Assembly: GCA_018716885.1 (NCBI GenBank)
Contig: DVJI01000012.1
Span: 78,050-142,049 of the forward strand
Source: Candidatus Enterousia intestinigallinarum
Lineage (GTDB): Bacteria > Pseudomonadota > Alphaproteobacteria > Rs-D84
Reading direction: 5' to 3'
Length of the DNA stretch: 64,000 nucleotides
Shown: piece after piece, positions 1 to 64,000 of the stretch
Position numbering within the stretch: the first letter of the stretch is position 1
How the letters are laid out: each line of letters opens with the position of its first letter
The notes under the pieces: model-generated
Told to the model about the DNA's origin: nothing
The model's database searches: none
The model's input: the letters and a program-made list of their open reading frames with translations, nothing else
Position numbers and translations under genes: made by a program

Positions 1-2
1 CA

Positions 3-353
3 TCAAAAGAAAAGGTATTCAAACTTTTAACCCATATGCGCGGACGCAAGTACTTGATAATGGGAAATCACGATCGCAATCATTCGGAAAATTGGTGGCT
101 GTCGTGCGGATTTGACAAAGTGTTTTCTCATCCAATTTACGATGCAAAAAATTATATTTTATTATCGCACGAACCGTTGCCAGAATTTGGCAATGTACCG
201 CCGATTGTGAACTATCACGGTCATATTCACATCCAAGATTACGATTTTCCAGATCACGCCCAGTGCATAAACGTATGCTTGGAACGCACTGGATATAAAC
301 CGGTTCCATTGGTAAATCCATATATTTTGAAACCGCGTGAATTTTCACGTTAA
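3..353 (+). CDS. Calcineurin-like metallophosphoesterase, C-terminal part; the gene begins upstream of the window
   Basis: The open frame runs from the window edge. GNHD and GHIH metallophosphoesterase motifs are in the translation. Confidence 0.5.
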   Translation, partial: SKEKVFKLLTHMRGRKYLIMGNHDRNHSENWWLSCGFDKVFSHPIYDAKNYILLSHEPLPEFGNVPPIVNYHGHIHIQDYDFPDHAQCINVCLERTGYKPVPLVNPYILKPREFSR

Positions 354-360
354 ATGCAAT

Positions 361-390
361 AAAAAATCCCGCAATCGCGGGATTTTTTTA
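361..390. terminator. Bidirectional intrinsic terminator (aaaaaatcccgcaatcgcgggattttttt)
   Basis: GC hairpin flanked by an A-tract and a T-tract, lying between convergent genes. Confidence 0.6.
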
Positions 391-402
391 TACAGTAAAA
401 CA

Positions 403-804
403 TTATTTGTCCGCCTGTTTTTCTGCCTTTTCCGCAGATGCAGCCGACAAATCTTCGACGATACGCGCCTTTTTGCCGGACAATCCACGCAGGAAGAACA
501 GTTTTGCACGACGAACCTTACCAGTGCGAACCTTTTCGATTTTTTCAATCGCCGGGCTGTACAGCGGGAATTTACGTTCCACACCGACACCGTATGATTC
601 GCGACGAACGGTAAAAGATGCATTATTGCCGTCACCACCGTCACGGGCGATAACAACGCCTTCGAAAACCTGGATGCGGAACTTGTCGCCATCCTTGATT
701 TTGACGTGTACTTTGACGGTATCACCGGACTTAAATGCCGGGATTTTTTTGTCGCCCTTTAACTTTTCAATCTGGGCCTGTTCGATTTTTTTAATAATGC
801 TCAT
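403..804 (-). CDS. rplS: 50S ribosomal protein L19
   Basis: 133-aa translation typical of L19 ([17 protein letters not shown]...). It sits in the conserved rpsP-rimM-trmD-rplS order. Confidence 0.9.
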
Positions 805-807
805 TTT

Positions 808-1488
808 TCATTTTCCTTCTATTAAATCCGGACGACGTTGTTTTGTTATTTCGTCCGATTGTTGTTTCCGCCACCGTTCTATATTGCCGTGGTGACCGGA
901 CAGCAGGACTTCTGGGACATTACGTCCACGCCATACCGACGGGCGGGTATATAACGGCCATTCCAACCCCCCGATTTCAAAACTTTCATTGGCCGTGGCA
1001 TCCGCGCCACCGCCCAGCACATTATCCATCACGCGAACCACACTGTCAATAAAAACTTGCGCGGCAATTTCACCGCCCGACAGTATATAATCGCCAATGG
1101 ATAATTCCATTATATCATATTCATCAATGATTCGCTGATCAATGCCTTCGTACCGACCACACAGCAGGGTGAATACCCCATTTGGTTGTCCGGCAAATTC
1201 ACGAACCATTTTTTGTGTCAATCGTGGCCCGCGTGGTGAAAAATAAATTATTTTACCGCGATTTTTAACCGAATCCAGCGCGTCACCCAACACGTCTGCA
1301 CGCATAACCTGGCCAACACCACCGCCAAATTGTTCGTCATCAACACTGCCGTAGTTGTCGTGGGCAAAATCACGAATGTTTATTGCATCATACGACCAAA
1401 TATCATTATTCAAAGCACGCCCGACAACCCCGCCACCCAACGTGCCAGGAAACATTTCCGGAAAAATGGTCAGTATGTTGAAATGCAT
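808..1488 (-). CDS. trmD: tRNA (guanine37-N1)-methyltransferase
   Basis: The translation begins MHFNILTIFPEMF, typical of TrmD. Operon context is as expected. Confidence 0.9.
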   Translation of the reverse strand: MHFNILTIFPEMFPGTLGGGVVGRALNNDIWSYDAINIRDFAHDNYGSVDDEQFGGGVGQVMRADVLGDALDSVKNRGKIIYFSPRGPRLTQKMVREFAGQPNGVFTLLCGRYEGIDQRIIDEYDIMELSIGDYILSGGEIAAQVFIDSVVRVMDNVLGGGADATANESFEIGGLEWPLYTRPSVWRGRNVPEVLLSGHHGNIERWRKQQSDEITKQRRPDLIEGK

Positions 1489-1489
1489 T

Positions 1490-1957
1490 TTATAACACAG
1501 TTATTGTTTTGCTTTTTACATCAACCGTTGCGCCGACAAACGACACCATTTCGCCACTATCCAGTTCCAATATGTCGCCACCGCCATAGTTTTGAATATC
1601 ATCAACGACACCTATGACCAGTCCGTCACGTACAACACGCATACCGATTAAATCGGTCTGATAGTATTCACCATCGGCCAATTCCGGCAAATCGTCGCGA
1701 TTTATAAACAATTCAACCCCGCGCAACAGTTCCGCGGCATTGCGGTCATTGACGCCATCTATTCTGGCAATAATCACCGACGATGTTGGGTTTAACGGAC
1801 GTACAAAATGGAACGTACCGGCCGTCAATTTAGGACTATATACCGGCAGCGTTTTCATATCCGTTGGTGTCGCGGTATATGTTTGTACACGCACTTCGCC
1901 ACGAATTCCCTGTGGCGCAACAATTTTTCCGACCAAGATTTTTTTGTTGTCCGTCAT
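1490..1957 (-). CDS. rimM: 16S rRNA processing protein RimM
   Basis: Position between rpsP and trmD. 155-aa RimM-like sequence. Confidence 0.8.
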   Translation of the reverse strand: MTDNKKILVGKIVAPQGIRGEVRVQTYTATPTDMKTLPVYSPKLTAGTFHFVRPLNPTSSVIIARIDGVNDRNAAELLRGVELFINRDDLPELADGEYYQTDLIGMRVVRDGLVIGVVDDIQNYGGGDILELDSGEMVSFVGATVDVKSKTITVL

Positions 1958-2008
1958 ATTAAAATAATAACTGTATAATGCCCGGGTGTATCCCGGGCAT
2001 TCGCAAAA

Positions 2009-2461
2009 TTATTCAGCCACTGTTTCCGCAGGTGCGTCCGCTGGGGCGGATTCTTCAGCTGGCGCTTCAGCCGCGGCTTTGGCAGCTGCTTCAGCGGCGG
2101 CCTGTTCTTCGGCTATTTTTGCCAATTTATCCTGCTTGTCTTTAATTTTCTGCAGTGTTTTTTCAGATTGCTGATTCTTTTTTGTCTGGTTCGGAATAGT
2201 ACGTGCTGCAACCAAACCGGCATTTGCCAAGAAACGATATACACGGTCGGATGGTTTGGCACCCTTGGCCAACCAGGCCTTGATTTCATCGACTTTCAAA
2301 ATAACACGCTTTTCGTTGTCGCGTGCCAACATCGGGTCGTATTTACCGACGACTTCCAAAATATTGCCGGAATTACGCGCATTACGGGAATCCGTAACAA
2401 CAACGTGATAGTATGGGCGCTTTTTAGCACCGAAACGGGCCAATCTGATAACAGTTGCCAT
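2009..2461 (-). CDS. rpsP: 30S ribosomal protein S16 with an Ala/Glu-rich C-terminal extension
   Basis: N-terminus MATVIRLARFGAKKRPYYHVVVTDSRNARNSG is canonical S16. Confidence 0.9.
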   Translation of the reverse strand: MATVIRLARFGAKKRPYYHVVVTDSRNARNSGNILEVVGKYDPMLARDNEKRVILKVDEIKAWLAKGAKPSDRVYRFLANAGLVAARTIPNQTKKNQQSEKTLQKIKDKQDKLAKIAEEQAAAEAAAKAAAEAPAEESAPADAPAETVAE

Positions 2462-2721
2462 AATTTTGCTCCTTCATATTTATAAACTGTTTTATCCACA
2501 AAGAAAACCAACATCAAGGACGAACACTCGTCGGTTGATGGCCCACACGCATACCGCGTACTGGATTTACTATAATGGCAATCTTTGGGATTTGCGGAGT
2601 TATTATGTACAAAAAAATAAAAAAAGTCAAATTATTTGTTGTTTTTTATGATGATTTATAAATCACAATGTTATATACTAAATTTGCAAACGCACAAAAT
2701 GTATAATTTAAGGAGAAACAT

Positions 2722-3132
2722 ATGAAAAAACTGTCACTGTTGGCACTGGTTGCCGTATCACTGGCGGCGTGCGGCGATAACAAACCGACACCGGCCGATT
2801 TTGCAACAATCGAAACAGAAATTCAGAACGTTGCCGCCCAGGGCGAAAACATTTCTATTGTTGCGTTGGGTCAAGCGGGGGATTATATCTTGCCGCTGCC
2901 GGCAACAGATGCATTGACTGCAATCGCGGCCAAGGATAAAACCGTAACATTTTTGTCGGTTGAAAACCCGGCACAATATGTCACAGAAGGCACCTGTCTG
3001 TTGAACATAATTCCGCAGAACACAATGGCTGCAATGAACACACCGGAAAATAAGTGCAATTTCCGCCTGTTCTGTGGCACGGCTGAAGATATGGGCGCCG
3101 AAGTTTACGCGGTAGAGGTTTGCTCTGAATAA
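2722..3132 (+). CDS. Small lipoprotein, hypothetical
   Basis: Signal peptide with a lipobox (LAAC) and a ribosome-binding site (aggaga) upstream. Confidence 0.55.
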   Translation: MKKLSLLALVAVSLAACGDNKPTPADFATIETEIQNVAAQGENISIVALGQAGDYILPLPATDALTAIAAKDKTVTFLSVENPAQYVTEGTCLLNIIPQNTMAAMNTPENKCNFRLFCGTAEDMGAEVYAVEVCSE

Positions 3133-3156
3133 CATCAAATCCGCATTTTACACAAT

Positions 3157-3186
3157 AAAAAATCCCCAAGTTTGGGGATTTTTTAT
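3157..3186. terminator. Bidirectional intrinsic terminator (aaaaatccccaagtttggggatttttt)
   Basis: Hairpin with flanking A- and T-runs between convergent genes. Confidence 0.6.
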
Positions 3187-3207
3187 TGTATTGTCAAACA
3201 ACGGTAT

Positions 3208-4461
3208 TTAATACCAACCGCGCAGTTTCATTGCTGTTGCCACACGCTTGATAGAGTGCATATATGCCGCTTCGCGCATTGATACGTTGTATTCTTCTTT
3301 GATTTTATAAATCGCATCAAAGGCGCTTTTCATTGCGACAATTTCTTTTTGTTCGACTTCGGCTTCTTCCCAATAATAGCCATAACGGTTTTGAACCCAC
3401 TCAAAATAAGAAACCGTAACGCCGCCGGCATTGGCCAGAATATCTGGAACAACGGTCACGCCATTGTTCAACAAAATTTCTTCACCTTCCAATGTGGTGG
3501 GGCCGTTTGCACCTTCGACAACCAATTTAGTTTTAATCAACGGTGCGGTATCTTTGTTTATCGTGTTTTCCATTGCACACGGCGACAAAACATCAACGTC
3601 CAATCCCCAGAACTGTTCAATGCTGATTTCTGTGGCGCCCGGGAAACCTTTGATACTGCCTTTGTTTTCAGATTTGAACTGCATCAACGCATCAATGTCC
3701 AAACCATTTTCGTTGAACAGCGTTGTGTTCCATTCGGCAATCGCAACAATGCGTGCACCCATATCGTGCGCACATTTGGCAGTAAAGCTGCCAACATTGC
3801 CAAACCCCTGGATTGCTATGCGTGCACCGCGCATTTCCTTGTTTTGTTTTTTCAGTGCTTCGGACATAATAATTGCAATGCCCAGACCGGTTGCGGAATT
3901 GCGTCCCTTTGACCCAGCCAGTTCGACTGGTTTACCGGTAAATGTACCAAAAGACGATTCGCCGGACAACTTGATATATTCATCTGTCATCCACGCCATA
4001 ATCTGGCCATTTGTGTTGACGTCTGGGGCAGGCACATCGCGCTTTTCACCCAAAATCGGATAAATCGCATCAACGTATCCACGGCACAGACGTTCTAATT
4101 CACCGGCCGATAATTCTTTGGGGTCAACAATAATGCCACCTTTGCCACCACCATACGGAATGCCGGTCACGGAACATTTGAACGTCATCCATATTGATAA
4201 CGCCGCGACTTCGTCCCGTGTAACAGCGGGATGAAAGCGAACGCCCCCCTTAGACGGCCCAACGGCAGTGTTATGCTGCGCACGGAAACCAGTAAAAACG
4301 CGAATAGAACCGTCGTCCATTTTTACCGGTATGGAAACTTCGACCATACGCTGCGGATATTTCAAAATTTCATAAACATCCGCTGGCATACCCAGTTTGT
4401 CACAAGCAACCTTGACACGTTGCTGAGCCGCGGCCAGCGGATTCATATTTTCATTTGCCAT
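3208..4461 (-). CDS. Glu/Leu/Phe/Val dehydrogenase family protein (likely glutamate dehydrogenase)
   Basis: GGGKGG nucleotide-binding motif and family-typical blocks. Start placed at MANENMNP rather than the longer ORF start. Confidence 0.85.
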   Translation of the reverse strand: MANENMNPLAAAQQRVKVACDKLGMPADVYEILKYPQRMVEVSIPVKMDDGSIRVFTGFRAQHNTAVGPSKGGVRFHPAVTRDEVAALSIWMTFKCSVTGIPYGGGKGGIIVDPKELSAGELERLCRGYVDAIYPILGEKRDVPAPDVNTNGQIMAWMTDEYIKLSGESSFGTFTGKPVELAGSKGRNSATGLGIAIIMSEALKKQNKEMRGARIAIQGFGNVGSFTAKCAHDMGARIVAIAEWNTTLFNENGLDIDALMQFKSENKGSIKGFPGATEISIEQFWGLDVDVLSPCAMENTINKDTAPLIKTKLVVEGANGPTTLEGEEILLNNGVTVVPDILANAGGVTVSYFEWVQNRYGYYWEEAEVEQKEIVAMKSAFDAIYKIKEEYNVSMREAAYMHSIKRVATAMKLRGWY

Positions 4462-4601
4462 AACTAAAACTCCCTTTATTGTTTGTTTAACAGGCAAGGG
4501 TAAATGTAGGACTGAAAATAATAAAAAGCAACAGGAAAAGGCCAACTGTGTTTTATGCTGGACTTTTTATCGTAACGGGTATAGAATCCAGCCATAAAAA
4601 C

Positions 4602-4675
4602 GCGGGCGTGGTATAATGGTAGCACGTCAGCTTCCCAAGCTGAAGACGAGGGTTCGATTCCCTTCGCCCGCACCA
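4602..4675 (+). tRNA. tRNA-Gly (anticodon CCC)
   Basis: Cloverleaf gcgggcg...cgcccgcacca with anticodon loop ttcccaa and an encoded CCA end. Confidence 0.85.
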
Positions 4676-4704
4676 AAAAATTAAACCGACCTTGTGTCGG
4701 TTTG

Positions 4705-4959
4705 TTATTTTGATTTTTGCGATAATTCGTATTCCAACTTTTCTAACTTTGATTGAATCGATCGCATTAGTTTTTTATTTGTATTACTGCGTGCCATTGT
4801 TTTACGCAACAGTTCTGCCTGGCGCGCAATCGCAAACGCGCCACACACTTTGGCGCGCGATTCCACCGACGACACCAATCCCAACAACTGCGTCCAATCC
4901 ATTTCCTGGGTGCTTTCGGGGCTGCGAAAATTCTTTGACGCGTTTCTTTTTTCGTTCAT
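4705..4959 (-). CDS. Small basic coiled-coil protein, hypothetical
   Basis: 84-aa ORF that fits neatly between the tRNA-Gly gene and the LysM-domain gene. No homology recognised. Confidence 0.3.
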   Translation of the reverse strand: MNEKRNASKNFRSPESTQEMDWTQLLGLVSSVESRAKVCGAFAIARQAELLRKTMARSNTNKKLMRSIQSKLEKLEYELSQKSK

Positions 4960-4962
4960 TTT

Positions 4963-6123
4963 TTATTTTGCACTGGCAGATGTAGGAATTTGTAATTGTT
5001 GTTGTGGAAATATTAAATCCGGATTTGCAATGTTGTTGCGTTCTGCGATTATACTGAACAAAACACCGCGACGCAGAAAATTGCGTGCAATAATCCACAA
5101 GCAATCGCCACGACGTACTGTATAGTATGTATCATCATCACCAGTCATTTGTGGCATTGTGAAATGATGTTTAACCTCTGCAATGGCGCGACCATCTCCG
5201 TCGTGCAGGCGCACCGTCAAATCATATTCACGGCCTGGTTCCAACTGGCCAACGTCTGCCCCCAATCCAAAATGCTTATGATCAGAAACACGCGCGAATC
5301 CCAAATACTTGTCATCCAAAGACAATGACACACGCAACCGTGGCAAAGAATCACCGGTTACAACAATGCGTCCAGTATCCAGATAATCAATCTTTGATAC
5401 AACCAAATCGCCATCAACCAACATTGTCGGTGCCTGCAGTAAAGTGCTGCCGTCATTGGTCATCAACAGCGATACGGAATTGGTATATCCACGTGGAGAA
5501 ATATAAACAAAAACATTTTCGTCAGATTTAACATCACCTTCGACGCCTATCAGTGAAATAGTATAGTTGCCTGCATCAAACGGTGTTGTCGGCGAATATA
5601 CAAATTCGCCATTTTTATCGGTACGCGCGGTCGCAACGATATCGCCGTTTATCACAATGGACACACTTTTGTTCGGCATCCAGCGTCCCGCAACGACAAC
5701 CGTTCCGGCGGGTTCTATTCTGACGATATCGAACATAGGCACCGTGTATTCAACAGTGGCATCGGCAACCTGTATTGTCGGTTCCGCAACAGGCGGCACA
5801 ACAACAACTGTCGGATTGGGACGATGAAAAAACGCAACCCAAACTGCAATCAGAACAACAATGACCGCACATAAAATCGGGAACCAGTATGACGCCAGTC
5901 CACTACGGCGCTGCAGCTGAACAATTTCGGATGTTGCGACGGATTGTGTATCATTTTTAGGATTCGGACGCGCAAATATATTTAATGTCTTCAAAAAGCG
6001 TCGCGCAAAGTTACGGCGATTTTCCATCCAGTCGTTTTGCTGTGCAATAGCGCTATCAATCAAATCATCTGTTGAACGCTTGGTTTTTCCCATATTTGTG
6101 TTGGCTTTGTTGTTTTTAGACAT
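4963..6123 (-). CDS. Membrane-anchored protein with a C-terminal LysM peptidoglycan-binding domain
   Basis: One transmembrane helix (YWFPILCAVIVVLIAVWVAFF) and a C-terminal LysM-like block (YYTVRRGDCLWIIARNF...PDLIFPQQQLQIP). Confidence 0.6.
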   Translation of the reverse strand: MSKNNKANTNMGKTKRSTDDLIDSAIAQQNDWMENRRNFARRFLKTLNIFARPNPKNDTQSVATSEIVQLQRRSGLASYWFPILCAVIVVLIAVWVAFFHRPNPTVVVVPPVAEPTIQVADATVEYTVPMFDIVRIEPAGTVVVAGRWMPNKSVSIVINGDIVATARTDKNGEFVYSPTTPFDAGNYTISLIGVEGDVKSDENVFVYISPRGYTNSVSLLMTNDGSTLLQAPTMLVDGDLVVSKIDYLDTGRIVVTGDSLPRLRVSLSLDDKYLGFARVSDHKHFGLGADVGQLEPGREYDLTVRLHDGDGRAIAEVKHHFTMPQMTGDDDTYYTVRRGDCLWIIARNFLRRGVLFSIIAERNNIANPDLIFPQQQLQIPTSASAK

Positions 6124-6234
6124 ACCGATATTCTCCTGAAACTATAAGTGTAATCCGTTGGACAAATTATTGCAAAAATAATTTCTTTGTCAACTTATTT
6201 GTGCTATAATTTAATGGATAAAAATGGGGATATT

Positions 6235-7314
6235 ATGAAAAAAATAGGCATTATGACAACCGGGGGCGATTGTTCCGGATTAAACACAGTTATTCAACGT
6301 CTGTACCGTGGTGCAACCCTGCGTGGCTGGCGTGTTGTCGGTATATTGGACGGCACGGACGGACTGTGCACAACACCGCCACGCGTTGTGGAATTTAACA
6401 ACGAAACATTACCCATAGAAAATGCGCGTCTGGCGGGCAGTTTCCTGCACAATGGGCGTGCCGACGCATTAAATTTTGAAACCGCGGCAAAAAACGGAAA
6501 ATTGGAACATTTTAACAAACAGTTACGTAAATCGTTGCTGGAATTAAAACTGGATGCATTGGTTCTGATTGGTGGCAATGGCAGTTTGTCGTTGGCGTGG
6601 TGTAATCGTGAAATTTATTCAGGGCTGCAGTTGGTATGTATTCCTAAAACCATAGATATGGACATACCGTTGACGGATAAGACAATCGGCTTTAATACTG
6701 CTGTTCAACAACTAACATCTTTTTGTGACCAGTTGATGTTGACGGCACGCAGTCATCACCGCTGGTTTGTAACCCAGACAATGGGGCGTGATTGTGGTCA
6801 ACTGGCATTAAATGCTGGTATTGCAATCGGCGCAACGGCGATTTTAATTCCAGAAATAAAGTTTGATATAAATTCATTGATATCGCATATAAAAAATGCA
6901 CCGACGGATTATGGCATTATCCTGGTATCCGAAGGAATATCATTACGCGGTCATTCGGGACGGCCGGCGGATATGATATCACGCAAACTGACGGCGGCGG
7001 GAATAGTGAACAGAACCGCATATCCGGAACATACCCAACGCGTTGGCGACACAACCGCAGCGGACAGAATATTGGCGACGCGTATGGCGGACTGTGCACT
7101 GCGTGCGATTGAAAACAATGAAACATATGTAATGACCGCAATCAATGATTGTAAATGTGAAACGGTCAGTTTGGCGGACTTCTTTGACACTGGATACGTC
7201 AGTGCCGATCCAAATATTCCGGACGTCCAGACATCCGATGCATACGTGTCGCCGGACGATCCACTGTTAAACATCGCCACCGATATGGGTATATATATTG
7301 GCGAAATTAAATAA
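6235..7314 (+). CDS. 6-phosphofructokinase (ATP- or PPi-dependent)
   Basis: MKKIGIMTTGGDCSGLNTVI and GGNGSL phosphofructokinase motifs. Start set at the internal Met, with an extended -10 element (tgtgctataat) upstream. Confidence 0.85.
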   Translation: MKKIGIMTTGGDCSGLNTVIQRLYRGATLRGWRVVGILDGTDGLCTTPPRVVEFNNETLPIENARLAGSFLHNGRADALNFETAAKNGKLEHFNKQLRKSLLELKLDALVLIGGNGSLSLAWCNREIYSGLQLVCIPKTIDMDIPLTDKTIGFNTAVQQLTSFCDQLMLTARSHHRWFVTQTMGRDCGQLALNAGIAIGATAILIPEIKFDINSLISHIKNAPTDYGIILVSEGISLRGHSGRPADMISRKLTAAGIVNRTAYPEHTQRVGDTTAADRILATRMADCALRAIENNETYVMTAINDCKCETVSLADFFDTGYVSADPNIPDVQTSDAYVSPDDPLLNIATDMGIYIGEIK

Positions 7315-7338
7315 AAACGGGGCAAACACCCCGTTTTT
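7313..7338. terminator. Bidirectional intrinsic terminator (aaaaacggggcaaacaccccgttttt)
   Basis: Hairpin with flanking A- and T-runs between pfk and secA, which converge. Confidence 0.65.
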
Positions 7339-7341
7339 ATT

Positions 7342-9951
7342 TTACTTTAATTTGCCGTGACAATGCTTGTATTTTAATCCAGAACCACAGGGGCAGGGTG
7401 CATTACGGCGCGCTTCACCAGCGTCATTTAAGCTGGCGTCGTGCTGGGCACGTTCCTTTTCCGTGGCAGCAACATCTTCACGTGTCAGTTCCATACGGCA
7501 AATATAGGACACGGACATAATCTTGAAATTATTTATTGTATTCTTAAACAATTCTAATGCCTCGCGCTTGTATTCATACAGCGGATTTTTCTGGGCATAC
7601 CCGCGCAATCCGATTGCCGTCTGCAGATAATCCATCTGTTGCAGGTGACGTTTCCACACGGAATCCAACGCCCCCAGCATCATTTGACGCGATGCCATCT
7701 GCATCAATTCCGGGCCGTATTTTTCGGCCTGGTGACCATAGCGACGCATTGCCAAATTATACAGTGTTTCATAGGCACGACGTTCGGAAATTGTTTCATC
7801 CGTTTTCCATTTTTCAATATCCGTGATATCCAACGCGAACACACGCAGCATTGCATCGTGAATTCCCTGGGTATTCCAGTCCGCCGGATGCGATTTTTCC
7901 GGGATATTGTTTTCACAAATCATTTCAACGACGTCGCCAATCATTTCACGCGCCAACGGTGACAAATCTTCTGTCACCATCAAATCATCACGTTGTTTAT
8001 ACACAACACCACGCTGTTCGTTCATAACGTCGTCGTATTTCAATAATTCTTTACGAGATTCAAAGTATCTGGCTTCGACACGTTTCTGAGCTTTTTCCAA
8101 TGCTTTGGTTATCCAGGGATGTGTTATTGCTTCGCCCGGCTTCAGCCCCAGTGTTGTCAGCATACCCTGCAGACGCGCCGCACCAAATATACGCATTAAA
8201 TCATCGTCCAACGCCAAAAAGAATTTTGAATCCCCTGGGTCACCCTGACGTCCGGCACGACCGCGTAACTGGTTATCAATGCGGCGCGATTCGTGACGTT
8301 CCGTACCAATAACATACAGGCCGCCCGCATCCAGAACCTGACGTTTGTTTGCCTCAATACGGTCATAAATTTCCTGTTTTTTAGTATCAAATTCCGGATC
8401 GTCTGGTGACAATTCAGCAATCAATTCTTCGGCATTACCACCCAGTTTAATATCTGTTCCGCGCCCCGCCATATTGGTTGCGATTGTAACCGCACCGGGT
8501 GCGCCCGCCTGGGCAACAATTTTTGCTTCGGATTCGTGATGCTTGGCGTTCAAAACAGCCGGATTTATCCCCAGCCGCTTGCGCACAATGGCGGCCAGTT
8601 CTTCGGATTTTTCAATCGATACGGTTCCGACCAGAACGGGCTGTTTGCGCGACATACAATCTTCAATTTGCTTGATGATAGCATCATATTTTTCATCTTT
8701 ATTACGATAAATTTCATCGTGATGATCAATACGCGCCACGGGTCGATTTGTCGGAATAGATACAACACGCAGTTTATAAATTTCTTCGAATTCTGCGGCT
8801 TCTGTCATTGCGGTACCGGTCATACCAGATAATGTCGGATACAAACGGAACAGGTTCTGGTATGAAATACTGGACACGGTTTGATTTTCCGGCTGAACCT
8901 TGACGTGTTCTTTGGCCTCAATCGCCTGGTGCAGACCTTTGCCAAATCGGCGGCCGGTCATAACGCGGCCGGTAAATTCATCAACAATCAGAATTTCACC
9001 GTCACGCACGACATAGTTCACATTTTTCTGATACAAGTGGTGTGCCAGCAGCGATTGCTGAATATGCATAACCAGCGCCGCATTTTCAGACGCATACAAA
9101 TTATCGCCCACCAACAGACCTGCATCTTTTAACAAACGTGTTGCGGTGTCAACACCGGCCTCGGTCAACGTAACGTGACGGTCTTTTTCGTCCTTTTTAT
9201 AATCATTGGGCCCCAGTTGTGCAACAACCGCATCAACCTTTTCATACAATTCGCTGGTGTCTTCGGCTGGACCGGAAATAATCAACGGAGTACGCGCTTC
9301 GTCAATCAAAATACTGTCAACTTCGTCAACAATGGCATAGAACAACGGGCGCAAGACCTGTTGCGCCTTGGAAAACTTCATATTATCACGCAGATAGTCA
9401 AATCCCAATTCAGAATTTGTAACATATGTTATGTCGCACGCATATGCATTACGACGTTCATCATCGGTCATATCGTGCTGAATAATACCAACTGTCATCC
9501 CCAAGAATCTGTAAACCTGACCCATCCATTCCGCGTCACGCGATGCCAAATAATCGTTCACGGTAATCAGGTGTGCGCCTTTGCCGTGCAGCGCCTTCAA
9601 ATACAGTGCCAAAGTTGCGACCAGCGTTTTACCTTCACCAGTTTTCATTTCAGCAATTTGACCGTTATTCAAAACCATACCACCAATCAACTGTACGTTA
9701 AAGTGGCGCAGGCCGATTGAACGCTTGGCCGCTTCACGTACGGCGGCAAAAGCATCGGGCAAAATATTTTTTTCTTTTTCGCCGTCCGCCAACCGCTTGC
9801 GCAAAACGTCAGTTTGCGCACGCAGTTCTTCATCAGACATTGCGTGATATTTGGGTTCCAAATCATTGATAAGGGAAACAACCTTGTCATACGATTTTAC
9901 AATTCTGTCGTTGGCCGATCCCAACAATTTTCCAATAACATTTTTTAACAT
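7342..9951 (-). CDS. secA: Preprotein translocase ATPase SecA
   Basis: N-terminus MLKNVIGKLLGSANDR, DEAD-like motor blocks, and the C-terminal zinc motif CPCGSGLKYKHCHG. Confidence 0.95.
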   Translation of the reverse strand: MLKNVIGKLLGSANDRIVKSYDKVVSLINDLEPKYHAMSDEELRAQTDVLRKRLADGEKEKNILPDAFAAVREAAKRSIGLRHFNVQLIGGMVLNNGQIAEMKTGEGKTLVATLALYLKALHGKGAHLITVNDYLASRDAEWMGQVYRFLGMTVGIIQHDMTDDERRNAYACDITYVTNSELGFDYLRDNMKFSKAQQVLRPLFYAIVDEVDSILIDEARTPLIISGPAEDTSELYEKVDAVVAQLGPNDYKKDEKDRHVTLTEAGVDTATRLLKDAGLLVGDNLYASENAALVMHIQQSLLAHHLYQKNVNYVVRDGEILIVDEFTGRVMTGRRFGKGLHQAIEAKEHVKVQPENQTVSSISYQNLFRLYPTLSGMTGTAMTEAAEFEEIYKLRVVSIPTNRPVARIDHHDEIYRNKDEKYDAIIKQIEDCMSRKQPVLVGTVSIEKSEELAAIVRKRLGINPAVLNAKHHESEAKIVAQAGAPGAVTIATNMAGRGTDIKLGGNAEELIAELSPDDPEFDTKKQEIYDRIEANKRQVLDAGGLYVIGTERHESRRIDNQLRGRAGRQGDPGDSKFFLALDDDLMRIFGAARLQGMLTTLGLKPGEAITHPWITKALEKAQKRVEARYFESRKELLKYDDVMNEQRGVVYKQRDDLMVTEDLSPLAREMIGDVVEMICENNIPEKSHPADWNTQGIHDAMLRVFALDITDIEKWKTDETISERRAYETLYNLAMRRYGHQAEKYGPELMQMASRQMMLGALDSVWKRHLQQMDYLQTAIGLRGYAQKNPLYEYKREALELFKNTINNFKIMSVSYICRMELTREDVAATEKERAQHDASLNDAGEARRNAPCPCGSGLKYKHCHGKLK

Positions 9952-10084
9952 ACCAAAATCCTTGTCTTTTCCTTGAAAGGTATAGCAATTTTGCGCCTTG
10001 CGGTCAAGGTACTTTATGATATAATGCAATTAAAGAAACAAACAAGTACGAAATTAAAAATTTATCAAAAAACGGGGGGATTTT

Positions 10085-10303
10085 ATGCGCGAACAGACCG
10101 TACGCCGGCTGAATCCGGCAAATATAACCAGTGAAGTTTATATTGTTGCACCAACACAGATAGAATATATATCGCAAATTTTTGCGGACAATGTCGCCGA
10201 CACACTGAATTTGCGTACATTTGCACAAAAAATCCGTCAAATTGCCGAACAGTCGTTACGAACCGCATTGTCCGCCGCCCGTCATCAGGGCGAAAAACGG
10301 TGA
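10085..10303 (+). CDS. Small hypothetical protein (72 aa)
   Basis: ORF with a ribosome-binding site (ggggga) 5 nt before the ATG, between secA and the giant gene. No homology recognised. Confidence 0.3.
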   Translation: MREQTVRRLNPANITSEVYIVAPTQIEYISQIFADNVADTLNLRTFAQKIRQIAEQSLRTALSAARHQGEKR

Positions 10304-10362
10304 TAGTAACTAGTATTTACTATAACACCCAGAATTATTGAATCACGAGTATCGATTTACTA

Positions 10363-10390
10363 AAAAAACGGGGCATTTGCCCCGTTTTTG
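10363..10390. terminator. Bidirectional intrinsic terminator (aaaaacggggcatttgccccgttttt)
   Basis: Same acggggca..tgccccgt hairpin core as the terminators at 7313 and 14755. Confidence 0.65.
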
Positions 10391-13300
10391 TTATTCCATA
10401 CTGTCATCATATACAGAATAGGTTGTTCCACCAGAGTTCAACTTCAACGCACCTATACCACTGGCCCCCATATTTCCATAGAACGTTGTTCCATTGATAC
10501 TTACGTTCAGGGACGGGGTAGTTTTCCGTTCACTGCGCAGATAAATCTTTTCACCGTTGACGTTCAACACACGTCCACAGTCACCGACTTCATCAGCACC
10601 GGCACCGGAACCTATCGTGGTCAACCCGTCATCACACGCATTGCGAACACCTGCGCTGCCCTGGGATACGGTGGATGCCGCCGCCCAATATCCGGCACCA
10701 ACATCAGAACACGTTGTGTTATTTGCCGTTGCAATATATGAACCACCACCACAAGAAATCTTACAATCACTTGCCGTATCGTGGTTTGCGGCCGCGGTGC
10801 CACTGATTGTATAGTTGGTCAAACAGTTGCTGTACGAACTGATACTGCCCTGGGCGACACTGTGTGCACCGACGTACCAGTTACCAGCCGGTGTAGTACA
10901 ACTTGTTGCGTTTGCCGCGGTAATTCTGGTACCCGCCGCACAACTGATTTTACAATCCGTTGATGCATCGTGGTCCGTACGCGCTGTTGTATTTGGCGTT
11001 GAATAATTCGTCAGGCACGCTTTGACCGTTGTGGTCGGCGTTGTTGAGCCCGCCGTCACACTGTGTGACGCAGTGTACCAGCTGCCCGTTGGCGTTGTAC
11101 ACGCTGCATCTGCTGTTACCACACGGGTACCCGCCGCACAAGTAATACTGCAATCAGATTTTGCATCGTGATTCGACGCTGCGGTACCACTGGTTGAATA
11201 CCCCGACGGACACGCCGTACACGCCGACATTCCAGTTGATGCGGCATAAGTATTAGCAGCACACACCGAACAAGACGTTGCGGTACTGTCATCAGTCCCC
11301 TGGAACGTGCCAACCGCGCACGCCGGACAGGTTATGCCGCTGACATACCGTCCTGCTTTTGCAGTAACAGATTTCACGGTTTGCTGACAATCTTCACTAT
11401 TCGTTGAACACCCTGATTTAATTGTGCCATCTGCACTGCCTGTGCTGTTAGAATATGCCACGTATGAACAGGCCGGCAAAGTACAGGTGTTACACGTGCT
11501 GTCCGAACAGCCAGTTGGTGTTGCACAAGATATTTGTTCACCGGTCCACGCACGTGACTTGCTGTTACTGTAACAAGATGTAATAGCAGCAGCACCGGCA
11601 TCTGAATTCGGATAACCAGACGGGCAGGTGTTGCGTGTACTGGTTGAACCATAGCTCACGCTATGTGCCGCACGATAGTACCCGTCACCAACCGCCGTAC
11701 ACGCCGCCTCTGCGGTTGCAACGTACGTACCGCCCGCACAACTGGTTTTGCAGCCGCTTTCGGATGATGCCGCCGCACCGCTGCGATAGTTCGCCGGACA
11801 CTGGGTTCGTGTACTGGTCGAACCATAGTTCACAGTATGTGCCGCACGATAGTATCCGGTACCGACGGATGTACACGCCGCATTAGCCGTGGCAACATAT
11901 GTCCCACCAGAACAGGATATCTGACAAGATGACGCCGCGGTTTTTCCAGCTGTGGTATTGGCGGTATACCCAGACGGACAATTATTCTGCACACCACTGC
12001 TGCAATATGTCGCGCCAGTACACTGCGACTGACCAGTACAGTTGTTGCCACTGGTGTTGCAGCCCGTTGTATAATAACCACTGCCGACGGTGCTACACGC
12101 CGATGCGCCATCCGCACTGTACTTAGTACGTCCAGTACACGCACTGCACGAAGATGTTGATCCGTAATAAACCGTATGCGCCGCTTTATATGTACCCGCC
12201 TCACAGGTCGATACAGATGTCGCATTTGCCGTTGCAACGTATTTACCGCCGGAAACACTCATATAGCATTTAGATATACCACCTTCATTACCATCAGCAG
12301 AATTTGGATATGCCGACGGGCAGGCACTGCACGACGTTCCATTGTCATAGTACCCAGCATCTGCAGTTACCGCTGCCGGTGTTTTTGTACAATTAGACGG
12401 TGTGCACGTCGTATCGGTTGCACTTTGATAATCACGGTATGAACAAGTCCCCGGGGTACAACTGTTCCACGATGTAACACTGGCGCAGTTGGCCGGAACA
12501 CTGCCGTTTACCTGGTTACCGGTCTTCGTTTTTGTTACATAGCAGTACGCGTCGCTGATATTGCCGCCGTCGGATTTCGGATAACCAGATGGGCAGGCAC
12601 TGCAGCTTGTTCCGTTCACATAGAAGTTTTCCTTTGCTGTGACGGCCTTTGGTGTTTTGGTACAATTAGACGGCGTACAAGTACCATCAGTTGCACCATT
12701 ATAATCCTTATACTGACAGGTTCCTGGGGTACAACTGTTCCACGATGTAACGCTGGCGCAGTTGGTCGGAACACTGCCGTTCACCTGGGATCCGGTTTTT
12801 GTCCCATACTTATAACAATATGAACTGCTGATATTACCACCATCTGAATATGGGTACGAAGAACCACATTTTGCGGCACTACCACCACTCAAGTAATAGT
12901 TGTCATCAGCAGACGTACACGTTTGTGGTTTCGTACAATTAGTCGGTGTACAATCACTTACAATCGTACCACTGTATTGCTTGGTATACGTACAAGTCCC
13001 TGGGGTACACGTTCCCAACGTACGCGCCGCACACCCAGTTTGCATAGACGGCGTTGTTTGTGAACCGGTCTTTGTAAACGAACCAACGCAAGAATTCTGA
13101 TTGGCTGCACCAGCACCGTCACGATACCCGGATGGGCACTGTGCCTGGGCGCTGTTACTGGACTTGTAAAATCCATCTGAAACCGTTTTACACGATGTTT
13201 GGCCAACTGCATTTTGATATTGCAAAGAACCACTGCACGCACTGCGGCCGGACGTTCCACCGGGACAGGCATATCCCGCTTGGCACTGGGTACAGGTTGT

Positions 13301-14197
13301 ACCATTTACATACGCACCGGCCTTGGCAGATAATGCTGACGATACCGTCGTTGCACCCCACGCGGTCGCACTGGTCGCGTTTTGTTTTAACGTACCGGCG
13401 CTGCAATACGTACTGGCCGATGTTGCTGCGCGCGTTTGATTACATTGGGTATACGATGTCCATCCGGTGCCACTATTACGCGTCCACCCGGACGTCTGCG
13501 CCGGACAACTGTTCTGAACACCACTGCTGCAATATGTCGCACCCGTGCATTGTGATTGACCGGTACAGTTATTACCACTGCTGTTACACCCGGTTGTATA
13601 ATATCCACTGCTGACCGTTTTACACGACGATGCCCCGGCCGCACTGTACTTTGTACGTCCTGTGCATGCACTGCACGATGCGGATGCCTGGGTGCCACTG
13701 CCGGGCTTGTACGTACCGGCCGAACACGCCGACCATACTGCATATACCGTATCATTGGCGGTAAATGTCATAGATGTCGAACCAGACGTCGCAGTACTGG
13801 ATGTTGACCATCCCTTGAATACATATCCAGCACGATAAAACGTCGTTGTCGCACCAGATTGCAATGAACACGAAGCCCCCTTGTTACAAGTCTTGTTGGC
13901 CGGCTTTGTTCCAGACCCACCGTTCAAATTGTATGTAATCGTAACAGTCTGTTTAACCGGCGCAGATGTTCCCCCAGCACACGTATAATAAGAACCATAA
14001 TCCGAACATGGACGACATGCGTTCCCAGCCCTTGGGGTGCCATTATATACCGTGCTTGATGAAGATGTCGCCATATAATACCCAGATGCACAACTGGTAT
14101 ATTTCTTGTAACTGGGACAAGAATAGCCAGCAGCCAACGCATTGCCGGCAAAAATCAACATAAACAAACACGCTAAATAACGCAGAATTTTTGACAT
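10391..14197 (-). CDS. Very large (1268 aa) secreted Cys/Ser/Thr/Gly-rich repeat protein with many CxxC motifs (surface protein, uncharacterised)
   Basis: N-terminal signal peptide MSKILRYLACLFMLIFAGNALA. Several long internal repeat units, e.g. ...YGSTSSCSACTGRTKYSA...GYYTTGCNSSGNNCTGQSQCTGATYCSSGVQN... occurs twice, and CTPGTC...NGSVP.NCASVTSWNSCTPGTC recurs. No hydrophobic core. Confidence 0.8.
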   Translation of the reverse strand: MSKILRYLACLFMLIFAGNALAAGYSCPSYKKYTSCASGYYMATSSSSTVYNGTPRAGNACRPCSDYGSYYTCAGGTSAPVKQTVTITYNLNGGSGTKPANKTCNKGASCSLQSGATTTFYRAGYVFKGWSTSSTATSGSTSMTFTANDTVYAVWSACSAGTYKPGSGTQASASCSACTGRTKYSAAGASSCKTVSSGYYTTGCNSSGNNCTGQSQCTGATYCSSGVQNSCPAQTSGWTRNSGTGWTSYTQCNQTRAATSASTYCSAGTLKQNATSATAWGATTVSSALSAKAGAYVNGTTCTQCQAGYACPGGTSGRSACSGSLQYQNAVGQTSCKTVSDGFYKSSNSAQAQCPSGYRDGAGAANQNSCVGSFTKTGSQTTPSMQTGCAARTLGTCTPGTCTYTKQYSGTIVSDCTPTNCTKPQTCTSADDNYYLSGGSAAKCGSSYPYSDGGNISSSYCYKYGTKTGSQVNGSVPTNCASVTSWNSCTPGTCQYKDYNGATDGTCTPSNCTKTPKAVTAKENFYVNGTSCSACPSGYPKSDGGNISDAYCYVTKTKTGNQVNGSVPANCASVTSWNSCTPGTCSYRDYQSATDTTCTPSNCTKTPAAVTADAGYYDNGTSCSACPSAYPNSADGNEGGISKCYMSVSGGKYVATANATSVSTCEAGTYKAAHTVYYGSTSSCSACTGRTKYSADGASACSTVGSGYYTTGCNTSGNNCTGQSQCTGATYCSSGVQNNCPSGYTANTTAGKTAASSCQISCSGGTYVATANAACTSVGTGYYRAAHTVNYGSTSTRTQCPANYRSGAAASSESGCKTSCAGGTYVATAEAACTAVGDGYYRAAHSVSYGSTSTRNTCPSGYPNSDAGAAAITSCYSNSKSRAWTGEQISCATPTGCSDSTCNTCTLPACSYVAYSNSTGSADGTIKSGCSTNSEDCQQTVKSVTAKAGRYVSGITCPACAVGTFQGTDDSTATSCSVCAANTYAASTGMSACTACPSGYSTSGTAASNHDAKSDCSITCAAGTRVVTADAACTTPTGSWYTASHSVTAGSTTPTTTVKACLTNYSTPNTTARTDHDASTDCKISCAAGTRITAANATSCTTPAGNWYVGAHSVAQGSISSYSNCLTNYTISGTAAANHDTASDCKISCGGGSYIATANNTTCSDVGAGYWAAASTVSQGSAGVRNACDDGLTTIGSGAGADEVGDCGRVLNVNGEKIYLRSERKTTPSLNVSINGTTFYGNMGASGIGALKLNSGGTTYSVYDDSME

Positions 14198-14333
14198 AGA
14201 AACTTCCTACTTCTACTTCTTTTTCTCTTTTATGTATCATTTTATGAAAAATAGGGTATGCGTTGCAAGCAAAAAATCCGTTAAAAACTTTATTTTAATT
14301 GCAAACAGCGAAAAGCGTGATACAATTCTGCCC

Positions 14334-14665
14334 GCAGATGAGCAGAGCATAGCTGATTCCGGTTTTTCCGGAATTGGAGGAAAGTCCGGACTGCGTGGGA
14401 CAGCATACCGGCTAATGACCGGGCGGAGCAATCCGACGATTAGAGCAACAGTGACGAATCGATTAAAAATCGGGTGAAACGGGCAATCTCTATGCGCAGC
14501 AACCTCGAATAGGTCCCCGCTAAGCGTGTCCCAGGCGATGGGGACGGGTAGAGGGCTTGACATCTTGTGGTAACACATTATGCAGACTAATTATGCTCGC
14601 TACCCCGGGGTGGTTGGAAACGACTGGCCCGGGGCAGTACAGAATCCGGCTTATAGTTCATCTGC
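14334..14665 (+). ncRNA. rnpB: RNase P RNA (bacterial type A)
   Basis: Contains the conserved GGAAAGUCCGG block, a GGGUGAAA block and the 3' ACAGAAUCCGGCUUA block. A P1 helix forms between 5' GCAGATGA and 3' TCATCTGC. An intrinsic terminator follows. Confidence 0.8.
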
Positions 14666-14691
14666 AAAATCCGCCCTGTGGCGGATTTTTT
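14666..14691 (+). terminator. Intrinsic terminator of rnpB (aaaatccgccctgtggcggatttttt)
   Basis: Hairpin plus T-tract immediately after the P1 3' strand. Confidence 0.7.
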
Positions 14692-14754
14692 AGTTACCGG
14701 GTATTCGTTGCTCGTATCTCGTTATTCGTAACTAGTAACTAGTAACGAGCAACA

Positions 14755-14780
14755 AAAACGGGGCAAATGCCCCGTTTTTT
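14755..14780 (-). terminator. Intrinsic terminator after dnaK (aaaaacggggcaaatgccccgtttttt)
   Basis: Hairpin plus T-run overlapping the dnaK stop codon. Confidence 0.65.
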
Positions 14781-16674
14781 ATTTCTTTTCAGAAAAGTCC
14801 GCGTCACGCGTACCGTCATCGTTTGGCTTGTTATCATCGCCACCCGCTGACTGTGCCGCTTCTTGGGACGCTTTATAGACCGCTTCGCCCAGTTTCATTG
14901 ACTTTTCGGTCAATGCATCTGTCTTGGCCTTCAGCGATTCCGCCGTCGCATCGGATTTCGCCAATTCGTCGGACAGTTCTTTTTTCGCGTCTTCAATCGC
15001 CTTCTTTTCATCGGCGCTGATTTTGTCGCCGTGTTCTTTCAACGCTTTTTCAACCGTGAATACCGCAGTTTCGGCGTTATTCTTGGCTTCGGCCAGTTCG
15101 CGTTTTTTCTTGTCCGCGTCGGCGTTGGCGGCAGCTTCATCAACCATACGCTTGATTTCTTCTTCGCTTAAACCACCGTCGGATTTAATGGAAATCGCCT
15201 GTTCTTTGCCGGTACCCTTGTCCTTGGCGGAAACGTGCACAATACCGTTTGCGTCGATATCAAATGATACCTCGATCTGCGGCATACCACGCGGGGCGGG
15301 GGCTATGCCTTCCAAATTAAACTGTCCCAACAGTTTGTTATCCGCGGCCATATCGCGTTCACCCTGGAATACGCGAATCGTCACGGCTGACTGGTTGTCT
15401 TCGGCGGTACTGAACACCTGGGACTTCTTGGTCGGAATTGTGGTGTTACGGTCAATCAAACGCGTGAACACACCACCCAATGTTTCAATACCCAATGACA
15501 GCGGTGTAACATCCAACAGCAATACATCTTTGACATCGCCCTTTAAGACGCCACCCTGAATCGCGGCACCCAGTGCGACAACTTCGTCCGGATTTACACC
15601 CTTGTGCGGTTCACGGCCAAAGAATTCTTTGACTGTTTCCTGAACCTTTGGCATACGGGTCTGACCACCAACCAAAATGACTTCGTTTATCTGGCTCTTG
15701 TCCAGGCCGGCATCTTTCAATGCCTTGCGGCACGGTTCAATTGTCTTTTGAATCAAATCGTCCACCAACGATTCCAACTTCGCACGTGTCAATGTTGTGT
15801 TAAAGTGTTTCGGGCCCGACGCATCCGCCGTCAAGAACGGCAGATTGATATCCGTTGACGTCTTGGACGACAGTTCAATTTTGGCTTTTTCGGCGGCTTC
15901 CTTCAAACGTTGCAGTGCCAACTTGTCGCCGGACAAATCAATTCCTGTCTGGGATTTGAATTCATCAATCAAGTATTTCAATATACGTGCATCAAAGTCC
16001 GATCCACCCAATGCGGTATCACCGTTTGTGGATTTAACCTCAAACACGCCGTCAACAATTTCCAAAATGGAAATATCAAACGTACCACCACCCAAATCGT
16101 ACACGGCGATTGTACCGTTCTTGTTTTTATCCAAACCATACGCCAACGCGGCGGCCGTCGGTTCGTTCACAATACGCAGAACGTTCAGTCCCGCGATACG
16201 GCCAGCATCCTTGGTTGCCTGACGCTGGGAATCGTTAAAGTACGCAGGTACCGTAATAACCGCATCAGATACAGTTTCGCCCAGATATGCTTCGGCATCT
16301 TTTTTCAACTTTGCCAAAATCATAGCGGAAATTTGTGACGGGGCATACTTTTTACCTTCTATTTCAACCCAGGCATCGCCATTGTCGCCAGCAACAATTT
16401 TGTACGGAACACGTGCGGCGATTTCCTTTACCGCCGGGCTGTCAAAACGCAATCCCATCAAACGCTTGATTTCATAAATAGTATTTTCCGGGTTGGTTAC
16501 CGCCTGGTTCTTGGCAGTAATACCGACCAACTGTTCGCCGCTGGACGTCATTGCGACAACAGACGGTGTCGTGCGCTGACCTTCAGCATTTTCAATAATT
16601 TTCGGGTCGCTGCCATCCATAAATGCCATTGCGGAATTAGTCGTACCCAAGTCAATACCTAATACTTTTCCCAT
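14779..16674 (-). CDS. dnaK: Molecular chaperone DnaK (Hsp70)
   Basis: [22 protein letters not shown] and the rest of the Hsp70 signature blocks over the full 631 aa. Confidence 0.95.
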
Positions 16675-16715
16675 TTTTTACTCCTTGCAAACTGTTTTCT
16701 TTTTGCTGCTTTAGC

Positions 16716-16755
16716 ATATAGTGAACACTAAATACGTTTTCAAGGCCACAGGAAA
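16716..16755 (-). promoter_or_regulatory. Putative sigma-32 (RpoH) type heat-shock promoter upstream of dnaK
   Basis: On the minus strand, CTTGAAA, then a 16-nt spacer, then CTATAT. This matches the alphaproteobacterial RpoH consensus CTTG-N16-18-CYTATNT and lies about 60 nt upstream of the dnaK start. Confidence 0.4.
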
Positions 16756-16813
16756 AAAATAATAATAAAAAAAACCGCCCAAGCGGACGGTTTTTAATTT
16801 GCAATAACCGATA

Positions 16814-17443
16814 TTATTTCTTGGCATCGGCGGCTGATGCAGCAGCTGCAGCTGCGGCAGCTTTCGGTGCATCTGTTTCATCCGGCATTTTACCACCGAT
16901 TGTCGCGAACGCCAATTCCGCCTGGTGCAGACCCAGTTCAACGCCCGCCGGCAAAACCAAGTCGGTTCCGTGTACTGCATCACCAATGGTCAGGTTGGTC
17001 AAATCAATAGTGATTTTTTCCGGAATATCGTGAACCAATCCACGCAGCGCAACCTTACGAACCGCAAAGTTCAACACGCCGCCCAGTTTTAATCCCTTTG
17101 ATACTTCGGCATTTACAACCTCGACCGGGACGCTGACGTTGACCGGCTTTTTAACATCGATACGCTTAAAGTCCGCGTGAACAACCCGGTCTGTTACTGG
17201 GTGATACTGAATATCCATCAGCATTGCGTCTTCGTGGCCGTTGGCGGTTTCAATTTCGAACAGTTTTGTACGCAAACTGGGTGTCTGCAACAGCATTTCA
17301 AAATCGCGGCCGTTCAGTTCAATCGCGACCGGTGCCTTTTTTTCGCCATAGATGACGGCGGGGATATTCTTGTTCTTGCGAATGCCACGTGCGGCCCCCT
17401 TGCCGACACGCCCGCGAATTTCTGCATTTAATTTAATAGCCAT
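16814..17443 (-). CDS. rplY: 50S ribosomal protein L25 / general stress protein Ctc
   Basis: L25 N-domain (AIKLNAEIRGRVGKGAARGIRKNKNIPAVIYG) followed by the Ctc beta-domain and an Ala-rich tail. Confidence 0.8.
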   Translation of the reverse strand: MAIKLNAEIRGRVGKGAARGIRKNKNIPAVIYGEKKAPVAIELNGRDFEMLLQTPSLRTKLFEIETANGHEDAMLMDIQYHPVTDRVVHADFKRIDVKKPVNVSVPVEVVNAEVSKGLKLGGVLNFAVRKVALRGLVHDIPEKITIDLTNLTIGDAVHGTDLVLPAGVELGLHQAELAFATIGGKMPDETDAPKAAAAAAAASAADAKK

Positions 17444-17542
17444 TTTTAAGTCCTTACGTTGTTTATTCTTTGTTGTTACGTGACCTCCAAGGGTGCCACG
17501 CGGGCAATATTATTTACTAAAACAGTTGAAAAATCAAGGTTT

Positions 17543-18106
17543 TTATTCGCCACCACGGCGTAAAATTAAAAATCGCGCCCGACCGTATGTCTTATCACGT
17601 AAAATATCCCATCCATCGGGGGCGGATACGGCATTTACGGCTTCTTGTTCCCAAATCAGAATTGTCCCTGGGCGCACACGACGCGTAACCGCGCGCACAA
17701 ACGCCGCGCCAACGTCTGCCGCATCATATGGCGCATCAACAAAAATCAAATCGGCTGTGGCACCATATCGCTTTACCGCCATTGTTGCATCAATCTGTTC
17801 GGTTGTTGCAGAATTGCCTATGTCCAACGCAGCCAAGTTACGACGCACAGTTTTTATTGATTCTGGGGCGATATCTGTAAATATTACGCGTGCATTTGGA
17901 TATCTGGACAGACATTCTATGCCGAACGCGCCACTGCCTGCAAAAGCGTCCCAAACCGTAAATTCGGCATCGGCATCAACCAGTCCAGACGCTATAATAT
18001 TAAACAGCGCCGCACGCGCCCGATTTTGCGTTGGCCGCGCACCACGCGGTAAATACAATTTACGCCCGTGGAAACGTCCCGAAATAATTTGCAATTTTGA
18101 ATCCAT
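17543..18106 (-). CDS. rsmD: 16S rRNA (guanine966-N2)-methyltransferase
   Basis: 187-aa methyltransferase with the RsmD-type ...FAGSGAFGIE... and DAPY motifs. Confidence 0.7.
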   Translation of the reverse strand: MDSKLQIISGRFHGRKLYLPRGARPTQNRARAALFNIIASGLVDADAEFTVWDAFAGSGAFGIECLSRYPNARVIFTDIAPESIKTVRRNLAALDIGNSATTEQIDATMAVKRYGATADLIFVDAPYDAADVGAAFVRAVTRRVRPGTILIWEQEAVNAVSAPDGWDILRDKTYGRARFLILRRGGE

Positions 18107-18123
18107 ACGCTAAAGTGTACATT

Positions 18124-18582
18124 ATGAGATTTATGAAGCAAGCCATAAATTTGGCAATCCGTGCAAAATCACACGACGACGTGCCAATCGGCGCGGTTAT
18201 TGTCCGCGACGGTCAAATAATCGCCCGCGGTGAAAACCGTGTCCAGAAATGTAAAAATCCAATTTTACACGCTGAAATTGTTGCGATAAATCGTGCGTGC
18301 AAAAAACTGGGGACAAAAATTTTAGATGATTGTGACATCTATGTTACATTGGAACCGTGCGCAATGTGTGCAACGGCGATTTCATTGGCACGAATACGCG
18401 GCGTATATTACGCAGCCACGGACGAAAAGGGCGGTGGCGTCGCCCACAACGCAAAAATATATGAAACAGACCGGCACCTGTGGCGCCCAACTGTGACCCA
18501 AGTTCCAGAATATGCAGCCGAATCAGCAACACTGCTGCGCGAATTTTTCGCTGCACGACGCAAAAATAAAAACGGCGAATAG
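18124..18582 (+). CDS. tadA: tRNA-specific adenosine deaminase
   Basis: CMP/dCMP deaminase zinc motifs HAEIVAI and PCAMCA. Start at the internal Met is uncertain. Confidence 0.8.
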   Translation: MRFMKQAINLAIRAKSHDDVPIGAVIVRDGQIIARGENRVQKCKNPILHAEIVAINRACKKLGTKILDDCDIYVTLEPCAMCATAISLARIRGVYYAATDEKGGGVAHNAKIYETDRHLWRPTVTQVPEYAAESATLLREFFAARRKNKNGE

Positions 18583-18597
18583 AATTCGCCGTTTTTT
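18566..18597. terminator. Bidirectional intrinsic terminator (aacggcgaatagaattcgccgtttttt)
   Basis: Hairpin between tadA and gpmI, which converge. Confidence 0.6.
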
Positions 18598-18600
18598 ATA

Positions 18601-20076
18601 TCAGTCAACCAAACTGTGCCCCGACATATCAGACGGCTGCGGTACCCCCAACAGTTTTAACATCGTCGGTGCAATGTCCGCCAATCCACCGTCACGTACC
18701 GTATGCGGCGTATTTGACACAACAATAAAGTTCACCGGATTTGTTGTATGCGCCGTCCAGGGCAGGTTGTTTTCATCATCCCACATTTTTTCGGCATTTC
18801 CGTGATCCGCGGTAATTAAAACAGTTCCACCCAATTCCAGCACCGCCGGCACCAATCGCGCCAACTGTGTATCCAGGAACTCCATCGCGCGTATTGCCGC
18901 ATCTTCTTTGCCAGTATGGCCAACCATATCGCCATTTGCATAGTTCAAAATAACGACATCAAATTGTGACAACTTCGTCAGCAAAGCGTCTGTGATTTCA
19001 CGCGCGGACATTTCCGGCTTCAAATCAAACGTTGCAACATCGGGTGACGGAATCAGAACTTTTTCACCACCGGCAAAATCTATATTACGTTCCGCGTCAA
19101 AGAAATACGTGACGTGGTTGTATTTTTCGGTTTCCGCAATACGCAACTGCGACTTGCCATTTGCCGCCAGAACATCGCCCAGTGTATTTTCAACCGCCAC
19201 ATCTGGCAACAGGGCGGGGCATAACTCGTTCAACCCTTCGCCATATTGGGAAAAGCACAACATCTTTGCACCGGTTTTCAAAATTGCACGAACAATCTGG
19301 CGCGCGCGGTCACTGCGGTAATTACCGAACAAGAATCCGTCGTTCGCACTGATTGGCGCATCACCATCAATCACAGTTGGACGGATAAATTCGTCAGTTT
19401 CGCCACGATTATATGCCGCACGCAGAGCTTCATCTATGTTCTGTGCACGATATTCGGATTCAGCGCACGCGATTGCGTCAAACGCCAACTGTGTGCGGTC
19501 AATATTCTGATTTCTGTCCATTGCATAGTACCGCCCAGACAGGGTTCCAAAAAACGCGCGCCCGTCCGCGAAATATGGCGCCAACGAATCTTTTATCATT
19601 GCAACATATTCGGGGGCGGACTGGGGCGGCGTATCACGACCGTCCGCAATAAAATGAATACACAGCCGTAATCCGGCATCCAAAACCCGACGTGCAATAG
19701 TCATCATATCGTGAATATCGGCGTGAACGCGTCCGTCTGACATCAGTCCTGCCAAATGAACAATTCCGCCATCTTTACGCACGGATTCGATAAATGTGCG
19801 CAGCGGAATATTTTCGTCCCAGTTTTCCAACTGAAACCGGCGCAAGAACTGATTCACCACACGTCCTGATCCAATTGTGATATGTCCGACTTCGGAATTT
19901 CCCATTGTTCCGTCGGGTAATCCGACCGCCGGTCCACTGGCATCCAGGTGTGAATGCGGATACTTACTCAACAATTCTTCGAAAAACGGCATATTAGCCA
20001 TTGATACGGCGTTGTGCGGCCCACGTGGTGCAATACCGACCCCGTCCATAATACATAATACAAGCGGTTTTGTCAT
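18601..20076 (-). CDS. gpmI: 2,3-bisphosphoglycerate-independent phosphoglycerate mutase
   Basis: 491-aa iPGM with the expected metal-binding blocks (N-terminal DGVG region, DHGN). Confidence 0.9.
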   Translation of the reverse strand: MTKPLVLCIMDGVGIAPRGPHNAVSMANMPFFEELLSKYPHSHLDASGPAVGLPDGTMGNSEVGHITIGSGRVVNQFLRRFQLENWDENIPLRTFIESVRKDGGIVHLAGLMSDGRVHADIHDMMTIARRVLDAGLRLCIHFIADGRDTPPQSAPEYVAMIKDSLAPYFADGRAFFGTLSGRYYAMDRNQNIDRTQLAFDAIACAESEYRAQNIDEALRAAYNRGETDEFIRPTVIDGDAPISANDGFLFGNYRSDRARQIVRAILKTGAKMLCFSQYGEGLNELCPALLPDVAVENTLGDVLAANGKSQLRIAETEKYNHVTYFFDAERNIDFAGGEKVLIPSPDVATFDLKPEMSAREITDALLTKLSQFDVVILNYANGDMVGHTGKEDAAIRAMEFLDTQLARLVPAVLELGGTVLITADHGNAEKMWDDENNLPWTAHTTNPVNFIVVSNTPHTVRDGGLADIAPTMLKLLGVPQPSDMSGHSLVD

Positions 20077-20205
20077 AATTTCCTTTCCCTTACATTTTTA
20101 CGGCAAAAATGTATCACAACAGTTTTTTGATTGCAAAAGAAAAAGAAAAATTGTATAAATTCATTGTGTGGGTATAGGAAGTATTTCATAATAAGAGAGA
20201 AAAAA

Positions 20206-20622
20206 ATGAGTGGAAAACCTTTTCAGCCAACAGCTGTTGACGAGCATATTGGCCAACGTGTGCAACTGCGTCGTGTTATGATGGGGCTGTCACAAAAAGA
20301 TTTGGCGAAAATATGTGGTGTAACATTTCAACAGATTCAGAAATACGAAAGTGCGGGCAACCGTATTTCCGCATCACGCCTGTTTGAACTAAGCACGGCG
20401 TTAGAAACCCCGATATCGTTCTTTTTTATCGGTTTGCCGGGGTATATGCCGGAACCGAACCGCAGTGGTCGCATACCCCAACGTGTATCAGAACAGAAAT
20501 CCAATGACCCGCTGTCAAAAAATGAATCTTTGCAGTTGATAAATTTATATTGGAAACTGCCAAATGATGAACAGCGCAAAACCATTATGGATATGTTACG
20601 GGCATTAAACGGCGTTGAATAG
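20206..20622 (+). CDS. XRE-family HTH transcriptional regulator, small conserved alphaproteobacterial type
   Basis: HTH_3 block LRRVMMGLSQKDLAKICGVTFQQIQKYESAGNRISASRLFELSTALETPISFFF. Ribosome-binding site (agagaga) before the internal ATG. Confidence 0.75.
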   Translation: MSGKPFQPTAVDEHIGQRVQLRRVMMGLSQKDLAKICGVTFQQIQKYESAGNRISASRLFELSTALETPISFFFIGLPGYMPEPNRSGRIPQRVSEQKSNDPLSKNESLQLINLYWKLPNDEQRKTIMDMLRALNGVE

Positions 20623-20639
20623 ATATAGTTAAAAATTAT

Positions 20640-20669
20640 AAACACGCCCCGAATTTTCGGGGCGTGTTT
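20640..20669. terminator. Bidirectional intrinsic terminator (aaacacgccccgaattttcggggcgtgttt)
   Basis: Perfect hairpin between convergent genes. Confidence 0.65.
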
Positions 20670-20675
20670 ATTATA

Positions 20676-21947
20676 TTATTGACGTATCAAAGATTGAATT
20701 GTTTGCGGTACGGAAACTGCCTGTTGCAGGGTAAATCCAGATGACCGCAATACGAACGGTGAAGTTGTACTAACACCATTTTTTACGCAATCGGAATATG
20801 CCTCTGCCTCGGCAATCATCCAGCATTGGTTGTTCAACGGCGTTTCCTTTGATTGACCGGTACCATACTGCATTGTGGTCTTATCATATCCGGCCGCCGC
20901 AACACAGTAATTTGTTGACGGGGAATCTGCGTCAAATATATATCCAATATCACACTGAATACAAACACCACCGTCCGGTGACGCACCACCACGCAGATTT
21001 TCCGTACACGGTTGGCACGTTCTGTCCGCCAATGACGGGAAAGCATAACCCTTTTCACGACATCTGTATGTATAGCATCCCATATTGTCGTTAAATTCCA
21101 ACATCATTGTCGCTTCATCAAATCCATTGCTGGGCCAGTTTGAACACGTCTGGGTCAGGGCACACGCTGTTTCATCAATGGCAACGCAATCATTACCCGC
21201 CGCATTGGCAGTATAACCATTTTTGCACAGCAATGTCGCTTCGCCCGCGGGCCAACCATCAATACCACCGCGTTTACTTTTCCACCCTTCGCGACGTGCA
21301 CGAATAACAAAAGGTTGTGCATACGCCCCGTGTCCACTTGCCAGCCAGTCAGACACCACCAAAATCATATCGTGTTCCTGGCCCTTATGCACCCCGCAGC
21401 CATTATATTGATTCCAATGAAACATTGCCACGGCTGATTCAACCTGTGGATCACGCGCCATAGTTAAACTGTTAAAATCATCACGACGAAACGGTGTTGA
21501 ATCACATCCAGTCGGGGCGGAATCCTGGCAACCTTCACCACCGAATCCCGGTTTGCACAACCAATAACAGGTCTGCGCACCCTGACCAGATTCCGCATAC
21601 AATGTCCAGGCATTACCTTTTTTCTTTTTTTCGGCATACACCGTGGTTGGACAGAACCGTGCGCCATTTTCATTTACTTCGCGCGCAACCAGCAACAACA
21701 CCCCCATATCGTCGCCCAACACACATTGCCCCGGGGAATTTGCATCAATGCCATAATTTCCCTTACAGGTATCCTTGTACCGGCCGATTGTCGCATTCCC
21801 AAAATTAGAACTCTGACAGTGGCTCATAACCGGATTTTTCCAACTGCCCAACAGCGCATTTATATTATTTTCACCACCGGCAATCGCAACACACGGAACA
21901 ACTTGTGCAATAAATAATGATAAAAGTATGTTTCGTATATTTCTCAT
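20676..21947 (-). CDS. Secreted cysteine-rich protein (424 aa), uncharacterised
   Basis: Signal peptide MRNIRNILLSLFIAQVVPCVAIAG with a ribosome-binding site upstream. About 30 Cys. No recognisable domains. Confidence 0.6.
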   Translation of the reverse strand: MRNIRNILLSLFIAQVVPCVAIAGGENNINALLGSWKNPVMSHCQSSNFGNATIGRYKDTCKGNYGIDANSPGQCVLGDDMGVLLLVAREVNENGARFCPTTVYAEKKKKGNAWTLYAESGQGAQTCYWLCKPGFGGEGCQDSAPTGCDSTPFRRDDFNSLTMARDPQVESAVAMFHWNQYNGCGVHKGQEHDMILVVSDWLASGHGAYAQPFVIRARREGWKSKRGGIDGWPAGEATLLCKNGYTANAAGNDCVAIDETACALTQTCSNWPSNGFDEATMMLEFNDNMGCYTYRCREKGYAFPSLADRTCQPCTENLRGGASPDGGVCIQCDIGYIFDADSPSTNYCVAAAGYDKTTMQYGTGQSKETPLNNQCWMIAEAEAYSDCVKNGVSTTSPFVLRSSGFTLQQAVSVPQTIQSLIRQ

Positions 21948-21960
21948 TTTAATTACCTGT

Positions 21961-24477
21961 TTATTCCGCAACATAACATACGGAGTTTTCATAATACCCG
22001 CCCATCAGTTCTTCGCACTGTGCACGATACCATTCATCGGTAAATGTGCATTCGTCACGCGACAAATCATATGATGCAACCGGTGTTTCCAATCCGTCAT
22101 TATAATCCAGGCAACGCAACATTGTCGTGTTTTCAACACAGCGTCCCCAATCGGTTACTTCATTACCACCATACACCTGTCTATAGAACCCAGACAGCAA
22201 AGTTCCTTCGCCACTGACACGACTGTCAACAACGTTAGTAACACTGTCATCATTATCCATCCAGTACCCATCCAATTCTTCACAAGTTTCCATCAACTGG
22301 TAATCCAGTTCTTCCTGAATATCATCTATTGCGCGTTTTATCTGATCACTAACCTGTGCGATAAATTCATCACCGGAACTGGTCGGATCCGCACAATTTT
22401 GACTTGCAAAGTTCTGAATAGATTCTTCCAATTCATCCGGACTCATATTACGGCAGTTCCACGGATAGCCCATTTCTCCATCATCCGGGGTGCACAAATC
22501 CGCCAGATAATTATCAATCGCGGTTTCGCAGCCCTCGGTAATACGAACGGTATCAACCGTGTCAACAAACGCCAACAAAGCGGTCAGACCACACCGGTCT
22601 GCGGCGGCAGCACCAGTTAAACTGCTGCTGTTATTACCGCTGCCGGCCACTAATCTGCCATTACCATCAAATTCACAACCGTCAGTGTTTCCATACAATG
22701 ACGCACAGGCGATAACCTGATCCTGGCACATTGAACGTGCAGCATACGCACTGATTGCACCGGTATATTGCGATGTAGTATTGTCAAAATCCTGCAACGC
22801 GCCAGTTTGCGTATCATAACATTCGGCCATAGTGCTGACACAGGACATTTTGACTTCTTCTATTTTTTCATCCTGTGCCTGTGCAATTTCAATCAGGGCC
22901 TGGCGCTTAAATTCTTCCCATACAATATCAGATATATCACGACAGGTATCTAATGCGCTTTCTGCAAACATACGTTTGTCGTCCAAAAATGTATTAAATT
23001 CCGAATTTGCACTCAATACATCACCAGCGTTACTGGCATTTACCCCCGGCAGTAATATCATATTCGTCAATTCAAACAAGCGCGGTGAATAAATCGGCTC
23101 ACCCGTACTTTGGTTGATATATGCCCCGGTATAGTCCAAACAACGTTGATAATTCGGACCACAGGCCGTATCCGCCTGAATAGCGGAACGAACATTTGCG
23201 ATACATTCGTTCACGTCGGCTGAATTATGTGATTGATATTCTTCCAGACGTGCTTCACGCAGGTATTTTTCCGCCGTACGTACAGTTTGTTCCAATCCCT
23301 CTTTTTGAGAATTTATATTTTTCTCATACAGGTTGCAATCCTGTGTAATCATAATGCTGTACGCGCTGCGCGCCATTGTCAAAACGGCATTATTCTCGCA
23401 AGAATCTGCGATTAAATCCAGACATTGTTTGCTGGCCTCGTTATACAAATCCTGGCCGGTCAGGGTGGACAAATCAACCCCCGTTGACGTATCAAATATA
23501 GAACTGCCAGAATCGCCCCAAATATCACCCAAGTCAGATGTAAAATCAACCGTCAACAGCCCCAGCGAAGTCCCCGACGAACTGGATGACGAAGACGATG
23601 AACTGTTTCCAGACAACAAATCACTGATTTCCGACAACATATTTGCCGCGGCACTGGTGTCACGTTTGATTGCATTTTCACCCTCGGTCGCGGTGTACAT
23701 TGCGGTAACTTCTTCGGCCGTCAGATTGACCGCCGTCAGATTATTATCCTGGAACTGCGCCAACAGGTTTAATGCCTGGTCAATCGCGTTTTCCGTATCA
23801 CGAAATTCATCATATCGGGCACTGCACACGCATCTGCGGTATGTGTCATTTGCATTTGCACAAAACTGATCCATACAGGTTGCATACGCTTCACGACATT
23901 CTGCATAACCGCCCCCAATGGCAGAAATATCTGTAAAGACCGCTGTTGCACGCGCGGTTGATGCACGCGATGCCCCAACAACGGAATTAGTCGATGCCGC
24001 ACGCGCCGTACTGGCCGGATTATGCGTTGCGCCACGCACGACATTTGACGATGCCGCACGCGATGTGGTTGCACTGCGTGCCGCAGTTGCTGATGTCGGA
24101 ATCGTCTGACGAATTGTGCCGCTACGTCCAGTGACAACATTTGTTGCCGATGGCATAATATTTGCCGAACGCGCCACAGTCGTGCTGGGGCGTGATGTCG
24201 CACTGCGCGACACGGTTGTTGCCGCCGCACGTCCTGAAACAGTTGACGTCGTTGTCGGTGTTGTACCCGACGTTGCAGCGGAATTTACACGCACAACGCG
24301 ACTGCTGTTTGCACGCGATGTTGCACCAGTGGCCGCGTCCGATGTCGCAACCGTAACAGACGCCGTGGACGAGCCACGTGGATTTGGTGCCTGTTCAGCC
24401 AACGCCGGCCAGCACAGTGCCAACACCGACCAAAAAGCAAGTGAATATTTGCAAAAATCAGCAACGCGTTTAATCAA
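21961..24477 (-). CDS. Large secreted protein (838 aa) with a Thr/Ala/Arg/Ser-rich N-terminal low-complexity region and a conserved Cys-containing core; paralog of 60824..63580
   Basis: TTG start followed by signal peptide (…SLAFWSVLALCWPALA). The core aligns block by block with the 918-aa protein, e.g. C.EAY..CMDQFC...D.YRRC.CS.R, ATEGENA, GPNYQRCLDYTGAYINQSTGEPI. Confidence 0.65.
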   Translation of the reverse strand: MIKRVADFCKYSLAFWSVLALCWPALAEQAPNPRGSSTASVTVATSDAATGATSRANSSRVVRVNSAATSGTTPTTTSTVSGRAAATTVSRSATSRPSTTVARSANIMPSATNVVTGRSGTIRQTIPTSATAARSATTSRAASSNVVRGATHNPASTARAASTNSVVGASRASTARATAVFTDISAIGGGYAECREAYATCMDQFCANANDTYRRCVCSARYDEFRDTENAIDQALNLLAQFQDNNLTAVNLTAEEVTAMYTATEGENAIKRDTSAAANMLSEISDLLSGNSSSSSSSSSSGTSLGLLTVDFTSDLGDIWGDSGSSIFDTSTGVDLSTLTGQDLYNEASKQCLDLIADSCENNAVLTMARSAYSIMITQDCNLYEKNINSQKEGLEQTVRTAEKYLREARLEEYQSHNSADVNECIANVRSAIQADTACGPNYQRCLDYTGAYINQSTGEPIYSPRLFELTNMILLPGVNASNAGDVLSANSEFNTFLDDKRMFAESALDTCRDISDIVWEEFKRQALIEIAQAQDEKIEEVKMSCVSTMAECYDTQTGALQDFDNTTSQYTGAISAYAARSMCQDQVIACASLYGNTDGCEFDGNGRLVAGSGNNSSSLTGAAAADRCGLTALLAFVDTVDTVRITEGCETAIDNYLADLCTPDDGEMGYPWNCRNMSPDELEESIQNFASQNCADPTSSGDEFIAQVSDQIKRAIDDIQEELDYQLMETCEELDGYWMDNDDSVTNVVDSRVSGEGTLLSGFYRQVYGGNEVTDWGRCVENTTMLRCLDYNDGLETPVASYDLSRDECTFTDEWYRAQCEELMGGYYENSVCYVAE

Positions 24478-24536
24478 ATTTTACATCTCTCTTTTTGCAT
24501 TTTATCATTTTTTGGATAGTTTAATCAACACCCAAT

Positions 24537-25193
24537 TTATTCAATGCAACAATTTACCGCATTTTTTACCCAGTCACCCAAACGACGCACCGCCGACTTA
24601 GATTCTGCAACAGTCGGCGCCTTTTCCGGCACGGTTGCAGATGTCGGCTTTTCCGCGTCAACCACACATTTTGCATATACGTCTGGCGCAATTTTTTTAA
24701 CCCCGGTCAAATCGATTAAATCCATATTGATGCCCCAGAACAAAGAATACAGTTCATATGACTTGTTAAACAAATCATATGCATCACGGGTATTACCAGC
24801 GGATAGCGCCTTGGTTCCAACTTCCATAACACGCATAGACGCAGCCAACAAATGCTTGGAAATGCACCATACTTCGCCATTTTCGGCCGATGATTTTTTA
24901 ACGATACGGCTCATTAAATCCTTGCGCATATCGCGAACAGTATTTATCAAATCGTAAAAACCGGTTTTTTGCGTTTTTGCGCCGCTGAAAAAGAAATGTT
25001 CTTCCAGTGAAATCAGGTTCATCAGCGCGATAGACAAATCCTGGTCTGATGATAAATCCAACGGATTTACTTTTTTAGATGCATCAACACGCGCCACCAT
25101 TTCTTCCAGTGTCATTTTCGCTGCGCGATTTGACTTTTTATTTGACGCCTTTGCGGCCGCTTGTTTTACCGTTTTTTCAGATTTTTTTGCCAT
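24537..25193 (-). CDS. Hypothetical cytoplasmic protein with a basic Lys/Ala-rich N-terminus
   Basis: ORF of about 218 aa on the same strand between the membrane-protein gene and the 838-aa gene. No homology recognised. Confidence 0.45.
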   Translation of the reverse strand: MAKKSEKTVKQAAAKASNKKSNRAAKMTLEEMVARVDASKKVNPLDLSSDQDLSIALMNLISLEEHFFFSGAKTQKTGFYDLINTVRDMRKDLMSRIVKKSSAENGEVWCISKHLLAASMRVMEVGTKALSAGNTRDAYDLFNKSYELYSLFWGINMDLIDLTGVKKIAPDVYAKCVVDAEKPTSATVPEKAPTVAESKSAVRRLGDWVKNAVNCCIE

Positions 25194-25219
25194 AATTTTC
25201 CTTCCTTTCAAAAATCAAA

Positions 25220-25729
25220 TTACATTGTAATCAGCCAGAACACGATTGTCGCCACAATCAAAAACGACAATGGAACAACAACCTTTTGAAATGCGAACTT
25301 TGCGTGACCGCCGTTTTCACGTTTAATTTTGATATACCAACGCGCGCCCAGATAAAACGCGATTGTGCCGACAATAATACCCAACAAGAACTTATCAATT
25401 CCCCACAGTGTCGCCGCGCCAAATTCCACACTGGGCAACGCATAAACCAACCCCAGCAGTCCGTAATAGAATACGAACGGCACAACAATCTGCCAGAAAG
25501 CACTTTTTACATTATGCTTTTTCAACCAGCCGGCCGTCCAGAAAAACAGCGACAATGTCAATCCACCGGCCCAGATTCCGGTAATAACATCATCAACCCC
25601 CAGCAAACGCATACCTTCCAACCCAGCGCCAACCGCAACCGTGCACACTGGACAAACCGCCATTGCCGCCGGCATAACCATCAACATCGCCAACGCCGCA
25701 AATCCCAACTGTGAAATAACTTTTTTCAT
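25220..25729 (-). CDS. Polytopic inner-membrane protein (169 aa) with a CPVC motif, uncharacterised
   Basis: About 4-5 hydrophobic helices. Starts 8 nt after the preceding gene on the same strand. Confidence 0.5.
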   Translation of the reverse strand: MKKVISQLGFAALAMLMVMPAAMAVCPVCTVAVGAGLEGMRLLGVDDVITGIWAGGLTLSLFFWTAGWLKKHNVKSAFWQIVVPFVFYYGLLGLVYALPSVEFGAATLWGIDKFLLGIIVGTIAFYLGARWYIKIKRENGGHAKFAFQKVVVPLSFLIVATIVFWLITM

Positions 25730-25789
25730 ACCTTTCCCCTGTATTTATATATCAGTTTTAATAATCGTACACAAATTCATATTATTCGG

Positions 25790-26635
25790 TCAATATGATT
25801 TTATCACGCCGCGCATATGTGCACTGCGTGCGCGTGAATTGTTTTCCAATTCCGTCGCATCTGGCGTCGCCGTATGAATCGGTGCAAAACGCGCCGGGGC
25901 AACCGTCGGCAACCGTGGATCGCCCGCCGGTGTTGTCCAGTCCCTAAATGTATTTTTTACAATTCTGTCTTCGATTGAATGAAATGTGACACAAACACAT
26001 TTGCCGCCGACAACTAATCGTTCTGGCACCGCCGTCAATGCACGCGTCAATTCGCCCATTTCATCATTTACCGCAATACGCAACGCCTGAAAAACTGGTG
26101 CCACATCACGCGGATTATGAATCAAATTCTTTAATTCAAATGTTGTTTTCGGGGCGGCGTCCTTGATTGCGCGGGCCAAAATAGAACTTTTTTTGACATC
26201 GCCGTAATCACGCAATATTTGCGCCAGTTCCCCAGCGGATAAATCACGTATTAAATCAGCAGCCGACGCCCCCACACCAGACATACGCATATCCAACGGC
26301 CCGTCACCCCGGAAAGAAAACCCCCGTGCGGCAACATCTATCTGCATCGAAGAAATGCCCAAATCAAACACTATTGCATCATACGTGCCGGTCATTTCGG
26401 CAATATCAGAAAAAGGGCGGGGCACAAATTCAAATCGACCGGCAAATTCAGCGCCCAAACTTTCCGCATCCGCTGCAACGTTCGGGTCGCGGTCAAATGC
26501 AATCACACGCGCCCCACGCATTAAAAACGCACGCGAATACCCACCCGCACCAAAAGTTGCATCAATTATAGTGCGTCCATCAATATCGCCCAGTGCGTCA
26601 ATAACAGCATCTAATAATACGGGTATGTGTTTCAT
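25790..26635 (-). CDS. rsmH: 16S rRNA (cytosine1402-N4)-methyltransferase
   Basis: MKHIPVLLDAV...DATFGAGGYSRAFL...DLGISSMQ are RsmH/MraW signatures. Confidence 0.85.
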   Translation of the reverse strand: MKHIPVLLDAVIDALGDIDGRTIIDATFGAGGYSRAFLMRGARVIAFDRDPNVAADAESLGAEFAGRFEFVPRPFSDIAEMTGTYDAIVFDLGISSMQIDVAARGFSFRGDGPLDMRMSGVGASAADLIRDLSAGELAQILRDYGDVKKSSILARAIKDAAPKTTFELKNLIHNPRDVAPVFQALRIAVNDEMGELTRALTAVPERLVVGGKCVCVTFHSIEDRIVKNTFRDWTTPAGDPRLPTVAPARFAPIHTATPDATELENNSRARSAHMRGVIKSY

Positions 26636-29600
26636 TATTCTATTTCCACCCTTATCCCCAGGTTCACAAAGTCATTTGCAGTCGTTGCGCCCAGTTCAAC
26701 ACCGCCTGGTATCGCCATTGCGGCAACTTTGTCCGCAGCGTGCAAATTTAATACCACACGCGTTGATCCAGGACGCAGCGCAGTCAGGGCTTTTTTTACA
26801 TCTGGCAATACACCGCCGTCATAAATATCCAATGTAATTTTTTTTGCGATTTTCGCCACCCACTGGGTCAACGGCATAATAGAATCAACAAACACGGAAA
26901 CCCTGTCATCACGACACGACGTCTTACCAGAAATCAGCACCAGTGTTTCATTAGACAATATTTGCGCAAAATCAGACGCAGATTGTCCAAATGCAACGGC
27001 ATCAATATTGCCAAAACTGTCGGACGCGTTTATGGTAATCATATCCTTGCCCGCTTTGGTTCGACGACGAGAAAAAGAACTGACAGTCGCGGCAATTTGT
27101 ACCTGTTTTCTGTCACCCAGTTCGGCCAACGTCGCACTGGTAGCCAGTTTGGCACGTGAAATTAAATGCTTGTATTGATCCAACGGATGCGCCGATATAT
27201 AGAATCCCAGTGCCGACAATTCGTTTTCCAATCGCTGGGCAAATGTCCAGGCGGGCGTATTTGGCAGATTCTTTTTCAACCTGTCTTCGGCGACATCGTC
27301 TTCGATTGTATTTGCGAACAGCGACAGTGCGTTCGCCCCATCACGTGATTTTGACGCATACGACAATATCGCATCTGCATTCATAAACACCGCCGCCCGG
27401 TTCGGTTCCAAAGAATCCAGAACCCCGACCTTGGCAAAGGCCTCTAAAATTCTTTTATTGATAATCGGGGCACAGCGTTTCGCAAAATCGGTCAGATTTT
27501 TGAACTTTCCATTTGCATTTCGTTCCGCAACAATCGCATCAGTTGCAACAGTGCCGACGCCCTTGATTGCGGCCAATGCATAAATAATTTTACCGCCACG
27601 CACCGTGAACAGTGATTCACTTTCATTTATATCTGGTGCAACAATTTGAATACCAAAGTTTGATTTTGCATCATCCACAAACAATGCCAACTGATCCGTA
27701 TCGTTCAGATTGCTGGACATAGACGCTGCCAAAAATTCCGGGGTATAGTTTGCCTTTAGATACGCGCACTGGTTCGCGACAATCGAATACGCAATCGCGT
27801 GTGATTTGTTAAAGGCATACTTGGCAAATTCTTTGAACTTTTCCCACAAATCCTTGGCCTGTTCACGACTTAGTGTTTGTTCTTTTTCACACCCGTCATA
27901 AAACTTACCTTCCAGTTCGTCCAACATCTTGGCTATTTTTTTACCCATCGCCTTACGCACGTTGTCCGACTGGCCGCGTGTAAATCCGGCCAAAGCACGC
28001 GTCAACTGCATAACCTGTTCTTGGTACACAATGATGCCATATGTTTCTTTTAATATAGGTTCGGCGCGCGGGTGGACGTATTCAACTTTTTCATCACCGT
28101 GCATACGCGCGATAAATTGCGGAATAAACGCAATCGGCCCCGGGCGGTTCAGCGCGTTTAACGCAGATATTTCCAAGAAACTTGTCGGATGCATTTTGCG
28201 TAATGTTTGCTGAACAAACGGAGCATCGAACTGGAATATTCCTTCGGTTAAACCGGCTTGCCATAACTTCATAGTTTTTTCATCATCAACCGGTATTTTG
28301 TCCAAGTCAATATTTATACCACGTGTCTGCTGAATCAACTTTATTGCGTATTTTAATATCGCCAATGTTTCCAAGCCCAAAAAGTCAAATTTAATCAGTC
28401 CCGATGATTCCAGATAGTGCCCGTCAAACTGACACGACGGCAACGGGTTCGCCGGGTCACGATATACAGGTGCAATTTTTGTTGTCGGTCGGTCGCCAAT
28501 AACAACCCCGCACGCGTGCTGGCCCAGATTACGCAACGAACCTTCCAGTTCTTCAGCAATAGTGACAACCTTGTTCATATCTTCGTCGGTTTGCAGCACC
28601 ATTTGAATTTCTGGCGATGCGTCAACTGCGTCTTTCAGTGTTTTCGCATCCGCCGGTATCAGTTTGGACAACCGGTCTGATTTGGAATAGGGTATTCCAT
28701 ATACGCGTCCAATATCGCGAATTGCGCCACGCGCCTGCAAACTGCCAAAAGTTATTATACGGCATACGGAATCGTGACCATACTTGTCACAAATATAGGC
28801 CAACACGCGTTCAATTCCCGTTGGTTCAAAGTCCACGTCGAAATCGGGCATAGAAATACGATCAGGATTTAGAAAACGTTCAAACAGCAATCCATACTTC
28901 AACGGATTGACGTGCGTAATTCCCAGTGCCCACGCCACAATGGACCCAGCCCCAGACCCACGCCCCGGTCCAGTCAGAATATCGTTCCGCCGGCACCAGT
29001 CGATATAGTCCGCAACTATCAGAAAATATCCTGGGAATCCCATATTGATAATGACCCCCAGTTCAAATTCCGCCTGTTCATAATATGGTTTGGTGTCCGT
29101 TATTCCGTGTTGCGCCAATTTTTTTGCCAACCCCGACATAGTATGATCACGCAGCATCTGGCATTCTTGTTCCAAATCATCACCGAAACGCGGCAGCAAC
29201 GGCTTTTCGTGAACGTTCACCATAAACCCGCAACGCTGAGAAATTACGACGGTGTTTTCTATGGCTTCTGGCAAATCGGAAAACAGTTCTGCCATTTCGT
29301 CGGCTGTTTTGAAATACTGTTCTGACGATTTACGCGGACGGTCGGGGTCAATAACCTTGGTCTGCCCCAGAACACAACTCAACGCATCTTCGGCCTCATA
29401 GTCGCGCGACGCAGCAAATTCAACATCATTTGTCGCGACAATCGGAATATTCATATCCAGCGCGATTTTCAAAAATCCCGGTTCCGTTTTAATTTCGTCG
29501 GCCAATCCGTGCCGTTGAATTTCCATATAGAATCGGTCGCCAAATATATCCAGCAACTGATTCGCATATTGACGTGCCTGGCCGTCCTGGGCATTCAGAA

Positions 29601-30045
29601 TCGCCATACCAATCGGCCCGGTATGCGCACCGGACAAACAAATCAGTCCCCCACTGTGCGACGCCAGTTCTTCAAACGTTATATACGGCCCCAAATGATG
29701 ATTATCAGTCCGCATATACATAATACGGCTCAATTCACACAGATTCAGATATCCGTCGTGATTTTGCGCCAACAACACTATCCGCGACAGGGCATTTTGA
29801 CGCAGAATTTTTGGGTCAACCGTATGCTGATTTAATGTTATTTCCGTACCGATTATGGGCTGCACCTTATTTTTGGGCATAACATCGGAAAATTCGGCAC
29901 AACCAGACATCATATTAGTATCCGTCAGGGCGCACGCCGTCATATTATTTGCAATACACAACTCCGGGATTTGCTTTATTTTCAGCGTTCCGGCACCAAT
30001 AGAAATACGCGAATGCGTGCGAAGATGAACGAATTGATTTGCCAT
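26635..30045 (-). CDS. dnaE: DNA polymerase III alpha subunit
   Basis: PHP domain at the N-terminus (FVHLRTHSRISIGAGTLK), the polymerase core, and OB/tau-binding regions. Its stop overlaps the rsmH start. Confidence 0.95.
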   Translation of the reverse strand: MANQFVHLRTHSRISIGAGTLKIKQIPELCIANNMTACALTDTNMMSGCAEFSDVMPKNKVQPIIGTEITLNQHTVDPKILRQNALSRIVLLAQNHDGYLNLCELSRIMYMRTDNHHLGPYITFEELASHSGGLICLSGAHTGPIGMAILNAQDGQARQYANQLLDIFGDRFYMEIQRHGLADEIKTEPGFLKIALDMNIPIVATNDVEFAASRDYEAEDALSCVLGQTKVIDPDRPRKSSEQYFKTADEMAELFSDLPEAIENTVVISQRCGFMVNVHEKPLLPRFGDDLEQECQMLRDHTMSGLAKKLAQHGITDTKPYYEQAEFELGVIINMGFPGYFLIVADYIDWCRRNDILTGPGRGSGAGSIVAWALGITHVNPLKYGLLFERFLNPDRISMPDFDVDFEPTGIERVLAYICDKYGHDSVCRIITFGSLQARGAIRDIGRVYGIPYSKSDRLSKLIPADAKTLKDAVDASPEIQMVLQTDEDMNKVVTIAEELEGSLRNLGQHACGVVIGDRPTTKIAPVYRDPANPLPSCQFDGHYLESSGLIKFDFLGLETLAILKYAIKLIQQTRGINIDLDKIPVDDEKTMKLWQAGLTEGIFQFDAPFVQQTLRKMHPTSFLEISALNALNRPGPIAFIPQFIARMHGDEKVEYVHPRAEPILKETYGIIVYQEQVMQLTRALAGFTRGQSDNVRKAMGKKIAKMLDELEGKFYDGCEKEQTLSREQAKDLWEKFKEFAKYAFNKSHAIAYSIVANQCAYLKANYTPEFLAASMSSNLNDTDQLALFVDDAKSNFGIQIVAPDINESESLFTVRGGKIIYALAAIKGVGTVATDAIVAERNANGKFKNLTDFAKRCAPIINKRILEAFAKVGVLDSLEPNRAAVFMNADAILSYASKSRDGANALSLFANTIEDDVAEDRLKKNLPNTPAWTFAQRLENELSALGFYISAHPLDQYKHLISRAKLATSATLAELGDRKQVQIAATVSSFSRRRTKAGKDMITINASDSFGNIDAVAFGQSASDFAQILSNETLVLISGKTSCRDDRVSVFVDSIMPLTQWVAKIAKKITLDIYDGGVLPDVKKALTALRPGSTRVVLNLHAADKVAAMAIPGGVELGATTANDFVNLGIRVEIE

Positions 30046-30169
30046 ACCGGCACAATAGCAAAAAATCATAATGCGGGGCAACCGCAAAAATAAAAAATAT
30101 TTATTATTAGAAACTAGCTGACGGTTTATGCTTATGTAAAAAATAAAAATCCCGTCATTGGCGGGATTT

Positions 30170-30976
30170 TTACATAACCTTGCCCTGGGTCGGGTAAAAG
30201 GTCAGTTGTATTTTTTCCCACTTATCAAACTCATTTTCCGGCAGCATCTTAAACGGCTGGCACACATTTATCGCACTGCGTATTGTGTCCAGGACATACG
30301 CAAACGCTGGATCTGTTTCCGCACGCGCCGCCGATTCAAACCATACATCACGCACAGTACCATTACGACGCATCGTCAAATGCGCCACCGCACGAATATC
30401 ACCAATATCCGCGCGTGTTGTATCTATTGTCCAACAACGCGTCATCGCCACACGCAGCGCATCAACCACCGACACCGTCAACGTGCGATTCAGTGACACA
30501 GATTCACGGTTTACGCGTATAACTGTTTTTTTCTTCTTTGGCTTTTCCGTTTCAGATTGGGTCGGTTTTGGTTCGTCTTCAACCGTTTTCACAACTGGAT
30601 CCGGCACGTCCGGGGCGATTGGCGTTTCTTCAACCAAACTTGGGACAGTTATTTGTTCCGGTTCCGTTTCTATTGGCGCGGGTTCTGGTTCCGGATCGGC
30701 CACGGATGCCGCATCGTTGTCACTTTGATTTGACACATCTGCGTCATCGGATGTTTCTGGTTCAGAATCTGCATTGACATTATACAAAGTAGTTTCATCA
30801 CCACTGACACGCACAGAATCCAAATCGATTTCCAGTATTTCTATGCGATCGGACGCCACGGTCATTGCACGATCAACAACAACGGCGAACGACGTCACCA
30901 TTATCGCAATCAGCGCCAGGTGCCCACACACGGATATCAAGAAATTTTCTGATGAAAATCGATTGCCAAAATTCAT
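30170..30976 (-). CDS. TolA/TonB-like periplasm-spanning protein
   Basis: N-terminal transmembrane anchor, a Pro/Glu-rich spacer (PEPEPAPIETEPEQ) and a C-terminal TonB/TolA-like domain. It lies downstream of tolQ/tolR-like genes. Confidence 0.55.
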   Translation of the reverse strand: MNFGNRFSSENFLISVCGHLALIAIMVTSFAVVVDRAMTVASDRIEILEIDLDSVRVSGDETTLYNVNADSEPETSDDADVSNQSDNDAASVADPEPEPAPIETEPEQITVPSLVEETPIAPDVPDPVVKTVEDEPKPTQSETEKPKKKKTVIRVNRESVSLNRTLTVSVVDALRVAMTRCWTIDTTRADIGDIRAVAHLTMRRNGTVRDVWFESAARAETDPAFAYVLDTIRSAINVCQPFKMLPENEFDKWEKIQLTFYPTQGKVM

Positions 30977-30982
30977 ATCTGT

Positions 30983-31387
30983 TTATTCTGCATCCAGTTG
31001 AGTACGCAAACCAACACGCTGGAAACCGGCGTCTTTCAGTTTTCCCATAATGGACATCACCGCGCCATAGTCCGCCGACGCGTCCCCATTTATCATAATT
31101 GTCAAATCCGGGTTTTCGCCACGCATTGCAACAACGCGACGAACCGCGTCATCGCGCGATAATTTTGTTTCACCGACATAATATTCGCCTGTGGCATCGA
31201 CACTGATTTGAATTGCGTGATCGTTTCCGGTCAATGCCGACGTGCCCGCCCGCGGCAGATTCAAATCAATCCCCGTGGTCAGCATCGGCGTTGTCACCAT
31301 AAACACAGCCAACAGCACCGTCATAATGTCTATCATTGGTGTCAGTGATATATTGACATCTGTGTTTCTGTTTCTTCTGCGCGTCAT
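30983..31387 (-). CDS. tolR: TolR/ExbD family biopolymer transport protein
   Basis: ExbD/TolR fold: single transmembrane helix after MTRRRNRNTDVNISLTPMIDIMTVLL. Confidence 0.75.
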   Translation of the reverse strand: MTRRRNRNTDVNISLTPMIDIMTVLLAVFMVTTPMLTTGIDLNLPRAGTSALTGNDHAIQISVDATGEYYVGETKLSRDDAVRRVVAMRGENPDLTIMINGDASADYGAVMSIMGKLKDAGFQRVGLRTQLDAE

Positions 31388-31395
31388 TTTGATAC

Positions 31396-31902
31396 CTATT
31401 TGCGTTTGTCGTATTTTCCGGCTTTCAATTCTTTGACCCGTTCGGTTAAAACGTCATACAGGTCGTCTGATTTTTTACTGAAATACTGATACGCGATTGC
31501 CGCCGGCACCGCCGCAATCAGCCCCAACGCCGTTGTTCCCAATGCAGTTGCCAATCCAGGCGCAATAACACCGATTGAAACGGACTGATTTACACCAATT
31601 GATGCAAACGAATCCATAACCCCCCAAATAGTTCCAAACAGTCCGATAAATGGCGCAACATACGACACCATTGACAAGAACCACAGATTTCTATCAAACG
31701 GACGTATCAATTTATCTGCAATCAAAGATAAATTGTCACTGTTTTTAATCTGTACCGGATGTTTTTTCTGAAAATGCCACAGGCGGATTTTTTCAACAAT
31801 CACAGCCCAGGACATAATGCTGCCTAACACCAACACCAACGAAATGAACAACGTCATCAAGTCGCCAGTAAATAACGTCGTCAAAGAAAAAGCATTTGTC
31901 AT
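31396..31902 (-). CDS. tolQ: TolQ/ExbB family proton-channel protein (short form)
   Basis: MotA/TolQ/ExbB signature in the C-terminal half (GLFGTIWGVM...ALGTTALGLIAAVPA). Confidence 0.75.
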   Translation of the reverse strand: MTNAFSLTTLFTGDLMTLFISLVLVLGSIMSWAVIVEKIRLWHFQKKHPVQIKNSDNLSLIADKLIRPFDRNLWFLSMVSYVAPFIGLFGTIWGVMDSFASIGVNQSVSIGVIAPGLATALGTTALGLIAAVPAAIAYQYFSKKSDDLYDVLTERVKELKAGKYDKRK

Positions 31903-31929
31903 TATAATTACCCTTGGTTAAAAAATTAT

Positions 31930-32307
31930 TTATTCCCTGAACGGTTCGGCGACGCTGTCCGGTATACGCTTTGGCATCATATTGGCACCGATATATGCCG
32001 CCGTTCCAGTAAGTATAGCACAAATCACGCCGTCTTTCACGAACTTTTGTTCAACCGACATCGATGCCGCCCCCAATTTAGTCACAGCAGTTTCAACAAT
32101 AACTGTGTCCGATAAAAACAGCGGATGCACATACCTTATACTTAAATCCCGCACAACAAAGCCAACGTCACCGTCCGGAAATTTAATTCCGCGCAATATA
32201 TCCATACGCGCACGTTCGGCAATTTCAATATAGCGACCGTGATACACTATGCCGCCAGCATCAGTATCAGCATATGCAATCGCAAATGGAAATTTATGAA
32301 TTTTCAT
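31930..32307 (-). CDS. ybgC: Acyl-CoA thioesterase of the YbgC (4HBT) family
   Basis: Hot-dog thioesterase sequence. It lies immediately upstream of tolQ-tolR, as in tol-pal operons. Confidence 0.7.
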   Translation of the reverse strand: MKIHKFPFAIAYADTDAGGIVYHGRYIEIAERARMDILRGIKFPDGDVGFVVRDLSIRYVHPLFLSDTVIVETAVTKLGAASMSVEQKFVKDGVICAILTGTAAYIGANMMPKRIPDSVAEPFRE

Positions 32308-32921
32308 TTAGCAACCTCTACAAAAGAATTTGAATCTATCCCAAGTTCATTTTTTAATCTATCTGAAACCCGCCGTCTTATTTCTTTAAACACTGCCTTT
32401 AAAATTGGTTCAAAGTCAAAACATGCAGCAAATTCATCAGAAAAGAATAATTTCCAATAAAAATTATCGTTATATTCCCCAACGTATTTTAAATCTTTTG
32501 CGCACAGATGCTGGACGGTGGTATCTAATCTATCTAATGCCTTTACTAATTTTGATTCTGGCGATACACGTTTTTCATACTCATCAAAGCAATCTGCCAC
32601 ATCAGGATTTTGTATCATATCCATAATTTTTCTGACGGCACAGGCCTCTTGCATACTTTTTTCCATACGGCACGCATCGTCCTGCTGATGCAGCGGCACG
32701 TCATGAGCAATCGCTTCGGGCAGGTCATGCAAAACGCATAATTTCAAGACCTTTTCCATATCATACTTTCTGGTAAAATAAGGTTCCATGGCCACCGCCA
32801 TCATCGCCATATTCCATGAATGCGACGCAACGGCCTGCTGATTATTGTCAGACATACGAGTTAACCTGTACTCGCATTCTAACCGTTCGGCAATCTTCAA
32901 AAAATCAACTATTTCTTTCAT
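32304..32921 (-). CDS. HD-domain phosphohydrolase
   Basis: H..HD metal-binding motif (VLHDLPEAIAHD). Confidence 0.6.
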   Translation of the reverse strand: MKEIVDFLKIAERLECEYRLTRMSDNNQQAVASHSWNMAMMAVAMEPYFTRKYDMEKVLKLCVLHDLPEAIAHDVPLHQQDDACRMEKSMQEACAVRKIMDMIQNPDVADCFDEYEKRVSPESKLVKALDRLDTTVQHLCAKDLKYVGEYNDNFYWKLFFSDEFAACFDFEPILKAVFKEIRRRVSDRLKNELGIDSNSFVEVAK

Positions 32922-32930
32922 GTTAAAAGA

Positions 32931-33920
32931 TTATTTTTCCAGTCCCAAATGCGCATAACCCGCATCAGTAACAATACGACCACGCGGCGTACGTTGAATA
33001 AATCCCAACTGCATCAAGTAAGGTTCAATAACATCTTCTATGGTATCGGCGGGTTCGGATAATGCCGCGGCCAGGTTTTCAATTCCAACTGGCCCACCGG
33101 CATAGTGCCGTATTATCGCACTCATATATTCGCGATCTAATTCATCCAAGCCACCTGCATCTATATGCAGTTGTACCAATGTTGTTTTTATTGTATCGGT
33201 TGAAATCGTGTCACGCCCCAATGCGGCGGCGAAATCACGCGCACGTTTCAGCAATCGGTTTGCGATACGCGGTGTGCCGCGTGCACTGCGCGCCAACATT
33301 GCTGCACCGTCGGCATCAATCGGTGTGCCCAGTATATTTGCACTGCGCATTATAATCTTGGCCAAATCGTCCGGCGAATAAAATGACAGGCGTAAATCTA
33401 TTCCAAACCGGTCACGCAACGGATTTGACAGCAATCCCGTACGCGTTGTCGCACCCACCAGCGTAAACGGGGGCAGGTCAATCCGCACACTTTTCGCGGA
33501 CGGCCCTTCACCCAGCATTATATCCAGTTTGAAATCTTCCATTGCGGAATACAAAACTTCTTCGATTGCCGTCGGCAAACGATGAATTTCATCAATAAAC
33601 AAAACATCCATCGGTTCCAGCGACGTTAAAATCGCTGCCAAGTCACCTTGTTTGGTCAGCATAGGCGCCGCCGTCGCACGGAAATTCGTACCCAATTCGT
33701 TTGCAACAATATGCGCCAGCGTGGTTTTACCCAACCCCGGCGGTCCATACAGCAAAACGTGATCCATTGCTTCACCGCGGGACTTTGCCCCAGATATAAA
33801 CACAGACAGGTTTTGCTTCAACCCGTCGTGTCCGATAAAATCAGACAACGCACGCGGACGAATTGACGCCGCCATTTCGTCTGGGATATTTGGGTCTAAA
33901 AATCTATCTTTGTTTTGCAT
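32931..33920 (-). CDS. ruvB: Holliday junction branch-migration helicase RuvB
   Basis: Walker [10 protein letters not shown] and the characteristic full-length RuvB sequence. Confidence 0.95.
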
Positions 33921-33923
33921 ATT

Positions 33924-34583
33924 TTATAATAACTTGTTATCTGCATTTTCACGTCCGACATATGCCTTCAAATCATTATACATTTGACGCAGGTCTGCCG
34001 GCTGAGAATAATGTTCATCCGCATTTTTAACACGTATGGTTTCCAAATCTATCTGCGCCTGTTTTTTCAGCACCTGTGTCAGATGTGTGGCAAATGCCTT
34101 GGCTTCATCCGACTCGTTTGCGCCCTGCAACAACAGTCCGCGGTTCGGACGCGGCGATAAAAATGCAAAGTCCGACACGGACGAATCCGGCGATACCAGT
34201 GCAAACCCAGAAACCTCTGGCCGGCGCATCATCGCCTGCAAAACATACCAAGCCCCCAACTGATTGCCCGCCAACCATATGCGGTCGCTGTCTTCATTTC
34301 TGTTTTGAATCCAATCAATTACCGTTGCTATATCCAGCATATTTTCAGATGTGGTGCCGATTGCGCCCTCGGAATAACCAACGCCACGATAATCAAAACG
34401 CACAACAGAAAATCCCGCATCCATAAATGCGCGAAACATTGCGTATGAAACACGATCGTTCATATGGTATTTCTGACGCGGATTACCGGACAGCACCACC
34501 GCCAACGGGGCGGCCAGCGTGTCTGATTTATGGTACACCGCGTGCAATTTACCCGCTTCGCCGGAAATCATAATATCAACCAT
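33924..34583 (-). CDS. Alpha/beta-hydrolase family protein
   Basis: 219 aa with a nucleophile-elbow context (GNQLGAW) and an alpha/beta-hydrolase fold pattern. Confidence 0.5.
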   Translation of the reverse strand: MVDIMISGEAGKLHAVYHKSDTLAAPLAVVLSGNPRQKYHMNDRVSYAMFRAFMDAGFSVVRFDYRGVGYSEGAIGTTSENMLDIATVIDWIQNRNEDSDRIWLAGNQLGAWYVLQAMMRRPEVSGFALVSPDSSVSDFAFLSPRPNRGLLLQGANESDEAKAFATHLTQVLKKQAQIDLETIRVKNADEHYSQPADLRQMYNDLKAYVGRENADNKLL

Positions 34584-34727
34584 AATATCGCCTTCCTTGC
34601 TTTAATTTAATTATTATTCTATCGTTACTTATAGAACAAACGCAGTGCGATTTTCAACAGAAATTTTTGCTTTGACATAGCGGGCGATATTGTTTTAAGA
34701 TTTATCAGAGAGAAAAAGGGCTTTGTT

Positions 34728-35657
34728 ATGGCTAGATTTATTTTAATGACGATGTTTGCCGGATTGGTTGTTTTTAATGTGCACGCTGCAACAACGGATG
34801 AAACGGTCGTGTATGATAACTTCCAAACAATTTATACGGAAACACCGGTACAATCTTATTATGCATATCCGGATGACCCCAATTTTATACCGGAAACGGA
34901 GTTTATGAACCGGGCCGACAGTTTGGATTATGATTTTAATATAGAAGAAGCGCGCCAATTTGAAACTATGTTGCATCCGGGGGTATCGTTTGCCGACCGC
35001 CCGATGATTATATGCCGTAATTTCGGGTGCACGCGCCTGAACGACCGTATAACGCGCACTTTCTTGTTTAACAGTTTGGCGAATATGTTTATGATGAACG
35101 AATATTCCCGCGTCTATATCTGTGAAGCAGATCCGTTTTCACGCGACTGTCTGCAGTCCGGAATATCGTTCCCGGTACGCAGCGGCATCGCCAACGCCCT
35201 GGTTAAAATCCCCAAGGCAACAATTTCCCAGGTAAACGTTTCAACCGGCCTGTCCAAGGCGACGGTCAGTATGACATACGAATTCCTGGTCAACGGAATC
35301 GCGCGCACGTGCGAACCAACAATTATGGATATCGTTGTTCCAATAAATTCCCAGGCAACCCTGTCCAACCGCGAATTTACCTGTAATATGACCAGTGATG
35401 GTTTAAGCAACGTGTCGCTGTTGGTCAGCATCGACTATATCGATTTGGACTATGGCATTTTGGGCGGCTATTATTCATTGGGGATGCAGGGGCCGACAAC
35501 TGGTGGTGGCACCGGATACGCACTGTTCAAAACGGAATTTACCACTGGTGGTATGCAGTTCCGCGCCGCCGTTACTGGTGAAGACGATATTGCCGGTGCA
35601 AATTCTATGATGACGATACAACCCGGCGAATATGCGGTTGAACCGCTGAAAAAATAA
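34728..35657 (+). CDS. Secreted protein (309 aa), uncharacterised, immediately upstream of the two-component system
   Basis: Signal peptide MARFILMTMFAGLVVFNVHA with a ribosome-binding site. Scattered Cys pairs. No homology recognised. Confidence 0.5.
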   Translation: MARFILMTMFAGLVVFNVHAATTDETVVYDNFQTIYTETPVQSYYAYPDDPNFIPETEFMNRADSLDYDFNIEEARQFETMLHPGVSFADRPMIICRNFGCTRLNDRITRTFLFNSLANMFMMNEYSRVYICEADPFSRDCLQSGISFPVRSGIANALVKIPKATISQVNVSTGLSKATVSMTYEFLVNGIARTCEPTIMDIVVPINSQATLSNREFTCNMTSDGLSNVSLLVSIDYIDLDYGILGGYYSLGMQGPTTGGGTGYALFKTEFTTGGMQFRAAVTGEDDIAGANSMMTIQPGEYAVEPLKK

Positions 35658-35700
35658 ATTCGCCGGCGGCAACGCCGAAAATGCGAAATTTATTATTCTT

Positions 35701-36369
35701 ATGAACAAAACAGTTTTAATTATTGATGATGACGATATGTTGCGCAAAACGCTGGCACGCGGATTGCGCGACAATGGTTTTAATGTTCTGACCGCCCCCA
35801 GTGCCGAAGAGGGCGATAAAATCCTGGCCCACGTTGTTGCGGACGCAATCGTACTGGACAGAATGATGGCGGGACGCGACGGATTGACATTTCTGCGCGA
35901 CCTGCGTGCGCGGGGCGTTATGATTCCGGTAATAATGCTTACCGCAATGTCAGGTGCGGAAAATGCGATTGACGGCCTGGCGGGCGGGGCAAACGACTAT
36001 CTGGCAAAGCCATTTCAGTTACGCGAACTGATTCTGCGACTGAACAATATAATCAAAAACAACGAATTGCCGGACGACCGATTACCGGGCGGTCTGATAT
36101 TTACCGACGAAGAATTTTTTATAACAGACCCACAAAAACCGGGCAGTGCACCCCGTATTTTGCCATTATCCGGCGAAGAAAAGAAACTGTTGCGGGGGCT
36201 GACAACGCCATTTGGAAACATAACACCGGCAACACCGATGGTTGCAAAACGCTTGCGCAATAAATTAAATGTTGTATTATCGGATATAGACATAATTACA
36301 ATACGCGGTCGCGGGTATAAACTGGTTCATATCCGCCCGAGCAGTAACAACAATGGTGATGAAAAATGA
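35701..36369 (+). CDS. OmpR-family two-component response regulator
   Basis: Receiver domain with the phospho-acceptor Asp (DDDD...VLDRMM) and a winged-helix C-terminal domain (IRGRGYKL). Confidence 0.8.
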   Translation: MNKTVLIIDDDDMLRKTLARGLRDNGFNVLTAPSAEEGDKILAHVVADAIVLDRMMAGRDGLTFLRDLRARGVMIPVIMLTAMSGAENAIDGLAGGANDYLAKPFQLRELILRLNNIIKNNELPDDRLPGGLIFTDEEFFITDPQKPGSAPRILPLSGEEKKLLRGLTTPFGNITPATPMVAKRLRNKLNVVLSDIDIITIRGRGYKLVHIRPSSNNNGDEK

Positions 36370-37646
36370 GATTGATACCACGCAGTTTTTTATGGCGCAC
36401 AATTTTGATGATTCTGATACCCCTGATTATAGCCCAGGTTATCATCGCCAACGTATTTTTTGGCAACCATTGGGCACGCGTCCACGCAACACTGGCACGC
36501 AGTTTGGCGGTTGAAATCGTCACAATGATGAACTTTATTGATGACAACAATACAGACACCGCCAAAACAATGGCGCGCGATATGGGCATAAACGTTTCAA
36601 TAAATTCAAAATTAAACCGCCCCAGCAAAAATGATAATGAATCACGTGAAGCGGGATTGTTGGCCAGCGAACTGTCCAACCGCCTGAAACGGCCGGCTCA
36701 GATATATATAGACAAAGGCAAACGCCTGGTATTTGTTGACGTGCCGACAAACGACGGAAAAATCGCGACGTTTGGCACATCGCTGTATCGCATTTATTCC
36801 ACCAGTACTGAAGTATTTATTATATGGTTGATTGGTTCAATATTGATTGTATCGATACTGATTACGCCGTTCATCATTATGCACACGCGCAGTATCAGAC
36901 GCATTGCCAAGGCAGCTGGTCGATTTGGCCGCGGCTTGGACGCCCCTGGATTCCAACCGACCGGTTCCAAAGAAATACGCGAAGCCGCTGCTGCAATGAT
37001 TACGATGAAGGAACGCCTGAATCGCTATAACCGTACACGTACGGATATGTTGAACGCGGTCAGCCACGATTTGAAAACACCACTAACACGTATGCGTCTG
37101 GCCGTGGAAACGGGATCCGCATCTCAAGAAGATTTGTTACAGGACATCGACCGTATGACAGAAATGGTGAACGGATATCTGGCGTTTGCACGTGGTGAAA
37201 TTCCGGAAATAGAACAGGCAACTGAACTGCCCGCTATGCTGTTGCGTATTGCGCGCGACGCCGCCCCGGACAAGGATATTCAAACCGAATTTCCGGACGA
37301 ACCGGCACAGTTCTATGCACGTCCGATGGCATTGGCACGCGCATTTAGCAATATTATTGAAAATGCGGCGCGTTATGCCAAAAAGACAATTCGCATAACC
37401 GAACACGATACTCCCGACCAGGTAGTGGTTATTATCGAAGACGACGGCCCCGGCATTCCAGACGATAAAAAACGCGATGCAATGCGTCCGTTTGTACGTC
37501 TTGATGAATCACGCAGTGAAAAAACCGGCGGAACCGGCCTGGGGTTATCAATTGCACAGACCGCGATTGAAAACCACGGTGGGCAGTTATTCTTGGAAAA
37601 CAGCGATCTGGGCGGGCTAAAGGTTCGTATAGTATTACCAATATAA
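36366..37646 (+). CDS. Two-component sensor histidine kinase (EnvZ-like)
   Basis: Two transmembrane segments, a HAMP-like linker, the H-box HDLKTPLTRMRL and a G-box GGTGLGLSIAQ. Its start overlaps the response-regulator stop. Confidence 0.8.
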   Translation: MRLIPRSFLWRTILMILIPLIIAQVIIANVFFGNHWARVHATLARSLAVEIVTMMNFIDDNNTDTAKTMARDMGINVSINSKLNRPSKNDNESREAGLLASELSNRLKRPAQIYIDKGKRLVFVDVPTNDGKIATFGTSLYRIYSTSTEVFIIWLIGSILIVSILITPFIIMHTRSIRRIAKAAGRFGRGLDAPGFQPTGSKEIREAAAAMITMKERLNRYNRTRTDMLNAVSHDLKTPLTRMRLAVETGSASQEDLLQDIDRMTEMVNGYLAFARGEIPEIEQATELPAMLLRIARDAAPDKDIQTEFPDEPAQFYARPMALARAFSNIIENAARYAKKTIRITEHDTPDQVVVIIEDDGPGIPDDKKRDAMRPFVRLDESRSEKTGGTGLGLSIAQTAIENHGGQLFLENSDLGGLKVRIVLPI

Positions 37647-37664
37647 TTTTGACGGATATAAAAA

Positions 37665-39377
37665 ATGAATTTGTATAAATACGTATCAGAATCAATAAAC
37701 AACAAACTGGGATTTGCCGCAAATCTGGAAGTTCCGCGCAATCGTGCATTTGGCGATTTTTCAACAAACGCCGCAATGGTTATGGCAAAAAGTGCCGGGA
37801 AAAATCCACGTGAATTGGCGGCGGAAATTCTGCCCCAGTTACAGGAATTGGACTTTGTTGCCGACGCATCAATCGCGGGACCGGGATTTATAAACCTAAA
37901 ACTGCGCGATGATTTTATATGGAACGCGGCCATATTGCCACATGAAATGCATACGGAACAGCCATTGGTCATAGACATGGATTATGGGTCATACAATGTT
38001 GCAAAATCATTACACATTGGCCATATGCGTACATCAATTGTTGGCGACACGTTAAACAGAATTGCCAAATACATAGGACATAAAACGATATCCTATAACC
38101 ATATCGGTGATTGGGGACGTTCTATGGGATTGGTAATTGCATGGATAAAAAGAATTCATCCAGACTGGCCCTTTTTTCAACCGGATTTTAACCCGGACGC
38201 CGATTACAGTAAATACACAATATCAATAGAGGAACTGGATACATATTATCCGGCGGCGGCGGCACTGGCGAAAACAGATGAAGAATTTATGGAAACAGCG
38301 CGTGTAATAACTGCTGAATTACAACGCGGTCATGCCGGATATACAGCACTGTATAACGTGTTTTTGCCGATATCCATGGAATCAATGTTGCAAACTGTGC
38401 ATCGGCTGAACATCATGCCGTTTGACCGCAATCTGGGCGAACGCAACGCTGCACAATATACGGCGCCGGTGGAAAAAATGTTGCGCGAAAAGAATCTGCT
38501 GGTAAAAAGCGAAGGCGCCGAAGTAATAGTTGTCAAAAAAGATACAGACACTGCGCCAATGCCGCCGGTGATGTTTTATAATTCACGTGGCGCGGTACCG
38601 TATGATGCGACCGACATAATGGCACTGTATTACAGAAAAATTACCGATAATCCGGACAAAATCATATACCTGACCGACATACGTCAAAAATTACATTTTG
38701 AGCAATTATTCCGTGTTGCCGAACTGACGGGACTGTTCCCGCCGGAAAATCTGGAACACATCGGGTACGGCACAATTAATGGCACAGATGGCAAGCCGTT
38801 TAAAACACGTGACGGTTCTGCTGCTGGATTGAACGACATCATTGAAATGGTGACAGAGGCTGCGCGTAAACGTGTCGCGGACAGCGATAAAAAATTATCC
38901 GACGATACCATTAACGCTATTGCGCTGGCCGCCCTGAAATTTAATGACTTGATGCATGATTTAAGATCAGATTATATATTTGATCCGGAATCCGTTACCA
39001 GTTTCGAGGGGCGCACCGGTCCATACATTCTGTACACGGCAGTACGTCTGAACAGCGTATTAAAACGGGCAGGGGACACGTTCGACGTTGATACCGTGGA
39101 AACACTGACCGATGATGAACGCAATTTGCTGGTTGGAACATTGGACTTTGAACGCACGGTGCAAAGTGCGTTTGACAACCGCGCAACAGACATGATTGCA
39201 AACTACGCGTATGATTTGTGCCAGTTGGCGAACAGTTTTTATCATAACTGCCCAATACTGCGCGATGATGTGGACGAAGTAACACGGGGACATCGACTGA
39301 AAATAGCCCGTATTGCACGCGACACATTGGCCACAGCAATTGATTTAATGGGATTGAAAATCCCAGATGAAATGTAG
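37665..39377 (+). CDS. argS: Arginine--tRNA ligase
   Basis: Class I HIGH motif (SLHIGHMRT) and the ArgRS anticodon-binding C-terminus. Confidence 0.9.
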   Translation: MNLYKYVSESINNKLGFAANLEVPRNRAFGDFSTNAAMVMAKSAGKNPRELAAEILPQLQELDFVADASIAGPGFINLKLRDDFIWNAAILPHEMHTEQPLVIDMDYGSYNVAKSLHIGHMRTSIVGDTLNRIAKYIGHKTISYNHIGDWGRSMGLVIAWIKRIHPDWPFFQPDFNPDADYSKYTISIEELDTYYPAAAALAKTDEEFMETARVITAELQRGHAGYTALYNVFLPISMESMLQTVHRLNIMPFDRNLGERNAAQYTAPVEKMLREKNLLVKSEGAEVIVVKKDTDTAPMPPVMFYNSRGAVPYDATDIMALYYRKITDNPDKIIYLTDIRQKLHFEQLFRVAELTGLFPPENLEHIGYGTINGTDGKPFKTRDGSAAGLNDIIEMVTEAARKRVADSDKKLSDDTINAIALAALKFNDLMHDLRSDYIFDPESVTSFEGRTGPYILYTAVRLNSVLKRAGDTFDVDTVETLTDDERNLLVGTLDFERTVQSAFDNRATDMIANYAYDLCQLANSFYHNCPILRDDVDEVTRGHRLKIARIARDTLATAIDLMGLKIPDEM

Positions 39378-39478
39378 TCATATAATGCGGTACAATAATA
39401 CCGTATTAAAAATCCTTGACTTTTCCGGTATAGCGGGGCATAATAGTCCCGCTAAATTTTAATAAAAGGTAAAAAACT

Positions 39479-39952
39479 ATGGCAGCGACAAAATCGTTAA
39501 AAAAGTGTGAATTGGACGCCAAATGGTATCTGATTGACGCAACCGATTGCACGCTGGGTCGTTTGGCGGCGTATACTGCGAACATCCTGCGTGGTAAAAA
39601 CAAGCCGACGTGGACGCCGAATATGGATTGTGGCGATCACGTTATCATCATCAATGCGGACAAGGTTGCACTGTCTGGCAAAAAAGCCGACAAAACCAAG
39701 TTCTTTTGGCATTCCCTGTGGACGGGCAGCACCAAGGAACGCACCCTGGGCCAGATGCGCAGTGAAAAACCGGAAAAACTGGTCACCAACGCGGTAAAGC
39801 GTATGATGGGCCGTCGCACCGCAGTTGCATTGGCGAACAAGCGTTTGACCAAACTGCACGTATATGCGGGACCGGAACACAAGCACGCGGCACAAAATCC
39901 GATTGTTATCAATTTTGCCGAACTGAATCGTAAAAATAAAAGGGGCGAATAA
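39479..39952 (+). CDS. rplM: 50S ribosomal protein L13
   Basis: [16 protein letters not shown] is the L13 signature. It sits in the rplM-rpsI pair. Confidence 0.9.
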
Positions 39953-40443
39953 TGACAGAAGCAAAGAAAACTGCGACCAAGACAGCCGCAAAAACAACTA
40001 AACGGGCCGCCCCGGCAAAAACGACCGCGAAAAAAGCGGTGGCTGACGTAAAATTGTCTAATGCGACATACGCCACGGGCAAGCGCAAGGATTCCATTGC
40101 ACGTGTATATCTGATTGCGGGCAAGGGTCAAATTATCGTCAACGGTATTCCGATGGCTGAATATTTCCGCCGTCCGGTACTGCAAATGATTATCGCACAA
40201 CCGTTTGGCATTACAAAACGTGAAACCGCATACGATGTTCACGCAATCGTCGCTGGCGGTGGTTTGTCTGGCCAGGCGGGCGCCGTAAAACACGGTATTT
40301 CCAAGGCATTGGAAAAAGCGGAACCGGATTTACGCAAAACGCTGAAAGCGGCCGGATTCCTGACCCGCGACAGTCGTGTTGTTGAACGTAAGCACTTTGG
40401 TCGTCACAAGGCGCGTCGTTCCACACAGTTCAGCAAACGTTAA
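39952..40443 (+). CDS. rpsI: 30S ribosomal protein S9 with an N-terminal Lys/Ala-rich extension
   Basis: C-terminus ...[29 protein letters not shown] is canonical S9. Confidence 0.9.
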
Positions 40444-40458
40444 ACCGTTTGTTCAGAC

Positions 40459-40486
40459 AAAAATCCCGCAACCCGCGGGATTTTTT
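40459..40486. terminator. Intrinsic terminator (aaaatcccgcaacccgcgggatttttt)
   Basis: Hairpin plus T-run after rpsI. Confidence 0.65.
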
Positions 40487-40493
40487 ATTATTA

Positions 40494-40637
40494 GTTACTG
40501 TAATAACAATTAGACGTATATGTATATGACCCGGTGCTGTCGCTGCCGGTGGTGCCAGACGGCAAATAACACGACGTGATTGCCGTTGCGCCCGCAGTGG
40601 ATGAACCGTTACTGGGACAGCGGCTGCAACCCCACAT
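40494..40637 (-). pseudogene. Short ORF (47 aa) that is a second, shorter copy of the C-terminal third of the Cys-rich secreted protein at 48868..49347
   Basis: The translation MWGCSRCPSNGSSTAGATAITSCYLPSGTTGSDSTGSYTYTSNCYYSN matches ...CCPNSGSSVAGSTVITSCYLPSGTTGTDTSGTYTYTADCYYSN. It has no signal peptide and is not in the ORF track (under 60 aa). Confidence 0.4.
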
Positions 40638-40703
40638 AAATAAATACAAGAAAATAAAAAGACGCGCGGTCGTGCAAACTTATTATTGCGTTTATAAAAA
40701 AAC

Positions 40704-40713
40704 TGTGTATAAT
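40704..40713 (+). promoter_or_regulatory. Extended -10 promoter element (tgtgtataat) for tig, with a ttgcgt -35 hexamer 16 nt upstream
   Basis: TGnTATAAT match about 35 nt upstream of the tig ATG. Confidence 0.4.
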
Positions 40714-40747
40714 CACACAGCAATTTGTTATTTTTAGGGGAAACACT

Positions 40748-42058
40748 ATGTTCAAAAAAGAAAAAATCAAAGATTTGCACTATACCGTAAACGGGCTGAT
40801 TTCTGCCGACGAATTACAAACCGCGGCCGATGAAATACTGGTCGAATACGGTAAAAAGGCCAAAATGCCAGGATTTCGTCCGGGACATATTCCATTGAAT
40901 ATCCTGCGCCAGAAATACAACGCATCTGCAATGGGCGAAGCCATTGACAAGCTGATGAACCGCGATTTGAACGAATACATTGCGGACAAAAAAATTCGCC
41001 TGGCCGGCACGCCAAAGGCCGATTTGGCGGGTTGGGAAATTGGCAAGGATGCTGAATACACACTGGAATTTGATATTCTGCCGACATTGCCGGCGATTGA
41101 CCTGGAAAAATTCACAGTAACAAAAAAGACAACCAAACTGGACGAAGCCGAGGTTGAAAAATCACTGGAAAACATCCGCAAATCGCGCAGTGTTGCAGAA
41201 AAACAACCTGACGATTATGTTGCCCAGAACGGCGACACCGCTGTCATTGATTTCAAGGGATTCCTGGGTGACACCGCATTTGATGGTGGCGCCGCGGAAA
41301 AGCATCACTTGGTATTGGGCTCTGGCGCGTTTATTCCGGGATTTGAAGACCAGGTTATCGGTCACCGTGCCGGTGACGAATTTGACGTCAACGTAAAATT
41401 CCCAGACGAATATCACGCGGCCAATCTGGCGGGTAAAGACGCGCGCTTTGCGGTAAAGGTACACGAAGTTCGCAAACATACTCTGCCGGAATTGAACGAC
41501 GAACTGGCGAAATCCGTCGGTCACGAATCCGTTGAAAAATTGCGTGAACATATTCGCACAATCCTGAACGAACAATATGAAGAGGCCGCAAAACGCGAAA
41601 TGCGCAATGAATTGTTGGACATATTGGCGGACAAGGTTAAATTGGATTTGCCGGATGTTCTGGTTGACCAGGAATTAAATATGGCCAAACAGGAACACGA
41701 CCGCACCCACGCGAACTGCAATGGTGATTGCGGCAACGACCATAAATGGGACGAAAAAAAGGAACGCAAGGACGCCGAACGCCGCGTTAAATTGGGACTG
41801 ATACTGGCAGAATGGGGCACCCAGAACAAAGTAGAGGTTACACGCGACGATTTGCAACAGGCCGTCTGGGCCGAAGCCGCCCGCTATCCCGATCCGAAAC
41901 AGGTATTTGAATTCTATAATAAGAATCAAAATGCGTTGGCAATGCTGCGCGGGATGATTTTCGAACGCAAGGCACTGGACGCAATGCTGACACACGTCAA
42001 AACAAAAGAAAAGGCCGTAAAACCTGAAGAACTGTTTCAGCAGGCACCTGTTCGCTAG
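40748..42058 (+). CDS. tig: Trigger factor
   Basis: Domain order of ribosome-binding N-domain, FKBP-type PPIase (GFEDQVIGHRAGDEFDV) and C-terminal arm. Confidence 0.85.
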   Translation: MFKKEKIKDLHYTVNGLISADELQTAADEILVEYGKKAKMPGFRPGHIPLNILRQKYNASAMGEAIDKLMNRDLNEYIADKKIRLAGTPKADLAGWEIGKDAEYTLEFDILPTLPAIDLEKFTVTKKTTKLDEAEVEKSLENIRKSRSVAEKQPDDYVAQNGDTAVIDFKGFLGDTAFDGGAAEKHHLVLGSGAFIPGFEDQVIGHRAGDEFDVNVKFPDEYHAANLAGKDARFAVKVHEVRKHTLPELNDELAKSVGHESVEKLREHIRTILNEQYEEAAKREMRNELLDILADKVKLDLPDVLVDQELNMAKQEHDRTHANCNGDCGNDHKWDEKKERKDAERRVKLGLILAEWGTQNKVEVTRDDLQQAVWAEAARYPDPKQVFEFYNKNQNALAMLRGMIFERKALDAMLTHVKTKEKAVKPEELFQQAPVR

Positions 42059-42113
42059 TAAATAACACACGCGCATTTGCGCGTGTAGTTTTTTTTATCA
42101 AAGGATTAAAACA

Positions 42114-43070
42114 ATGAAGGCATATTTAGATATTTTGGACAATATTATGACAAACGCCACGGATTTGCGTATGAACCGTACGGGTATTCCGGACATTGGT
42201 CTGTCCGCCGGCGCCGTATTTGAACACGATATGTCAACCGGCTTTCCATTGATTACAACCAAAAAAATGGGGCTGAAAAACATAGCAACCGAACTGGAAT
42301 TTTTCTTGCACGGAATCACGGACAAACGCTGGTTACAGGACAGAAAATGCCATATATGGGACGAATGGGCAAACCCGGTAAAGGTTGAACAAAAATACAA
42401 TATTGCAACCAATAATTTACCAAATCTTACCGACGACGAAAAAACCAATATACGAAATGCGATTATGGATTCTGAACGCGATCTGGGGCCAATTTATGGT
42501 TTCCAATGGCGTCATTTTGGTGGCGAATACGTATGGAACGAAAACCGTATAAATAAAAATCCAACGGATAATTTTAATCCCAAAAATCCGGGCATAGACC
42601 AAGTTCAAAATGCCATTTATAAACTAAAAAACAACCCAAACGACCGTCGCATACTGGTCAGTGCGTGGAATCCGGTCGCCCTACCGCAAATGGCGTTGCC
42701 GCCGTGCCACGTTATGCACCAGCTGGTTGTGCGCGATGGAAAACTATCTTTAATATGGACACAGCGTTCTTGTGATATGTTCCTGGGCGTGCCGTATAAT
42801 ATTGCCAGCTATGCATTGCTGTTGTTATTGTATGCCAAGGAAGCAGGGCTGAAACCCGGAATGCTAAAGGGTGAATTGCACGATGCACACATTTATCAAA
42901 ATCATATTCCCCAGGTTCGCGAACAACTGAAACGCAAACCGTATCCTTTGCCAACCGTTGAAATACCAGACGACAACTGGCGCGGTATGCTGAATTGGTC
43001 GGCTCAGGGCGGATTTGTATTAAAAAATTATATTTGTCACGAAAAATTACGCGGCGAAGTGGCACGATAA
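42114..43070 (+). CDS. thyA: Thymidylate synthase (ThyA) with an insertion of about 50 aa
   Basis: RTGIPDIGLSAGAVFEHDM, PPCHVMHQLVVRDGKLS (catalytic Cys) and DAHIYQNH. It is 318 aa versus about 264 for short-form ThyA. Confidence 0.85.
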   Translation: MKAYLDILDNIMTNATDLRMNRTGIPDIGLSAGAVFEHDMSTGFPLITTKKMGLKNIATELEFFLHGITDKRWLQDRKCHIWDEWANPVKVEQKYNIATNNLPNLTDDEKTNIRNAIMDSERDLGPIYGFQWRHFGGEYVWNENRINKNPTDNFNPKNPGIDQVQNAIYKLKNNPNDRRILVSAWNPVALPQMALPPCHVMHQLVVRDGKLSLIWTQRSCDMFLGVPYNIASYALLLLLYAKEAGLKPGMLKGELHDAHIYQNHIPQVREQLKRKPYPLPTVEIPDDNWRGMLNWSAQGGFVLKNYICHEKLRGEVAR

Positions 43071-43072
43071 AT

Positions 43073-43101
43073 AAAAAAAGTCCCAAGAATTGGGACTTTT
43101 T
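43073..43101 (+). terminator. Intrinsic terminator after thyA (aaaaaagtcccaagaattgggactttttt)
   Basis: Hairpin plus T-run. Confidence 0.65.
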
Positions 43102-43181
43102 TATTTTCAAAATAGAATTTGACATATTTCCAAACAGTGCTATAAATTATGCGTTTGAGTTTTATCCAAGGAGTTTTGATT

Positions 43182-43673
43182 ATGGAAACAAAACTTGTAC
43201 CTATTTATGCATTGCGTATGCTGATGTTGGAACGGCTGAACCCGCAATTTTTTGCCGCAAATGCAGATATGATTTTACGCACATCACTGGCCGCCCAGGA
43301 CTATATTTTATCCGGCCAATACTATGAATACGACCCGCGCACAGGTCGCCTGTTCAGAAAATTACCTGGTTACATAAGCATACACAAAAAATACAATCTG
43401 CCGTATGACCCGGAAACAAGCACACTGATTCCACAAAGCATAAATCCTGGATTAGTTATGGATTTGTCCTGGTCGTTTCAAACCGACAAATTAAACGGCA
43501 TTATTGACGACCGTGGCAACATTCGCGACACAAAGCGCCTGGGCTCGTCCGAAGTTTTACAGGTATATCATAATTCGTCCGCGTCCGGCACACCAATAAA
43601 TGTGCTGTATAAAATAACAAAAAGTCAATTTGAAGCAATGGTCGCATCAACGATGCAGACAAAAACAAAATAA
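43182..43673 (+). CDS. Hypothetical protein (163 aa)
   Basis: Ribosome-binding site (AGGAG) 8 nt before METKLVPIYAL. No homology recognised. Confidence 0.45.
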   Translation: METKLVPIYALRMLMLERLNPQFFAANADMILRTSLAAQDYILSGQYYEYDPRTGRLFRKLPGYISIHKKYNLPYDPETSTLIPQSINPGLVMDLSWSFQTDKLNGIIDDRGNIRDTKRLGSSEVLQVYHNSSASGTPINVLYKITKSQFEAMVASTMQTKTK

Positions 43674-43778
43674 AAAAGCGCCCGTCTGGGCGTTTTTTTA
43701 TTTGAACAAAAACGACACCTGTTGCAAAATAAATAAACCGATGGTATTATTGATTGACAATAAAGCAGGGTAAATATT

Positions 43779-44234
43779 ATGAAAAAAATTTTCGCATTAT
43801 TTATGGTTATGGCACTGACCGCGTGCGGTGCAAATCTGGATTTGGACAGATATGAAACATCTGGGGCGGGCAATGTGAACACTGTATCCGAAGGCGTCAT
43901 TATCAGTGCGCGCCCAGTTACAATCGCGACTGAAAACGGTGACGTCGGTCAATTAGCCGGTGGAATTATCGGCGGTGTCGCCGGCGGCCAAATCAGTGAC
44001 AATGCACTGACACAAACCATCGGCGCGGTGGGCGGCGCCGTATTGGGCGGATATCTGGGTGGCAAAGCACAAGAAGGTCTGTCCGCACAGGGTGGTATAG
44101 AATACATTGTAAAACTGGATTCTGGCAAAGCCGTGACACTGACCCAGGGTGACGATGTTAAATTTTCAGTCGGTCAATCGGTATATGTCCTGGACGCCGA
44201 TTATGGTAAACGTGCACGAATAATTGCCAAATAA
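43779..44234 (+). CDS. Outer-membrane lipoprotein with a glycine-zipper 2TM domain (SlyB / Rickettsia 17-kDa-antigen family-like)
   Basis: Lipobox LTAC. Glycine-zipper stretch GGIIGGVAGGQISDNALTQTIGAVGGAVLGGYLGG. Confidence 0.6.
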   Translation: MKKIFALFMVMALTACGANLDLDRYETSGAGNVNTVSEGVIISARPVTIATENGDVGQLAGGIIGGVAGGQISDNALTQTIGAVGGAVLGGYLGGKAQEGLSAQGGIEYIVKLDSGKAVTLTQGDDVKFSVGQSVYVLDADYGKRARIIAK

Positions 44235-44276
44235 CCAAATGGCGTCATTTGACGCCGTTTTTATTTTTATAATTAC

Positions 44277-44305
44277 TTGCTTTTTCGAAAAAAATCCCGT
44301 ATAAT
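44277..44305 (+). promoter_or_regulatory. Sigma-70 type promoter for rpsA (ttgctt, 17-nt spacer, tataat)
   Basis: Near-consensus -35 and -10 hexamers with 17-nt spacing, about 90 nt upstream of rpsA. Confidence 0.5.
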
Positions 44306-44394
44306 CCGTCTGATTTTGCGGGTGGGCGCATTATCAATCCGAATAACCCCACAAGTCCTCGCATTATTTACAGATATGCGACGGCCAACTTTGT

Positions 44395-46095
44395 ATGAAC
44401 TTCTTTATGAAAGATTTATCCAAAGATTTATTTAATCCGATATCCGGCGAAGATTTCGTCCAGATGTTCACCAAGGACTATGGAACCCAGGAAACTTTGC
44501 AGGGTTACGCAACCAAGGGCACCGTCAAAGATATTCGCGGTGATTTCGCGATTGTTGACGTTGGCCTGAAATCCGAAGGCCGCGTTCCGTTAAAGGAATT
44601 TGGCGCATCCGTACCGGCGGTTGGCGACATTATCGACGTTTTTGTCGAACGCTATGAATCCCGCGAAGGTACAGCCGTCCTGTCCTATACCAAGGCGCGT
44701 GCTGAAAAAGCGTGGAAGGAACTGGAAAAAACTGTTGCCGAAGGTATTGATCCCGAAGGTACAATTATTGATGTTGTTCGCGGTGGCTATACCGTTGACA
44801 TCAACGGCGTGTTTGCATTTATGCCGTCCAGCCAGGTTGATCACAAACCTGTTCGCGATCCGAAATCGCTGATTGGTTTGAAAGACAAATTCCGCGTATT
44901 GAAAATGGACGCACTGCGCACAAACGCGATTGTTTCACGTCGCGCGATTCAGGCGGATACTATTGCGGCCGCACAACGCGAAGCGATGAAGAACATATCA
45001 CTGGGTGCCGTTATCGAAGGTACGGTTAAAAATATCACTGATTACGGTGTGTTTGTCGACCTGGGCGGCATTGACGGACTGTTGCACGTGACGGATTTGT
45101 CGTGGAAACGCGTAAATCATCCGCGCGAACTGGTTCACGTCGGCCAGAAAATCAAGGTCAAGGTTATCCAATTCGATCCGGAATCCCACCGTATATCGCT
45201 GGGCGCGAAACAGTTGGAAGAAGACCCGTGGGAAAATGCGTCCCGTGCGTTCAACGTCGGCGACACAGTATCGGGCAAAGTATCATCTTTGACTGATTAC
45301 GGTGCATTTATCGACCTGGGTAATAATATCGAAGGTCTGGTTCATATGTCTGAACTGTCCTGGACAAACAAAAACATCCACCCCAGCAAAGTTTTGCAGG
45401 TGGGCCAGGATGTGAACGTTGTTGTTCTGGGTATCGACCAGGAAAAGCGTCGTATTTCGTTGGGCTATAAACAGCTGCAACCCAATCCGTGGAAGCAGTT
45501 TGCCGAAACCCACAACGTTGGCGACGTTGTCACCGGTCCGATTAAAAACACGACCGAATTTGGTCTGTTTGTGGCATTGACACCGGAATTGGACGGTATG
45601 GTTCACATTTCCGACCTGTCTTGGAATAAACTGGACGAAGAAGAACTGAAAAAGTTCGTTCGTGGCCAGGAAGTAACCGCCAAGATTCTGGACATCAATC
45701 CGGAAAAAGAACGTATCACCCTGGGCATCAAACAGTTGACCGAGGGCGCAGACAGCAACAATGCGTCTTTGAAAAAGGGCGCCGTTGTTTCCGGTACTGT
45801 ATCCGAAGTTACACCTGATGAATTGATTTTGGCATTGCCGAACGATATCAAGGGCGTAATCCGTCGTACAGACCTGTCGCGCGAAAAGTCCGAACAGGAC
45901 ACCAGCAAGTTCAAAATCGGCGACACAGTCGAAGCATCTGTTGTTTCCGTTGACAACAACGTTGTCAAACTGTCTATCCGCGCACTGCAGGTGACGCTGG
46001 AAAAACAGGCGGTCAAAGAATACGCCAACCAGGCCGACAGTGGCTCTGTTCTGGGCGACATTCTGGGTGCTGCGATTGAAAACAGCAAAAAATAA
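44395..46095 (+). CDS. rpsA: 30S ribosomal protein S1
   Basis: Six S1 repeats (…DYGVFVDLGG…, …DYGAFIDLGN…). 566 aa. Confidence 0.9.
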   Translation: MNFFMKDLSKDLFNPISGEDFVQMFTKDYGTQETLQGYATKGTVKDIRGDFAIVDVGLKSEGRVPLKEFGASVPAVGDIIDVFVERYESREGTAVLSYTKARAEKAWKELEKTVAEGIDPEGTIIDVVRGGYTVDINGVFAFMPSSQVDHKPVRDPKSLIGLKDKFRVLKMDALRTNAIVSRRAIQADTIAAAQREAMKNISLGAVIEGTVKNITDYGVFVDLGGIDGLLHVTDLSWKRVNHPRELVHVGQKIKVKVIQFDPESHRISLGAKQLEEDPWENASRAFNVGDTVSGKVSSLTDYGAFIDLGNNIEGLVHMSELSWTNKNIHPSKVLQVGQDVNVVVLGIDQEKRRISLGYKQLQPNPWKQFAETHNVGDVVTGPIKNTTEFGLFVALTPELDGMVHISDLSWNKLDEEELKKFVRGQEVTAKILDINPEKERITLGIKQLTEGADSNNASLKKGAVVSGTVSEVTPDELILALPNDIKGVIRRTDLSREKSEQDTSKFKIGDTVEASVVSVDNNVVKLSIRALQVTLEKQAVKEYANQADSGSVLGDILGAAIENSKK

Positions 46096-46168
46096 GACAA
46101 ATATATTTTGTTCTTGCAAACAGAATCCGACACTTGCCGGATTCTGTTTTTTATGTTAAAATCCACAT

Positions 46169-46723
46169 ATGAAAAAAATGATTATTCTTATGGGTGGCCA
46201 GGGCGTAGGCAAGGGCACATTTGCCCGTATGTTATGTGAACGCCACGATTACAAATACATTGAAACAGGAAAGATGTTACGCGACGCGGCCACAACCGAC
46301 CGGGTCGTTGCGGACATTATGGCACGTGGCGAATTGTTGCCGTTTGAAATGTTGATAAAACTGGTGTCGCAAAACATCGACACAACACGCGATTTATTAC
46401 TGGACGGATTCCCACGCACACTGGCCCAGGCACAATGGTTGATCGAAAATTACGCAGATAAATTTGACATACACGTATTATATCTAAATGTGCCGGAATC
46501 AATAATGATTCAGCGTATACAAAAACGAATCCGTGACGGTGGTGGACGCGCCGACGACGCTGACAATGCGGCAATACGCAACCGGTTGGATATTTTTTGG
46601 AACACAACAATGCCGGCCATTGACTGGCTGCGCACCGCACCGGGAATCCGATTTTCGGACATTGATGTCACCGGTCCGGTTGATGAAAACTTCAAAAATA
46701 TACTAACCACATTGGAACAATAA
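46169..46723 (+). CDS. adk: Adenylate kinase-like nucleoside monophosphate kinase (short form, divergent P-loop)
   Basis: P-loop GGQGVGKGT, NMP-binding LLDGFPRTLAQAQ and an R..DD motif. 184 aa without a long LID. Confidence 0.65.
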   Translation: MKKMIILMGGQGVGKGTFARMLCERHDYKYIETGKMLRDAATTDRVVADIMARGELLPFEMLIKLVSQNIDTTRDLLLDGFPRTLAQAQWLIENYADKFDIHVLYLNVPESIMIQRIQKRIRDGGGRADDADNAAIRNRLDIFWNTTMPAIDWLRTAPGIRFSDIDVTGPVDENFKNILTTLEQ

Positions 46724-46725
46724 AA

Positions 46726-47610
46726 TTAAACTACGCGGCGGCGTATCACGCTGAACATAGCAAACCCAATCAGCAGCACCATTATCAGCACAAATATTGC
46801 CGTGGCGGTTTGCTCGTTTTCTGCAAACGGCAATTCCATATTCATACCATAGTACCCAACAATCACCGTCGGAACAACCAGTATAATATTCCACATAGTC
46901 AACCGATTGATGTATGTGTTTGAATCCATATTGATGACACTTTCAAACGTTTCTTTGATGGACTTCAACATTTTACTGTACGAAGTGACAACTTCTATAC
47001 CCTGGGATAATTCAATACGCGCATCTTCGGCCAGTTCTTTGGTTTCTTCGGTTTTTACAAATCCGCGCACCTTTTCCAATTTGTCCAGCACCGCAACATT
47101 TCCCTTCAGTCCCGCCATATACAAGGTATAACTATTTTCCACCTCTAACAAAGCCATCAATTCGTTTTTGCGTATGCGTTCTTGCAATACTTTTTTAGAC
47201 GCCAAAACACGCTTATTCAATTCTTTTAAGAAACGCAAATAAGATTCGGCAATATAATAAATTATATTCAAAACAAATTCTTCGCGCGATGTTTTTTCGT
47301 CTTTTTTAATTCTGTCCAACAAATCGCAACGCTTGCGGCAAACGGTTATAACACGGTTTGCAGAATAAATTATAGACAACGGTTCAGTATGCCACAATGT
47401 GTCCGTTTCACGATTTATAATCGGGAATCGCACAATAATGACCTTATAGTCATCTTCAACCTCGAACCGTGGTTGTTCGTCTGGATCCAAAATATCTGAA
47501 ATAGTATCTTCGTCGATTTTGAATTCACTTTGCAGGCGTTCAAAATCATCGTGGTCGGGGTTGCCGACATTTATCCAAGAAAACGTTTTTAATTTTTCCG
47601 TTATAAACAT
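46726..47610 (-). CDS. corA: Magnesium/cobalt transporter CorA
   Basis: YGMNMELPF (GMN motif) before two C-terminal transmembrane helices. Ribosome-binding site (AGGAGG) before MFITEK. Confidence 0.8.
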   Translation of the reverse strand: MFITEKLKTFSWINVGNPDHDDFERLQSEFKIDEDTISDILDPDEQPRFEVEDDYKVIIVRFPIINRETDTLWHTEPLSIIYSANRVITVCRKRCDLLDRIKKDEKTSREEFVLNIIYYIAESYLRFLKELNKRVLASKKVLQERIRKNELMALLEVENSYTLYMAGLKGNVAVLDKLEKVRGFVKTEETKELAEDARIELSQGIEVVTSYSKMLKSIKETFESVINMDSNTYINRLTMWNIILVVPTVIVGYYGMNMELPFAENEQTATAIFVLIMVLLIGFAMFSVIRRRVV

Positions 47611-47740
47611 ATGACGCCTCCTTGTTGTTGCCGGGTGGTATTGTAAAATATAAACCACAAAAAATCAAACCTTATCCAGGAATAAATACAAATATATTGT
47701 ATCATCAATTTATGATAATATTATAACAAAGGATTCAAAA

Positions 47741-48169
47741 ATGGCATTACAGACAACTTCGTTCAAAATTGCACGCTATATATTGCTGGCATTGGTTTTG
47801 GTGCTGTGCATTGGGATAATAACGTGGACACTTATTGCACGCAATCGCGCTGACCTGTCAACATCCGGCACCGTTGAAAATGTTATACGCATAACAAACA
47901 CCGACCCGTGCGTGCAAAGCGTAAATAACGCCGTTTCACAAATGTGGGCATATAATGCCGCCAGCATTCCCCAGAAATACCGTGATATAGAATCACAATA
48001 CGTAAATGAAAAAATTACAACACGTATAAACGGTTCCTGTAATGATGTAAGATTTGTATGCCGCCCGGGGCAAATTCGGCGCGACTGTGATCCGTGTGCG
48101 CAGGGGTCGGCACGTCAGTTTGCGATGGAACAACAAATATCCGATATGATTGCCGAACAGTGCAAATAA
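47741..48169 (+). CDS. Membrane-anchored Cys-containing hypothetical protein (142 aa)
   Basis: N-terminal transmembrane anchor and a terminator downstream. No homology recognised. Confidence 0.4.
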   Translation: MALQTTSFKIARYILLALVLVLCIGIITWTLIARNRADLSTSGTVENVIRITNTDPCVQSVNNAVSQMWAYNAASIPQKYRDIESQYVNEKITTRINGSCNDVRFVCRPGQIRRDCDPCAQGSARQFAMEQQISDMIAEQCK

Positions 48170-48264
48170 ATACGTTTTATAAATAAAAATAATGCAAGGC
48201 CGATTGCCGTTATACCCACTGTAAATAAAAATAAAACCGCATCAGCGGTTTTATTTTTATTTAT

Positions 48265-48340
48265 GGTCGGGGCGACAGGAATCGAACCTGCGACCCCTTG
48301 CACCCCATGCAAGTACTCTACCAGGCTGAGCTACGCCCCG
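48265..48340 (-). tRNA. tRNA-Pro (anticodon GGG)
   Basis: Cloverleaf cggggcgtagctcagcctggtagagt...cgccccgacca with anticodon loop atggggt. Confidence 0.85.
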
Positions 48341-48459
48341 ACGTACGCATATTTATACAATTCTATTCACGCAAAAGCAAGAATATATTTTATGCTTGCA
48401 CGAATCGGAAAAATGTTACTAGTATTCGCATATCAATAAACATAACCAGGGAGTCATTC

Positions 48460-48837
48460 GTGATAGTAGGTATTGGAATTGATTTGGTCGAATGCGGCAG
48501 ATTTCTGGATTGGTCCGCGTTCAAAAAACAACGCATATTTACAAAAAAAGAACTGGAATATGCCGACGCCGACAATGCAAATGCCGAAAAACATCTGGCA
48601 AATTTCTGGGCCGCACGCGAAGCGTGTCTAAAGGCACTGGGGATTGGATTTGGCGACGACATTGGTTTTTCCGATGTATCCGTAACACATAATGACGCGG
48701 GACGTCCGGAACTGATGCTGGCCGGCGGTGCCAAGGCAGCGTTAAAGGAACTGGCTGGTGGTGATGCAGTTGTCCACCTGTCAATAACCGACCAGGACGA
48801 TTATTCCGCCGCAATCGTTGTAATTGAAAAATTATAA
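48460..48837 (+). CDS. acpS: Holo-[acyl-carrier-protein] synthase
   Basis: GTG start at VIVGIGIDLVE and the 4'-phosphopantetheinyl transferase motif ...AAREACLKALG. Confidence 0.75.
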   Translation: MIVGIGIDLVECGRFLDWSAFKKQRIFTKKELEYADADNANAEKHLANFWAAREACLKALGIGFGDDIGFSDVSVTHNDAGRPELMLAGGAKAALKELAGGDAVVHLSITDQDDYSAAIVVIEKL

Positions 48838-48867
48838 AAACAAAACCGCCATATCGGCGGCTTTGTT

Positions 48868-49347
48868 TTAATTGCTGTAATAGCAATCTGCAGTGTACGT
48901 ATATGTTCCACTTGTGTCAGTTCCGGTTGTTCCAGACGGCAAATAACACGACGTAATCACAGTTGAACCGGCCACAGACGAACCACTGTTTGGACAGCAC
49001 GTACAACCAGATGAACCATTTATGGTTCTTCCATAATATCCCGCAGCACATCGGTATTGAATTGATGAAGTACACTTTGTTGATGTTGAACAATATCTAT
49101 ATGTACGACGTTCATAACCCGTTGCGTACGCCGTCCACGCTGACGGCGAACAGTTGGATGCTGTACACGTCGTACCACCACCAGACATAACACAGATTCC
49201 ACCGGGGCAATCCGTGTCCCTCGAGCACGCCAGTCCATCGGAAGGGCCGCCATCACAAATTCCACGTATACCAGCAACAGCAAACGTCGTACTCGATATA
49301 AATATGGGTATCGCAATAATTATAGTGGGTAAAATAAAATATTTCAT
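48868..49347 (-). CDS. Small secreted Cys-rich protein (159 aa), lineage-specific family
   Basis: Signal peptide MKYFILPTIIIAIPIFISSTTFA, 20 Cys, ribosome-binding site (AGGAG). Its C-terminal third recurs at 40494..40637. Confidence 0.6.
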   Translation of the reverse strand: MKYFILPTIIIAIPIFISSTTFAVAGIRGICDGGPSDGLACSRDTDCPGGICVMSGGGTTCTASNCSPSAWTAYATGYERRTYRYCSTSTKCTSSIQYRCAAGYYGRTINGSSGCTCCPNSGSSVAGSTVITSCYLPSGTTGTDTSGTYTYTADCYYSN

Positions 49348-49480
49348 AATTCAATCTCCTGATTTTTGTTGAAACAAAAAACCACCAGTTTTACTTGGTG
49401 GTCAGGAGGTTGACTACAATCATAGGAATTGTGCCGCGTATTTGGTATTCCGCGACCCTCCTGACCCGAAAATCAGGAGT
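49348..49480 (-). promoter_or_regulatory. Structured 5' leader of the 159-aa Cys-rich gene, carrying an internal intrinsic terminator and an anti-Shine-Dalgarno segment (possible attenuator or riboregulator)
   Basis: Read 5' to 3' on the minus strand: CUCCUGAUUUUCG, then hairpin GGUCAGGAGG...CCUCCUGACC, then terminator ACCACCAAGUAAAACUGGUGGUUUUUU, then ...AAAAUCAGGAG (the ribosome-binding site), then AUG. Confidence 0.3.
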
Positions 49481-49631
49481 TTGTTTTTCGTCGTAATACT
49501 AAAACGGGCGCATTTTTGCGCGCCACAGGTTTATATTCCGACGCCTATGCACGGGTAGTCACACCCCATTGACGGAACACCCGTCAACATTTATATGTTA
49601 TCGCATAGTATTTGAATATTCAAGGCAAAAT

Positions 49632-49660
49632 AAAAACCGCATTTCGCGGTTTTTATTTTT
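49632..49660. terminator. Intrinsic terminator after the 796-aa gene (aaaaaccgcatttcgcggtttttattttt)
   Basis: Hairpin plus T-runs. Confidence 0.65.
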
Positions 49661-49661
49661 C

Positions 49662-52052
49662 TTACAGCAACGGCGGGAAACAATCGCCACCGGCTTCTGG
49701 GCAACAGTTGAATCCCATATCACCCATATCGGTATAAACTTCACCAGTGCAGCACCCGTTCACGTCCGGCGCCGTACCGTCTGGACAGGTCGGCAAATCT
49801 TCAACCGTATCCGACCATACCACGGACGTTACAGATTGCGGAACATATCCGTCATCGGACGCCACCGATGCTTGGGATGAATTTAATCCGGATTGATTTT
49901 CCACCGGCGCGCTGACAATCGACGGACCGACTGTATCAACGGCCTGCATATTATTTTGACGCAATGTTTCGGTATCGTAATTTTCATCTGCGACAAACAT
50001 ATTTTCATTTTGTGAAACGTTATATGCCGGCTTGCTGGCCAAAATTTCTTCTTCAGTTGGAATTTCCGGCTTTGGTTCAGTGCTTGAAACTGGTGTGGTT
50101 ACGGCGACAGATTCAACAACCACATCAGCTGCTGGCACTTGTTCAGCAACCGTTTCTGGTGTATCAACAGGTTCCGGTTCTGGTTCTGTCACTGGTTCTG
50201 GTTCCGGAATTTCCACGGGAGCCGGTTCTTCCACAACAGGTTCCGGTTCGGGTTCTTCCACAGGAACGGGCACTGTTATTTGCGTTTCAACAGTTTCAAC
50301 TGCGGCCGGCGTTTCCAATTCCGGTATAAACGGACTGTCCGCATCAGTTAAATCATCTGCCTGTGCGGTTTCCGTTGTGGTTGGCACTGTTGCGGTTAAA
50401 TCAGGTGCATTTTCACTGGTGTTCTTTTGATACAACCACAATGTAAATATAGACAACCCAATCAACAACACCAACATTATATAATAAACTAATGTAGGTT
50501 TACGCGGTGCTGGATTACTTGGCGCCACATTACCAGTAATCGGCGACACAGGACGCGGCGCGGACGCAGCAGCCGAAACAGTTGACGCCGGCGGGACAGG
50601 GCGCGCCCCTGCATCTACCGCTGGCGACGCCGTGGCGGGCGCCTGGGGTTCTGGATTTTGTGCCGCTGGCAGCGGTTCAGATTCTGCATCTGGTACAACT
50701 GGCGAAATATTCGGCACCAGTTCAGAATCTAATTGTTGGGCAGAATTATCCGCGGCCGTCGGCATATTCACGGACGTAATTGTATCCAAAACCGGTGTTG
50801 TTGCTTTTTCATCTGATACACGCGGTGCTTCTTCACCAGTTACAGGTCTGACATTTATTGGCGCGTTGTCCGCACGCTTATCAGACGGTGGTGTGAACGA
50901 CAACGGTTTGTCATCAATAATATTTTCATACACTTCCGGATTGTCGGTAACCGGACTTGTTTCATCAGACACCGGACTGGAAACACCAAACTCAATCGGC
51001 TTAAACGCGATTTCTTCGTCCAATATTTCCGGGTCTTTATCAAACAGTGGTTTTACCGCATCATTATTTGTTTCATCGGCCATTATTTCCGCCTTTGGTT
51101 CTTCATTTATATTTTCTGTAAATTCCACGCGTTCTTCTTCATCAACAGGCATACGTGCAACCACATCATCATCAGACGCCACGGCCGCAACACTGGTATG
51201 TGCAGGCGCACCAACCGCAGTTGATTCAACAGGCGCAGAATCACCGGCCACGGATTCTTTGTCATCCGTATCAAAATCCACATCCGTATCATAAGACACA
51301 TTGTATGTTGTTGTAACCGATGGAATAGCATCGTGTGCCTGCGGGGCATCGACATCACGCACAACAGCAACCGGTGCACGCGCCAAAATTTCACGCGCAA
51401 TTTGTGCATCTTCGTCCGCAACAATCAGGCGCCGCTGTGCATTATCCAGACGTTTTTTTGCACGACGCAGTTTTTCATTTGTTGCATCAATCTGCGCATC
51501 CGTACGCAATATTTTAGACGCCGACTTTTTTGTCGGTTCACGTCCGACCTGTTTTTTCTGTTGCGACAACTTGGCCCGCAACTGGCGTAATTTCGTTTGC
51601 AGTTCGGCAATGCTTTCACGTGTTCTGACGATTGTTTCGCGTGCAGTTTCGGCATTTGCATCTGCAACGGCCAAACGTTCCGTCGCTGCGCGCCGGACGG
51701 AATCTTCACGAAAAGCAGTCAGTGCCGTCAGCGCCGCCGTCAAATCATCGCCATTTTCATATGCGTTGATTAAATTGTCGTATTCAGCCAAGCCGCTGTA
51801 TTCAATATCTAACTTTTGATATTTATTATTTTTCTTTGGGCGCACAGTTTCCAAATCAACGTTATAATCATTGGCCAAAATGTCATCCCATTTGCGGTCA
51901 CCAACCGGATTTATCACCAAAAGAGCATTTGGCTTGCGATCGTCCAGCGTGCTGTCCAAAACAAACACCAACTTATCATCGGCATCATAATACGCACGCA
52001 ACACGTTTCCGGCGATATTGTATTCCCTGAACGTCAAAACAGATTTATCCAT
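49662..52052 (-). CDS. Single-transmembrane protein (796 aa): cytoplasmic coiled-coil N-domain, one transmembrane helix, periplasmic acidic Pro/Glu-rich repeats and a Cys-rich C-terminal knot
   Basis: Ribosome-binding site (GAGAGGGAAAA) then ATG. Heptad-like region LRQLRAKLSQQKK...LRRAKKRLDNAQRRL. Transmembrane helix LVYYIMLVLLIGLSIFTLWLY. Repeat run EPEPEPVVEEPAPVEIPEPEPVTEPEPEPV. C-terminus CPDGTAPDVNGCCTGEVYTDMGDMGFNCCPEAGGDCF. Confidence 0.6.
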   Translation of the reverse strand: MDKSVLTFREYNIAGNVLRAYYDADDKLVFVLDSTLDDRKPNALLVINPVGDRKWDDILANDYNVDLETVRPKKNNKYQKLDIEYSGLAEYDNLINAYENGDDLTAALTALTAFREDSVRRAATERLAVADANAETARETIVRTRESIAELQTKLRQLRAKLSQQKKQVGREPTKKSASKILRTDAQIDATNEKLRRAKKRLDNAQRRLIVADEDAQIAREILARAPVAVVRDVDAPQAHDAIPSVTTTYNVSYDTDVDFDTDDKESVAGDSAPVESTAVGAPAHTSVAAVASDDDVVARMPVDEEERVEFTENINEEPKAEIMADETNNDAVKPLFDKDPEILDEEIAFKPIEFGVSSPVSDETSPVTDNPEVYENIIDDKPLSFTPPSDKRADNAPINVRPVTGEEAPRVSDEKATTPVLDTITSVNMPTAADNSAQQLDSELVPNISPVVPDAESEPLPAAQNPEPQAPATASPAVDAGARPVPPASTVSAAASAPRPVSPITGNVAPSNPAPRKPTLVYYIMLVLLIGLSIFTLWLYQKNTSENAPDLTATVPTTTETAQADDLTDADSPFIPELETPAAVETVETQITVPVPVEEPEPEPVVEEPAPVEIPEPEPVTEPEPEPVDTPETVAEQVPAADVVVESVAVTTPVSSTEPKPEIPTEEEILASKPAYNVSQNENMFVADENYDTETLRQNNMQAVDTVGPSIVSAPVENQSGLNSSQASVASDDGYVPQSVTSVVWSDTVEDLPTCPDGTAPDVNGCCTGEVYTDMGDMGFNCCPEAGGDCFPPLL

Positions 52053-52092
52053 TTTTCCCTCTCACTTTACTCGCGTCCAACGATAGTGCGCG

Positions 52093-52665
52093 TTATGCCT
52101 GCTTTTTCTTTGGTGGCGTGAACTGATACGCCTGTTTACAGTGCTCGTAACAATACGGCTTGCCAACAAACACCGGTGCCCCACAGAAATGAAAACCTTC
52201 GGAATCTGGGTCACCTATTGGCCAACGACACTGGTTTGGTTTCAAATTTGCCATTTCCAAAGAATGCTGAATAATCCGCTGATGCATCGCCAGATTTTTC
52301 GTCATTGATTTGGCACCGGTGGCCGGGGACGAAGTTTTCTTTTCCACCGGTTTTACCGGTTTAGTGACTGACTTTTTAGCAGCGGCCCCCGTACGCGATG
52401 TGGTCGCCAGCTTTTTTGCAGCACCACGTGTCGCCGTGGTCTTTTTAGCAGTTGACTTAGCAGCCGATTTTTTCGCTTCTGCTTTTTTTGGTTTATCCGC
52501 CGCCGCAACACCACCGGCCTTGGAATTCCAGCCCAAACGGTTCAATTTGCCAACAACGGCATTTTTACTCATCCCCAGACGTTTACCAATTTCAGCCGTG
52601 GACAGCCCCTTGCCGGTCAGCGCCTTTAACTTTTTAAGTGTTGCGTTATCCCAACCTTTACTCAT
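52093..52665 (-). CDS. gcrA: Cell-cycle transcriptional regulator GcrA
   Basis: N-terminus MSKGWDNATLKKLKALTGKGLSTAEIGKRLGMSKNAVVGKLNRLGW and C-terminus ...CRWPIGDPDSEGFHFCGA...GKPYCYEHCKQAYQ are the conserved GcrA signature. Confidence 0.85.
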   Translation of the reverse strand: MSKGWDNATLKKLKALTGKGLSTAEIGKRLGMSKNAVVGKLNRLGWNSKAGGVAAADKPKKAEAKKSAAKSTAKKTTATRGAAKKLATTSRTGAAAKKSVTKPVKPVEKKTSSPATGAKSMTKNLAMHQRIIQHSLEMANLKPNQCRWPIGDPDSEGFHFCGAPVFVGKPYCYEHCKQAYQFTPPKKKQA

Positions 52666-52738
52666 TTCAAAAAATCCTTGTTATATATAACGTCATAATT
52701 GTAACATAATTTCGAATCGAAAGGCAAGGGGGAAAAAT

Positions 52739-53215
52739 ATGATTTACAATATCTTTTTCATTGTGCTGTTGGCGGTGGCGGCCATATGCGCGTGGCGTAT
52801 TTGCGTTGCCGATTGGCGCCGTCGAATAATACCAGATGCGTATTTGTTCCCGCTGCTGTTGATTGGATTGATTATAACGCACTTTTTCCCGTGGCCGACA
52901 TCCCCCGCCGACGGGGTAATTGCGGCAATATTCGGATATGCACTGGCCGCGTGTGTTGGGTTTATTTTTGACGTTCGTCAACGTCACCAGAATAAACCGA
53001 ACGTCGCGCCTGCACCAATCGGTATGGGCGATATAAAACTGATGGCGGCGGGCGGAATATGGTTGGGGACAGTTGGACTAGCCGTGGCACTGATTGTCGC
53101 GTGCGTGGCCGGAATAGTATGGGGATTGCGCCGGAAACAAAAATATATCCCGTTTGCACCGTTCTTTATTATTGGTGGAATTTTGTCTTTAATTACAATG
53201 GTGTTTTTGATATAA
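52739..53215 (+). CDS. cpaA: Type IV prepilin peptidase, CpaA/TadV-like (A24 family)
   Basis: 158-aa polytopic membrane protein with CpaA-like Asp-containing motifs (ADWRRRIIPD...GMGDIKLMAAGG). Confidence 0.6.
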   Translation: MIYNIFFIVLLAVAAICAWRICVADWRRRIIPDAYLFPLLLIGLIITHFFPWPTSPADGVIAAIFGYALAACVGFIFDVRQRHQNKPNVAPAPIGMGDIKLMAAGGIWLGTVGLAVALIVACVAGIVWGLRRKQKYIPFAPFFIIGGILSLITMVFLI

Positions 53216-53235
53216 TAATCTAAAAACAGGGAATA

Positions 53236-54144
53236 ATGGACAGAGAAATGAAATCGAAAATATTATCCATAATCGGTGCCGTATTCGGTCTGGGGGCAAT
53301 GCCGGCAATGGCAACGACATTTCCGACAACCACAACGCCTTTTTCACAATATGGCCAAATTCAAAATGTTCAAAATTATTCATCAAATCCATTTTGGAAC
53401 CCGAACAGCCCGTATAACCAGCGTATGCCCGTACCAGTTTATGTTCAGGGTACCGATGTGGATACAAACGATTGTCAAACGGTTGTTGGGGCATTGGTGT
53501 CGGCATATTGTGCATCGCGCAACAACTGTGTTGGGATTGACGTTGACGACGCGCGCCCGACGTTGACCGTACAGTTGGCCAGTTTGCCTAACCATAACTA
53601 TGTCACACCGTGTGCTGGATATATCGACACGGAATTCAGCAAATATGTATCCCAAAATGCACTGGCCGTACCGACGGGCGGGGCGGTTGCATTTCCAACG
53701 GCAACAACACCAAACACAAACACGAACAGCCAACCGGCGGAATTTCAAAACCCATATCAGCAGCAATTACCAACCTGGAACGGCGAACCGTGGATGCAGG
53801 ATATGCTTGAACGCAAACAGGAATTGGAACAACTGCAATCTGCGACCACTGGTGGCGATACAACATTGGCACGTGCTGACTTTCCGTCATCGGCATCAGA
53901 TTTGACATTTACCCAGCGGATTCAAAACGACGCGGCGGGCTATGCACCATACACGGGCAAATCTGCATACCGTACAATCAACATAGAAAGTGAAGAGGCA
54001 TACCAACAGCGTACAAATGCATATTGCTCATCTGAAATTGCCAAACTTACAACAATTGATACAGACCTGGCAACACTATACAAATGTAAAAACGACGGAA
54101 CTCCGTTCAACGATTGCAAAAAATTATTAAAGGGAATTTATTAA
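53236..54144 (+). CDS. Secreted Gln/Asn/Pro/Thr-rich protein with Cys pairs (302 aa), uncharacterised
   Basis: Signal peptide MKSKILSIIGAVFGLGAMPAMA. First of four consecutive exported-protein genes after cpaA. Confidence 0.5.
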   Translation: MDREMKSKILSIIGAVFGLGAMPAMATTFPTTTTPFSQYGQIQNVQNYSSNPFWNPNSPYNQRMPVPVYVQGTDVDTNDCQTVVGALVSAYCASRNNCVGIDVDDARPTLTVQLASLPNHNYVTPCAGYIDTEFSKYVSQNALAVPTGGAVAFPTATTPNTNTNSQPAEFQNPYQQQLPTWNGEPWMQDMLERKQELEQLQSATTGGDTTLARADFPSSASDLTFTQRIQNDAAGYAPYTGKSAYRTINIESEEAYQQRTNAYCSSEIAKLTTIDTDLATLYKCKNDGTPFNDCKKLLKGIY

Positions 54145-54146
54145 AA

Positions 54147-55244
54147 ATGCGCAAAAATTTGGCCGTCTTTTTTGCCACAGTTGCATTGTTATTCGTTGCA
54201 GATGATGCAAATGCTTTGATGTGGAACGACCCTGGCGTAACCCCGGTGCAGAGTATTTCTGATCACCGTTGGCGTGACGCGAACACCGGTCGCCTGATAA
54301 ATGTTACGGGTATGCCAAATGCAACCCCCACACCAACACCAACGCCAACTCCCGCACCTGCACCTGCACCAACACCAACCCCCACCCCAACTCCTTCTCC
54401 GGCACCGACCCCAAGTCCTGCACCAAGTTCGTCTGGCACTACGACGCCACGCACAAATTGGGGCAGTATGTCAAAGGCTGCAAGGGCGGGCGCCGCACTG
54501 GGTATTGTCGGTGGCGCAGCCGGCGTATATGCATCAACCGCGGGCCAGGGCGAGCACAGTGGTTGGAATGTTGCCGGTGGCGCGGCCAGTGGTGCAATTG
54601 CCGGCGCATCAATTGGCAGTATATTCCCAGTAATCGGTACTGGTATCGGGGCAGCTGCTGGCGCGGTTATCGGTGGTTTAATATCTGGTTCCCAATTGTT
54701 TTCGGAAACAGATTGTCTTTATGACCCCGTGACAGGTATCTTTACTTGCTGTAATACGGTATTCAATCAAGGGGAACGCCAGGCAAATATCGGCGATTAT
54801 ATGTTTTGTGGCGTGGAACAGGATGGTACCAATGTTATCGCCGCACCGGGTGTCCGCCAATGTTTACAGGGAAAAATGAAAGACGAATCCACTTGGTCCG
54901 ATACCGCCGCGGGGTGGTGGGACGGAATGTGGGTTGATGATTTTTGGCAACCAGAATGCGTGGCTCGCTATTGTACGGAATCCGGCGCGCCGGCCGAAGG
55001 CATAGAATCATATATCGAATACATACCAGATACAACAAACTATTGTTGGAACTGGGATTGCGTTTCCGGCTATACGCGCAGTGGTAACACCTGTATCGCC
55101 GCATCAACAAACGAACCGGTCAACCCATACACAACACCAGAAAGCCCAAATGCAAACCCATACGATGTATTGATACAACAACTGCAGCAGTACCGCACAA
55201 ATATTATCAGAATGTGCGGATATATGTTGGGTACAAATAAATAA
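54147..55244 (+). CDS. Secreted protein with a Pro-Thr/Pro-Ala linker, a glycine-zipper segment and a Cys-rich C-terminal domain (about 365 aa)
   Basis: Signal peptide MRKNLAVFFATVALLFVADDANA. Linker PTPTPTPTPAPAPAPTPTPTPTPSPAPTPSPAPSS. Glycine-zipper GAALGIVGGAAG...GAIAGASIGS...GTGIGAAAGAVIGGLISG. 18 Cys in the C-terminal 170 aa. The ORF track extends the frame upstream to a TTG at 54114. Confidence 0.5.
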   Translation: MRKNLAVFFATVALLFVADDANALMWNDPGVTPVQSISDHRWRDANTGRLINVTGMPNATPTPTPTPTPAPAPAPTPTPTPTPSPAPTPSPAPSSSGTTTPRTNWGSMSKAARAGAALGIVGGAAGVYASTAGQGEHSGWNVAGGAASGAIAGASIGSIFPVIGTGIGAAAGAVIGGLISGSQLFSETDCLYDPVTGIFTCCNTVFNQGERQANIGDYMFCGVEQDGTNVIAAPGVRQCLQGKMKDESTWSDTAAGWWDGMWVDDFWQPECVARYCTESGAPAEGIESYIEYIPDTTNYCWNWDCVSGYTRSGNTCIAASTNEPVNPYTTPESPNANPYDVLIQQLQQYRTNIIRMCGYMLGTNK

Positions 55245-55251
55245 AATTTTT

Positions 55252-57036
55252 ATGCAAATTCGTATAATTGCATCTTTGGTAATTGCACTTTGCGCCACAC
55301 GTGTGGCGCTTTGTGCAGATGCACAAAACATCCCCGCGTCTGCATCAACAAACACAACTTCAATTATTGGCGACGGAACATCGGATTTTGGAACCGATTT
55401 TATACCGGCGTCTGAACTGCTGGCGCGCACCCCGGACGAAACACAGTGCGCAACGGCCGCGTTCGCGAATGCGCTGCGTGAAAACGCCGGTGCTGTTTCT
55501 GAAACAGATTCCGAAACGGATATACAAAAGTGGATATACCAGACCTTTAATAACGCCGATGTGTTACGTGCTGTATTGTCCTGTCCGGAAATTGCGTCAC
55601 GTGCAGACGACGAAACAATTAAATTTCTGCCGATAACATATACTTTTCCAGCGGGTCGTGAAATTGTTGTAAATTACGAAACACAGCCCAAAATATTAAA
55701 ACAGCGTGTAACACTGTCAGAAAAGCGTTCATTGCCGTCATCCGATCCAAACCCACGGGTCGGCGCACCTGATGACGATGCAATCTGGACAAATACCGAT
55801 CCCGCCTGGTACGGGATTATGGTGGTACAATCCGGAACACTGGATAACTTTGTCGGTCCAAACAAGAATAACACGATATCGCTAAAATATATAAATGATA
55901 ATATCGATACGTTATTTCCCCGGGGCAATCAGTGCACTGGTAAATCGGCACTGACAAATGATAACACTATGATAAATCGTGCAATGCGCGAAACGGTTGC
56001 ACTGGACGATGACACAAATGACTACTATGTTGCGGGTGACGCCAACCTACAATGGATTTCATATTTGGAAATCGGATTGGACGTTGCGATAACCGTTGCA
56101 ACAATGGGCGGTGGCACGGTTGTTCTGGGTGCGACCAAGGCCGCCCGCGCATCACGAACATTAAAGAATTTAAGTACCACATTGCGCACATTGCGCCAAA
56201 CGGATTCTGTGCGTGACTATGTACGTATCAGTCAACAGTATGCACGTGCCGCCGAAGAACTGCGCAATATTGACCGTGTGGCGGACGCGGCTGGTTACGC
56301 CCGCAAATCGGCCGAGGTCGAAAACTATGCCCGCACAATGCGCAGTTTGGAAAGTACCGACGACAATGTGCGCCAATATCGCCAGGCATCAGAAACATTT
56401 TCATCATTAAATCAATATCGACGTACACTGCGCGGATGGCGGATTCCGCAACGTGGCAATATTATTGCACGTACCTGGCGTGCGGTGCGCGCGGCAAATA
56501 CCGGCGCACAACAACTGCGCAGCGCGGCCCGTGTCGCGCGCAGCAGTACGCTGTCCGGACGTGTTCGCGACTGGCTGTTTCAATCAACATTGGCAAATGT
56601 CGGGGCACTGGCGCGTCTGGAACGTGCCGGCGGATTTATATACGGCGCGCTGAAGTTTGTTGGCGGTATGTATGACTGGACGGAAACAAGCACTGGTGAT
56701 TTCACCAGTGGTATAGAATTTAAGCCGTTGACATTATTGTCCGCCGACGATTTACAGGGTCAAGAAAATGTTATAAACCACGGAATGTGGTTGATGTGGG
56801 CGGGCGACGCATACACTGCCGCCGATGACGACGCCGCGTTTTTACAGGCAATGGATTTTGCAAACAAATTCCACTTTAACCTGGACACAATTCAGGCGGA
56901 CGAAAACAATCACGCGTGCGACGTTGATATTTATGTTGTGCGCCCGATTATACGAAACCCCGGATCGGATAATCCAGAATTATACTATCTGGTAATGAAC
57001 GATGAACCGTGGACGACACACAACACGGACGAATAA
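55252..57036 (+). CDS. Large secreted protein (594 aa) with short Arg/Tyr-containing internal repeats, uncharacterised
   Basis: Signal peptide MQIRIIASLVIALCATRVALCA. Repeats of about 25 aa of the form ..VRDYVRISQQYARAAEELRNID / ..AGYARKSAEVENYARTMRSLESTD / DNVRQYRQASETFSSLNQYRR. Confidence 0.5.
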   Translation: MQIRIIASLVIALCATRVALCADAQNIPASASTNTTSIIGDGTSDFGTDFIPASELLARTPDETQCATAAFANALRENAGAVSETDSETDIQKWIYQTFNNADVLRAVLSCPEIASRADDETIKFLPITYTFPAGREIVVNYETQPKILKQRVTLSEKRSLPSSDPNPRVGAPDDDAIWTNTDPAWYGIMVVQSGTLDNFVGPNKNNTISLKYINDNIDTLFPRGNQCTGKSALTNDNTMINRAMRETVALDDDTNDYYVAGDANLQWISYLEIGLDVAITVATMGGGTVVLGATKAARASRTLKNLSTTLRTLRQTDSVRDYVRISQQYARAAEELRNIDRVADAAGYARKSAEVENYARTMRSLESTDDNVRQYRQASETFSSLNQYRRTLRGWRIPQRGNIIARTWRAVRAANTGAQQLRSAARVARSSTLSGRVRDWLFQSTLANVGALARLERAGGFIYGALKFVGGMYDWTETSTGDFTSGIEFKPLTLLSADDLQGQENVINHGMWLMWAGDAYTAADDDAAFLQAMDFANKFHFNLDTIQADENNHACDVDIYVVRPIIRNPGSDNPELYYLVMNDEPWTTHNTDE

Positions 57037-57097
57037 TTACCCATTGTATTTTTTTACGCGACGACTTATAATAACAAATGAAAGGGGGCGCGTCGTT

Positions 57098-57418
57098 ATG
57101 TTAAAGAAACTATTATTAGCACTGTGTCTGGTCGGCGTTTCCGTCGGCGGTGCAAACGCTTATCAGTTATTGTCATCCAAAGAATTGGGCAAAAACGATG
57201 CCAAGAATCAAACGGTTGTTGTAAAATGCACAACCGATACGGGCAAAACGTCAAGTCAGACGTGTACACTGCGCCGCTATGCAAAGTGCACCGGCACTGG
57301 CACTAACAAGACCTGTAACGGTTGGCAGGCGTGGCAGGATTTACGCACCCCGAACAAAAAATATTCTGATTGGCGCAGTGCGGCATCCGCCTGTTGCCGT
57401 GCCAAGGGATTGCGTTAA
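57098..57418 (+). CDS. Small secreted Cys-rich protein (106 aa)
   Basis: Ribosome-binding site (aaaggggg) before MLKKLLLALCLVGVSVGGANA. 8 Cys. Terminator downstream. Confidence 0.5.
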   Translation: MLKKLLLALCLVGVSVGGANAYQLLSSKELGKNDAKNQTVVVKCTTDTGKTSSQTCTLRRYAKCTGTGTNKTCNGWQAWQDLRTPNKKYSDWRSAASACCRAKGLR

Positions 57419-57431
57419 ACCCATTTTCAAT

Positions 57432-57460
57432 AAAAACCCCGCCGAAATGGCGGGATTTTT
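57432..57460. terminator. Intrinsic terminator (aaaaaccccgccgaaatggcgggattttt)
   Basis: Hairpin plus T-run between the small secreted gene and tRNA-Val. Confidence 0.65.
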
Positions 57461-57467
57461 AATATTC

Positions 57468-57544
57468 TGGTGGATGTGATTGGACTCGAACCAACGACCT
57501 CTTCGATGTGAACGAAGCGCTCTAACCAACTGAGCTACACATCC
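57468..57544 (-). tRNA. tRNA-Val (anticodon CAC)
   Basis: Cloverleaf ggatgtgtagctcagttggttagagc... with anticodon loop ttcacat and a CCA end. Confidence 0.85.
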
Positions 57545-57690
57545 AAAAACAACGCCCCAAAACAAGGCGAACTGTATTCTAGCACCTTGGCAAATTCGGC
57601 GCAAGTAAAAAACATATACAAAAAGTTGATTTTTGTCATTATTCGTCTATCATTTCAAAAAACACCACTTTATACCAAGGGAGCACTTTG

Positions 57691-58581
57691 ATGAAAGGCA
57701 TCATTTTAGCGGGCGGCAGCGGAACACGTTTATACCCGTTGACCAAGACGACTTCAAAGCAGTTACTGCCCGTATATGACAAACCAATGATTTATTATCC
57801 TATGTCAACACTGATGCAGTTTGACATCCGCGATATTCTGATTATATCCACCCCCCAAGATACGCCGAACATTGAACGTCTGTTTGGCGATGGCAACACG
57901 CTGGGTATGAGCATCCATTACGAAATACAGCAACGCCCCCAGGGGATTGCCCAGGCATTCACCATTGGCGAAAAATTTATCAACAACCAAGACGTATGTC
58001 TGATTTTGGGCGATAACATATTCCATATGGGCGAACAGTTCCCCTGGTTCCGCAAAACGGTTCAGAAAAACCAGGGTCAACGCGCAACAATCTTTGCATA
58101 TCACGTATCTGACCCCGAAAGATTTGGTGTTGTTGAATTTGACGACAAACTGAACGCCGTATCAATCGAAGAAAAGCCCAAAAATCCAAAGTCAAACTTT
58201 GCGTCTGTTGGATTGTATTTCTATCCCGGCGACGTAGTTGAAAAGGCAAAATCATTAAAACCGTCTGCCCGCGGGGAATACGAAATCACCGATTTGAACA
58301 ATATGTACCTGGCGGAACACAGAATGTCCGTTGTACCGATGCAGCGCGGTAACGCGTGGTTGGACGCGGGTACGCCAAAAAGTTTGATGGATTCCAGCAA
58401 CTTTGTTCAAATTATGGAAGAACGCCAGGGGCTGAAAATCGCCTGTATCGAAGAAATCGCATATCGTCGCGGTTTTATCAATAAAAAACAGTTAAACCGC
58501 ATAATAGACGGCCTGAAAGACAGCGATTACAAGAAATACCTGATAAAAGTATCAATGGAAACAAAACACAGGTTATACTAA
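57691..58581 (+). CDS. rfbA: Glucose-1-phosphate thymidylyltransferase
   Basis: MKGIILAGGSGTRLYPLT...KQLLPVYDKPMIYYP is the RmlA signature. Ribosome-binding site (aagggag). Confidence 0.9.
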   Translation: MKGIILAGGSGTRLYPLTKTTSKQLLPVYDKPMIYYPMSTLMQFDIRDILIISTPQDTPNIERLFGDGNTLGMSIHYEIQQRPQGIAQAFTIGEKFINNQDVCLILGDNIFHMGEQFPWFRKTVQKNQGQRATIFAYHVSDPERFGVVEFDDKLNAVSIEEKPKNPKSNFASVGLYFYPGDVVEKAKSLKPSARGEYEITDLNNMYLAEHRMSVVPMQRGNAWLDAGTPKSLMDSSNFVQIMEERQGLKIACIEEIAYRRGFINKKQLNRIIDGLKDSDYKKYLIKVSMETKHRLY

Positions 58582-58634
58582 AAAACAAACGGGGCGAAAT
58601 TTTGCCCCGTTTGTTTATACAAATTTGATTGATT

Positions 58635-58721
58635 TGGTGGGGATAGTGGGACTCGAACCCACACGGTTGCAATAACCAAAGGATTTTAAGTCCTCAGCGT
58701 CTACCATTCCGCCATATCCCC
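58635..58721 (-). tRNA. tRNA-Leu (anticodon TAA)
   Basis: ggggatatggcggaatggtagacgc..., anticodon loop cttaaaa, a long variable arm and a CCA end. Confidence 0.85.
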
Positions 58722-58799
58722 GGACAACAAATCTGCCAAATATACTATCGCGCGACGGGCGCGCTTGTCAATATTTTTCTGAATATCTGGCGCGTTTTA

Positions 58800-59288
58800 T
58801 TATTGTTGCTGCATTTCTGCAATACGCGCACGCAACGCTTCCAATGCCGCCACCGGATCATCAAAACCCAATACGGATTGTTCCAACGGGCACAGACCGT
58901 CACGGTTCCTGTTCAAAATCCGCGGAACCATTGTGCCGTATGACACCGCGATATTATGCGCGGCCAATAATTCTGCGCCGTCCTGACTCATCAATTCACC
59001 ATAGACCGCGGTCGCCCCGCCATTTATGGCAATAAAGGCCGCCGCACGACCGATTACTTTGTCCACAACCGTTGCGCCAGCCATTTTATCCGCCGCTGTA
59101 TCATACAAATGTAACAGCGGATTTACACCACCGCCACTTTCAAACGCGACTATTTCATTATCACGCACCAATATGCATTCGGCACGGCCGTCCGCAATCA
59201 TTTTCTTGGCCGTATCAACCGCGGAATCGGACGAGCATCCCGCCACCGCGCAAAACGCAACCATAACCAGCGCAATCAGTTTTTTCAT
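58800..59288 (-). CDS. Lipoprotein, hypothetical (162 aa)
   Basis: Lipobox VAGCSS. No function recognised. Confidence 0.5.
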   Translation of the reverse strand: MKKLIALVMVAFCAVAGCSSDSAVDTAKKMIADGRAECILVRDNEIVAFESGGGVNPLLHLYDTAADKMAGATVVDKVIGRAAAFIAINGGATAVYGELMSQDGAELLAAHNIAVSYGTMVPRILNRNRDGLCPLEQSVLGFDDPVAALEALRARIAEMQQQ

Positions 59289-59291
59289 ATT

Positions 59292-60416
59292 TTACTCCTT
59301 TATTTGTGGTGTCAGTTTTATAATTGTTATCTCCGTTGGTGCAAACAGACGCATTTGCGGACCGCCCTGGGAAATTCCACGCGAAACGTACAGGCGCGCA
59401 CCGCCGTCCAAATCATATTCCCCGGCCAGATATGGCGCGTGCAGATACATCAGAAATATAATCGGTATAATCTGGCCGCCGTGTGTATGCCCAGCAATTT
59501 CGAAATCAAACGCGTTTTCACGAAAACTGCCCGGTGTATGTGATGCCAGCAATCTAAATTGCCCCGGCGTGGCATCTGCAAATGTTTTTGCCATATCATA
59601 TCGGTGACCGCTGCGCCGGGACGAATGTATATCCGGAAACCCACCCAAATAGATATCCGATCGCAGGGAAACACCACTGTTTTCCAAAAATGTAAATCCC
59701 AAATTTTTCAGTGCCGCAACCGACGCGTCATATCCGGAATATGTTTCGTGATTGCCGGTGACAAAGTATACGCCATCTGGCGCAGATAAGTTCTGTAACA
59801 GCGCCATATGCGTTGTAATACGTTCCAGTGCGTCATCTATTGTATCGCCCAACAGTATAACGGCATTTGGGTTCTGTGCATTGGTTTTATCGACAATTTT
59901 TTGCACACGGCGCGGCGACATAGTCCGCTGAAAATGCAAGTCGGGCAGGGCGGCAACCGTATATTCCGCCGTAATTTTTGGCGATGTTACGGTTACAACC
60001 CTGACCGCCGGCGTACGCAGTCCCGCATACAATGCGTACGCCCCCATAACAACCGCCACCGCAACTGTCACCAAGTTGACCCGCAGGACAACCGTAATAT
60101 CCATAGGACTAGGCGCCACACCACACAGATACAGAATTATCCAAACCGCATCACGCAACAGCGTTATTGTCATCAATATAATCGCGGTCATATATGTAAA
60201 AGATATTATATTGCAGATAACCGGATATGCGCGCCCCCAGAAATCTTCAAATTCATATCGTCCCAACTGTGGCAAAAATCCAATTCCAGTAAATAGAACC
60301 AGCATTATCAGTTTTCCCCACCAGGGCACATTAGAAAGCATCGCATACCGGACGAACAAAATCCCCATTGCGATAAATCCGATTATAGACGTGCTGGATA
60401 GTACCCCAAAATTCAT
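59292..60416 (-). CDS. Membrane-anchored calcineurin-like metallophosphoesterase
   Basis: N-terminal polytopic membrane region followed by a phosphoesterase domain (GDTIDD, GNHE, GHTHGGQ). Confidence 0.7.
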   Translation of the reverse strand: MNFGVLSSTSIIGFIAMGILFVRYAMLSNVPWWGKLIMLVLFTGIGFLPQLGRYEFEDFWGRAYPVICNIISFTYMTAIILMTITLLRDAVWIILYLCGVAPSPMDITVVLRVNLVTVAVAVVMGAYALYAGLRTPAVRVVTVTSPKITAEYTVAALPDLHFQRTMSPRRVQKIVDKTNAQNPNAVILLGDTIDDALERITTHMALLQNLSAPDGVYFVTGNHETYSGYDASVAALKNLGFTFLENSGVSLRSDIYLGGFPDIHSSRRSGHRYDMAKTFADATPGQFRLLASHTPGSFRENAFDFEIAGHTHGGQIIPIIFLMYLHAPYLAGEYDLDGGARLYVSRGISQGGPQMRLFAPTEITIIKLTPQIKE

Positions 60417-60504
60417 ACTTTCCCCCTGAATTTATTCGCAAAAAATATAGCGATGCTGAAAAAATAAAGCAATAAAAAACCGCCCAAACGGACGGTTAAA
60501 ATCT

Positions 60505-60580
60505 TGGTGGAGCTGATGGGACTCAAACCCACGACCTCTACGATGCGAACGTAGCGCTCTATCAACTGAGCTACAACCCC
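60505..60580 (-). tRNA. tRNA-Ala (anticodon CGC)
   Basis: ggggttgtagctcagttgatagagcgctacgttcgcatcgtag... with a G3:U70 pair typical of tRNA-Ala. Confidence 0.8.
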
Positions 60581-60585
60581 ATAAC

Positions 60586-60672
60586 TGGTGCGGATAAGAG
60601 GACTCGAACCTCCAAGGCATTGCTGCCACTAGTACCTGAAACTAGCGCGTCTACCAATTCCGCCATATCCGC
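60586..60672 (-). tRNA. tRNA-Leu (anticodon CAG)
   Basis: gcggatatggcggaattggtagacgc..., anticodon loop ttcaggt and a long variable arm. It lies 5 nt from tRNA-Ala. Confidence 0.85.
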
Positions 60673-60823
60673 AGGCGTCTGAATATAATATATTATGTTT
60701 AATTATTTTGCAACAAGAAAATCATATTTTGTTCAACTGGAACAAACAAGTAACAATCATCGATAGATAATCTATAAAAACGCTTGCCCTGAAATTTGCA
60801 ATTTTGCTAACATTTAATCAGAG

Positions 60824-63580
60824 ATGAAGAAAATTCTGCATTTTATCGGTATTTTCGCCGTGTGCATTGGCGTCGCCAATGCGGCTGTACGTGATGAAAA
60901 TGCGACGAATCGACAATCTGCAACAACATCTGCATCTCAATCAACAATATCACGCACCGCATCGACCAAGGCCGCCGCCGCACGCAACGTAACCGCGCGC
61001 ACCGCCACGTCACAACCGCTGACATCGCGCACGACACAACAGGGCGCAACAATATCACGCACTGATTCCACAACTGGGCGCAGCGCAACCGCACGTGCGA
61101 CCCAGGCCGTCACCCCAACCACAACGGCGCGCAGTGGCGCGACCGTATCACGCAGTGCGACGGCCGTACCAGCATCGACACGCGGCACAACAACGGCACG
61201 CGGCACAACAACGGCACGCAGTGGTGTGACTGTATCACGTGCCGCGATTGACACTGTTTCCGACGTTGTCGCTGACACGCGCACTGGCGCTGAATACGAG
61301 CAATGTAAAACCGCATATTTCAACTGTATGGATCAATTTTGCCAGTTAAAAAACGATGATTATCGCCGTTGTTCGTGCAGCAACCGCGTATTTGACCTGG
61401 CTGAAACACGCAGCATTATGCAAGACGCCAGTGACCAACTGACCGTATTCACGGAAAACCTGGACGTTGTCGGTATGACCGCGGCCCAAGCGACCGCGAT
61501 GAAAACCGCGACCGAGGGTGAAAATGCCCTGACATCTGACACTTCGGCATCCAAGCAGTTATTACAAGCAATTATGAATTCTATCCGTGGTGACGACGCA
61601 ACTGTTGGCGGAAAATATTCCGACCTGAACAGTATAACTTTGTCATTTGACACGGTGAACGCATTTGGTACCGCTGACGCCGGCCAGATAATTGCGACAT
61701 ATAACGGCCTGAACCTATATAACGCGGTATATCCCCAATGTCGCCAGGCAGTACGTGCCGACTGTACCGACGCACAGCTGCAACGCGCAATAACTGCATA
61801 TCTGATGGCTGTTGAACAAGATTGTAACACTGTTCAATCAGCGCTGGAAAATCAACAGAAACAAATGAAATCCGCCGTCCGCGAAAGCAGTGCTATGCTG
61901 GATTTGGCCCGTGTAGAAAATCGCCAGAATCATAATTCCAGTGATATGGCAACCTGCCTGACCGAAGTTGAAAATGCTATTTTAAGTGAAGAGGTCTGTG
62001 GTGCCGGATATCACAAATGTTTGGACAACGGCGAATTTATCGACGTATCAACCGGGGCGCCAATCGCCGGGGTGGAAAATTTCTATGAACTGGGCAACTT
62101 GTTGAAATTTGCGGATGGGGTTGACGCGGCCGACCAAAAACTGTCCAAGGTTACGTCCAATCGTTCATTTGTGAACAACTTTGAAAATCGTGTAAAAAAA
62201 TTTGCCGAACCTGCACTGGACAAATGTACAGAAATCGCAGATGATGTCTGGGCCGACTATTTGGACAAGGCAATGTTGGACATATACTATGCCCAACAAT
62301 CCAAAGTGAACGAAATTAAACAGGGATGTTTTGATTTTGTGTCGGCCTGTTATATGAACGGCGATACCGCACTGACGGCGGCAATGGCCGAACTGACCGG
62401 CGACGACACGGTTGTATTGCAACCGGACAAGGTTACATTATCCACAGAAATGTGCCGCGATTACATCAATTCGTGCAATATGATGTTCTATGACCAGACC
62501 GACGGTCAAAACATAATTACTGATTATATAAACAACCGCCAGGAAACAGATACTCTTACAGCGTGTCGCGCGGTTGTAAAACAATGCTTTGATAATTTTG
62601 GCGGAACAAATTACGAAAACTTCTATTATCCGTACAGCGGACTGTTCAAAACTGGCGAAGCACTAAAATGGTTCACTCTGTACGAATATGACGAAAACGG
62701 TACTATCAACACAGCCGAACCAGTATCAGAATGTGCAAAGCAGTTGATGGATATTTCATCGTGCAGTTCACCAGATATGATGGTGGCGGCATTTGGTGGA
62801 TTTGATGTCATAACCGCATCCAAGGGCATACACAGCAACGAAACAGTTTATTACTTTGATCCCGATGGTGATTACAAGGAAGACGGAACCGATGGCAAGC
62901 ATAGACGATATGGCCTGTTAGATGACGAAGTAACAGATGGCGTAACGGACAAAAATGGTACTGAAAATACATCTCAACGCATATTGGCGCACCATACGCC
63001 ACGTCCAACGGGTGTTGCGACAGAAATATACAATCAAATTGTCGATACACTGACAACGCAGTGTATGAACGTCCAGGGACGTTTCATAGAATTACAGTTT
63101 ATAAAAACAAATTTATACAACGAAGCCGCCCTGTGCAATGCACAATTTGGTGCATCCATTGAATACGGCGGTTCTGCGACCCCGGGCCAAGTGTCGTTGT
63201 ACCCGAACTTGGTTGAATATTATAAAATCGGTGATAATGAAAATATGTGCCCGCGCGACTATGACCTTAATGTAGATACGCAATCGTGGGGGGCGTGCCT
63301 GTGCTGGGAAAACGGGGGACGACGCAGCAAATACGGGAAAAGCCCGAAATGTGTCGCCGGCATACCAACCGATACCGCACGAAATGATGCCAACTGCACA
63401 GCAGCAGATCTTACATCACCTGTTACTGGAACACCCGGAATTGATAAATGGTGCACAATGCCACTGACGTCTGGGAACCAGGTTTGCCCGATTGGTCTGA
63501 ACGGGGGCAAAGAAGAAAATGAAATGTGCGTGTACGACGGTGAAGAACTGAATAATCTGCCCGAAGGGTTGGGAATCTGA
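60824..63580 (+). CDS. Large secreted protein (918 aa) with a Thr/Ala/Arg/Ser-rich N-terminal low-complexity region and a conserved Cys-containing core; paralog of 21961..24477
   Basis: Signal peptide MKKILHFIGIFAVCIGVANA. N-terminal TTARSGATVSRSATAVPASTRGTTTARGTTTARSG tracts. The core aligns with the 838-aa protein. Confidence 0.65.
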   Translation: MKKILHFIGIFAVCIGVANAAVRDENATNRQSATTSASQSTISRTASTKAAAARNVTARTATSQPLTSRTTQQGATISRTDSTTGRSATARATQAVTPTTTARSGATVSRSATAVPASTRGTTTARGTTTARSGVTVSRAAIDTVSDVVADTRTGAEYEQCKTAYFNCMDQFCQLKNDDYRRCSCSNRVFDLAETRSIMQDASDQLTVFTENLDVVGMTAAQATAMKTATEGENALTSDTSASKQLLQAIMNSIRGDDATVGGKYSDLNSITLSFDTVNAFGTADAGQIIATYNGLNLYNAVYPQCRQAVRADCTDAQLQRAITAYLMAVEQDCNTVQSALENQQKQMKSAVRESSAMLDLARVENRQNHNSSDMATCLTEVENAILSEEVCGAGYHKCLDNGEFIDVSTGAPIAGVENFYELGNLLKFADGVDAADQKLSKVTSNRSFVNNFENRVKKFAEPALDKCTEIADDVWADYLDKAMLDIYYAQQSKVNEIKQGCFDFVSACYMNGDTALTAAMAELTGDDTVVLQPDKVTLSTEMCRDYINSCNMMFYDQTDGQNIITDYINNRQETDTLTACRAVVKQCFDNFGGTNYENFYYPYSGLFKTGEALKWFTLYEYDENGTINTAEPVSECAKQLMDISSCSSPDMMVAAFGGFDVITASKGIHSNETVYYFDPDGDYKEDGTDGKHRRYGLLDDEVTDGVTDKNGTENTSQRILAHHTPRPTGVATEIYNQIVDTLTTQCMNVQGRFIELQFIKTNLYNEAALCNAQFGASIEYGGSATPGQVSLYPNLVEYYKIGDNENMCPRDYDLNVDTQSWGACLCWENGGRRSKYGKSPKCVAGIPTDTARNDANCTAADLTSPVTGTPGIDKWCTMPLTSGNQVCPIGLNGGKEENEMCVYDGEELNNLPEGLGI

Positions 63581-63619
63581 TAACTGCACCGTGTTCGCAA
63601 GTGTGTTCTGGCGCATAAA

Positions 63620-63657
63620 TAAAACGACCGCCGATACAAAGCAGGGCGGTCGTTTTT
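63620..63657. terminator. Bidirectional intrinsic terminator (aaaacgaccgccgatacaaagcagggcggtcgttttt)
   Basis: Hairpin acgaccgcc/ggcggtcgt flanked by A- and T-runs between convergent genes. Confidence 0.6.
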
Positions 63658-63680
63658 CAATTCAATATTTTATTATAAGA

Positions 63681-64000
63681 TTATTTTACTGCACGACGTA
63701 CAGAATCCGCAATCAATGCGGCCGGCGCACCGTCTGGGCGTCGCCATAAATTATCGGCAGATTTTAATGCGGAAATCATTTTTTCACGCACGGACGGTAT
63801 AGTCAGTTGTTGCACGGCATCCAAAATATTTTCCGATGTTGCATCCGTTCCCAGATATTCTGGATATATGCCACGTTTTAACAGAATATTTACCAGCGAC
63901 ACCCAATTCACACGAATTACCTGGCGAACCAGCCACGTCGTTATCGGATTCATTTTGTACATTACAATCGCCGGAATATGCAACATCGCCAGTTCCGCCG
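63681..64000 (-). CDS. C-terminal part of a protein that continues beyond the window end (possibly lipid-A-disaccharide synthase LpxB)
   Basis: The frame stays open to the window edge. The C-terminus ...KRGIYPEYLGTDATSENILDAVQQLTIP...ALIADSVRRAVK resembles LpxB C-termini. This is a weak call. Confidence 0.35.
   Translation of the reverse strand, partial: AELAMLHIPAIVMYKMNPITTWLVRQVIRVNWVSLVNILLKRGIYPEYLGTDATSENILDAVQQLTIPSVREKMISALKSADNLWRRPDGAPAALIADSVRRAVK

Follow-up and report, generated by a model that had tools for sequence, protein, structure and literature searches.

A predicted bitopic inner-membrane protein encoded directly downstream of gcrA in the order Rs-D84, a candidate envelope-spanning scaffold

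The window, the whole 64-kb stretch of DNA analysed here, contains on its minus strand gcrA and, next to it, an open reading frame with an ATG start for a 796-aa protein, labelled X in this study; an A24 peptidase gene and further genes are transcribed divergently from this pair (Table 1). The ORF check of the window returned the frame exactly as an earlier, sequence-only reading of this DNA had described it. The X gene is clearly real by sequence comparison, as full-length homologues with 36-99% identity occur in 280 GTDB species genomes of 'Candidatus Enterousia'/order Rs-D84. This order consists of uncultured gut Alphaproteobacteria with genomes of 0.75-1.0 Mb (PMC12306168), and the retention of a 2.4-kb gene across 280 species with genomes of that size argues for an important function.

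Table 1. Coordinates of the features of the gcrA-X locus in the window
Feature	Position	Strand	Basis or remark
p594	55252-57036	+	Predicted secreted, co-conserved
p376	54114-55244	+	Predicted secreted, co-conserved
p302	53236-54144	+	Predicted secreted, co-conserved
A24 (GxGD) prepilin-peptidase-like membrane protease, divergently transcribed	52739..53215	+	PF01478, 1.8e-16
Promoter-like element of gcrA-X: TTGCCT, 18 nt, extended -10 TGtTACAAT	52698..52727	-	
gcrA, first operon gene, 190 aa, Lys/Ala-rich linker (net +19)	52093..52665	-	PF07750
gcrA-X spacer, 40 nt, RBS GAGAGGG	52053..52092	-	
Whole ORF of X including stop codon	49662..52052	-	ORF list; large conserved family
N-terminal globular alpha/beta head, residues 1-103	51744..52052	-	
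Antiparallel helical hairpin, residues 105-224	51381..51740	-	Predicted structure; invariant columns
Acidic cytoplasmic tether, residues 225-518	50499..51380	-	Conservation/gap profile, segment lengths, net charge
Motif A, residues 316-356: EPKAExMAD..VKPLFDKDPEILDEEIAFKPIEFG	50985..51107	-	Conservation profile
Motif PLSFTPP, residues 383-389	50886..50906	-	Conservation profile, segment lengths
Motif PVLDTI, residues 420-425	50778..50795	-	Conservation profile
Juxtamembrane motif RPVSPITG, residues 500-507	50532..50555	-	Conservation profile
Single TM helix, residues 519-542	50427..50498	-	Hydrophobicity, conservation
Periplasmic part next to the membrane (VPDLTA, SPFI), then the acidic Pro/Glu-rich spacer, residues 543-659	50076..50426	-	
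Three (E/I)PEPEP repeats, residues 600-628, over imperfect GGTTCY hexamer repeat	50169..50255	-	
Periplasmic motif B, residues 660-695: IPTEEEILASKPAYNVSQNEnMFVA..YDTE	49968..50075	-	Conservation profile
C-terminal 6-Cys module, residues 756-796: CPDGxAPDxNGCCxGExYTDMGDxGFNCCPxxGGDCFPPL	49665..49787	-	
Intrinsic terminator, hairpin and U-run, directly 3' of X stop codon	49627..49659	-	

The identity of the upstream gene as gcrA, assumed in the sequence-only reading, was borne out by a Pfam match over residues 5-187 of its product (E=1.1e-28). The product scored 77 against the NCBIfam equivalog, for which the cutoff is 280, and is therefore a divergent GcrA. The linkage to X proved to be conserved: of 80 loci, 79 have gcrA immediately upstream of X and in the same orientation, the remaining one being cut off by a contig end and uninformative, and no relative keeping gcrA without X was found among the 80 loci with X homologues. 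Two much more divergent members, one in a termite-gut MAG and one in an ENA assembly, are arranged alike. Neither a terminator nor a stable structure was found in the spacer between the two genes, and X is followed by the intrinsic terminator (-16.6 kcal/mol, z = -4.6). gcrA and X thus lie in a predicted bicistronic operon with X as its second gene.

A predicted sigma70-type promoter precedes the operon, and in the spacer that separates its -35 from its extended -10 a CGAWTCG (GANTC) site, at 52713-52719, is invariant. GANTC was present at this fixed promoter position in all of 76 loci, against ~15 expected. GcrA on methylated DNA prefers YGAKTCK, a motif that the promoter CGAWTCG fits, and the Caulobacter GcrA regulon includes podJ as well as division and segregation genes (PMC4647560). 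The invariant GcrA-type GANTC in the operon promoter therefore makes the link of X to the cell-cycle circuit firmer. Over the window, GANTC was not depleted (159 vs 166 expected); Caulobacter shows genome-wide GANTC depletion, and that kind of genome-wide signature is therefore not evident here. The extended CGAWTCG was rather rare in the window (7 vs 14.3 expected), a difference too weak to build on.

X matched no family in Pfam, NCBIfam, PDB sequences, PHROGs, or PADLOC, so that no assignment to an unrelated family emerged from these searches. The Pfam, NCBIfam, PADLOC, and PHROGs scans returned only sub-threshold coiled-coil or low-complexity matches (HAUS5, SMC, Rad50, JetC, and tape-measure proteins), which were rejected as compositional, and when all PDB sequences were searched with a profile no match fell below E=0.6. 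The earlier statement that no homology was recognised holds for named families, but X does belong to a large family, whose cluster-level relatives number at least 450 and include none with a name. The family is thus well defined and unannotated, with a head domain for which the structural-neighbour search gave no informative match in the PDB. A mobile-element origin was rejected, as the head and hairpin, searched by tblastn, had no match among 50,697 phage records and 72,556 plasmid records; one cluster member carries the source label 'Microviridae'. A literature search for a described membrane protein downstream of gcrA found nothing relevant.

The single transmembrane (TM) helix claimed in the sequence-only reading corresponds to the sole hydrophobic segment of X, and 113 of 117 homologues likewise have a single hydrophobic segment. 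The 518 aa on its N-terminal side are predicted to be cytoplasmic, and the 254 aa on its C-terminal side, which are strongly acidic, to be periplasmic, making X a predicted bitopic inner-membrane protein with its N-terminus in and its C-terminus out. Residues 101-230 have a net charge of +9, the cytoplasmic part as a whole -35, and residues 546-796 after the TM -49 (K/R 3 vs D/E 52). The overall anatomy described earlier was right: the cytoplasmic head includes a basic helical region, and the TM is followed by a periplasmic spacer that is acidic and rich in Pro and Glu and by a C-terminus rich in Cys. On the cytoplasmic side, which makes up two-thirds of X and is its most conserved part, conservation peaks in the head, in the tip and second helix of the hairpin, and in motif A; further peaks are the TM, motif B, and the Cys module, while the linkers between conserved parts vary from 8 to 111 aa. 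Conserved blocks joined by variable linkers are what a scaffold that offers several docking sites shows.

On the cytoplasmic side, structure prediction indicates a folded head consisting of a small alpha/beta domain and a basic helical hairpin of ~120 residues. In the alpha/beta domain, RKWDD at residues 53-57 is invariant, and the basic loop RPKKxNKYQK (71-80) is among the two most conserved 10-residue blocks of X. The next segment had been taken for a basic coiled coil; the basic helical region was confirmed, but instead of a coiled coil an intramolecular antiparallel hairpin (H105-168/H175-224, pLDDT 93) is predicted, with the conserved tip GREPTK at 169-174 and conserved K/R at 175, 180, 194, 197, 199, 201, 208, and 220. 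Structural neighbours of the hairpin were generic only (prefoldin, IpaB, HP0958, ESCRT-III, PspA). The tether of ~290 residues that follows is variable in length and presumed to be disordered, and bears four conserved short linear motifs. Block 341-350 of motif A reaches a column identity of 0.96, and the motif is kept in divergent X members; in the juxtamembrane motif R500, P501, S503, and P504 are invariant.

The TM helix is unusually conserved, with invariant Y523, L527, L530, L538, W539, Y541, and Q542. The Pro/Glu spacer beyond it ranges from 52 to 107 aa in the family, with 22% Pro and a net charge of -0.23 per residue (117 homologues). Its PEPEP repeats had been described as exact and as encoded by DNA repeats. 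The protein repeats are present (EPEPEP 600-605, IPEPEP 615-620, EPEPEP 623-628), but a long exact DNA array is not, the underlying repeat being short and imperfect (GGTTCT x5.8 at 50170-50204, 75% matches, in Tandem Repeats Finder). The repeat number, suggested as a possible difference between strains, was the same in a 99%-identical homologue, which carries 8 substitutions and no indel. The small C-terminal module has six Cys, at 756, 767/768, 783/784, and 791, including the expected CC pairs; calling it a knot, on the basis of Cys spacing, is only a guess. Exactly 6 Cys on the C-terminal side of the TM and ~0 on the N-terminal side were found in 116 of 117 homologues. Not all members of the family have this module once at the C-terminus; other lineages carry it in duplicate or have an acidic Tyr-rich tail in its place. 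The pattern C-x(6-14)-CC-x(8-18)-CC-x(3-9)-C did not occur in the 64-kb window outside X.

In architecture, X resembles several bitopic hub proteins. Like PodJ, it is bitopic with its N-terminus in, a helical region and a presumably disordered linker lying in the cytoplasm and the C-terminal part, beyond the one TM, in the periplasm; podJ belongs to the Caulobacter GcrA regulon (PMC4647560), and X is predicted to be co-transcribed with gcrA from a promoter with a GcrA-type site. In contrast to PodJ, X has one intramolecular hairpin rather than several coiled-coil segments, a distinct alpha/beta head, and neither Sel1/TPR repeats nor a peptidoglycan-binding domain (Pfam E<=0.1; NCBIfam). Membership in the PodJ family was thus rejected from library scans and architecture, as Sel1, TPR, and PG_binding were absent and no Pfam or NCBIfam naming model matched. 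X shares with HubP/FimV the pattern of a recruitment hub, being anchored in the membrane, very acidic, and for the most part presumably disordered, with short motifs that are conserved, but the topology is opposite, HubP having a periplasmic N-terminal LysM and a cytoplasmic acidic region, and neither LysM nor the FimV C-terminal motif was found with Pfam. In ZipA, too, a long, Pro-rich, flexible linker joins a globular cytoplasmic domain to a single TM, but in inverted order (TM N-terminal, globular domain C-terminal), and X has a substantial periplasmic part; ZipA, RodZ, FtsN, and TolA were rejected because ZipA_C, HTH+DUF4115, SPOR, and TolA_C were not detected (Pfam, NCBIfam; PDB profile search). 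Prefoldin, HP0958/CT398, and ESCRT-III/PspA share with the X hairpin 5-16% identity and only a generic structural element, and ESCRT-III/PspA/Vipp1 and prefoldin were rejected in the absence of PspA_IM30, Snf7, or prefoldin matches in Pfam.

Taken together, we tentatively favour X as a cell-cycle-co-expressed, envelope-spanning scaffold or tether, a division or polarity hub, a reading to which we give somewhat less than an even chance. X would be made together with GcrA, and so coupled to methylation and the cell cycle, and would act as a scaffold or tether across the envelope. Its head and short motifs may recruit cytoplasmic partners from the division, chromosome, or polarity machinery, or the partner may be X itself, the basic head binding an acidic motif. 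The conserved TM may touch a membrane partner, and the Pro/Glu rod would bring the end module, with its putative disulfide bonds, to the level of the peptidoglycan or the outer membrane. X would then be a functional analogue, not a homologue, of bitopic hubs such as PodJ, HubP, and ZipA. The gcrA linkage fits a direct GcrA-regulatory role equally well, and no match to known division or polarity families was obtained (Pfam, NCBIfam, PDB sequences); the uninformative head, the generic neighbours of the hairpin, the lack of GANTC depletion in the window, and the non-universal C-terminal module also count against this reading. The sequence-only reading, which had considered a division or polarity role worth testing from the position beside gcrA, is partly supported in its overall interpretation.

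GcrA belongs to the core regulators of the alphaproteobacterial cell cycle, and to our knowledge no dedicated membrane partner encoded with it has been known. That an order with genomes of <1 Mb keeps the 2.4-kb X gene joined to gcrA, behind a promoter with a GcrA-type site, points to a link between cell cycle and envelope that is specific to this lineage and probably important. gcrA-X is a testable case of cell-cycle control in minimal, partner-dependent bacteria, and the sharply conserved short motifs of X are usable as baits. If X is a generic scaffold, the value of the analysis lies mainly in annotating ~450 'hypothetical protein' clusters.

The same linkage could instead reflect a membrane-anchored regulator of GcrA, whose head or acidic tether binds GcrA (or GcrA-sigma70) and holds it at the membrane, so that a periplasmic or envelope signal sets GcrA availability; we consider this rather unlikely. 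As in sigma/anti-sigma operons, the X gene lies directly downstream of a transcription factor gene with predicted strict co-transcription, and X has the RseA/RsiW-type layout, in which one TM separates a folded N-terminal domain in the cytoplasm from a C-terminal part in the periplasm. The GcrA linker (net +19) and the cytoplasmic part of X (net -35) are complementary in charge, but this is no proof of binding. X is not itself an anti-sigma factor by the Pfam and NCBIfam scans, which detected no zf-HC2, RskA, or RseA N-terminal domain; its putative partner is a sigma70 cofactor rather than a sigma factor, and its head-to-TM distance of ~420 residues, with a tether ~400 residues longer, is far above that of anti-sigma factors. 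GcrA might be released by proteolysis, conceivably through the adjacent GxGD-type A24 protease, whose divergent gene is co-conserved with gcrA-X in 79 of 80 loci and both divergent loci. No Flp or type IV prepilin motif was found in any frame of the 64-kb window, which leaves this peptidase without a recognisable prepilin-type substrate there, and the conserved ...SPITG motif lies 12 residues ahead of the TM; however, pilin genes may sit outside the window, and the juxtamembrane Gly is not directly before the hydrophobic segment, unlike in prepilin cleavage sites. There is only a slim chance that gcrA, X, and the A24 protease form one signalling module, in which X would use its head and acidic tether to keep the highly basic GcrA, or a different cell-cycle factor, at the membrane and be cleaved near the conserved juxtamembrane/TM region to release it. 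If true, the module would make the GcrA/CcrM epigenetic cell-cycle circuit of these minimal-genome Alphaproteobacteria responsive to the state of the envelope; GcrA would be regulated at a new level, and a prepilin-peptidase-family enzyme would have a substrate other than a pilin.

The periplasmic part of X raises two further readings. TonB has a Glu-Pro periplasmic rod, and the conserved TM helix of TonB/TolA docks to ExbBD/TolQR. X similarly places an acidic PEPEP-rich spacer, of which ~77 residues would span roughly 20-25 nm if extended, between a conserved TM and a small C-terminal module, and could be a mechanical tether or energy-coupling rod from the inner membrane to the peptidoglycan or outer membrane, its cytoplasmic part being accessory. 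This is unlikely, as the strongest conservation is cytoplasmic, the C-terminal module is replaceable, the Lys-Pro half of the rod is missing, and exbBD and tolQR are absent from the conserved neighbourhood. The TonB family was rejected for X, whose TM follows 518 cytoplasmic residues and is not the N-terminal signal-anchor of TonB; no PF03544 (TonB_C), TolA_C, or PDB-sequence match was found. We regard as still less probable a surface or attachment apparatus that holds host or prey cells, formed by X with p302, p376, and p594. Rs-D84 members are predicted obligate symbionts or parasites taking metabolites from other cells (PMC12306168), and the C-terminal module differs between lineages as an interaction surface would. 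The products of p302, p376, and p594 are Cys-rich, clade-specific, and without family assignment, and whether they form one functional unit with gcrA-X is uncertain. Against attachment, an inner-membrane anchor and a periplasmic part put at only about 210 residues make direct surface exposure of X unlikely in a diderm, its cytoplasmic two-thirds are the most conserved part, and the presence of p302/p594 does not follow the C-terminus type: at loci L065, L068, L070, L073, and L080, X matches only to residues 549-576, and p302 and p594 are still present.

X, the 796-aa protein encoded directly downstream of gcrA, belongs to a real, large family without name or annotation. It showed no significant family in Pfam, NCBIfam, PADLOC, or PHROG, where only coiled-coil noise was returned, and a profile of 70 homologues matched none of the PDB sequences (best E = 0.65). 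By contrast with these named families, in which the sequence-only reading had likewise recognised no homology, hundreds of nameless relatives were found: exhaustive comparison of the X HMM with 1.84 billion cluster representatives gave 450 matches at E ≤ 1e-3, 343 at E ≤ 1e-10, and 212 at E ≤ 1e-30, and a word-indexed protein search yielded at least 684 full-length relatives of 660–870 aa, all unnamed or "hypothetical" and from uncultured alphaproteobacterial MAGs. A relative is encoded at 280 loci in GTDB species genomes; the best 80 come from 'Candidatus Enterousia' and gut MAGs like it, among them a closed genome of 958,618 bp. The host lineage is order Rs-D84, which has genomes < 1 Mb, lacks flagella, the TCA cycle, and respiration, and is predicted to live as an obligate symbiont or parasite (PMC12306168). 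The head and hairpin of X generated no match in phage and plasmid collections.

Gene context was investigated by tblastn of the window neighbours against the best 80 of the 280 loci. The adjacency to gcrA noted from the sequence alone proved general: gcrA lies immediately upstream of X on the same strand at 79 of 80 loci, the remaining locus ending at a contig end, and two far more distant members, one from a termite-gut MAG and one from an ENA assembly, are arranged identically. Downstream of X the context is variable, with acpS, corA, adk, and rpsA found at only 32–39 of the 80 loci. A 40-nt spacer lies between the gcrA stop and the X start in the window, containing an RBS (GAGAGGG) and neither terminator nor stable structure, and a strong intrinsic terminator follows X (-16.6 kcal/mol, z = -4.6). 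Thus, gcrA and X were regarded as a bicistronic unit. As the gcrA product scored 77 bits against the NCBIfam equivalog cutoff of 280, it was regarded as a divergent GcrA. The linker between its conserved N- and C-terminal domains is histone-H1-like and Lys/Ala-rich in this clade (19 K and 19 A in 84 residues, net +19; window and GcrA ORFs of loci L001–L082).

Features of the window and of X (residue numbers are those of the window protein)
Feature	Position	Strand	Details
rsmH/mraW	25790-26635	-	followed by 224-aa, 838-aa, and 438-aa ORFs; whole stretch 20676-26635
Response regulator and HAMP/HisKA histidine kinase	35701-37646	+	pair
X ORF	49662..52052	-	796 aa, ATG start
Head	residues 1-103		RKWDD invariant; basic loop RPKKxNKYQK, column identity 0.96
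Helical region	residues 105-224		tip GREPTKxSAxKILR conserved; second helix with many invariant K/R
Linker 1	residues 226-315		family length range 8-111 aa
Motif A	residues 316-356		VKPLFDKDPEILDEEIAFKPIEFG; core identity 0.96
PLSFTPP	residues 383-389		short motif
PVLDTI	residues 420-425		short motif
RPVSPITG	residues 500-507		short motif
TM helix	residues 519-542		invariant Y523, L527, L530, L538, W539, Y541, Q542
VPDLTA, SPFI	residues 549-576		membrane-proximal periplasmic motifs
Acidic Pro/Glu spacer	residues 577-659		52-107 aa, Pro 22%, charge per residue -0.23
EPEPEP, IPEPEP, EPEPEP	residues 600-628; window 50169-50255	-
Motif B	residues 660-695		IPTEEEILASKPAYNVSQNExMFVA..YDTE
Variable linker	residues 696-755		8-123 aa
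6-Cys module	residues 756-796		41 aa
gcrA	52093..52665	-	directly upstream of X; PF07750 E=1.1e-28, residues 5-187 of 190
gcrA promoter	52698-52727	-	TTGCCT-18-TACAAT, TG extension
GAATC	52714-52718		in promoter spacer, between -35 and extended -10; with flanks CGAATCG, 52713-52719
A24 (GxGD) prepilin-peptidase-like gene	52739-53215	+	short; divergent from gcrA, opposite side to X
p302, p376, p594, 138-aa Cys-containing protein	53236-57418	+	secreted block beyond A24, co-conserved

The A24 gene is as conserved as gcrA (79 of 80 loci and both divergent loci), and only 73 bp separate the two, with the A24 RBS abutting the gcrA -35. Among the 76 loci at which both start codons could be placed, all 76 carried GANTC in this intergenic region (about 15 expected from shuffling), at an essentially fixed position, ~-53 from the gcrA ATG. 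The site reads CGAWTCG, in which the central base is A or T and G-A-N-T-C with the flanking C...G is invariant; CGATTCG or its complement matches YGAKTCK, the best site for Caulobacter GcrA on methylated DNA, where sigma70 promoters are activated (PMC4647560). Known Caulobacter GcrA targets include podJ, pleC, divL, cckA, ctrA, and division and segregation genes (PMC4647560). Given this invariant promoter site, control of the operon is very likely of the GcrA/CcrM type, and X would be made together with GcrA; the site also points to CcrM control, and to GcrA regulating its own gene, in order Rs-D84. CcrM was not found within the 64-kb window, and GANTC was not depleted over the whole window (159 vs 166 ± 11 expected). 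The extended CGAWTCG was mildly depleted there (7 vs 14.3 ± 3.9 expected). For research on the cell cycle of minimal Alphaproteobacteria, the constancy of both the gcrA linkage and the promoter site offers a clean lead.

Alignments of 25, 70, and 117 members showed conserved blocks alternating with hypervariable linkers, the TM helix being as strongly conserved as the head. Between the head and the TM, X has a lengthy acidic tether in which short motifs are conserved. The anatomy proposed from the sequence was largely confirmed: X has a sole hydrophobic segment, a basic region (net +9 over residues 101–230), PEPEP repeats, an acidic side after the TM (net -49; 52 D/E vs only 3 K/R), and six Cys (756, 767/768, 783/784, 791). 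The accompanying "exact" DNA repeats were overstated, as Tandem Repeats Finder gave GGTTCT x5.8 at 50170–50204 with only 75% matches, and the Cys-rich "knot" is putative. Residues 1–232 were modelled by AlphaFold2 with the family alignment (pLDDT 93.3, pTM 0.82) as an alpha/beta head of four to five strands packed on a long antiparallel hairpin (H105–168/H175–224); the supposed coiled coil is therefore helical as claimed but is predicted to be an intramolecular hairpin instead. This hairpin resembles ESCRT-III, PspA, and prefoldin only generically, and the head is without recognisable fold relative.

The topology of X was assigned as N-in, C-out. Since the positive-inside bias is weak (K+R 2.1 vs 1.7), the argument is carried by the absence of a signal peptide and by the Cys distribution: among 117 homologues, Cys is nearly nil on the N-side (0.04 per protein), and exactly six Cys lie on the C-side in 116. 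Further evidence is the N-side length of 424–605 residues and the single hydrophobic segment present in 113 of the 117. The 6-Cys module is single in 116 of 117 close relatives and duplicated in P0245, a member from another sample. Divergent members retain the head, hairpin tip, motif A, TM, and acidic spacer and differ at the C-terminus, which carries one or two Cys modules or, in several lineages, an acidic Tyr-rich tail (e.g. ...DYYYETDF) in place of the 6-Cys module. Thus, the invariant core lies in the cytoplasmic part and the TM. The modular C-terminal end was seen in P0245, P0253, P0255, P0143, and P0220, all from other samples.

In overall kind, X would be a bitopic coiled-coil/disordered envelope scaffold, which is already familiar. 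Its conservation follows the hub/tether pattern of PodJ, HubP, ZipA, and MapZ, and its closest functional analogues would be bitopic hubs of the PodJ or HubP type, without membership: Sel1/TPR, PG-binding, LysM, and FimV domains all gave no Pfam hit in X. X shares a Glu-Pro rod with TonB; TonB_C and the N-terminal anchor are missing. With single-pass anti-sigma factors it has operon logic and layout in common and lacks an anti-sigma domain.

The host organisms are uncultured and the function of X is one we infer. Our favoured reading, a tentative one, is a scaffold or hub in division, segregation, or polarity. X would reach from cytoplasm to periplasm and be produced in step with the cell-cycle phase of GcrA. 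A sequence-specific TM helix, together with variable linkers that carry docking-type motifs, would be hub/tether-like, and the Pro/Glu spacer (family median 77 aa), if extended, would be long enough to bridge a periplasm, like the TonB rod. Conservation is highest in two 10-residue blocks, the basic head loop and the motif A core, which is acidic-hydrophobic; a reasonable sub-hypothesis is therefore that X self-associates head to tail. The opposed charges of the GcrA linker and the X cytoplasmic part (net -35) would fit regulation of GcrA by membrane-anchored X along anti-sigma-like lines, which we consider unlikely. The Pro/Glu rod and conserved TM would also suit a TonB/TolA-like tether, a rather improbable role, and the partner-dependent lifestyle and co-conserved secreted proteins an attachment-apparatus component, which is slightly less probable again. 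A long shot is a signalling module in which gcrA, X, and the A24 intramembrane protease would work together through proteolysis, with GcrA as the target. The remaining probability belongs to some other function.

The search for an A24 substrate turned up neither a Flp nor a type IV prepilin motif anywhere in the 64-kb window. The secreted proteins beyond A24 have no Pfam or NCBIfam family; p302 was detected at 76 of the 80 loci, followed by p376 and p594 (70 loci). The p376 product has a signal peptide, a (TP)n spacer, a Gly-zipper-like segment, and a Cys-rich C-terminus. Other Cys-rich proteins, secreted or in the membrane, of 142, 159, and 1268 aa are encoded at 47741–48169(+), 48868–49347(-), and 10391–14197(-), respectively, the largest combining a Listeria-Bacteroides repeat with an ephrin-receptor-like Cys-rich hit. 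These suggest an exported proteome unusually disulfide-rich for an anaerobic tiny-genome gut bacterium. In most bacteria, ftsL, ftsI, and murE come after mraW; as the three ORFs in that position here had no Pfam or NCBIfam match, the division/cell-wall cluster may be rearranged or highly divergent. The response regulator and histidine kinase pair is among the few recognisable signalling systems of the window.

Follow-up and report, generated by a model that had tools for sequence, protein, structure and literature searches.

The DNA analyzed here, a 64-kb window, comes from a Candidatus Enterousia-type alphaproteobacterium of the order Rs-D84, an uncultured gut bacterium with a genome of about 1 Mb. 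Positions 52739-57418 of the window form a single tightly packed operon of five genes on the plus strand, lying at the coordinates that an earlier note on this DNA had assigned to them (Table 1). That note had described a prepilin-type peptidase followed by four consecutive exported-protein genes rather than a tad/cpa operon, and coordinates, gene calls, and domain searches agree with the description. Gene calls made independently on public contigs of identical sequence yielded products of 158, 302, 365, 594, and 106 amino acids (aa), the last four referred to below by their length, with intergenic gaps of 20, 2, 7, and 61 bp in order. For p302, the second Met codon (53248) is the probable start, since it matches the homologs in the alignment; a start at an upstream TTG (54114) would lengthen p365 to 376 aa, but the gene calls favor 365 aa. 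No paralogs of p302, p365, p594, or p106 were found elsewhere in the 64-kb window, and an Rfam search of the region detected no RNA elements except tRNAs.

Table 1. Features of the operon and its upstream neighbors (positions in the 64-kb window)
Feature	Position	Strand	Remarks
p796	49662..52052	-	conserved, downstream of gcrA; no family match above threshold (Pfam, NCBIfam)
gcrA (cell-cycle regulator)	52093..52665	-	Pfam GcrA, E 1.1e-28; divergent from operon
Divergent control region, 73 bp	52666..52738	none	nearly invariant across the lineage
-10-like CATAAT	52694-52699		for operon
gcrA promoter-like site	TTGCCT 52727-52722, TACAAT 52703-52698	-	18-nt spacer, GANTC inside spacer
GANTC site	52714-52718		within gcrA-peptidase intergenic region
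Short A24 aspartyl (prepilin-type) peptidase, 158 aa	52739..53215	+	PF01478
p302, Sec-exported protein	53236..54144	+	366 unnamed homologs without Pfam domains
p365, variable-slot occupant	54147..55244	+	only low-complexity matches in family searches
p594, core protein	55252..57036	+	764 unnamed homologs
p106, small basic exported protein	57098..57418	+	no PDB or family match
Intrinsic-terminator-like hairpin CCCGCCGAAATGGCGGG plus T-rich tail	57438..57464 (hairpin 57438-57454)	+	closes operon after p106 gene

The peptidase gene is the first of its operon and not the terminal gene of a tad operon. Its product matched Pfam Peptidase_A24 (PF01478) with 60.9 bits (cut-off, 26.5) over residues 13-130, and it has about five hydrophobic segments and no methyltransferase domain. 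The A24 prepilin peptidases possess two universally conserved catalytic Asp residues (PMC10191384); the corresponding motifs here, RRIIPD (Asp32) and PIGMGDIKL (Asp98), are at least 95% conserved among 74 genomes. A single A24 domain of about 150-170 aa with the two Asp motifs and without a methyltransferase domain is also what characterizes TadV/CpaA of type IVc systems (PMC10191384). Unlike those systems, the locus has no flp, cpaB-F, or tad genes after the peptidase and no substrate nearby. Moreover, the closest annotated plasmid relatives of the peptidase are only 32-36% identical to it, and one of them adjoins a type II secretion system (T2SS) cluster, not a tad locus. The name "CpaA-like" reflects solely the short, methylase-less architecture. 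Sequence and profile searches of the PDB with the peptidase gave no match.

Upstream, gcrA adjoins the peptidase gene in 80 loci and is a fixed neighbor throughout the related genomes. The distance between the GANTC site and the peptidase ATG is fixed in 78 of 80 genomes, against a background of 0.0024 GANTC per bp; across genomes the N of the site switches between A and T, and the motif itself is retained. Since the GANTC-bearing region is common to gcrA and the operon, it suggests a cell-cycle- or methylation-linked control, and the peptidase would be co-expressed with the rest of the module from this region. Alternatively, the site may serve gcrA alone.

Properties of the four exported proteins

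None of the four proteins gave anything credible above threshold in Pfam, NCBIfam, PADLOC, or PHROGs, and no credible PDB match was obtained by sequence or profile search. Searches for homologs of p302 and p594, which could have placed these in known families, returned only unnamed relatives. Their compositions are as the earlier note had them: p365 carries a Pro-Thr linker and a glycine zipper, p594 is rich in Arg and Tyr, and p106 is small and Cys rich.

At the N terminus of p302 lies an invariant motif, YGxIQNVQNYSSNPFWxPxSPYNQRMP. The protein combines a small Cys-containing helical domain with a C-terminal module that it has in common with GH108 muramidases encoded by relatives, and an AF2 model built from the family alignment is helical, with low confidence (pLDDT, 61.6). 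The next protein, p365, has a signal peptide, the linker and glycine-zipper segments, and a C-terminal domain with 11 Cys residues; its matches in family searches are confined to these two low-complexity segments.

The p594 protein consists of a signal peptide, acidic N-terminal domains, a basic helical center, and an acidic C-terminal domain. The center (aa 295-455) is the Arg/Tyr-rich part, with a net charge of about +19, and is preceded by a borderline hydrophobic segment (aa 274-292). Four Cys residues (66, 111, 228, and 556) are invariant in the family, which an exhaustive profile search resolved into 136 clusters among 1.84 billion representatives. Its AF2 model, also derived from the family alignment, is mostly helical with low confidence (pLDDT, 51.7), and fold searches found no structural neighbors, giving generic helical matches only. 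Between acidic domains whose invariant Cys residues are paired, the basic helical center could either bridge the periplasm as a spacer or form a two-pass membrane hairpin. Such a layout, in which a long, charged stretch predicted to be helical lies between globular ends, would be reminiscent of TolA and of the alpha-hairpin adaptors HlyD and EmrA. The latter two appear among the nonsignificant Foldseek hits of p594, but TolA, HlyD, and EmrA show no sequence or significant structural similarity to it. Finally, p106 has six invariant Cys residues in the mature protein and is the most conserved member of the operon (56-86% identity).

All four proteins begin with an N-terminal hydrophobic segment followed by an AxA-type site (AMA/TT, ANA/LM, ALC/AD, and ANA/YQ). 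Signal peptides were assigned from hydropathy and visual inspection, and the AxA sites were taken from the sequence; both the sites and the n-h-c organization of Sec signals are conserved in the family alignments. In none of the four was there a charged leader ending in Gly, a Glu at +5, or a pilin-like hydrophobic stretch, consistent with the earlier statement that they lack a prepilin motif. The sole G-x4-E-F string, a single copy at aa 128-134 of p302, is internal and has no hydrophobic stretch after it, and therefore does not qualify as a prepilin motif. Short class III signals were also sought with a regular-expression pattern at 65,519 candidate starts across about 95 related loci, and none was found. 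Six-frame scans for the G/XXXXEY motif, which covered the 64-kb window and the related loci, likewise disclosed no Flp-type pilin or TadE/F pseudopilin. The earlier suggestion that the peptidase might process its neighbors is not supported by these results, as all four carry ordinary Sec-type signals and the class III scan was empty. The proteins would instead reach the periplasm via Sec and signal peptidase I, uncut by the A24 enzyme.

Conservation of the operon in Rs-D84

About 90 related loci keep one arrangement: gcrA on the minus strand, then the peptidase gene, p302, a variable slot, p594, an optional GH108 muramidase gene, and p106. The adjacency of the peptidase gene and p302 (gap of about 20 bp) persists in about 80 genomes, in which the identity of the peptidase falls as low as 43%. 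The flanking genes and the occupant of the slot change between genomes, but the peptidase gene stays with p302, and p594 with p106; in one rearranged locus (L080), from which the p594-p106 pair has moved, the peptidase and p302 have stayed together. This synteny and the only 136 clusters of the p594 family support one of the two possibilities raised in the earlier note, namely that the exported proteins are a module not described before, specific to the lineage and linked to the peptidase. All p594-family contexts that were read, including four metagenome loci, show Rs-D84-type synteny, and none among them represents an independent lineage with the module. Because all loci come from one order, the conserved synteny could be due to inheritance rather than selection.

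Other genomes have in this slot, instead of p365, either a p594 paralog (about 500 aa) or unrelated proteins. Comparison by hhalign showed the paralog to be homologous to p594 (probability, 100%; E 6e-45) and unrelated to p365. The slot protein, p365 in the window, would be an exchangeable and possibly surface-exposed component. The members of 16 clusters (619-695 aa) are fusions of p302 with a p594 paralog. One such reading frame, of 683 aa in locus L083, matches p302 over 234 aa with 48.7% identity (E 3e-69) and p594 over 445 aa with 29% identity (E 1e-34). These fusions suggest that p302 and p594-type proteins probably act together.

A GH108 gene lies within the operon in 21 of 89 related loci, about a quarter. 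The muramidase that it encodes combines GH108 with PG_binding_3, and its N terminus is 42% identical to residues 211-281 of p302 (E 1.4e-10), the module common to both being 65 aa. When the 64-kb window was searched by tblastn, no GH108 gene was found and only the common module in p302 matched; hence, the link to peptidoglycan is drawn from the relatives only.

A proposed envelope complex and its alternatives

Pfam searches of 50 open reading frames, essentially all long ones of the 64-kb window, detected no T2SSE or T2SSF domain, and precomputed Pfam labels for the 10-kb flanks on either side contained no pilus genes. It is more likely that the four exported proteins make up a cell-envelope complex than that they are pilus parts or pilin-like substrates. 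The explanation that best joins the observations, to which we assign a probability of roughly 55%, would be a vertically inherited, Rs-D84-specific five-gene operon that is not a Tad system and that pairs an A24 peptidase with intact catalytic motifs, whose substrates lie elsewhere, with four Sec-exported envelope proteins forming a complex with a peptidoglycan link. In such a complex, p302 and p594-type proteins would bind each other and, with p106, form a peptidoglycan-associated periplasmic assembly, and the C-terminal module of p302 would serve for docking and would also recruit the muramidase where one is encoded. The peptidase itself most likely processes a small number of class III-signal proteins, such as pseudopilins or pilins of a T2SS, a Tad system, or similar, encoded elsewhere in the genome.

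Dedicated peptidoglycan hydrolases such as VirB1, FlgJ, and EtgA are recruited to trans-envelope machines. The operon may be comparable to these and to GH108/PG_binding_3 "secretion activator" proteins, given a muramidase in about a quarter of the loci and a module that it has in common with p302. It differs from them in that no known machine (T2SS to T6SS, flagellum, or pilus) is encoded beside the operon, and in that the muramidase is absent from the operon of the window genome.

All known type IV filament systems combine a prepilin peptidase with pilins, an ATPase, and a platform protein (PMC10191384), so by default one would expect the genome to encode a substrate system elsewhere. The same expectation also favors a plainer account, in which the peptidase serves a T2SS or a Tad, type IV, or competence pilus encoded elsewhere and the exported proteins are its neighbors by genome compaction and descent, without shared function. 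In compact genomes, unrelated genes often end up in a single transcription unit, so a transcript shared with the peptidase does not have to reflect a common function; the nearest plasmid relative of the short peptidase has a T2SS cluster next to it, the many large exported proteins encoded would need an outer-membrane route, and the loci examined all belong to one order. This account is less probable than the envelope complex, and it has to accommodate a peptidase-p302 pair that survives across about 80 genomes, the L080 rearrangement, and the turnover of flanks and slot. In addition, the only published genome survey of Rs-D84 lists genes of type IV pili in another lineage but mentions none for Rs-D84 (PMC12306168). 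If the order indeed had no type IV filament system, the A24 peptidase could have been kept for a nonpilin role in a new peptidoglycan-crossing structure built from p302, p594-type proteins, p106, and sometimes GH108, under GcrA/CcrM-type control and perhaps attaching to or feeding from other cells. We consider this extension unlikely.

Less probable still is that the four exported proteins are noncanonical substrates of the peptidase, like the sugar-binding proteins of archaeal PibD. The genes appear to be co-transcribed and are strictly co-located, and there is an archaeal precedent: Szabo and coworkers (cited in PMC10191384) reportedly described, in 2007, nonpilin proteins carrying class III signals. 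The PibD "bindosome", in which a prepilin-type peptidase is associated with exported nonfilament proteins, is to our knowledge the sole case of such a peptidase cutting proteins of this kind. However, its substrates have genuine class III signals, whereas the N termini here are of the Sec/signal peptidase I type with conserved AxA sites, neither the proteins nor their homologs have a Gly leader or a +5 Glu, and the pattern scan was empty over all loci. Furthermore, the cytoplasmic face of the membrane is where prepilin peptidases cut (PMC10191384), and the conserved Gly of p302 falls after the Sec cleavage site. It is very improbable that the operon encodes a Tad/Cpa machine too diverged to be recognized, in which p302 would correspond to CpaB, p594 to the CpaC secretin, and p106 to CpaD. 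Gene order and sizes roughly resemble those of cpaA-D in Caulobacter, but Secretin, SAF, and RcpC were not matched in p594 or p302 by Pfam even at an E value of 0.1, no pilin, ATPase, or platform gene occurs in the operon or window, and p302 and p594 are predicted, with low confidence, to be largely helical, in contrast to the beta-rich CpaB and secretins. The poorest candidate, a lysis or tail module left over from a prophage, was rejected on the PHROGs and viral-contig searches. The GH108 proteins of relatives do match an endolysin PHROG (E 1.4e-28), and p365 has weak matches to tape-measure and tail-lysin PHROGs, but the latter are limited to the linker and glycine zipper; p302, p594, and p106 match no PHROG, no p594 relative was present on 2.9 million viral contigs, and in all genomes the module lies at the same place in the chromosome, surrounded by housekeeping genes. 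Neither an integrase or att sites flanking the module nor the module itself on phage genomes was seen.

What the preferred envelope-complex reading implies depends on the substrates of the peptidase. If these exist elsewhere, the finding is a lineage-specific envelope operon, useful for annotation and not surprising. If the lineage lacks pilins, a bacterial prepilin-type peptidase would have been kept for a purpose other than a type IV filament, of which we know no earlier case. According to the survey, Rs-D84 bacteria, including Enterousia, occur commonly in the guts of humans and animals; their genomes, of about 1 Mb, encode little biosynthetic capacity, and a dependence on partner cells has been proposed for them (PMC12306168). 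An order-wide operon of undescribed exported families, with a muramidase in some genomes, is a reasonable place to seek a partner-cell interface.

On the far side of gcrA, which it adjoins in nearly all related loci, the conserved gene p796 encodes a protein with an N-terminal coiled coil, one transmembrane segment (aa 518-543), a Pro/Glu-rich spacer, and a Cys-rich C terminus. Possibly, p796 is part of the same envelope system as the operon.

Gene content and distribution of the operon

Five consecutive genes, encoding products of 158, 302, 365, 594 and 106 aa, are separated by gaps of only 20, 2, 7 and 61 bp, and gene calls on identical public contigs reproduced all five lengths. The peptidase gene that opens the series is very probably co-transcribed with the four genes behind it, which encode the exported proteins p302, p365, p594 and p106 (named by length). 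Its product adds a new member to the established A24 family of prepilin-type peptidases (PF01478, 60.9 bits versus a cut-off of 26.5), with about five hydrophobic segments and no methyltransferase domain. For the other four, no match above threshold was found in Pfam, NCBIfam, PADLOC or PHROGs, matches to p365 being confined to its Pro-Thr linker and glycine zipper, and sequence and profile searches of the PDB with the downstream proteins returned nothing. Thus, the gene layout, the A24 match and the empty family and PDB searches confirmed what the earlier note had described, namely a peptidase followed by four consecutive exported-protein genes of no known family. The four families are undescribed and confined to one uncultured order. 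A 63-aa Gly-Val-rich antisense ORF is a mirror artefact of the p365 Pro-Thr linker, and it sets off false matches to the class III signal pattern.

Coordinates of the operon and of other features of the window
Feature	Position	Strand	Remark
trmD	808-1488		
Exported protein, 1,268 aa	10391-14197	-	94 Cys
Four genes without Pfam matches	20676-25729	-	169, 224, 838 and 438 aa
Putative Tol-type system	30170-31902	-	
TolQ/ExbB-like gene	31396-31902	-	
p159	48868-49347	-	159 aa, Cys-rich
p796	49662-52052	-	
gcrA-peptidase intergenic region	52666-52738		
GANTC site	52714-52718		
Five-gene operon	52739-57418	+	
Antisense ORF	54263-54454	-	
Hairpin, G+C-rich, T-rich tail	57438-57454		after p106, just ahead of convergent tRNA-Val
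Exported protein, 918 aa (p918)	60824-63580	+	Cys-rich

When p594 was searched against 185,579 species genomes, 80 loci were recovered; nearly all are gut MAGs that bear the label Alphaproteobacteria, Rickettsiales or Candidatus Enterousia, among them a closed genome of 958,618 bp. According to a 2025 survey, genomes of the order concerned, Rs-D84, are smaller than about 1 Mb and lack most biosynthesis, respiration and flagella, and dependence on partner cells has been proposed; type IV pilus genes were reported there for a different lineage, UBA9783, and none were mentioned for Rs-D84 (PMC12306168). Elsewhere in the window lie housekeeping genes (dnaE, secA, dnaK, ruvB, argS, tig, thyA, rpsA, tolQ and ribosomal protein genes) and genes for several large Cys-rich exported proteins.

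One related scaffold (ENA ERZ28616667 scaffold_1, 1,038,957 bp) encodes a protein identical to the window TrmD and probably represents the nearly complete genome of the species under study. Genes of the p594 family also occur in five public MAG records whose titles name Bacteroides fragilis or Muribaculaceae (L036, L072, L074, L077 and L080). Four of them show the gcrA-peptidase-p302/p594 locus typical of Rs-D84, and the short L077 carries p594-p106 only; the five contigs are probably mis-binned or mislabelled.

Conserved order, gene fusion and the control region

When the window proteins were searched against all loci by tblastn, the order p796(-), gcrA(-), peptidase, p302, slot gene, p594, p106 was recovered in essentially every locus of sufficient length, down to about 44% p594 identity. 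The slot, a variable position flanked by p302 and p594, is occupied by p365 in about half of the loci; others have a paralog of about 500 aa there, and a few have unrelated proteins. The flanks vary as well: rmlA is nearby in only about 10 loci, and the genes for p918, p142 and p159 shift position. In L080, p594-p106 lies on the opposite side of p796-gcrA, and the peptidase and p302 genes remain adjacent. Four extra JGI metagenome loci, one on a 558-kb contig (36% GC), showed the identical arrangement. Inheritance alone could account for much of this synteny, since all loci belong to a single order; the stability of this order contrasts with the gene turnover in and around the cluster, which points to some selection on gene order.

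An exhaustive profile search found only 136 clusters of the p594 family among 1.84 billion representatives. In some distant members the p302 signature (YGxIQNVQNYSSNPFW...) is found at the N terminus and a p594-like body at the C terminus, and a follow-up search revealed 16 clusters of such fusions (619-695 aa) from independent assemblies. The fusion gene directly follows the peptidase gene, and a true p594 ortholog and p106 come next. To a single 683-aa ORF of L083, p302 aligned with 48.7% identity over 234 aa (E 3e-69) and p594 with 29% identity over 445 aa (E 1e-34). An unfused paralog family of about 510 aa also matched p594 (hhalign probability 100%, E 6e-45). Because the two are fused in one polypeptide, standard sequence evidence that proteins act together, p302 and p594-type proteins would be expected to do so.

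A GH108 muramidase gene sits between p594 and p106 in 21 of 89 loci and is absent from the window genome within the 64 kb. The N-terminal region of the muramidase (about 65 aa) matches p302 residues 211-281 (42% identity, E 1.4e-10), and some of these proteins show a weak, sub-threshold PG_binding_3 match.

The intergenic region between the peptidase gene and the divergent gcrA (Pfam GcrA, E 1e-28; 73 bp upstream) is better conserved than the coding sequences and almost invariant across 80 genomes. In 78 of them it has a GANTC site whose position is constant, 24-25 nt ahead of the peptidase ATG, or 38 nt ahead where the aligned start sits further downstream. The central base alternates between A and T among genomes with the motif intact (background, 0.0024 sites per bp), and on the - strand the site falls inside the spacer of a promoter-like match for gcrA. 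In Caulobacter, CcrM methylation of GANTC and GcrA cooperate at cell-cycle promoters. The conserved site suggests methylation-dependent control of the CcrM/GcrA type, which could serve gcrA, the operon or both.

A probable envelope operon and its alternatives

Every type IV filament system has a core of pilin(s), prepilin peptidase, extension ATPase and platform protein (Pelicic review, PMC10191384), of which the peptidase alone is present at the locus. T2SSE, T2SSF, Secretin, SAF/RcpC, Flp and TadE domains were all lacking among 50 ORFs (essentially all long ORFs of the window) searched with Pfam, and precomputed Pfam labels of the gene calls gave none within 10 kb beyond either window end. 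As far as its gene content can show, this is not a pilus locus. A Tad machine diverged past recognition is very improbable; the AF2 models of p302 and p594, of low confidence, are largely helical, whereas CpaB and secretin folds are beta-rich. The idea of an undescribed module rather than a tad/cpa operon, put forward in the earlier note, was borne out by the missing pilus domains, the order-wide synteny and the four unmatched families. The suggestion that the peptidase processes the four proteins was not. All four start with ordinary n-h-c signals and AxA-type sites (AMA/TT, ANA/LM, ALC/AD and ANA/YQ), kept in the p302 and p106 family alignments, and no class III signal peptide emerged when the window, and then 65,519 candidate starts from all fetched loci, were scanned for the motif, the matches being antisense or low-complexity artefacts. 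On this evidence the four are predicted Sec substrates, and that they are non-canonical peptidase substrates is unlikely.

Judged by its Asp motifs RRIIPD and PIGMGDIKL, which are conserved to 95% or more across 74 genomes, the peptidase appears to be active. Its closest relative on a plasmid (36% identity) adjoins a T2SS cluster. Since, to our knowledge, nearly all A24 peptidases serve type IV filament systems, the substrates of the peptidase are most likely encoded elsewhere. A prepilin-type peptidase without pilins would, if true, be a surprising reading. The strongest alternative, which we hold as tentative, is that the genes are merely adjacent and the peptidase works for a system whose genes lie elsewhere. 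A prophage remnant is the least probable: the GH108 protein matches an endolysin PHROG (E 1.4e-28), but relatives on viral contigs are lacking and the locus keeps a fixed place on the chromosome. The module is real, and its internal structure shows in the fusion, the muramidase that some loci add and the conserved GANTC; an order-specific envelope operon best fits the data. In such an operon, p302 and p594-type proteins would bind to one another and assemble with p106 into a peptidoglycan-associated periplasmic complex; the C-module of p302 may be a shared docking piece, recruiting the muramidase where present, and the slot protein an exchangeable component. The four proteins would leave via Sec, and the peptidase probably acts on substrates elsewhere.

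Cys 66, 111, 228 and 556 are invariant in p594 and its paralogs, and mature p106 is basic with six invariant Cys. The net charge of p594 is about -18 (aa 23-272), +19 (aa 295-455) and -16 (aa 477-594), and its single family-wide hydrophobicity peak after the signal (aa 274-292, mean 1.67) is borderline. A periplasmic location of both acidic parts would fit the Cys228/Cys556 pair that flanks the basic centre, which may either cross the membrane twice as a hairpin with a cytoplasmic loop or serve as a helical spacer that lies entirely in the periplasm.

In L086, tblastn located an intact A24 peptidase (8658-9125; 50% identity over 158 aa) where the public gene call is a 183-aa ORF on the wrong strand; therefore, where automated annotations of this lineage lack the peptidase, a calling artefact can be the cause.

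Other possible envelope genes of the window

The p796 gene adjoins gcrA in nearly all genomes. In its product, a coiled-coil region at the N terminus is accompanied by one transmembrane segment, long spacers rich in Pro and Glu, and a CC-rich motif at the C terminus; the protein may be part of the same envelope system. After the TolQ/ExbB-like gene come a 134-aa ORF and a gene for a 268-aa membrane protein, whose Pro/Glu-rich region resembles its p796 counterpart (E 4e-7); these genes probably encode a Tol-type system with a TolA-like protein. The four genes without Pfam matches lie downstream of mraW, the usual place of division and cell-wall genes, and their 838-aa product is a paralog of p918 (34% over 566 aa, E 2e-83). 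Repeats of the 1,268-aa protein, which has weak Flg_new and ephrin-receptor-like matches, are related to p159 (several BLAST segments, E ~1e-5), and the two look like a lineage-specific family of Cys-repeat surface proteins.

Follow-up and report, generated by a model that had tools for sequence, protein, structure and literature searches.

The window, a stretch of 64,000 nt, derives from Candidatus Enterousia, an uncultured human-gut alphaproteobacterium of the order Rs-D84 with a genome of ~1 Mb. It encodes two related, predicted exported proteins, one of which lies next to a pair of tRNA genes and contains the repeat described here. The principal features are:

21961..24477, minus strand: paralog of the 918-aa protein, 838 aa, 34% identity, E = 1e-66 (homology)
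60505..60580, minus strand: tRNA-Ala (CGC), divergent from the 918-aa gene
60586..60672, minus strand: tRNA-Leu (CAG), divergent from the 918-aa gene, its 5' end 151 nt from the ATG
60824..63580, plus strand: gene for a 918-aa predicted exported Cys-rich protein, function uncharacterised (open reading frame, 960 homologs)
60824..60883, plus strand: Sec-type signal peptide, aa 1–20, MKKILHFIGIFAVCIGVANA, probable cleavage between ANA and AV, no canonical lipobox (inspection)
60884..60913, plus strand: mature N-terminal motif AVRDENATNR, aa 21–30, which includes D-E-N-A-T (alignment A1)
60914..61246, plus strand: low-complexity region, referred to below as the linker, aa 31–141 (composition, predicted disorder, polymorphism)
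61247..62623, plus strand: helical disulfide-rich core, ~aa 142–600, common to the paralog and the whole family (homology, AlphaFold2)
62651..63577, plus strand: C-terminal alpha/beta domain, ~aa 610–918, restricted to this ortholog group (AlphaFold2)

The 918-aa protein and its relatives

The 918-aa protein begins with MKK and a hydrophobic stretch that leads into the ANA-AV junction, and this Sec-type signal peptide, recognised by inspection, agrees with the initial annotation of the protein as secreted. A lipoprotein was considered and rejected, because Val or Ile stands before the signal-peptide Cys and does not make a lipobox; the 918-aa protein also showed no recognisable sorting signal, beta-barrel or lipobox. 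Nearly every residue of aa 20–30 is invariant in alignment A1, and the 4-mers DENA and ENAT are present in 31 of 33 orthologs. The linker that follows (111 aa) consists of 28% T, 21% A, 15% S and 12% R (T+S+A 64%) with a single acidic residue, and has a GC content of 63% compared with 47% for the remainder of the gene. A minus-strand open reading frame at 60937..61323 is regarded as a by-product of this biased composition.

The mature protein contains 30 Cys. An AlphaFold2 model built with a 93-sequence alignment predicts disorder for aa 11–148 (pLDDT ~30), long helices for aa 143–600 (pLDDT mostly 45–85, with some stretches poorly modelled) and an alpha/beta domain for aa 610–918 (pLDDT 85–92). 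Scans of the 918-aa protein and the paralog against Pfam, NCBIfam, PHROGs and PADLOC gave nothing above threshold, sequence searches of the PDB with the single sequence and with the 93-sequence profile gave no match, and the full-length model had no Foldseek match in the PDB at E < 1.

As first described, the 918-aa protein is the second member of a paralog family in the window, the other being the 838-aa homolog. The paralog has a similar architecture—signal peptide, T/S/A/R low-complexity region and Cys-rich helical core—and Tandem Repeats Finder (TRF) found no tandem repeat in its low-complexity region; its three closest database clusters (98–99% identity) are all of 838 aa. Homology searches gave 960 and 1026 homologs, and none of the 960 is named or carries a Pfam domain. 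The family comprises 698 clusters at 50% identity (E ≤ 1e-3), with most matches spanning ~aa 20–600. Both window proteins share with this Rs-D84/Enterousia family the signal peptide, the cationic disordered T/S/A/R region and homology across the helical core with its C-x6-C-x4-C-x9-C-x-C motif. No named member, Pfam or NCBIfam model or solved structure was found for the family, and a literature search for cysteine-rich proteins of Rs-D84 found nothing; the comparison yields no function, because no member is named, modelled or structurally solved.

Across the genus Candidatus Enterousia, the 918-aa gene belongs to the core and is syntenic. Its orthologs occur in 80 genome loci, nearly all of them in gut metagenome-assembled genomes that carry the labels Alphaproteobacteria, Candidatus Enterousia or "Rickettsiales". 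Synteny is identical on contigs of the same species recovered from metagenomes of the human gut and elsewhere, in the order NTP-transferase, TM1506, metallophosphoesterase, tRNAs, 918-aa gene, LpxB, LpxA. The tRNA-Ala/tRNA-Leu pair does lie immediately upstream, as initially noted, but the gene does not simply follow it, since both tRNAs are on the minus strand and are transcribed away from the gene. This adjacency is ancestral, because 18 of the 20 orthologous loci sampled, which span the genus, have the pair immediately upstream, and the same conservation led us to reject a genomic island inserted at a tRNA. Enterousia genomes are ~0.75–1.0 Mb in size and devoid of the TCA cycle, of respiration and of most biosynthesis; they are predicted to belong to obligate symbionts or parasites that depend on partner cells (PMC12306168).

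An 18-nt tandem duplication in the linker

The repeat and the other length polymorphism of the gene are located as follows:

61070..61075, plus strand: ACAACT, a common 3-bp indel polymorphism (ACA, one Thr; allele comparison)
61179..61183, plus strand: CACGC, a 5-bp microhomology ahead of the unit, present again at 61197–61201 and 61215–61219 (sequence, TRF)
61184..61201, plus strand: repeat copy 1, GGCACAACAACGGCACGC, encoding GTTTAR, aa 121–126 (TRF and exact match)
61202..61219, plus strand: repeat copy 2, exactly the same as copy 1, encoding GTTTAR, aa 127–132 (exact match)

The sequence GGCACAACAACGGCACGC occurs exactly twice, head to tail, at 61184–61219; the chance expectation for matches to it is 0.08 even with three mismatches allowed. 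The initial annotation correctly reported this 18-mer as an exact, adjacent repeat in a Thr/Ala/Arg-rich region and correctly gave its peptide as two copies of GTTTAR, but its title called the duplication 15 nt long where the unit is 18 nt (six codons), and its position of about 61186–61221 has the right neighbourhood and is 2 nt off. TRF reports 61179–61219 with period 18, 2.3 copies, 100% matches and a score of 82. The repeat peptide reads R120-GTTTAR-GTTTAR132, and the first unit begins at a codon boundary. Biased composition is excluded as the source of the repeat, because codon shuffling of the low-complexity region, repeated 5000 times, gave tandem runs of at most 15 nt and never reached 18 nt, compared with 23 nt observed at period 18.

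A single GTTTAR unit is present in all 18 of the other same-species protein alleles listed (144 contig observations), which read ...PAST-RGTTTAR-SGV...; the two-copy allele is thus one of 19 among those listed, in a survey that took in 15 of the main 90% cluster's 207 members, such that rarer two-copy alleles are possible. All seven DNA sequences of the same species (L001, L002, L083–L087), which come from independent samples, likewise have one copy; the window gene is 98.4–99.0% identical to them over 2.7 kb. A scan of metagenomes in which either one copy or two could match recovered one contig with a single copy, which adds little. The 18-bp duplication is known from one assembly, and a collection of 15 billion proteins does not contain the exact protein of the window. 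The nearest database proteins, at 98% identity, are 912–913 aa long compared with 918 aa in the window; the 912- and 913-aa classes within the species differ solely by one Thr codon, and the one-copy (912/913 aa) and two-copy (918 aa) alleles are all full-length with the same C-terminus. The duplication is very recent, because only three and four substitutions, besides the 6-aa block, separate the window from its closest alleles, P0133 and P0125, respectively.

Across the 2.7-kb gene, the only indels within the species are the 18-bp block and the 3-bp ACA (Thr) indel, whose short form is carried by the window and by 6 of the 18 alleles listed. Both are within the linker, both are at short repeats and both are in frame. 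Compared across strains, as the initial annotation had suggested, the locus does differ in copy number (two in the window, one in every other same-species sequence listed), and the accompanying question of frame has a simple answer in that all within-species indels preserve it. In the single-copy alleles the unit is arranged as CACGC-GGCACAACAACGG-CACGC, with the 5-bp microhomology at a spacing of 18 bp, an arrangement on which slipped-strand misalignment would be expected to act.

Evolution of the linker and origin of the duplication

The linker carries the traces of additional, older repeats, the clearest of which is:

61118..61152, plus strand: older diverged direct repeat TTTARSGATVSR / TTTARSGVTVSR, 35 nt, 86% identical to 61205–61239 (repeat search, family D2)

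There is in addition a 25-nt family and, by TRF, a degenerate 24-nt array at 60991–61048. These diverged copies show that earlier duplications built the low-complexity region. Similar events are recorded among the orthologs: of 82 orthologous loci examined with TRF, 11 have N-terminal tandem repeats, ten of them within the linker and the eleventh in the region of the signal peptide; the periods are 15, 18, 21, 24 or 27, apart from one of 13 nt, and the arrays reach at most 3.5 copies. All 82 loci, and all of the same-species alleles listed, are intact open reading frames.

The linker also differs from the rest of the protein in its rate of change. Within the species, there are 0.19 polymorphic sites per residue in the linker (aa 31–141) and 0.011 in the helical core (aa 142–600), while across 46 orthologs the number of gap blocks per residue per sequence is 0.0625 in the linker compared with 0.0021 in the core, making the linker ~17 times more polymorphic and ~30 times more indel-prone. 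Values of pN/pS, with 2–7 substitutions per class, are 0.3–0.8 for the linker, 0–0.04 for the core and ~0.1 for the C-terminal domain; the linker value, being below 1, is in keeping with relaxed constraint and not with positive selection. In 120 of 149 representatives, the C-x6-C-x4-C-x9-C-x-C motif is preceded by a cationic, Arg-rich T/S/A region poor in acidic residues (median R 12%, K ~2%, net charge +7 to +22), and such a region is likewise present in the 33 orthologs examined. Composition is conserved here, in contrast to exact sequence and length. Conserved Arg positions in the linker were considered as a motif and set aside, as the column conservation in alignment A3 may be an artefact of aligning low-complexity sequence. 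From these patterns the linker may be described as a relaxed, length-tolerant segment, probably a tether or spacer, which grows by occasional in-frame duplication followed by divergence, with selection apparently maintaining its frame and composition.

We propose that the 18-nt repeat arose recently by slippage, as an in-frame duplication in a disordered linker that is private to this strain, and that it is probably near-neutral; we assign this reading a probability of about 0.8. Replication slippage (slipped-strand mispairing) between the two CACGC microhomologies 18 bp apart, the most likely mechanism, would have produced an 18-bp tandem duplication that adds one GTTTAR hexapeptide (6 aa) and leaves the frame unchanged. 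Among the sequences available, the event would be private to the window genome, and it would be the most recent of the rounds of duplication and divergence from which the linker was built. The 41-bp perfect tract could in principle contract or expand again by slippage, and the added GTTTAR could affect length, charge or a modification site. The duplication is probably neutral or nearly so, since the linker seems to tolerate such changes, keeping its composition and not its sequence or length. The initial annotation had described the repeat as a classic slipped-strand variation site; the signature of slippage and the difference between strains are both there, but with one copy elsewhere and only 2.3 copies here it does not behave as a hypermutable site of the classic kind.

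Alternative explanations and significance

A broader proposal, which we regard as unlikely and offer tentatively, is that the Arg-punctuated Thr/Ser/Ala linker is no passive spacer but a functional, fast-evolving module in a large, undescribed family of disulfide-rich putative surface proteins that attach the genome-reduced Enterousia to a partner cell or to host mucus, with a cationic tether and a glycosylated stalk as possible roles. If so, in-frame duplications would supply the variants from which selection diversifies length or antigenicity, and the C-terminal domain, modelled with confidence but without a match in the PDB, could be a new binding fold.

A weaker form of the initial idea, which is quite unlikely, is that the repeat marks a selected site of size or antigenic variation, at which linker copy number is varied, as in surface proteins of variable size, against host IgA or phage or to adjust the reach of an adhesin. 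Such a site would account for the linker exceeding all other parts of the gene in polymorphism and in indels, for two in-frame indel polymorphisms within the species, and for orthologs of other species having short in-frame tandem repeats of their own, and it would suit a predicted exported protein of a predicted obligate gut symbiont or parasite. The copy numbers do not follow this pattern, however: among those listed, the two-copy form is 1 of 19 protein alleles and is seen in none of the 144 other contig observations, and the locus has two copies, with no ortholog exceeding 3.5. The linker pN/pS below 1 also counts against selection for variation, and the surface location of the protein is putative.

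An assembly or sequencing artefact, with a single copy in the true sequence, is very improbable, even though the duplication is seen in the window only and the exact protein was missing from the 15-billion-protein collection. The inserted copy is exact and codon-aligned, keeps the frame and has microhomology at its boundaries, as is expected of biological slippage; at 41 nt, the tract would fit within typical reads and k-mers. A created copy would run against the tendency of assemblers, which is to collapse repeats, and the remainder of the gene is a normal allele, 98.4–99.0% identical to same-species sequences.

Tandem repeats in the 5' coding regions of surface-protein genes are associated with phase variation, and this general association is the one argument for a phase-variable contingency locus in which slippage switches expression of the paralog on and off. 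That reading is effectively refuted: the 18-nt unit is six codons, so whole-unit changes keep the frame and copy number cannot switch it, the 82 orthologous loci and the same-species alleles listed are all intact, nearly all of the periods in the orthologous linkers are multiples of 3, and by eye the 151-nt upstream region has no homopolymer or short-unit tract.

In itself the duplication is of little import; it is a textbook microhomology-mediated in-frame duplication caught at the singleton stage, and it illustrates how low-complexity regions grow. The more useful lead is the predicted exported Cys-rich family of a poorly known, genome-reduced gut lineage that devotes several large genes to it. 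Its members are plausible candidates for the machinery by which the Enterousia lineage interacts with a partner or host, and their linkers would be natural markers for strain typing.

Comparison with known systems

In-frame variation in repeat number is a feature of several bacterial surface proteins, among them Mycoplasma Vlp/Vsa and the group B streptococcal alpha C protein. In-frame repeat rearrangements of exported or surface proteins are described for Helicobacter pylori CagY (PMC2194252) and Bartonella BadA (PMC8859334). The window locus resembles these in having direct repeats within the coding region of an exported protein (here predicted), and in that gain or loss of a whole unit keeps the frame and alters protein length between strains. 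Systems of the CagY/BadA type differ in having large arrays of long units, many alleles and documented functional or immune consequences, whereas the present case consists of a 6-aa unit doubled in one strain, and surface exposure is putative. Of the hallmarks of a variable-number tandem repeat surface protein, the locus has in-frame tandem repeats in an exported protein, with two GTTTAR units past the predicted signal peptide; variation among strains amounts to one variant allele only (two copies versus one), and there is no multi-copy array with a range of sizes (at most 3.5 copies in 82 orthologous loci). It can be placed among such proteins by only minimal criteria.

Meningococcal simple sequence repeats undergo phase variation by slipped-strand mispairing (PMC4085013), and the presumed slippage of polymerase on a direct repeat is common to those loci and to this one. 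Contingency loci have long tracts of 1–8 nt units that shift the frame or promoter spacing at high frequency, whereas the window tract has an 18-nt unit in 2.3 copies, is in frame and is invariant in the other strains listed; a long tract of short units, a shift of frame or promoter spacing and high-frequency variation among the strains listed are all absent at this locus.

Microhomology-mediated tandem duplication and indel polymorphism in disordered low-complexity linkers is a general phenomenon, and it is here that the event fits best. The CACGC flanks, the exact tandem copy and the older diverged copies nearby are all shared with it, as are the predicted disorder, the compositional bias and the raised indel rate of the segment. 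There is no essential difference between the two, and the event is best regarded as an ordinary slippage polymorphism of a familiar type.

Tandem repeats and candidate sites of length variation

Besides the 18-nt unit (GTTTAR) that is present twice in the predicted disordered linker of the 918-aa exported, Cys-rich protein encoded at 60824-63580 (+), tandem repeats are found in two other genes of the window:

54322-54414, in ORF 54114-55244 (+), an exported protein: CAACAC hexamer, 11.7 copies; 36-nt period, 2.3 copies
51263-51301, in ORF 49662-52052 (-), 796 aa: 18-nt period, 2.2 copies, 85% matches

The first array encodes a (Thr-Pro)n/(Ala-Pro)n tract and is both longer and more repeat-like than the 18-nt repeat of the 918-aa protein, and makes a better candidate for length variation than that repeat. 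The 796-aa product is acidic and of low complexity in its middle part, and a Pfam search with it gave no match.

Other secreted proteins and the tRNA genes

The 838-aa paralog of the 918-aa protein, encoded at 21961-24477 (-), contains a poly-Ser run of 11 residues (aa 292-302) specified by mixed codons at approximately 23560-23604. It is followed by a further exported ORF, and a separate locus of the window encodes another large Cys-rich secreted protein:

20676-21992 (-): exported Cys-rich ORF, 438 aa, overlapping the paralog by 32 nt
10391-14197 (-): exported protein, 1268 aa with 94 Cys; weak matches to Flg_new (Listeria-Bacteroides repeat) and Ephrin_rec_like

No family match was obtained for the 438-aa ORF, which may form a two-gene unit with the paralog.

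Upstream of the gene for the 918-aa protein, the tRNA genes are arranged differently among species. Val(CAC)-Leu(TAA)-Ala(CGC)-Leu(CAG) constitute a single tight four-tRNA cluster in most Enterousia loci; in the window species (57468-60672), TM1506-family and metallophosphoesterase genes (58800-60416) separate tRNA-Leu(TAA) from tRNA-Ala, and the tRNA pairs are inverted in some Enterousia species.

Variable segments and sequons of the 918-aa protein

In addition to the linker, two segments of the C-terminal domain are hypervariable within the species, with variation expressed as polymorphic sites per residue:

62894-63013 (+), aa 691-730: 0.125
63359-63577 (+), aa 846-918: 0.068

Both also carry many indels between species and probably correspond to exposed loops of the domain or to a tail on it. 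At the other end of the protein, directly behind the signal peptide, there is a nearly invariant motif, AAVRDENATNR (60884-60913; aa 21-30). The D-E-N-A-T within AAVRDENATNR conforms to the extended bacterial N-glycosylation sequon D/E-x-N-x-S/T, as do three other putative sites at aa 623, 709 and 855.
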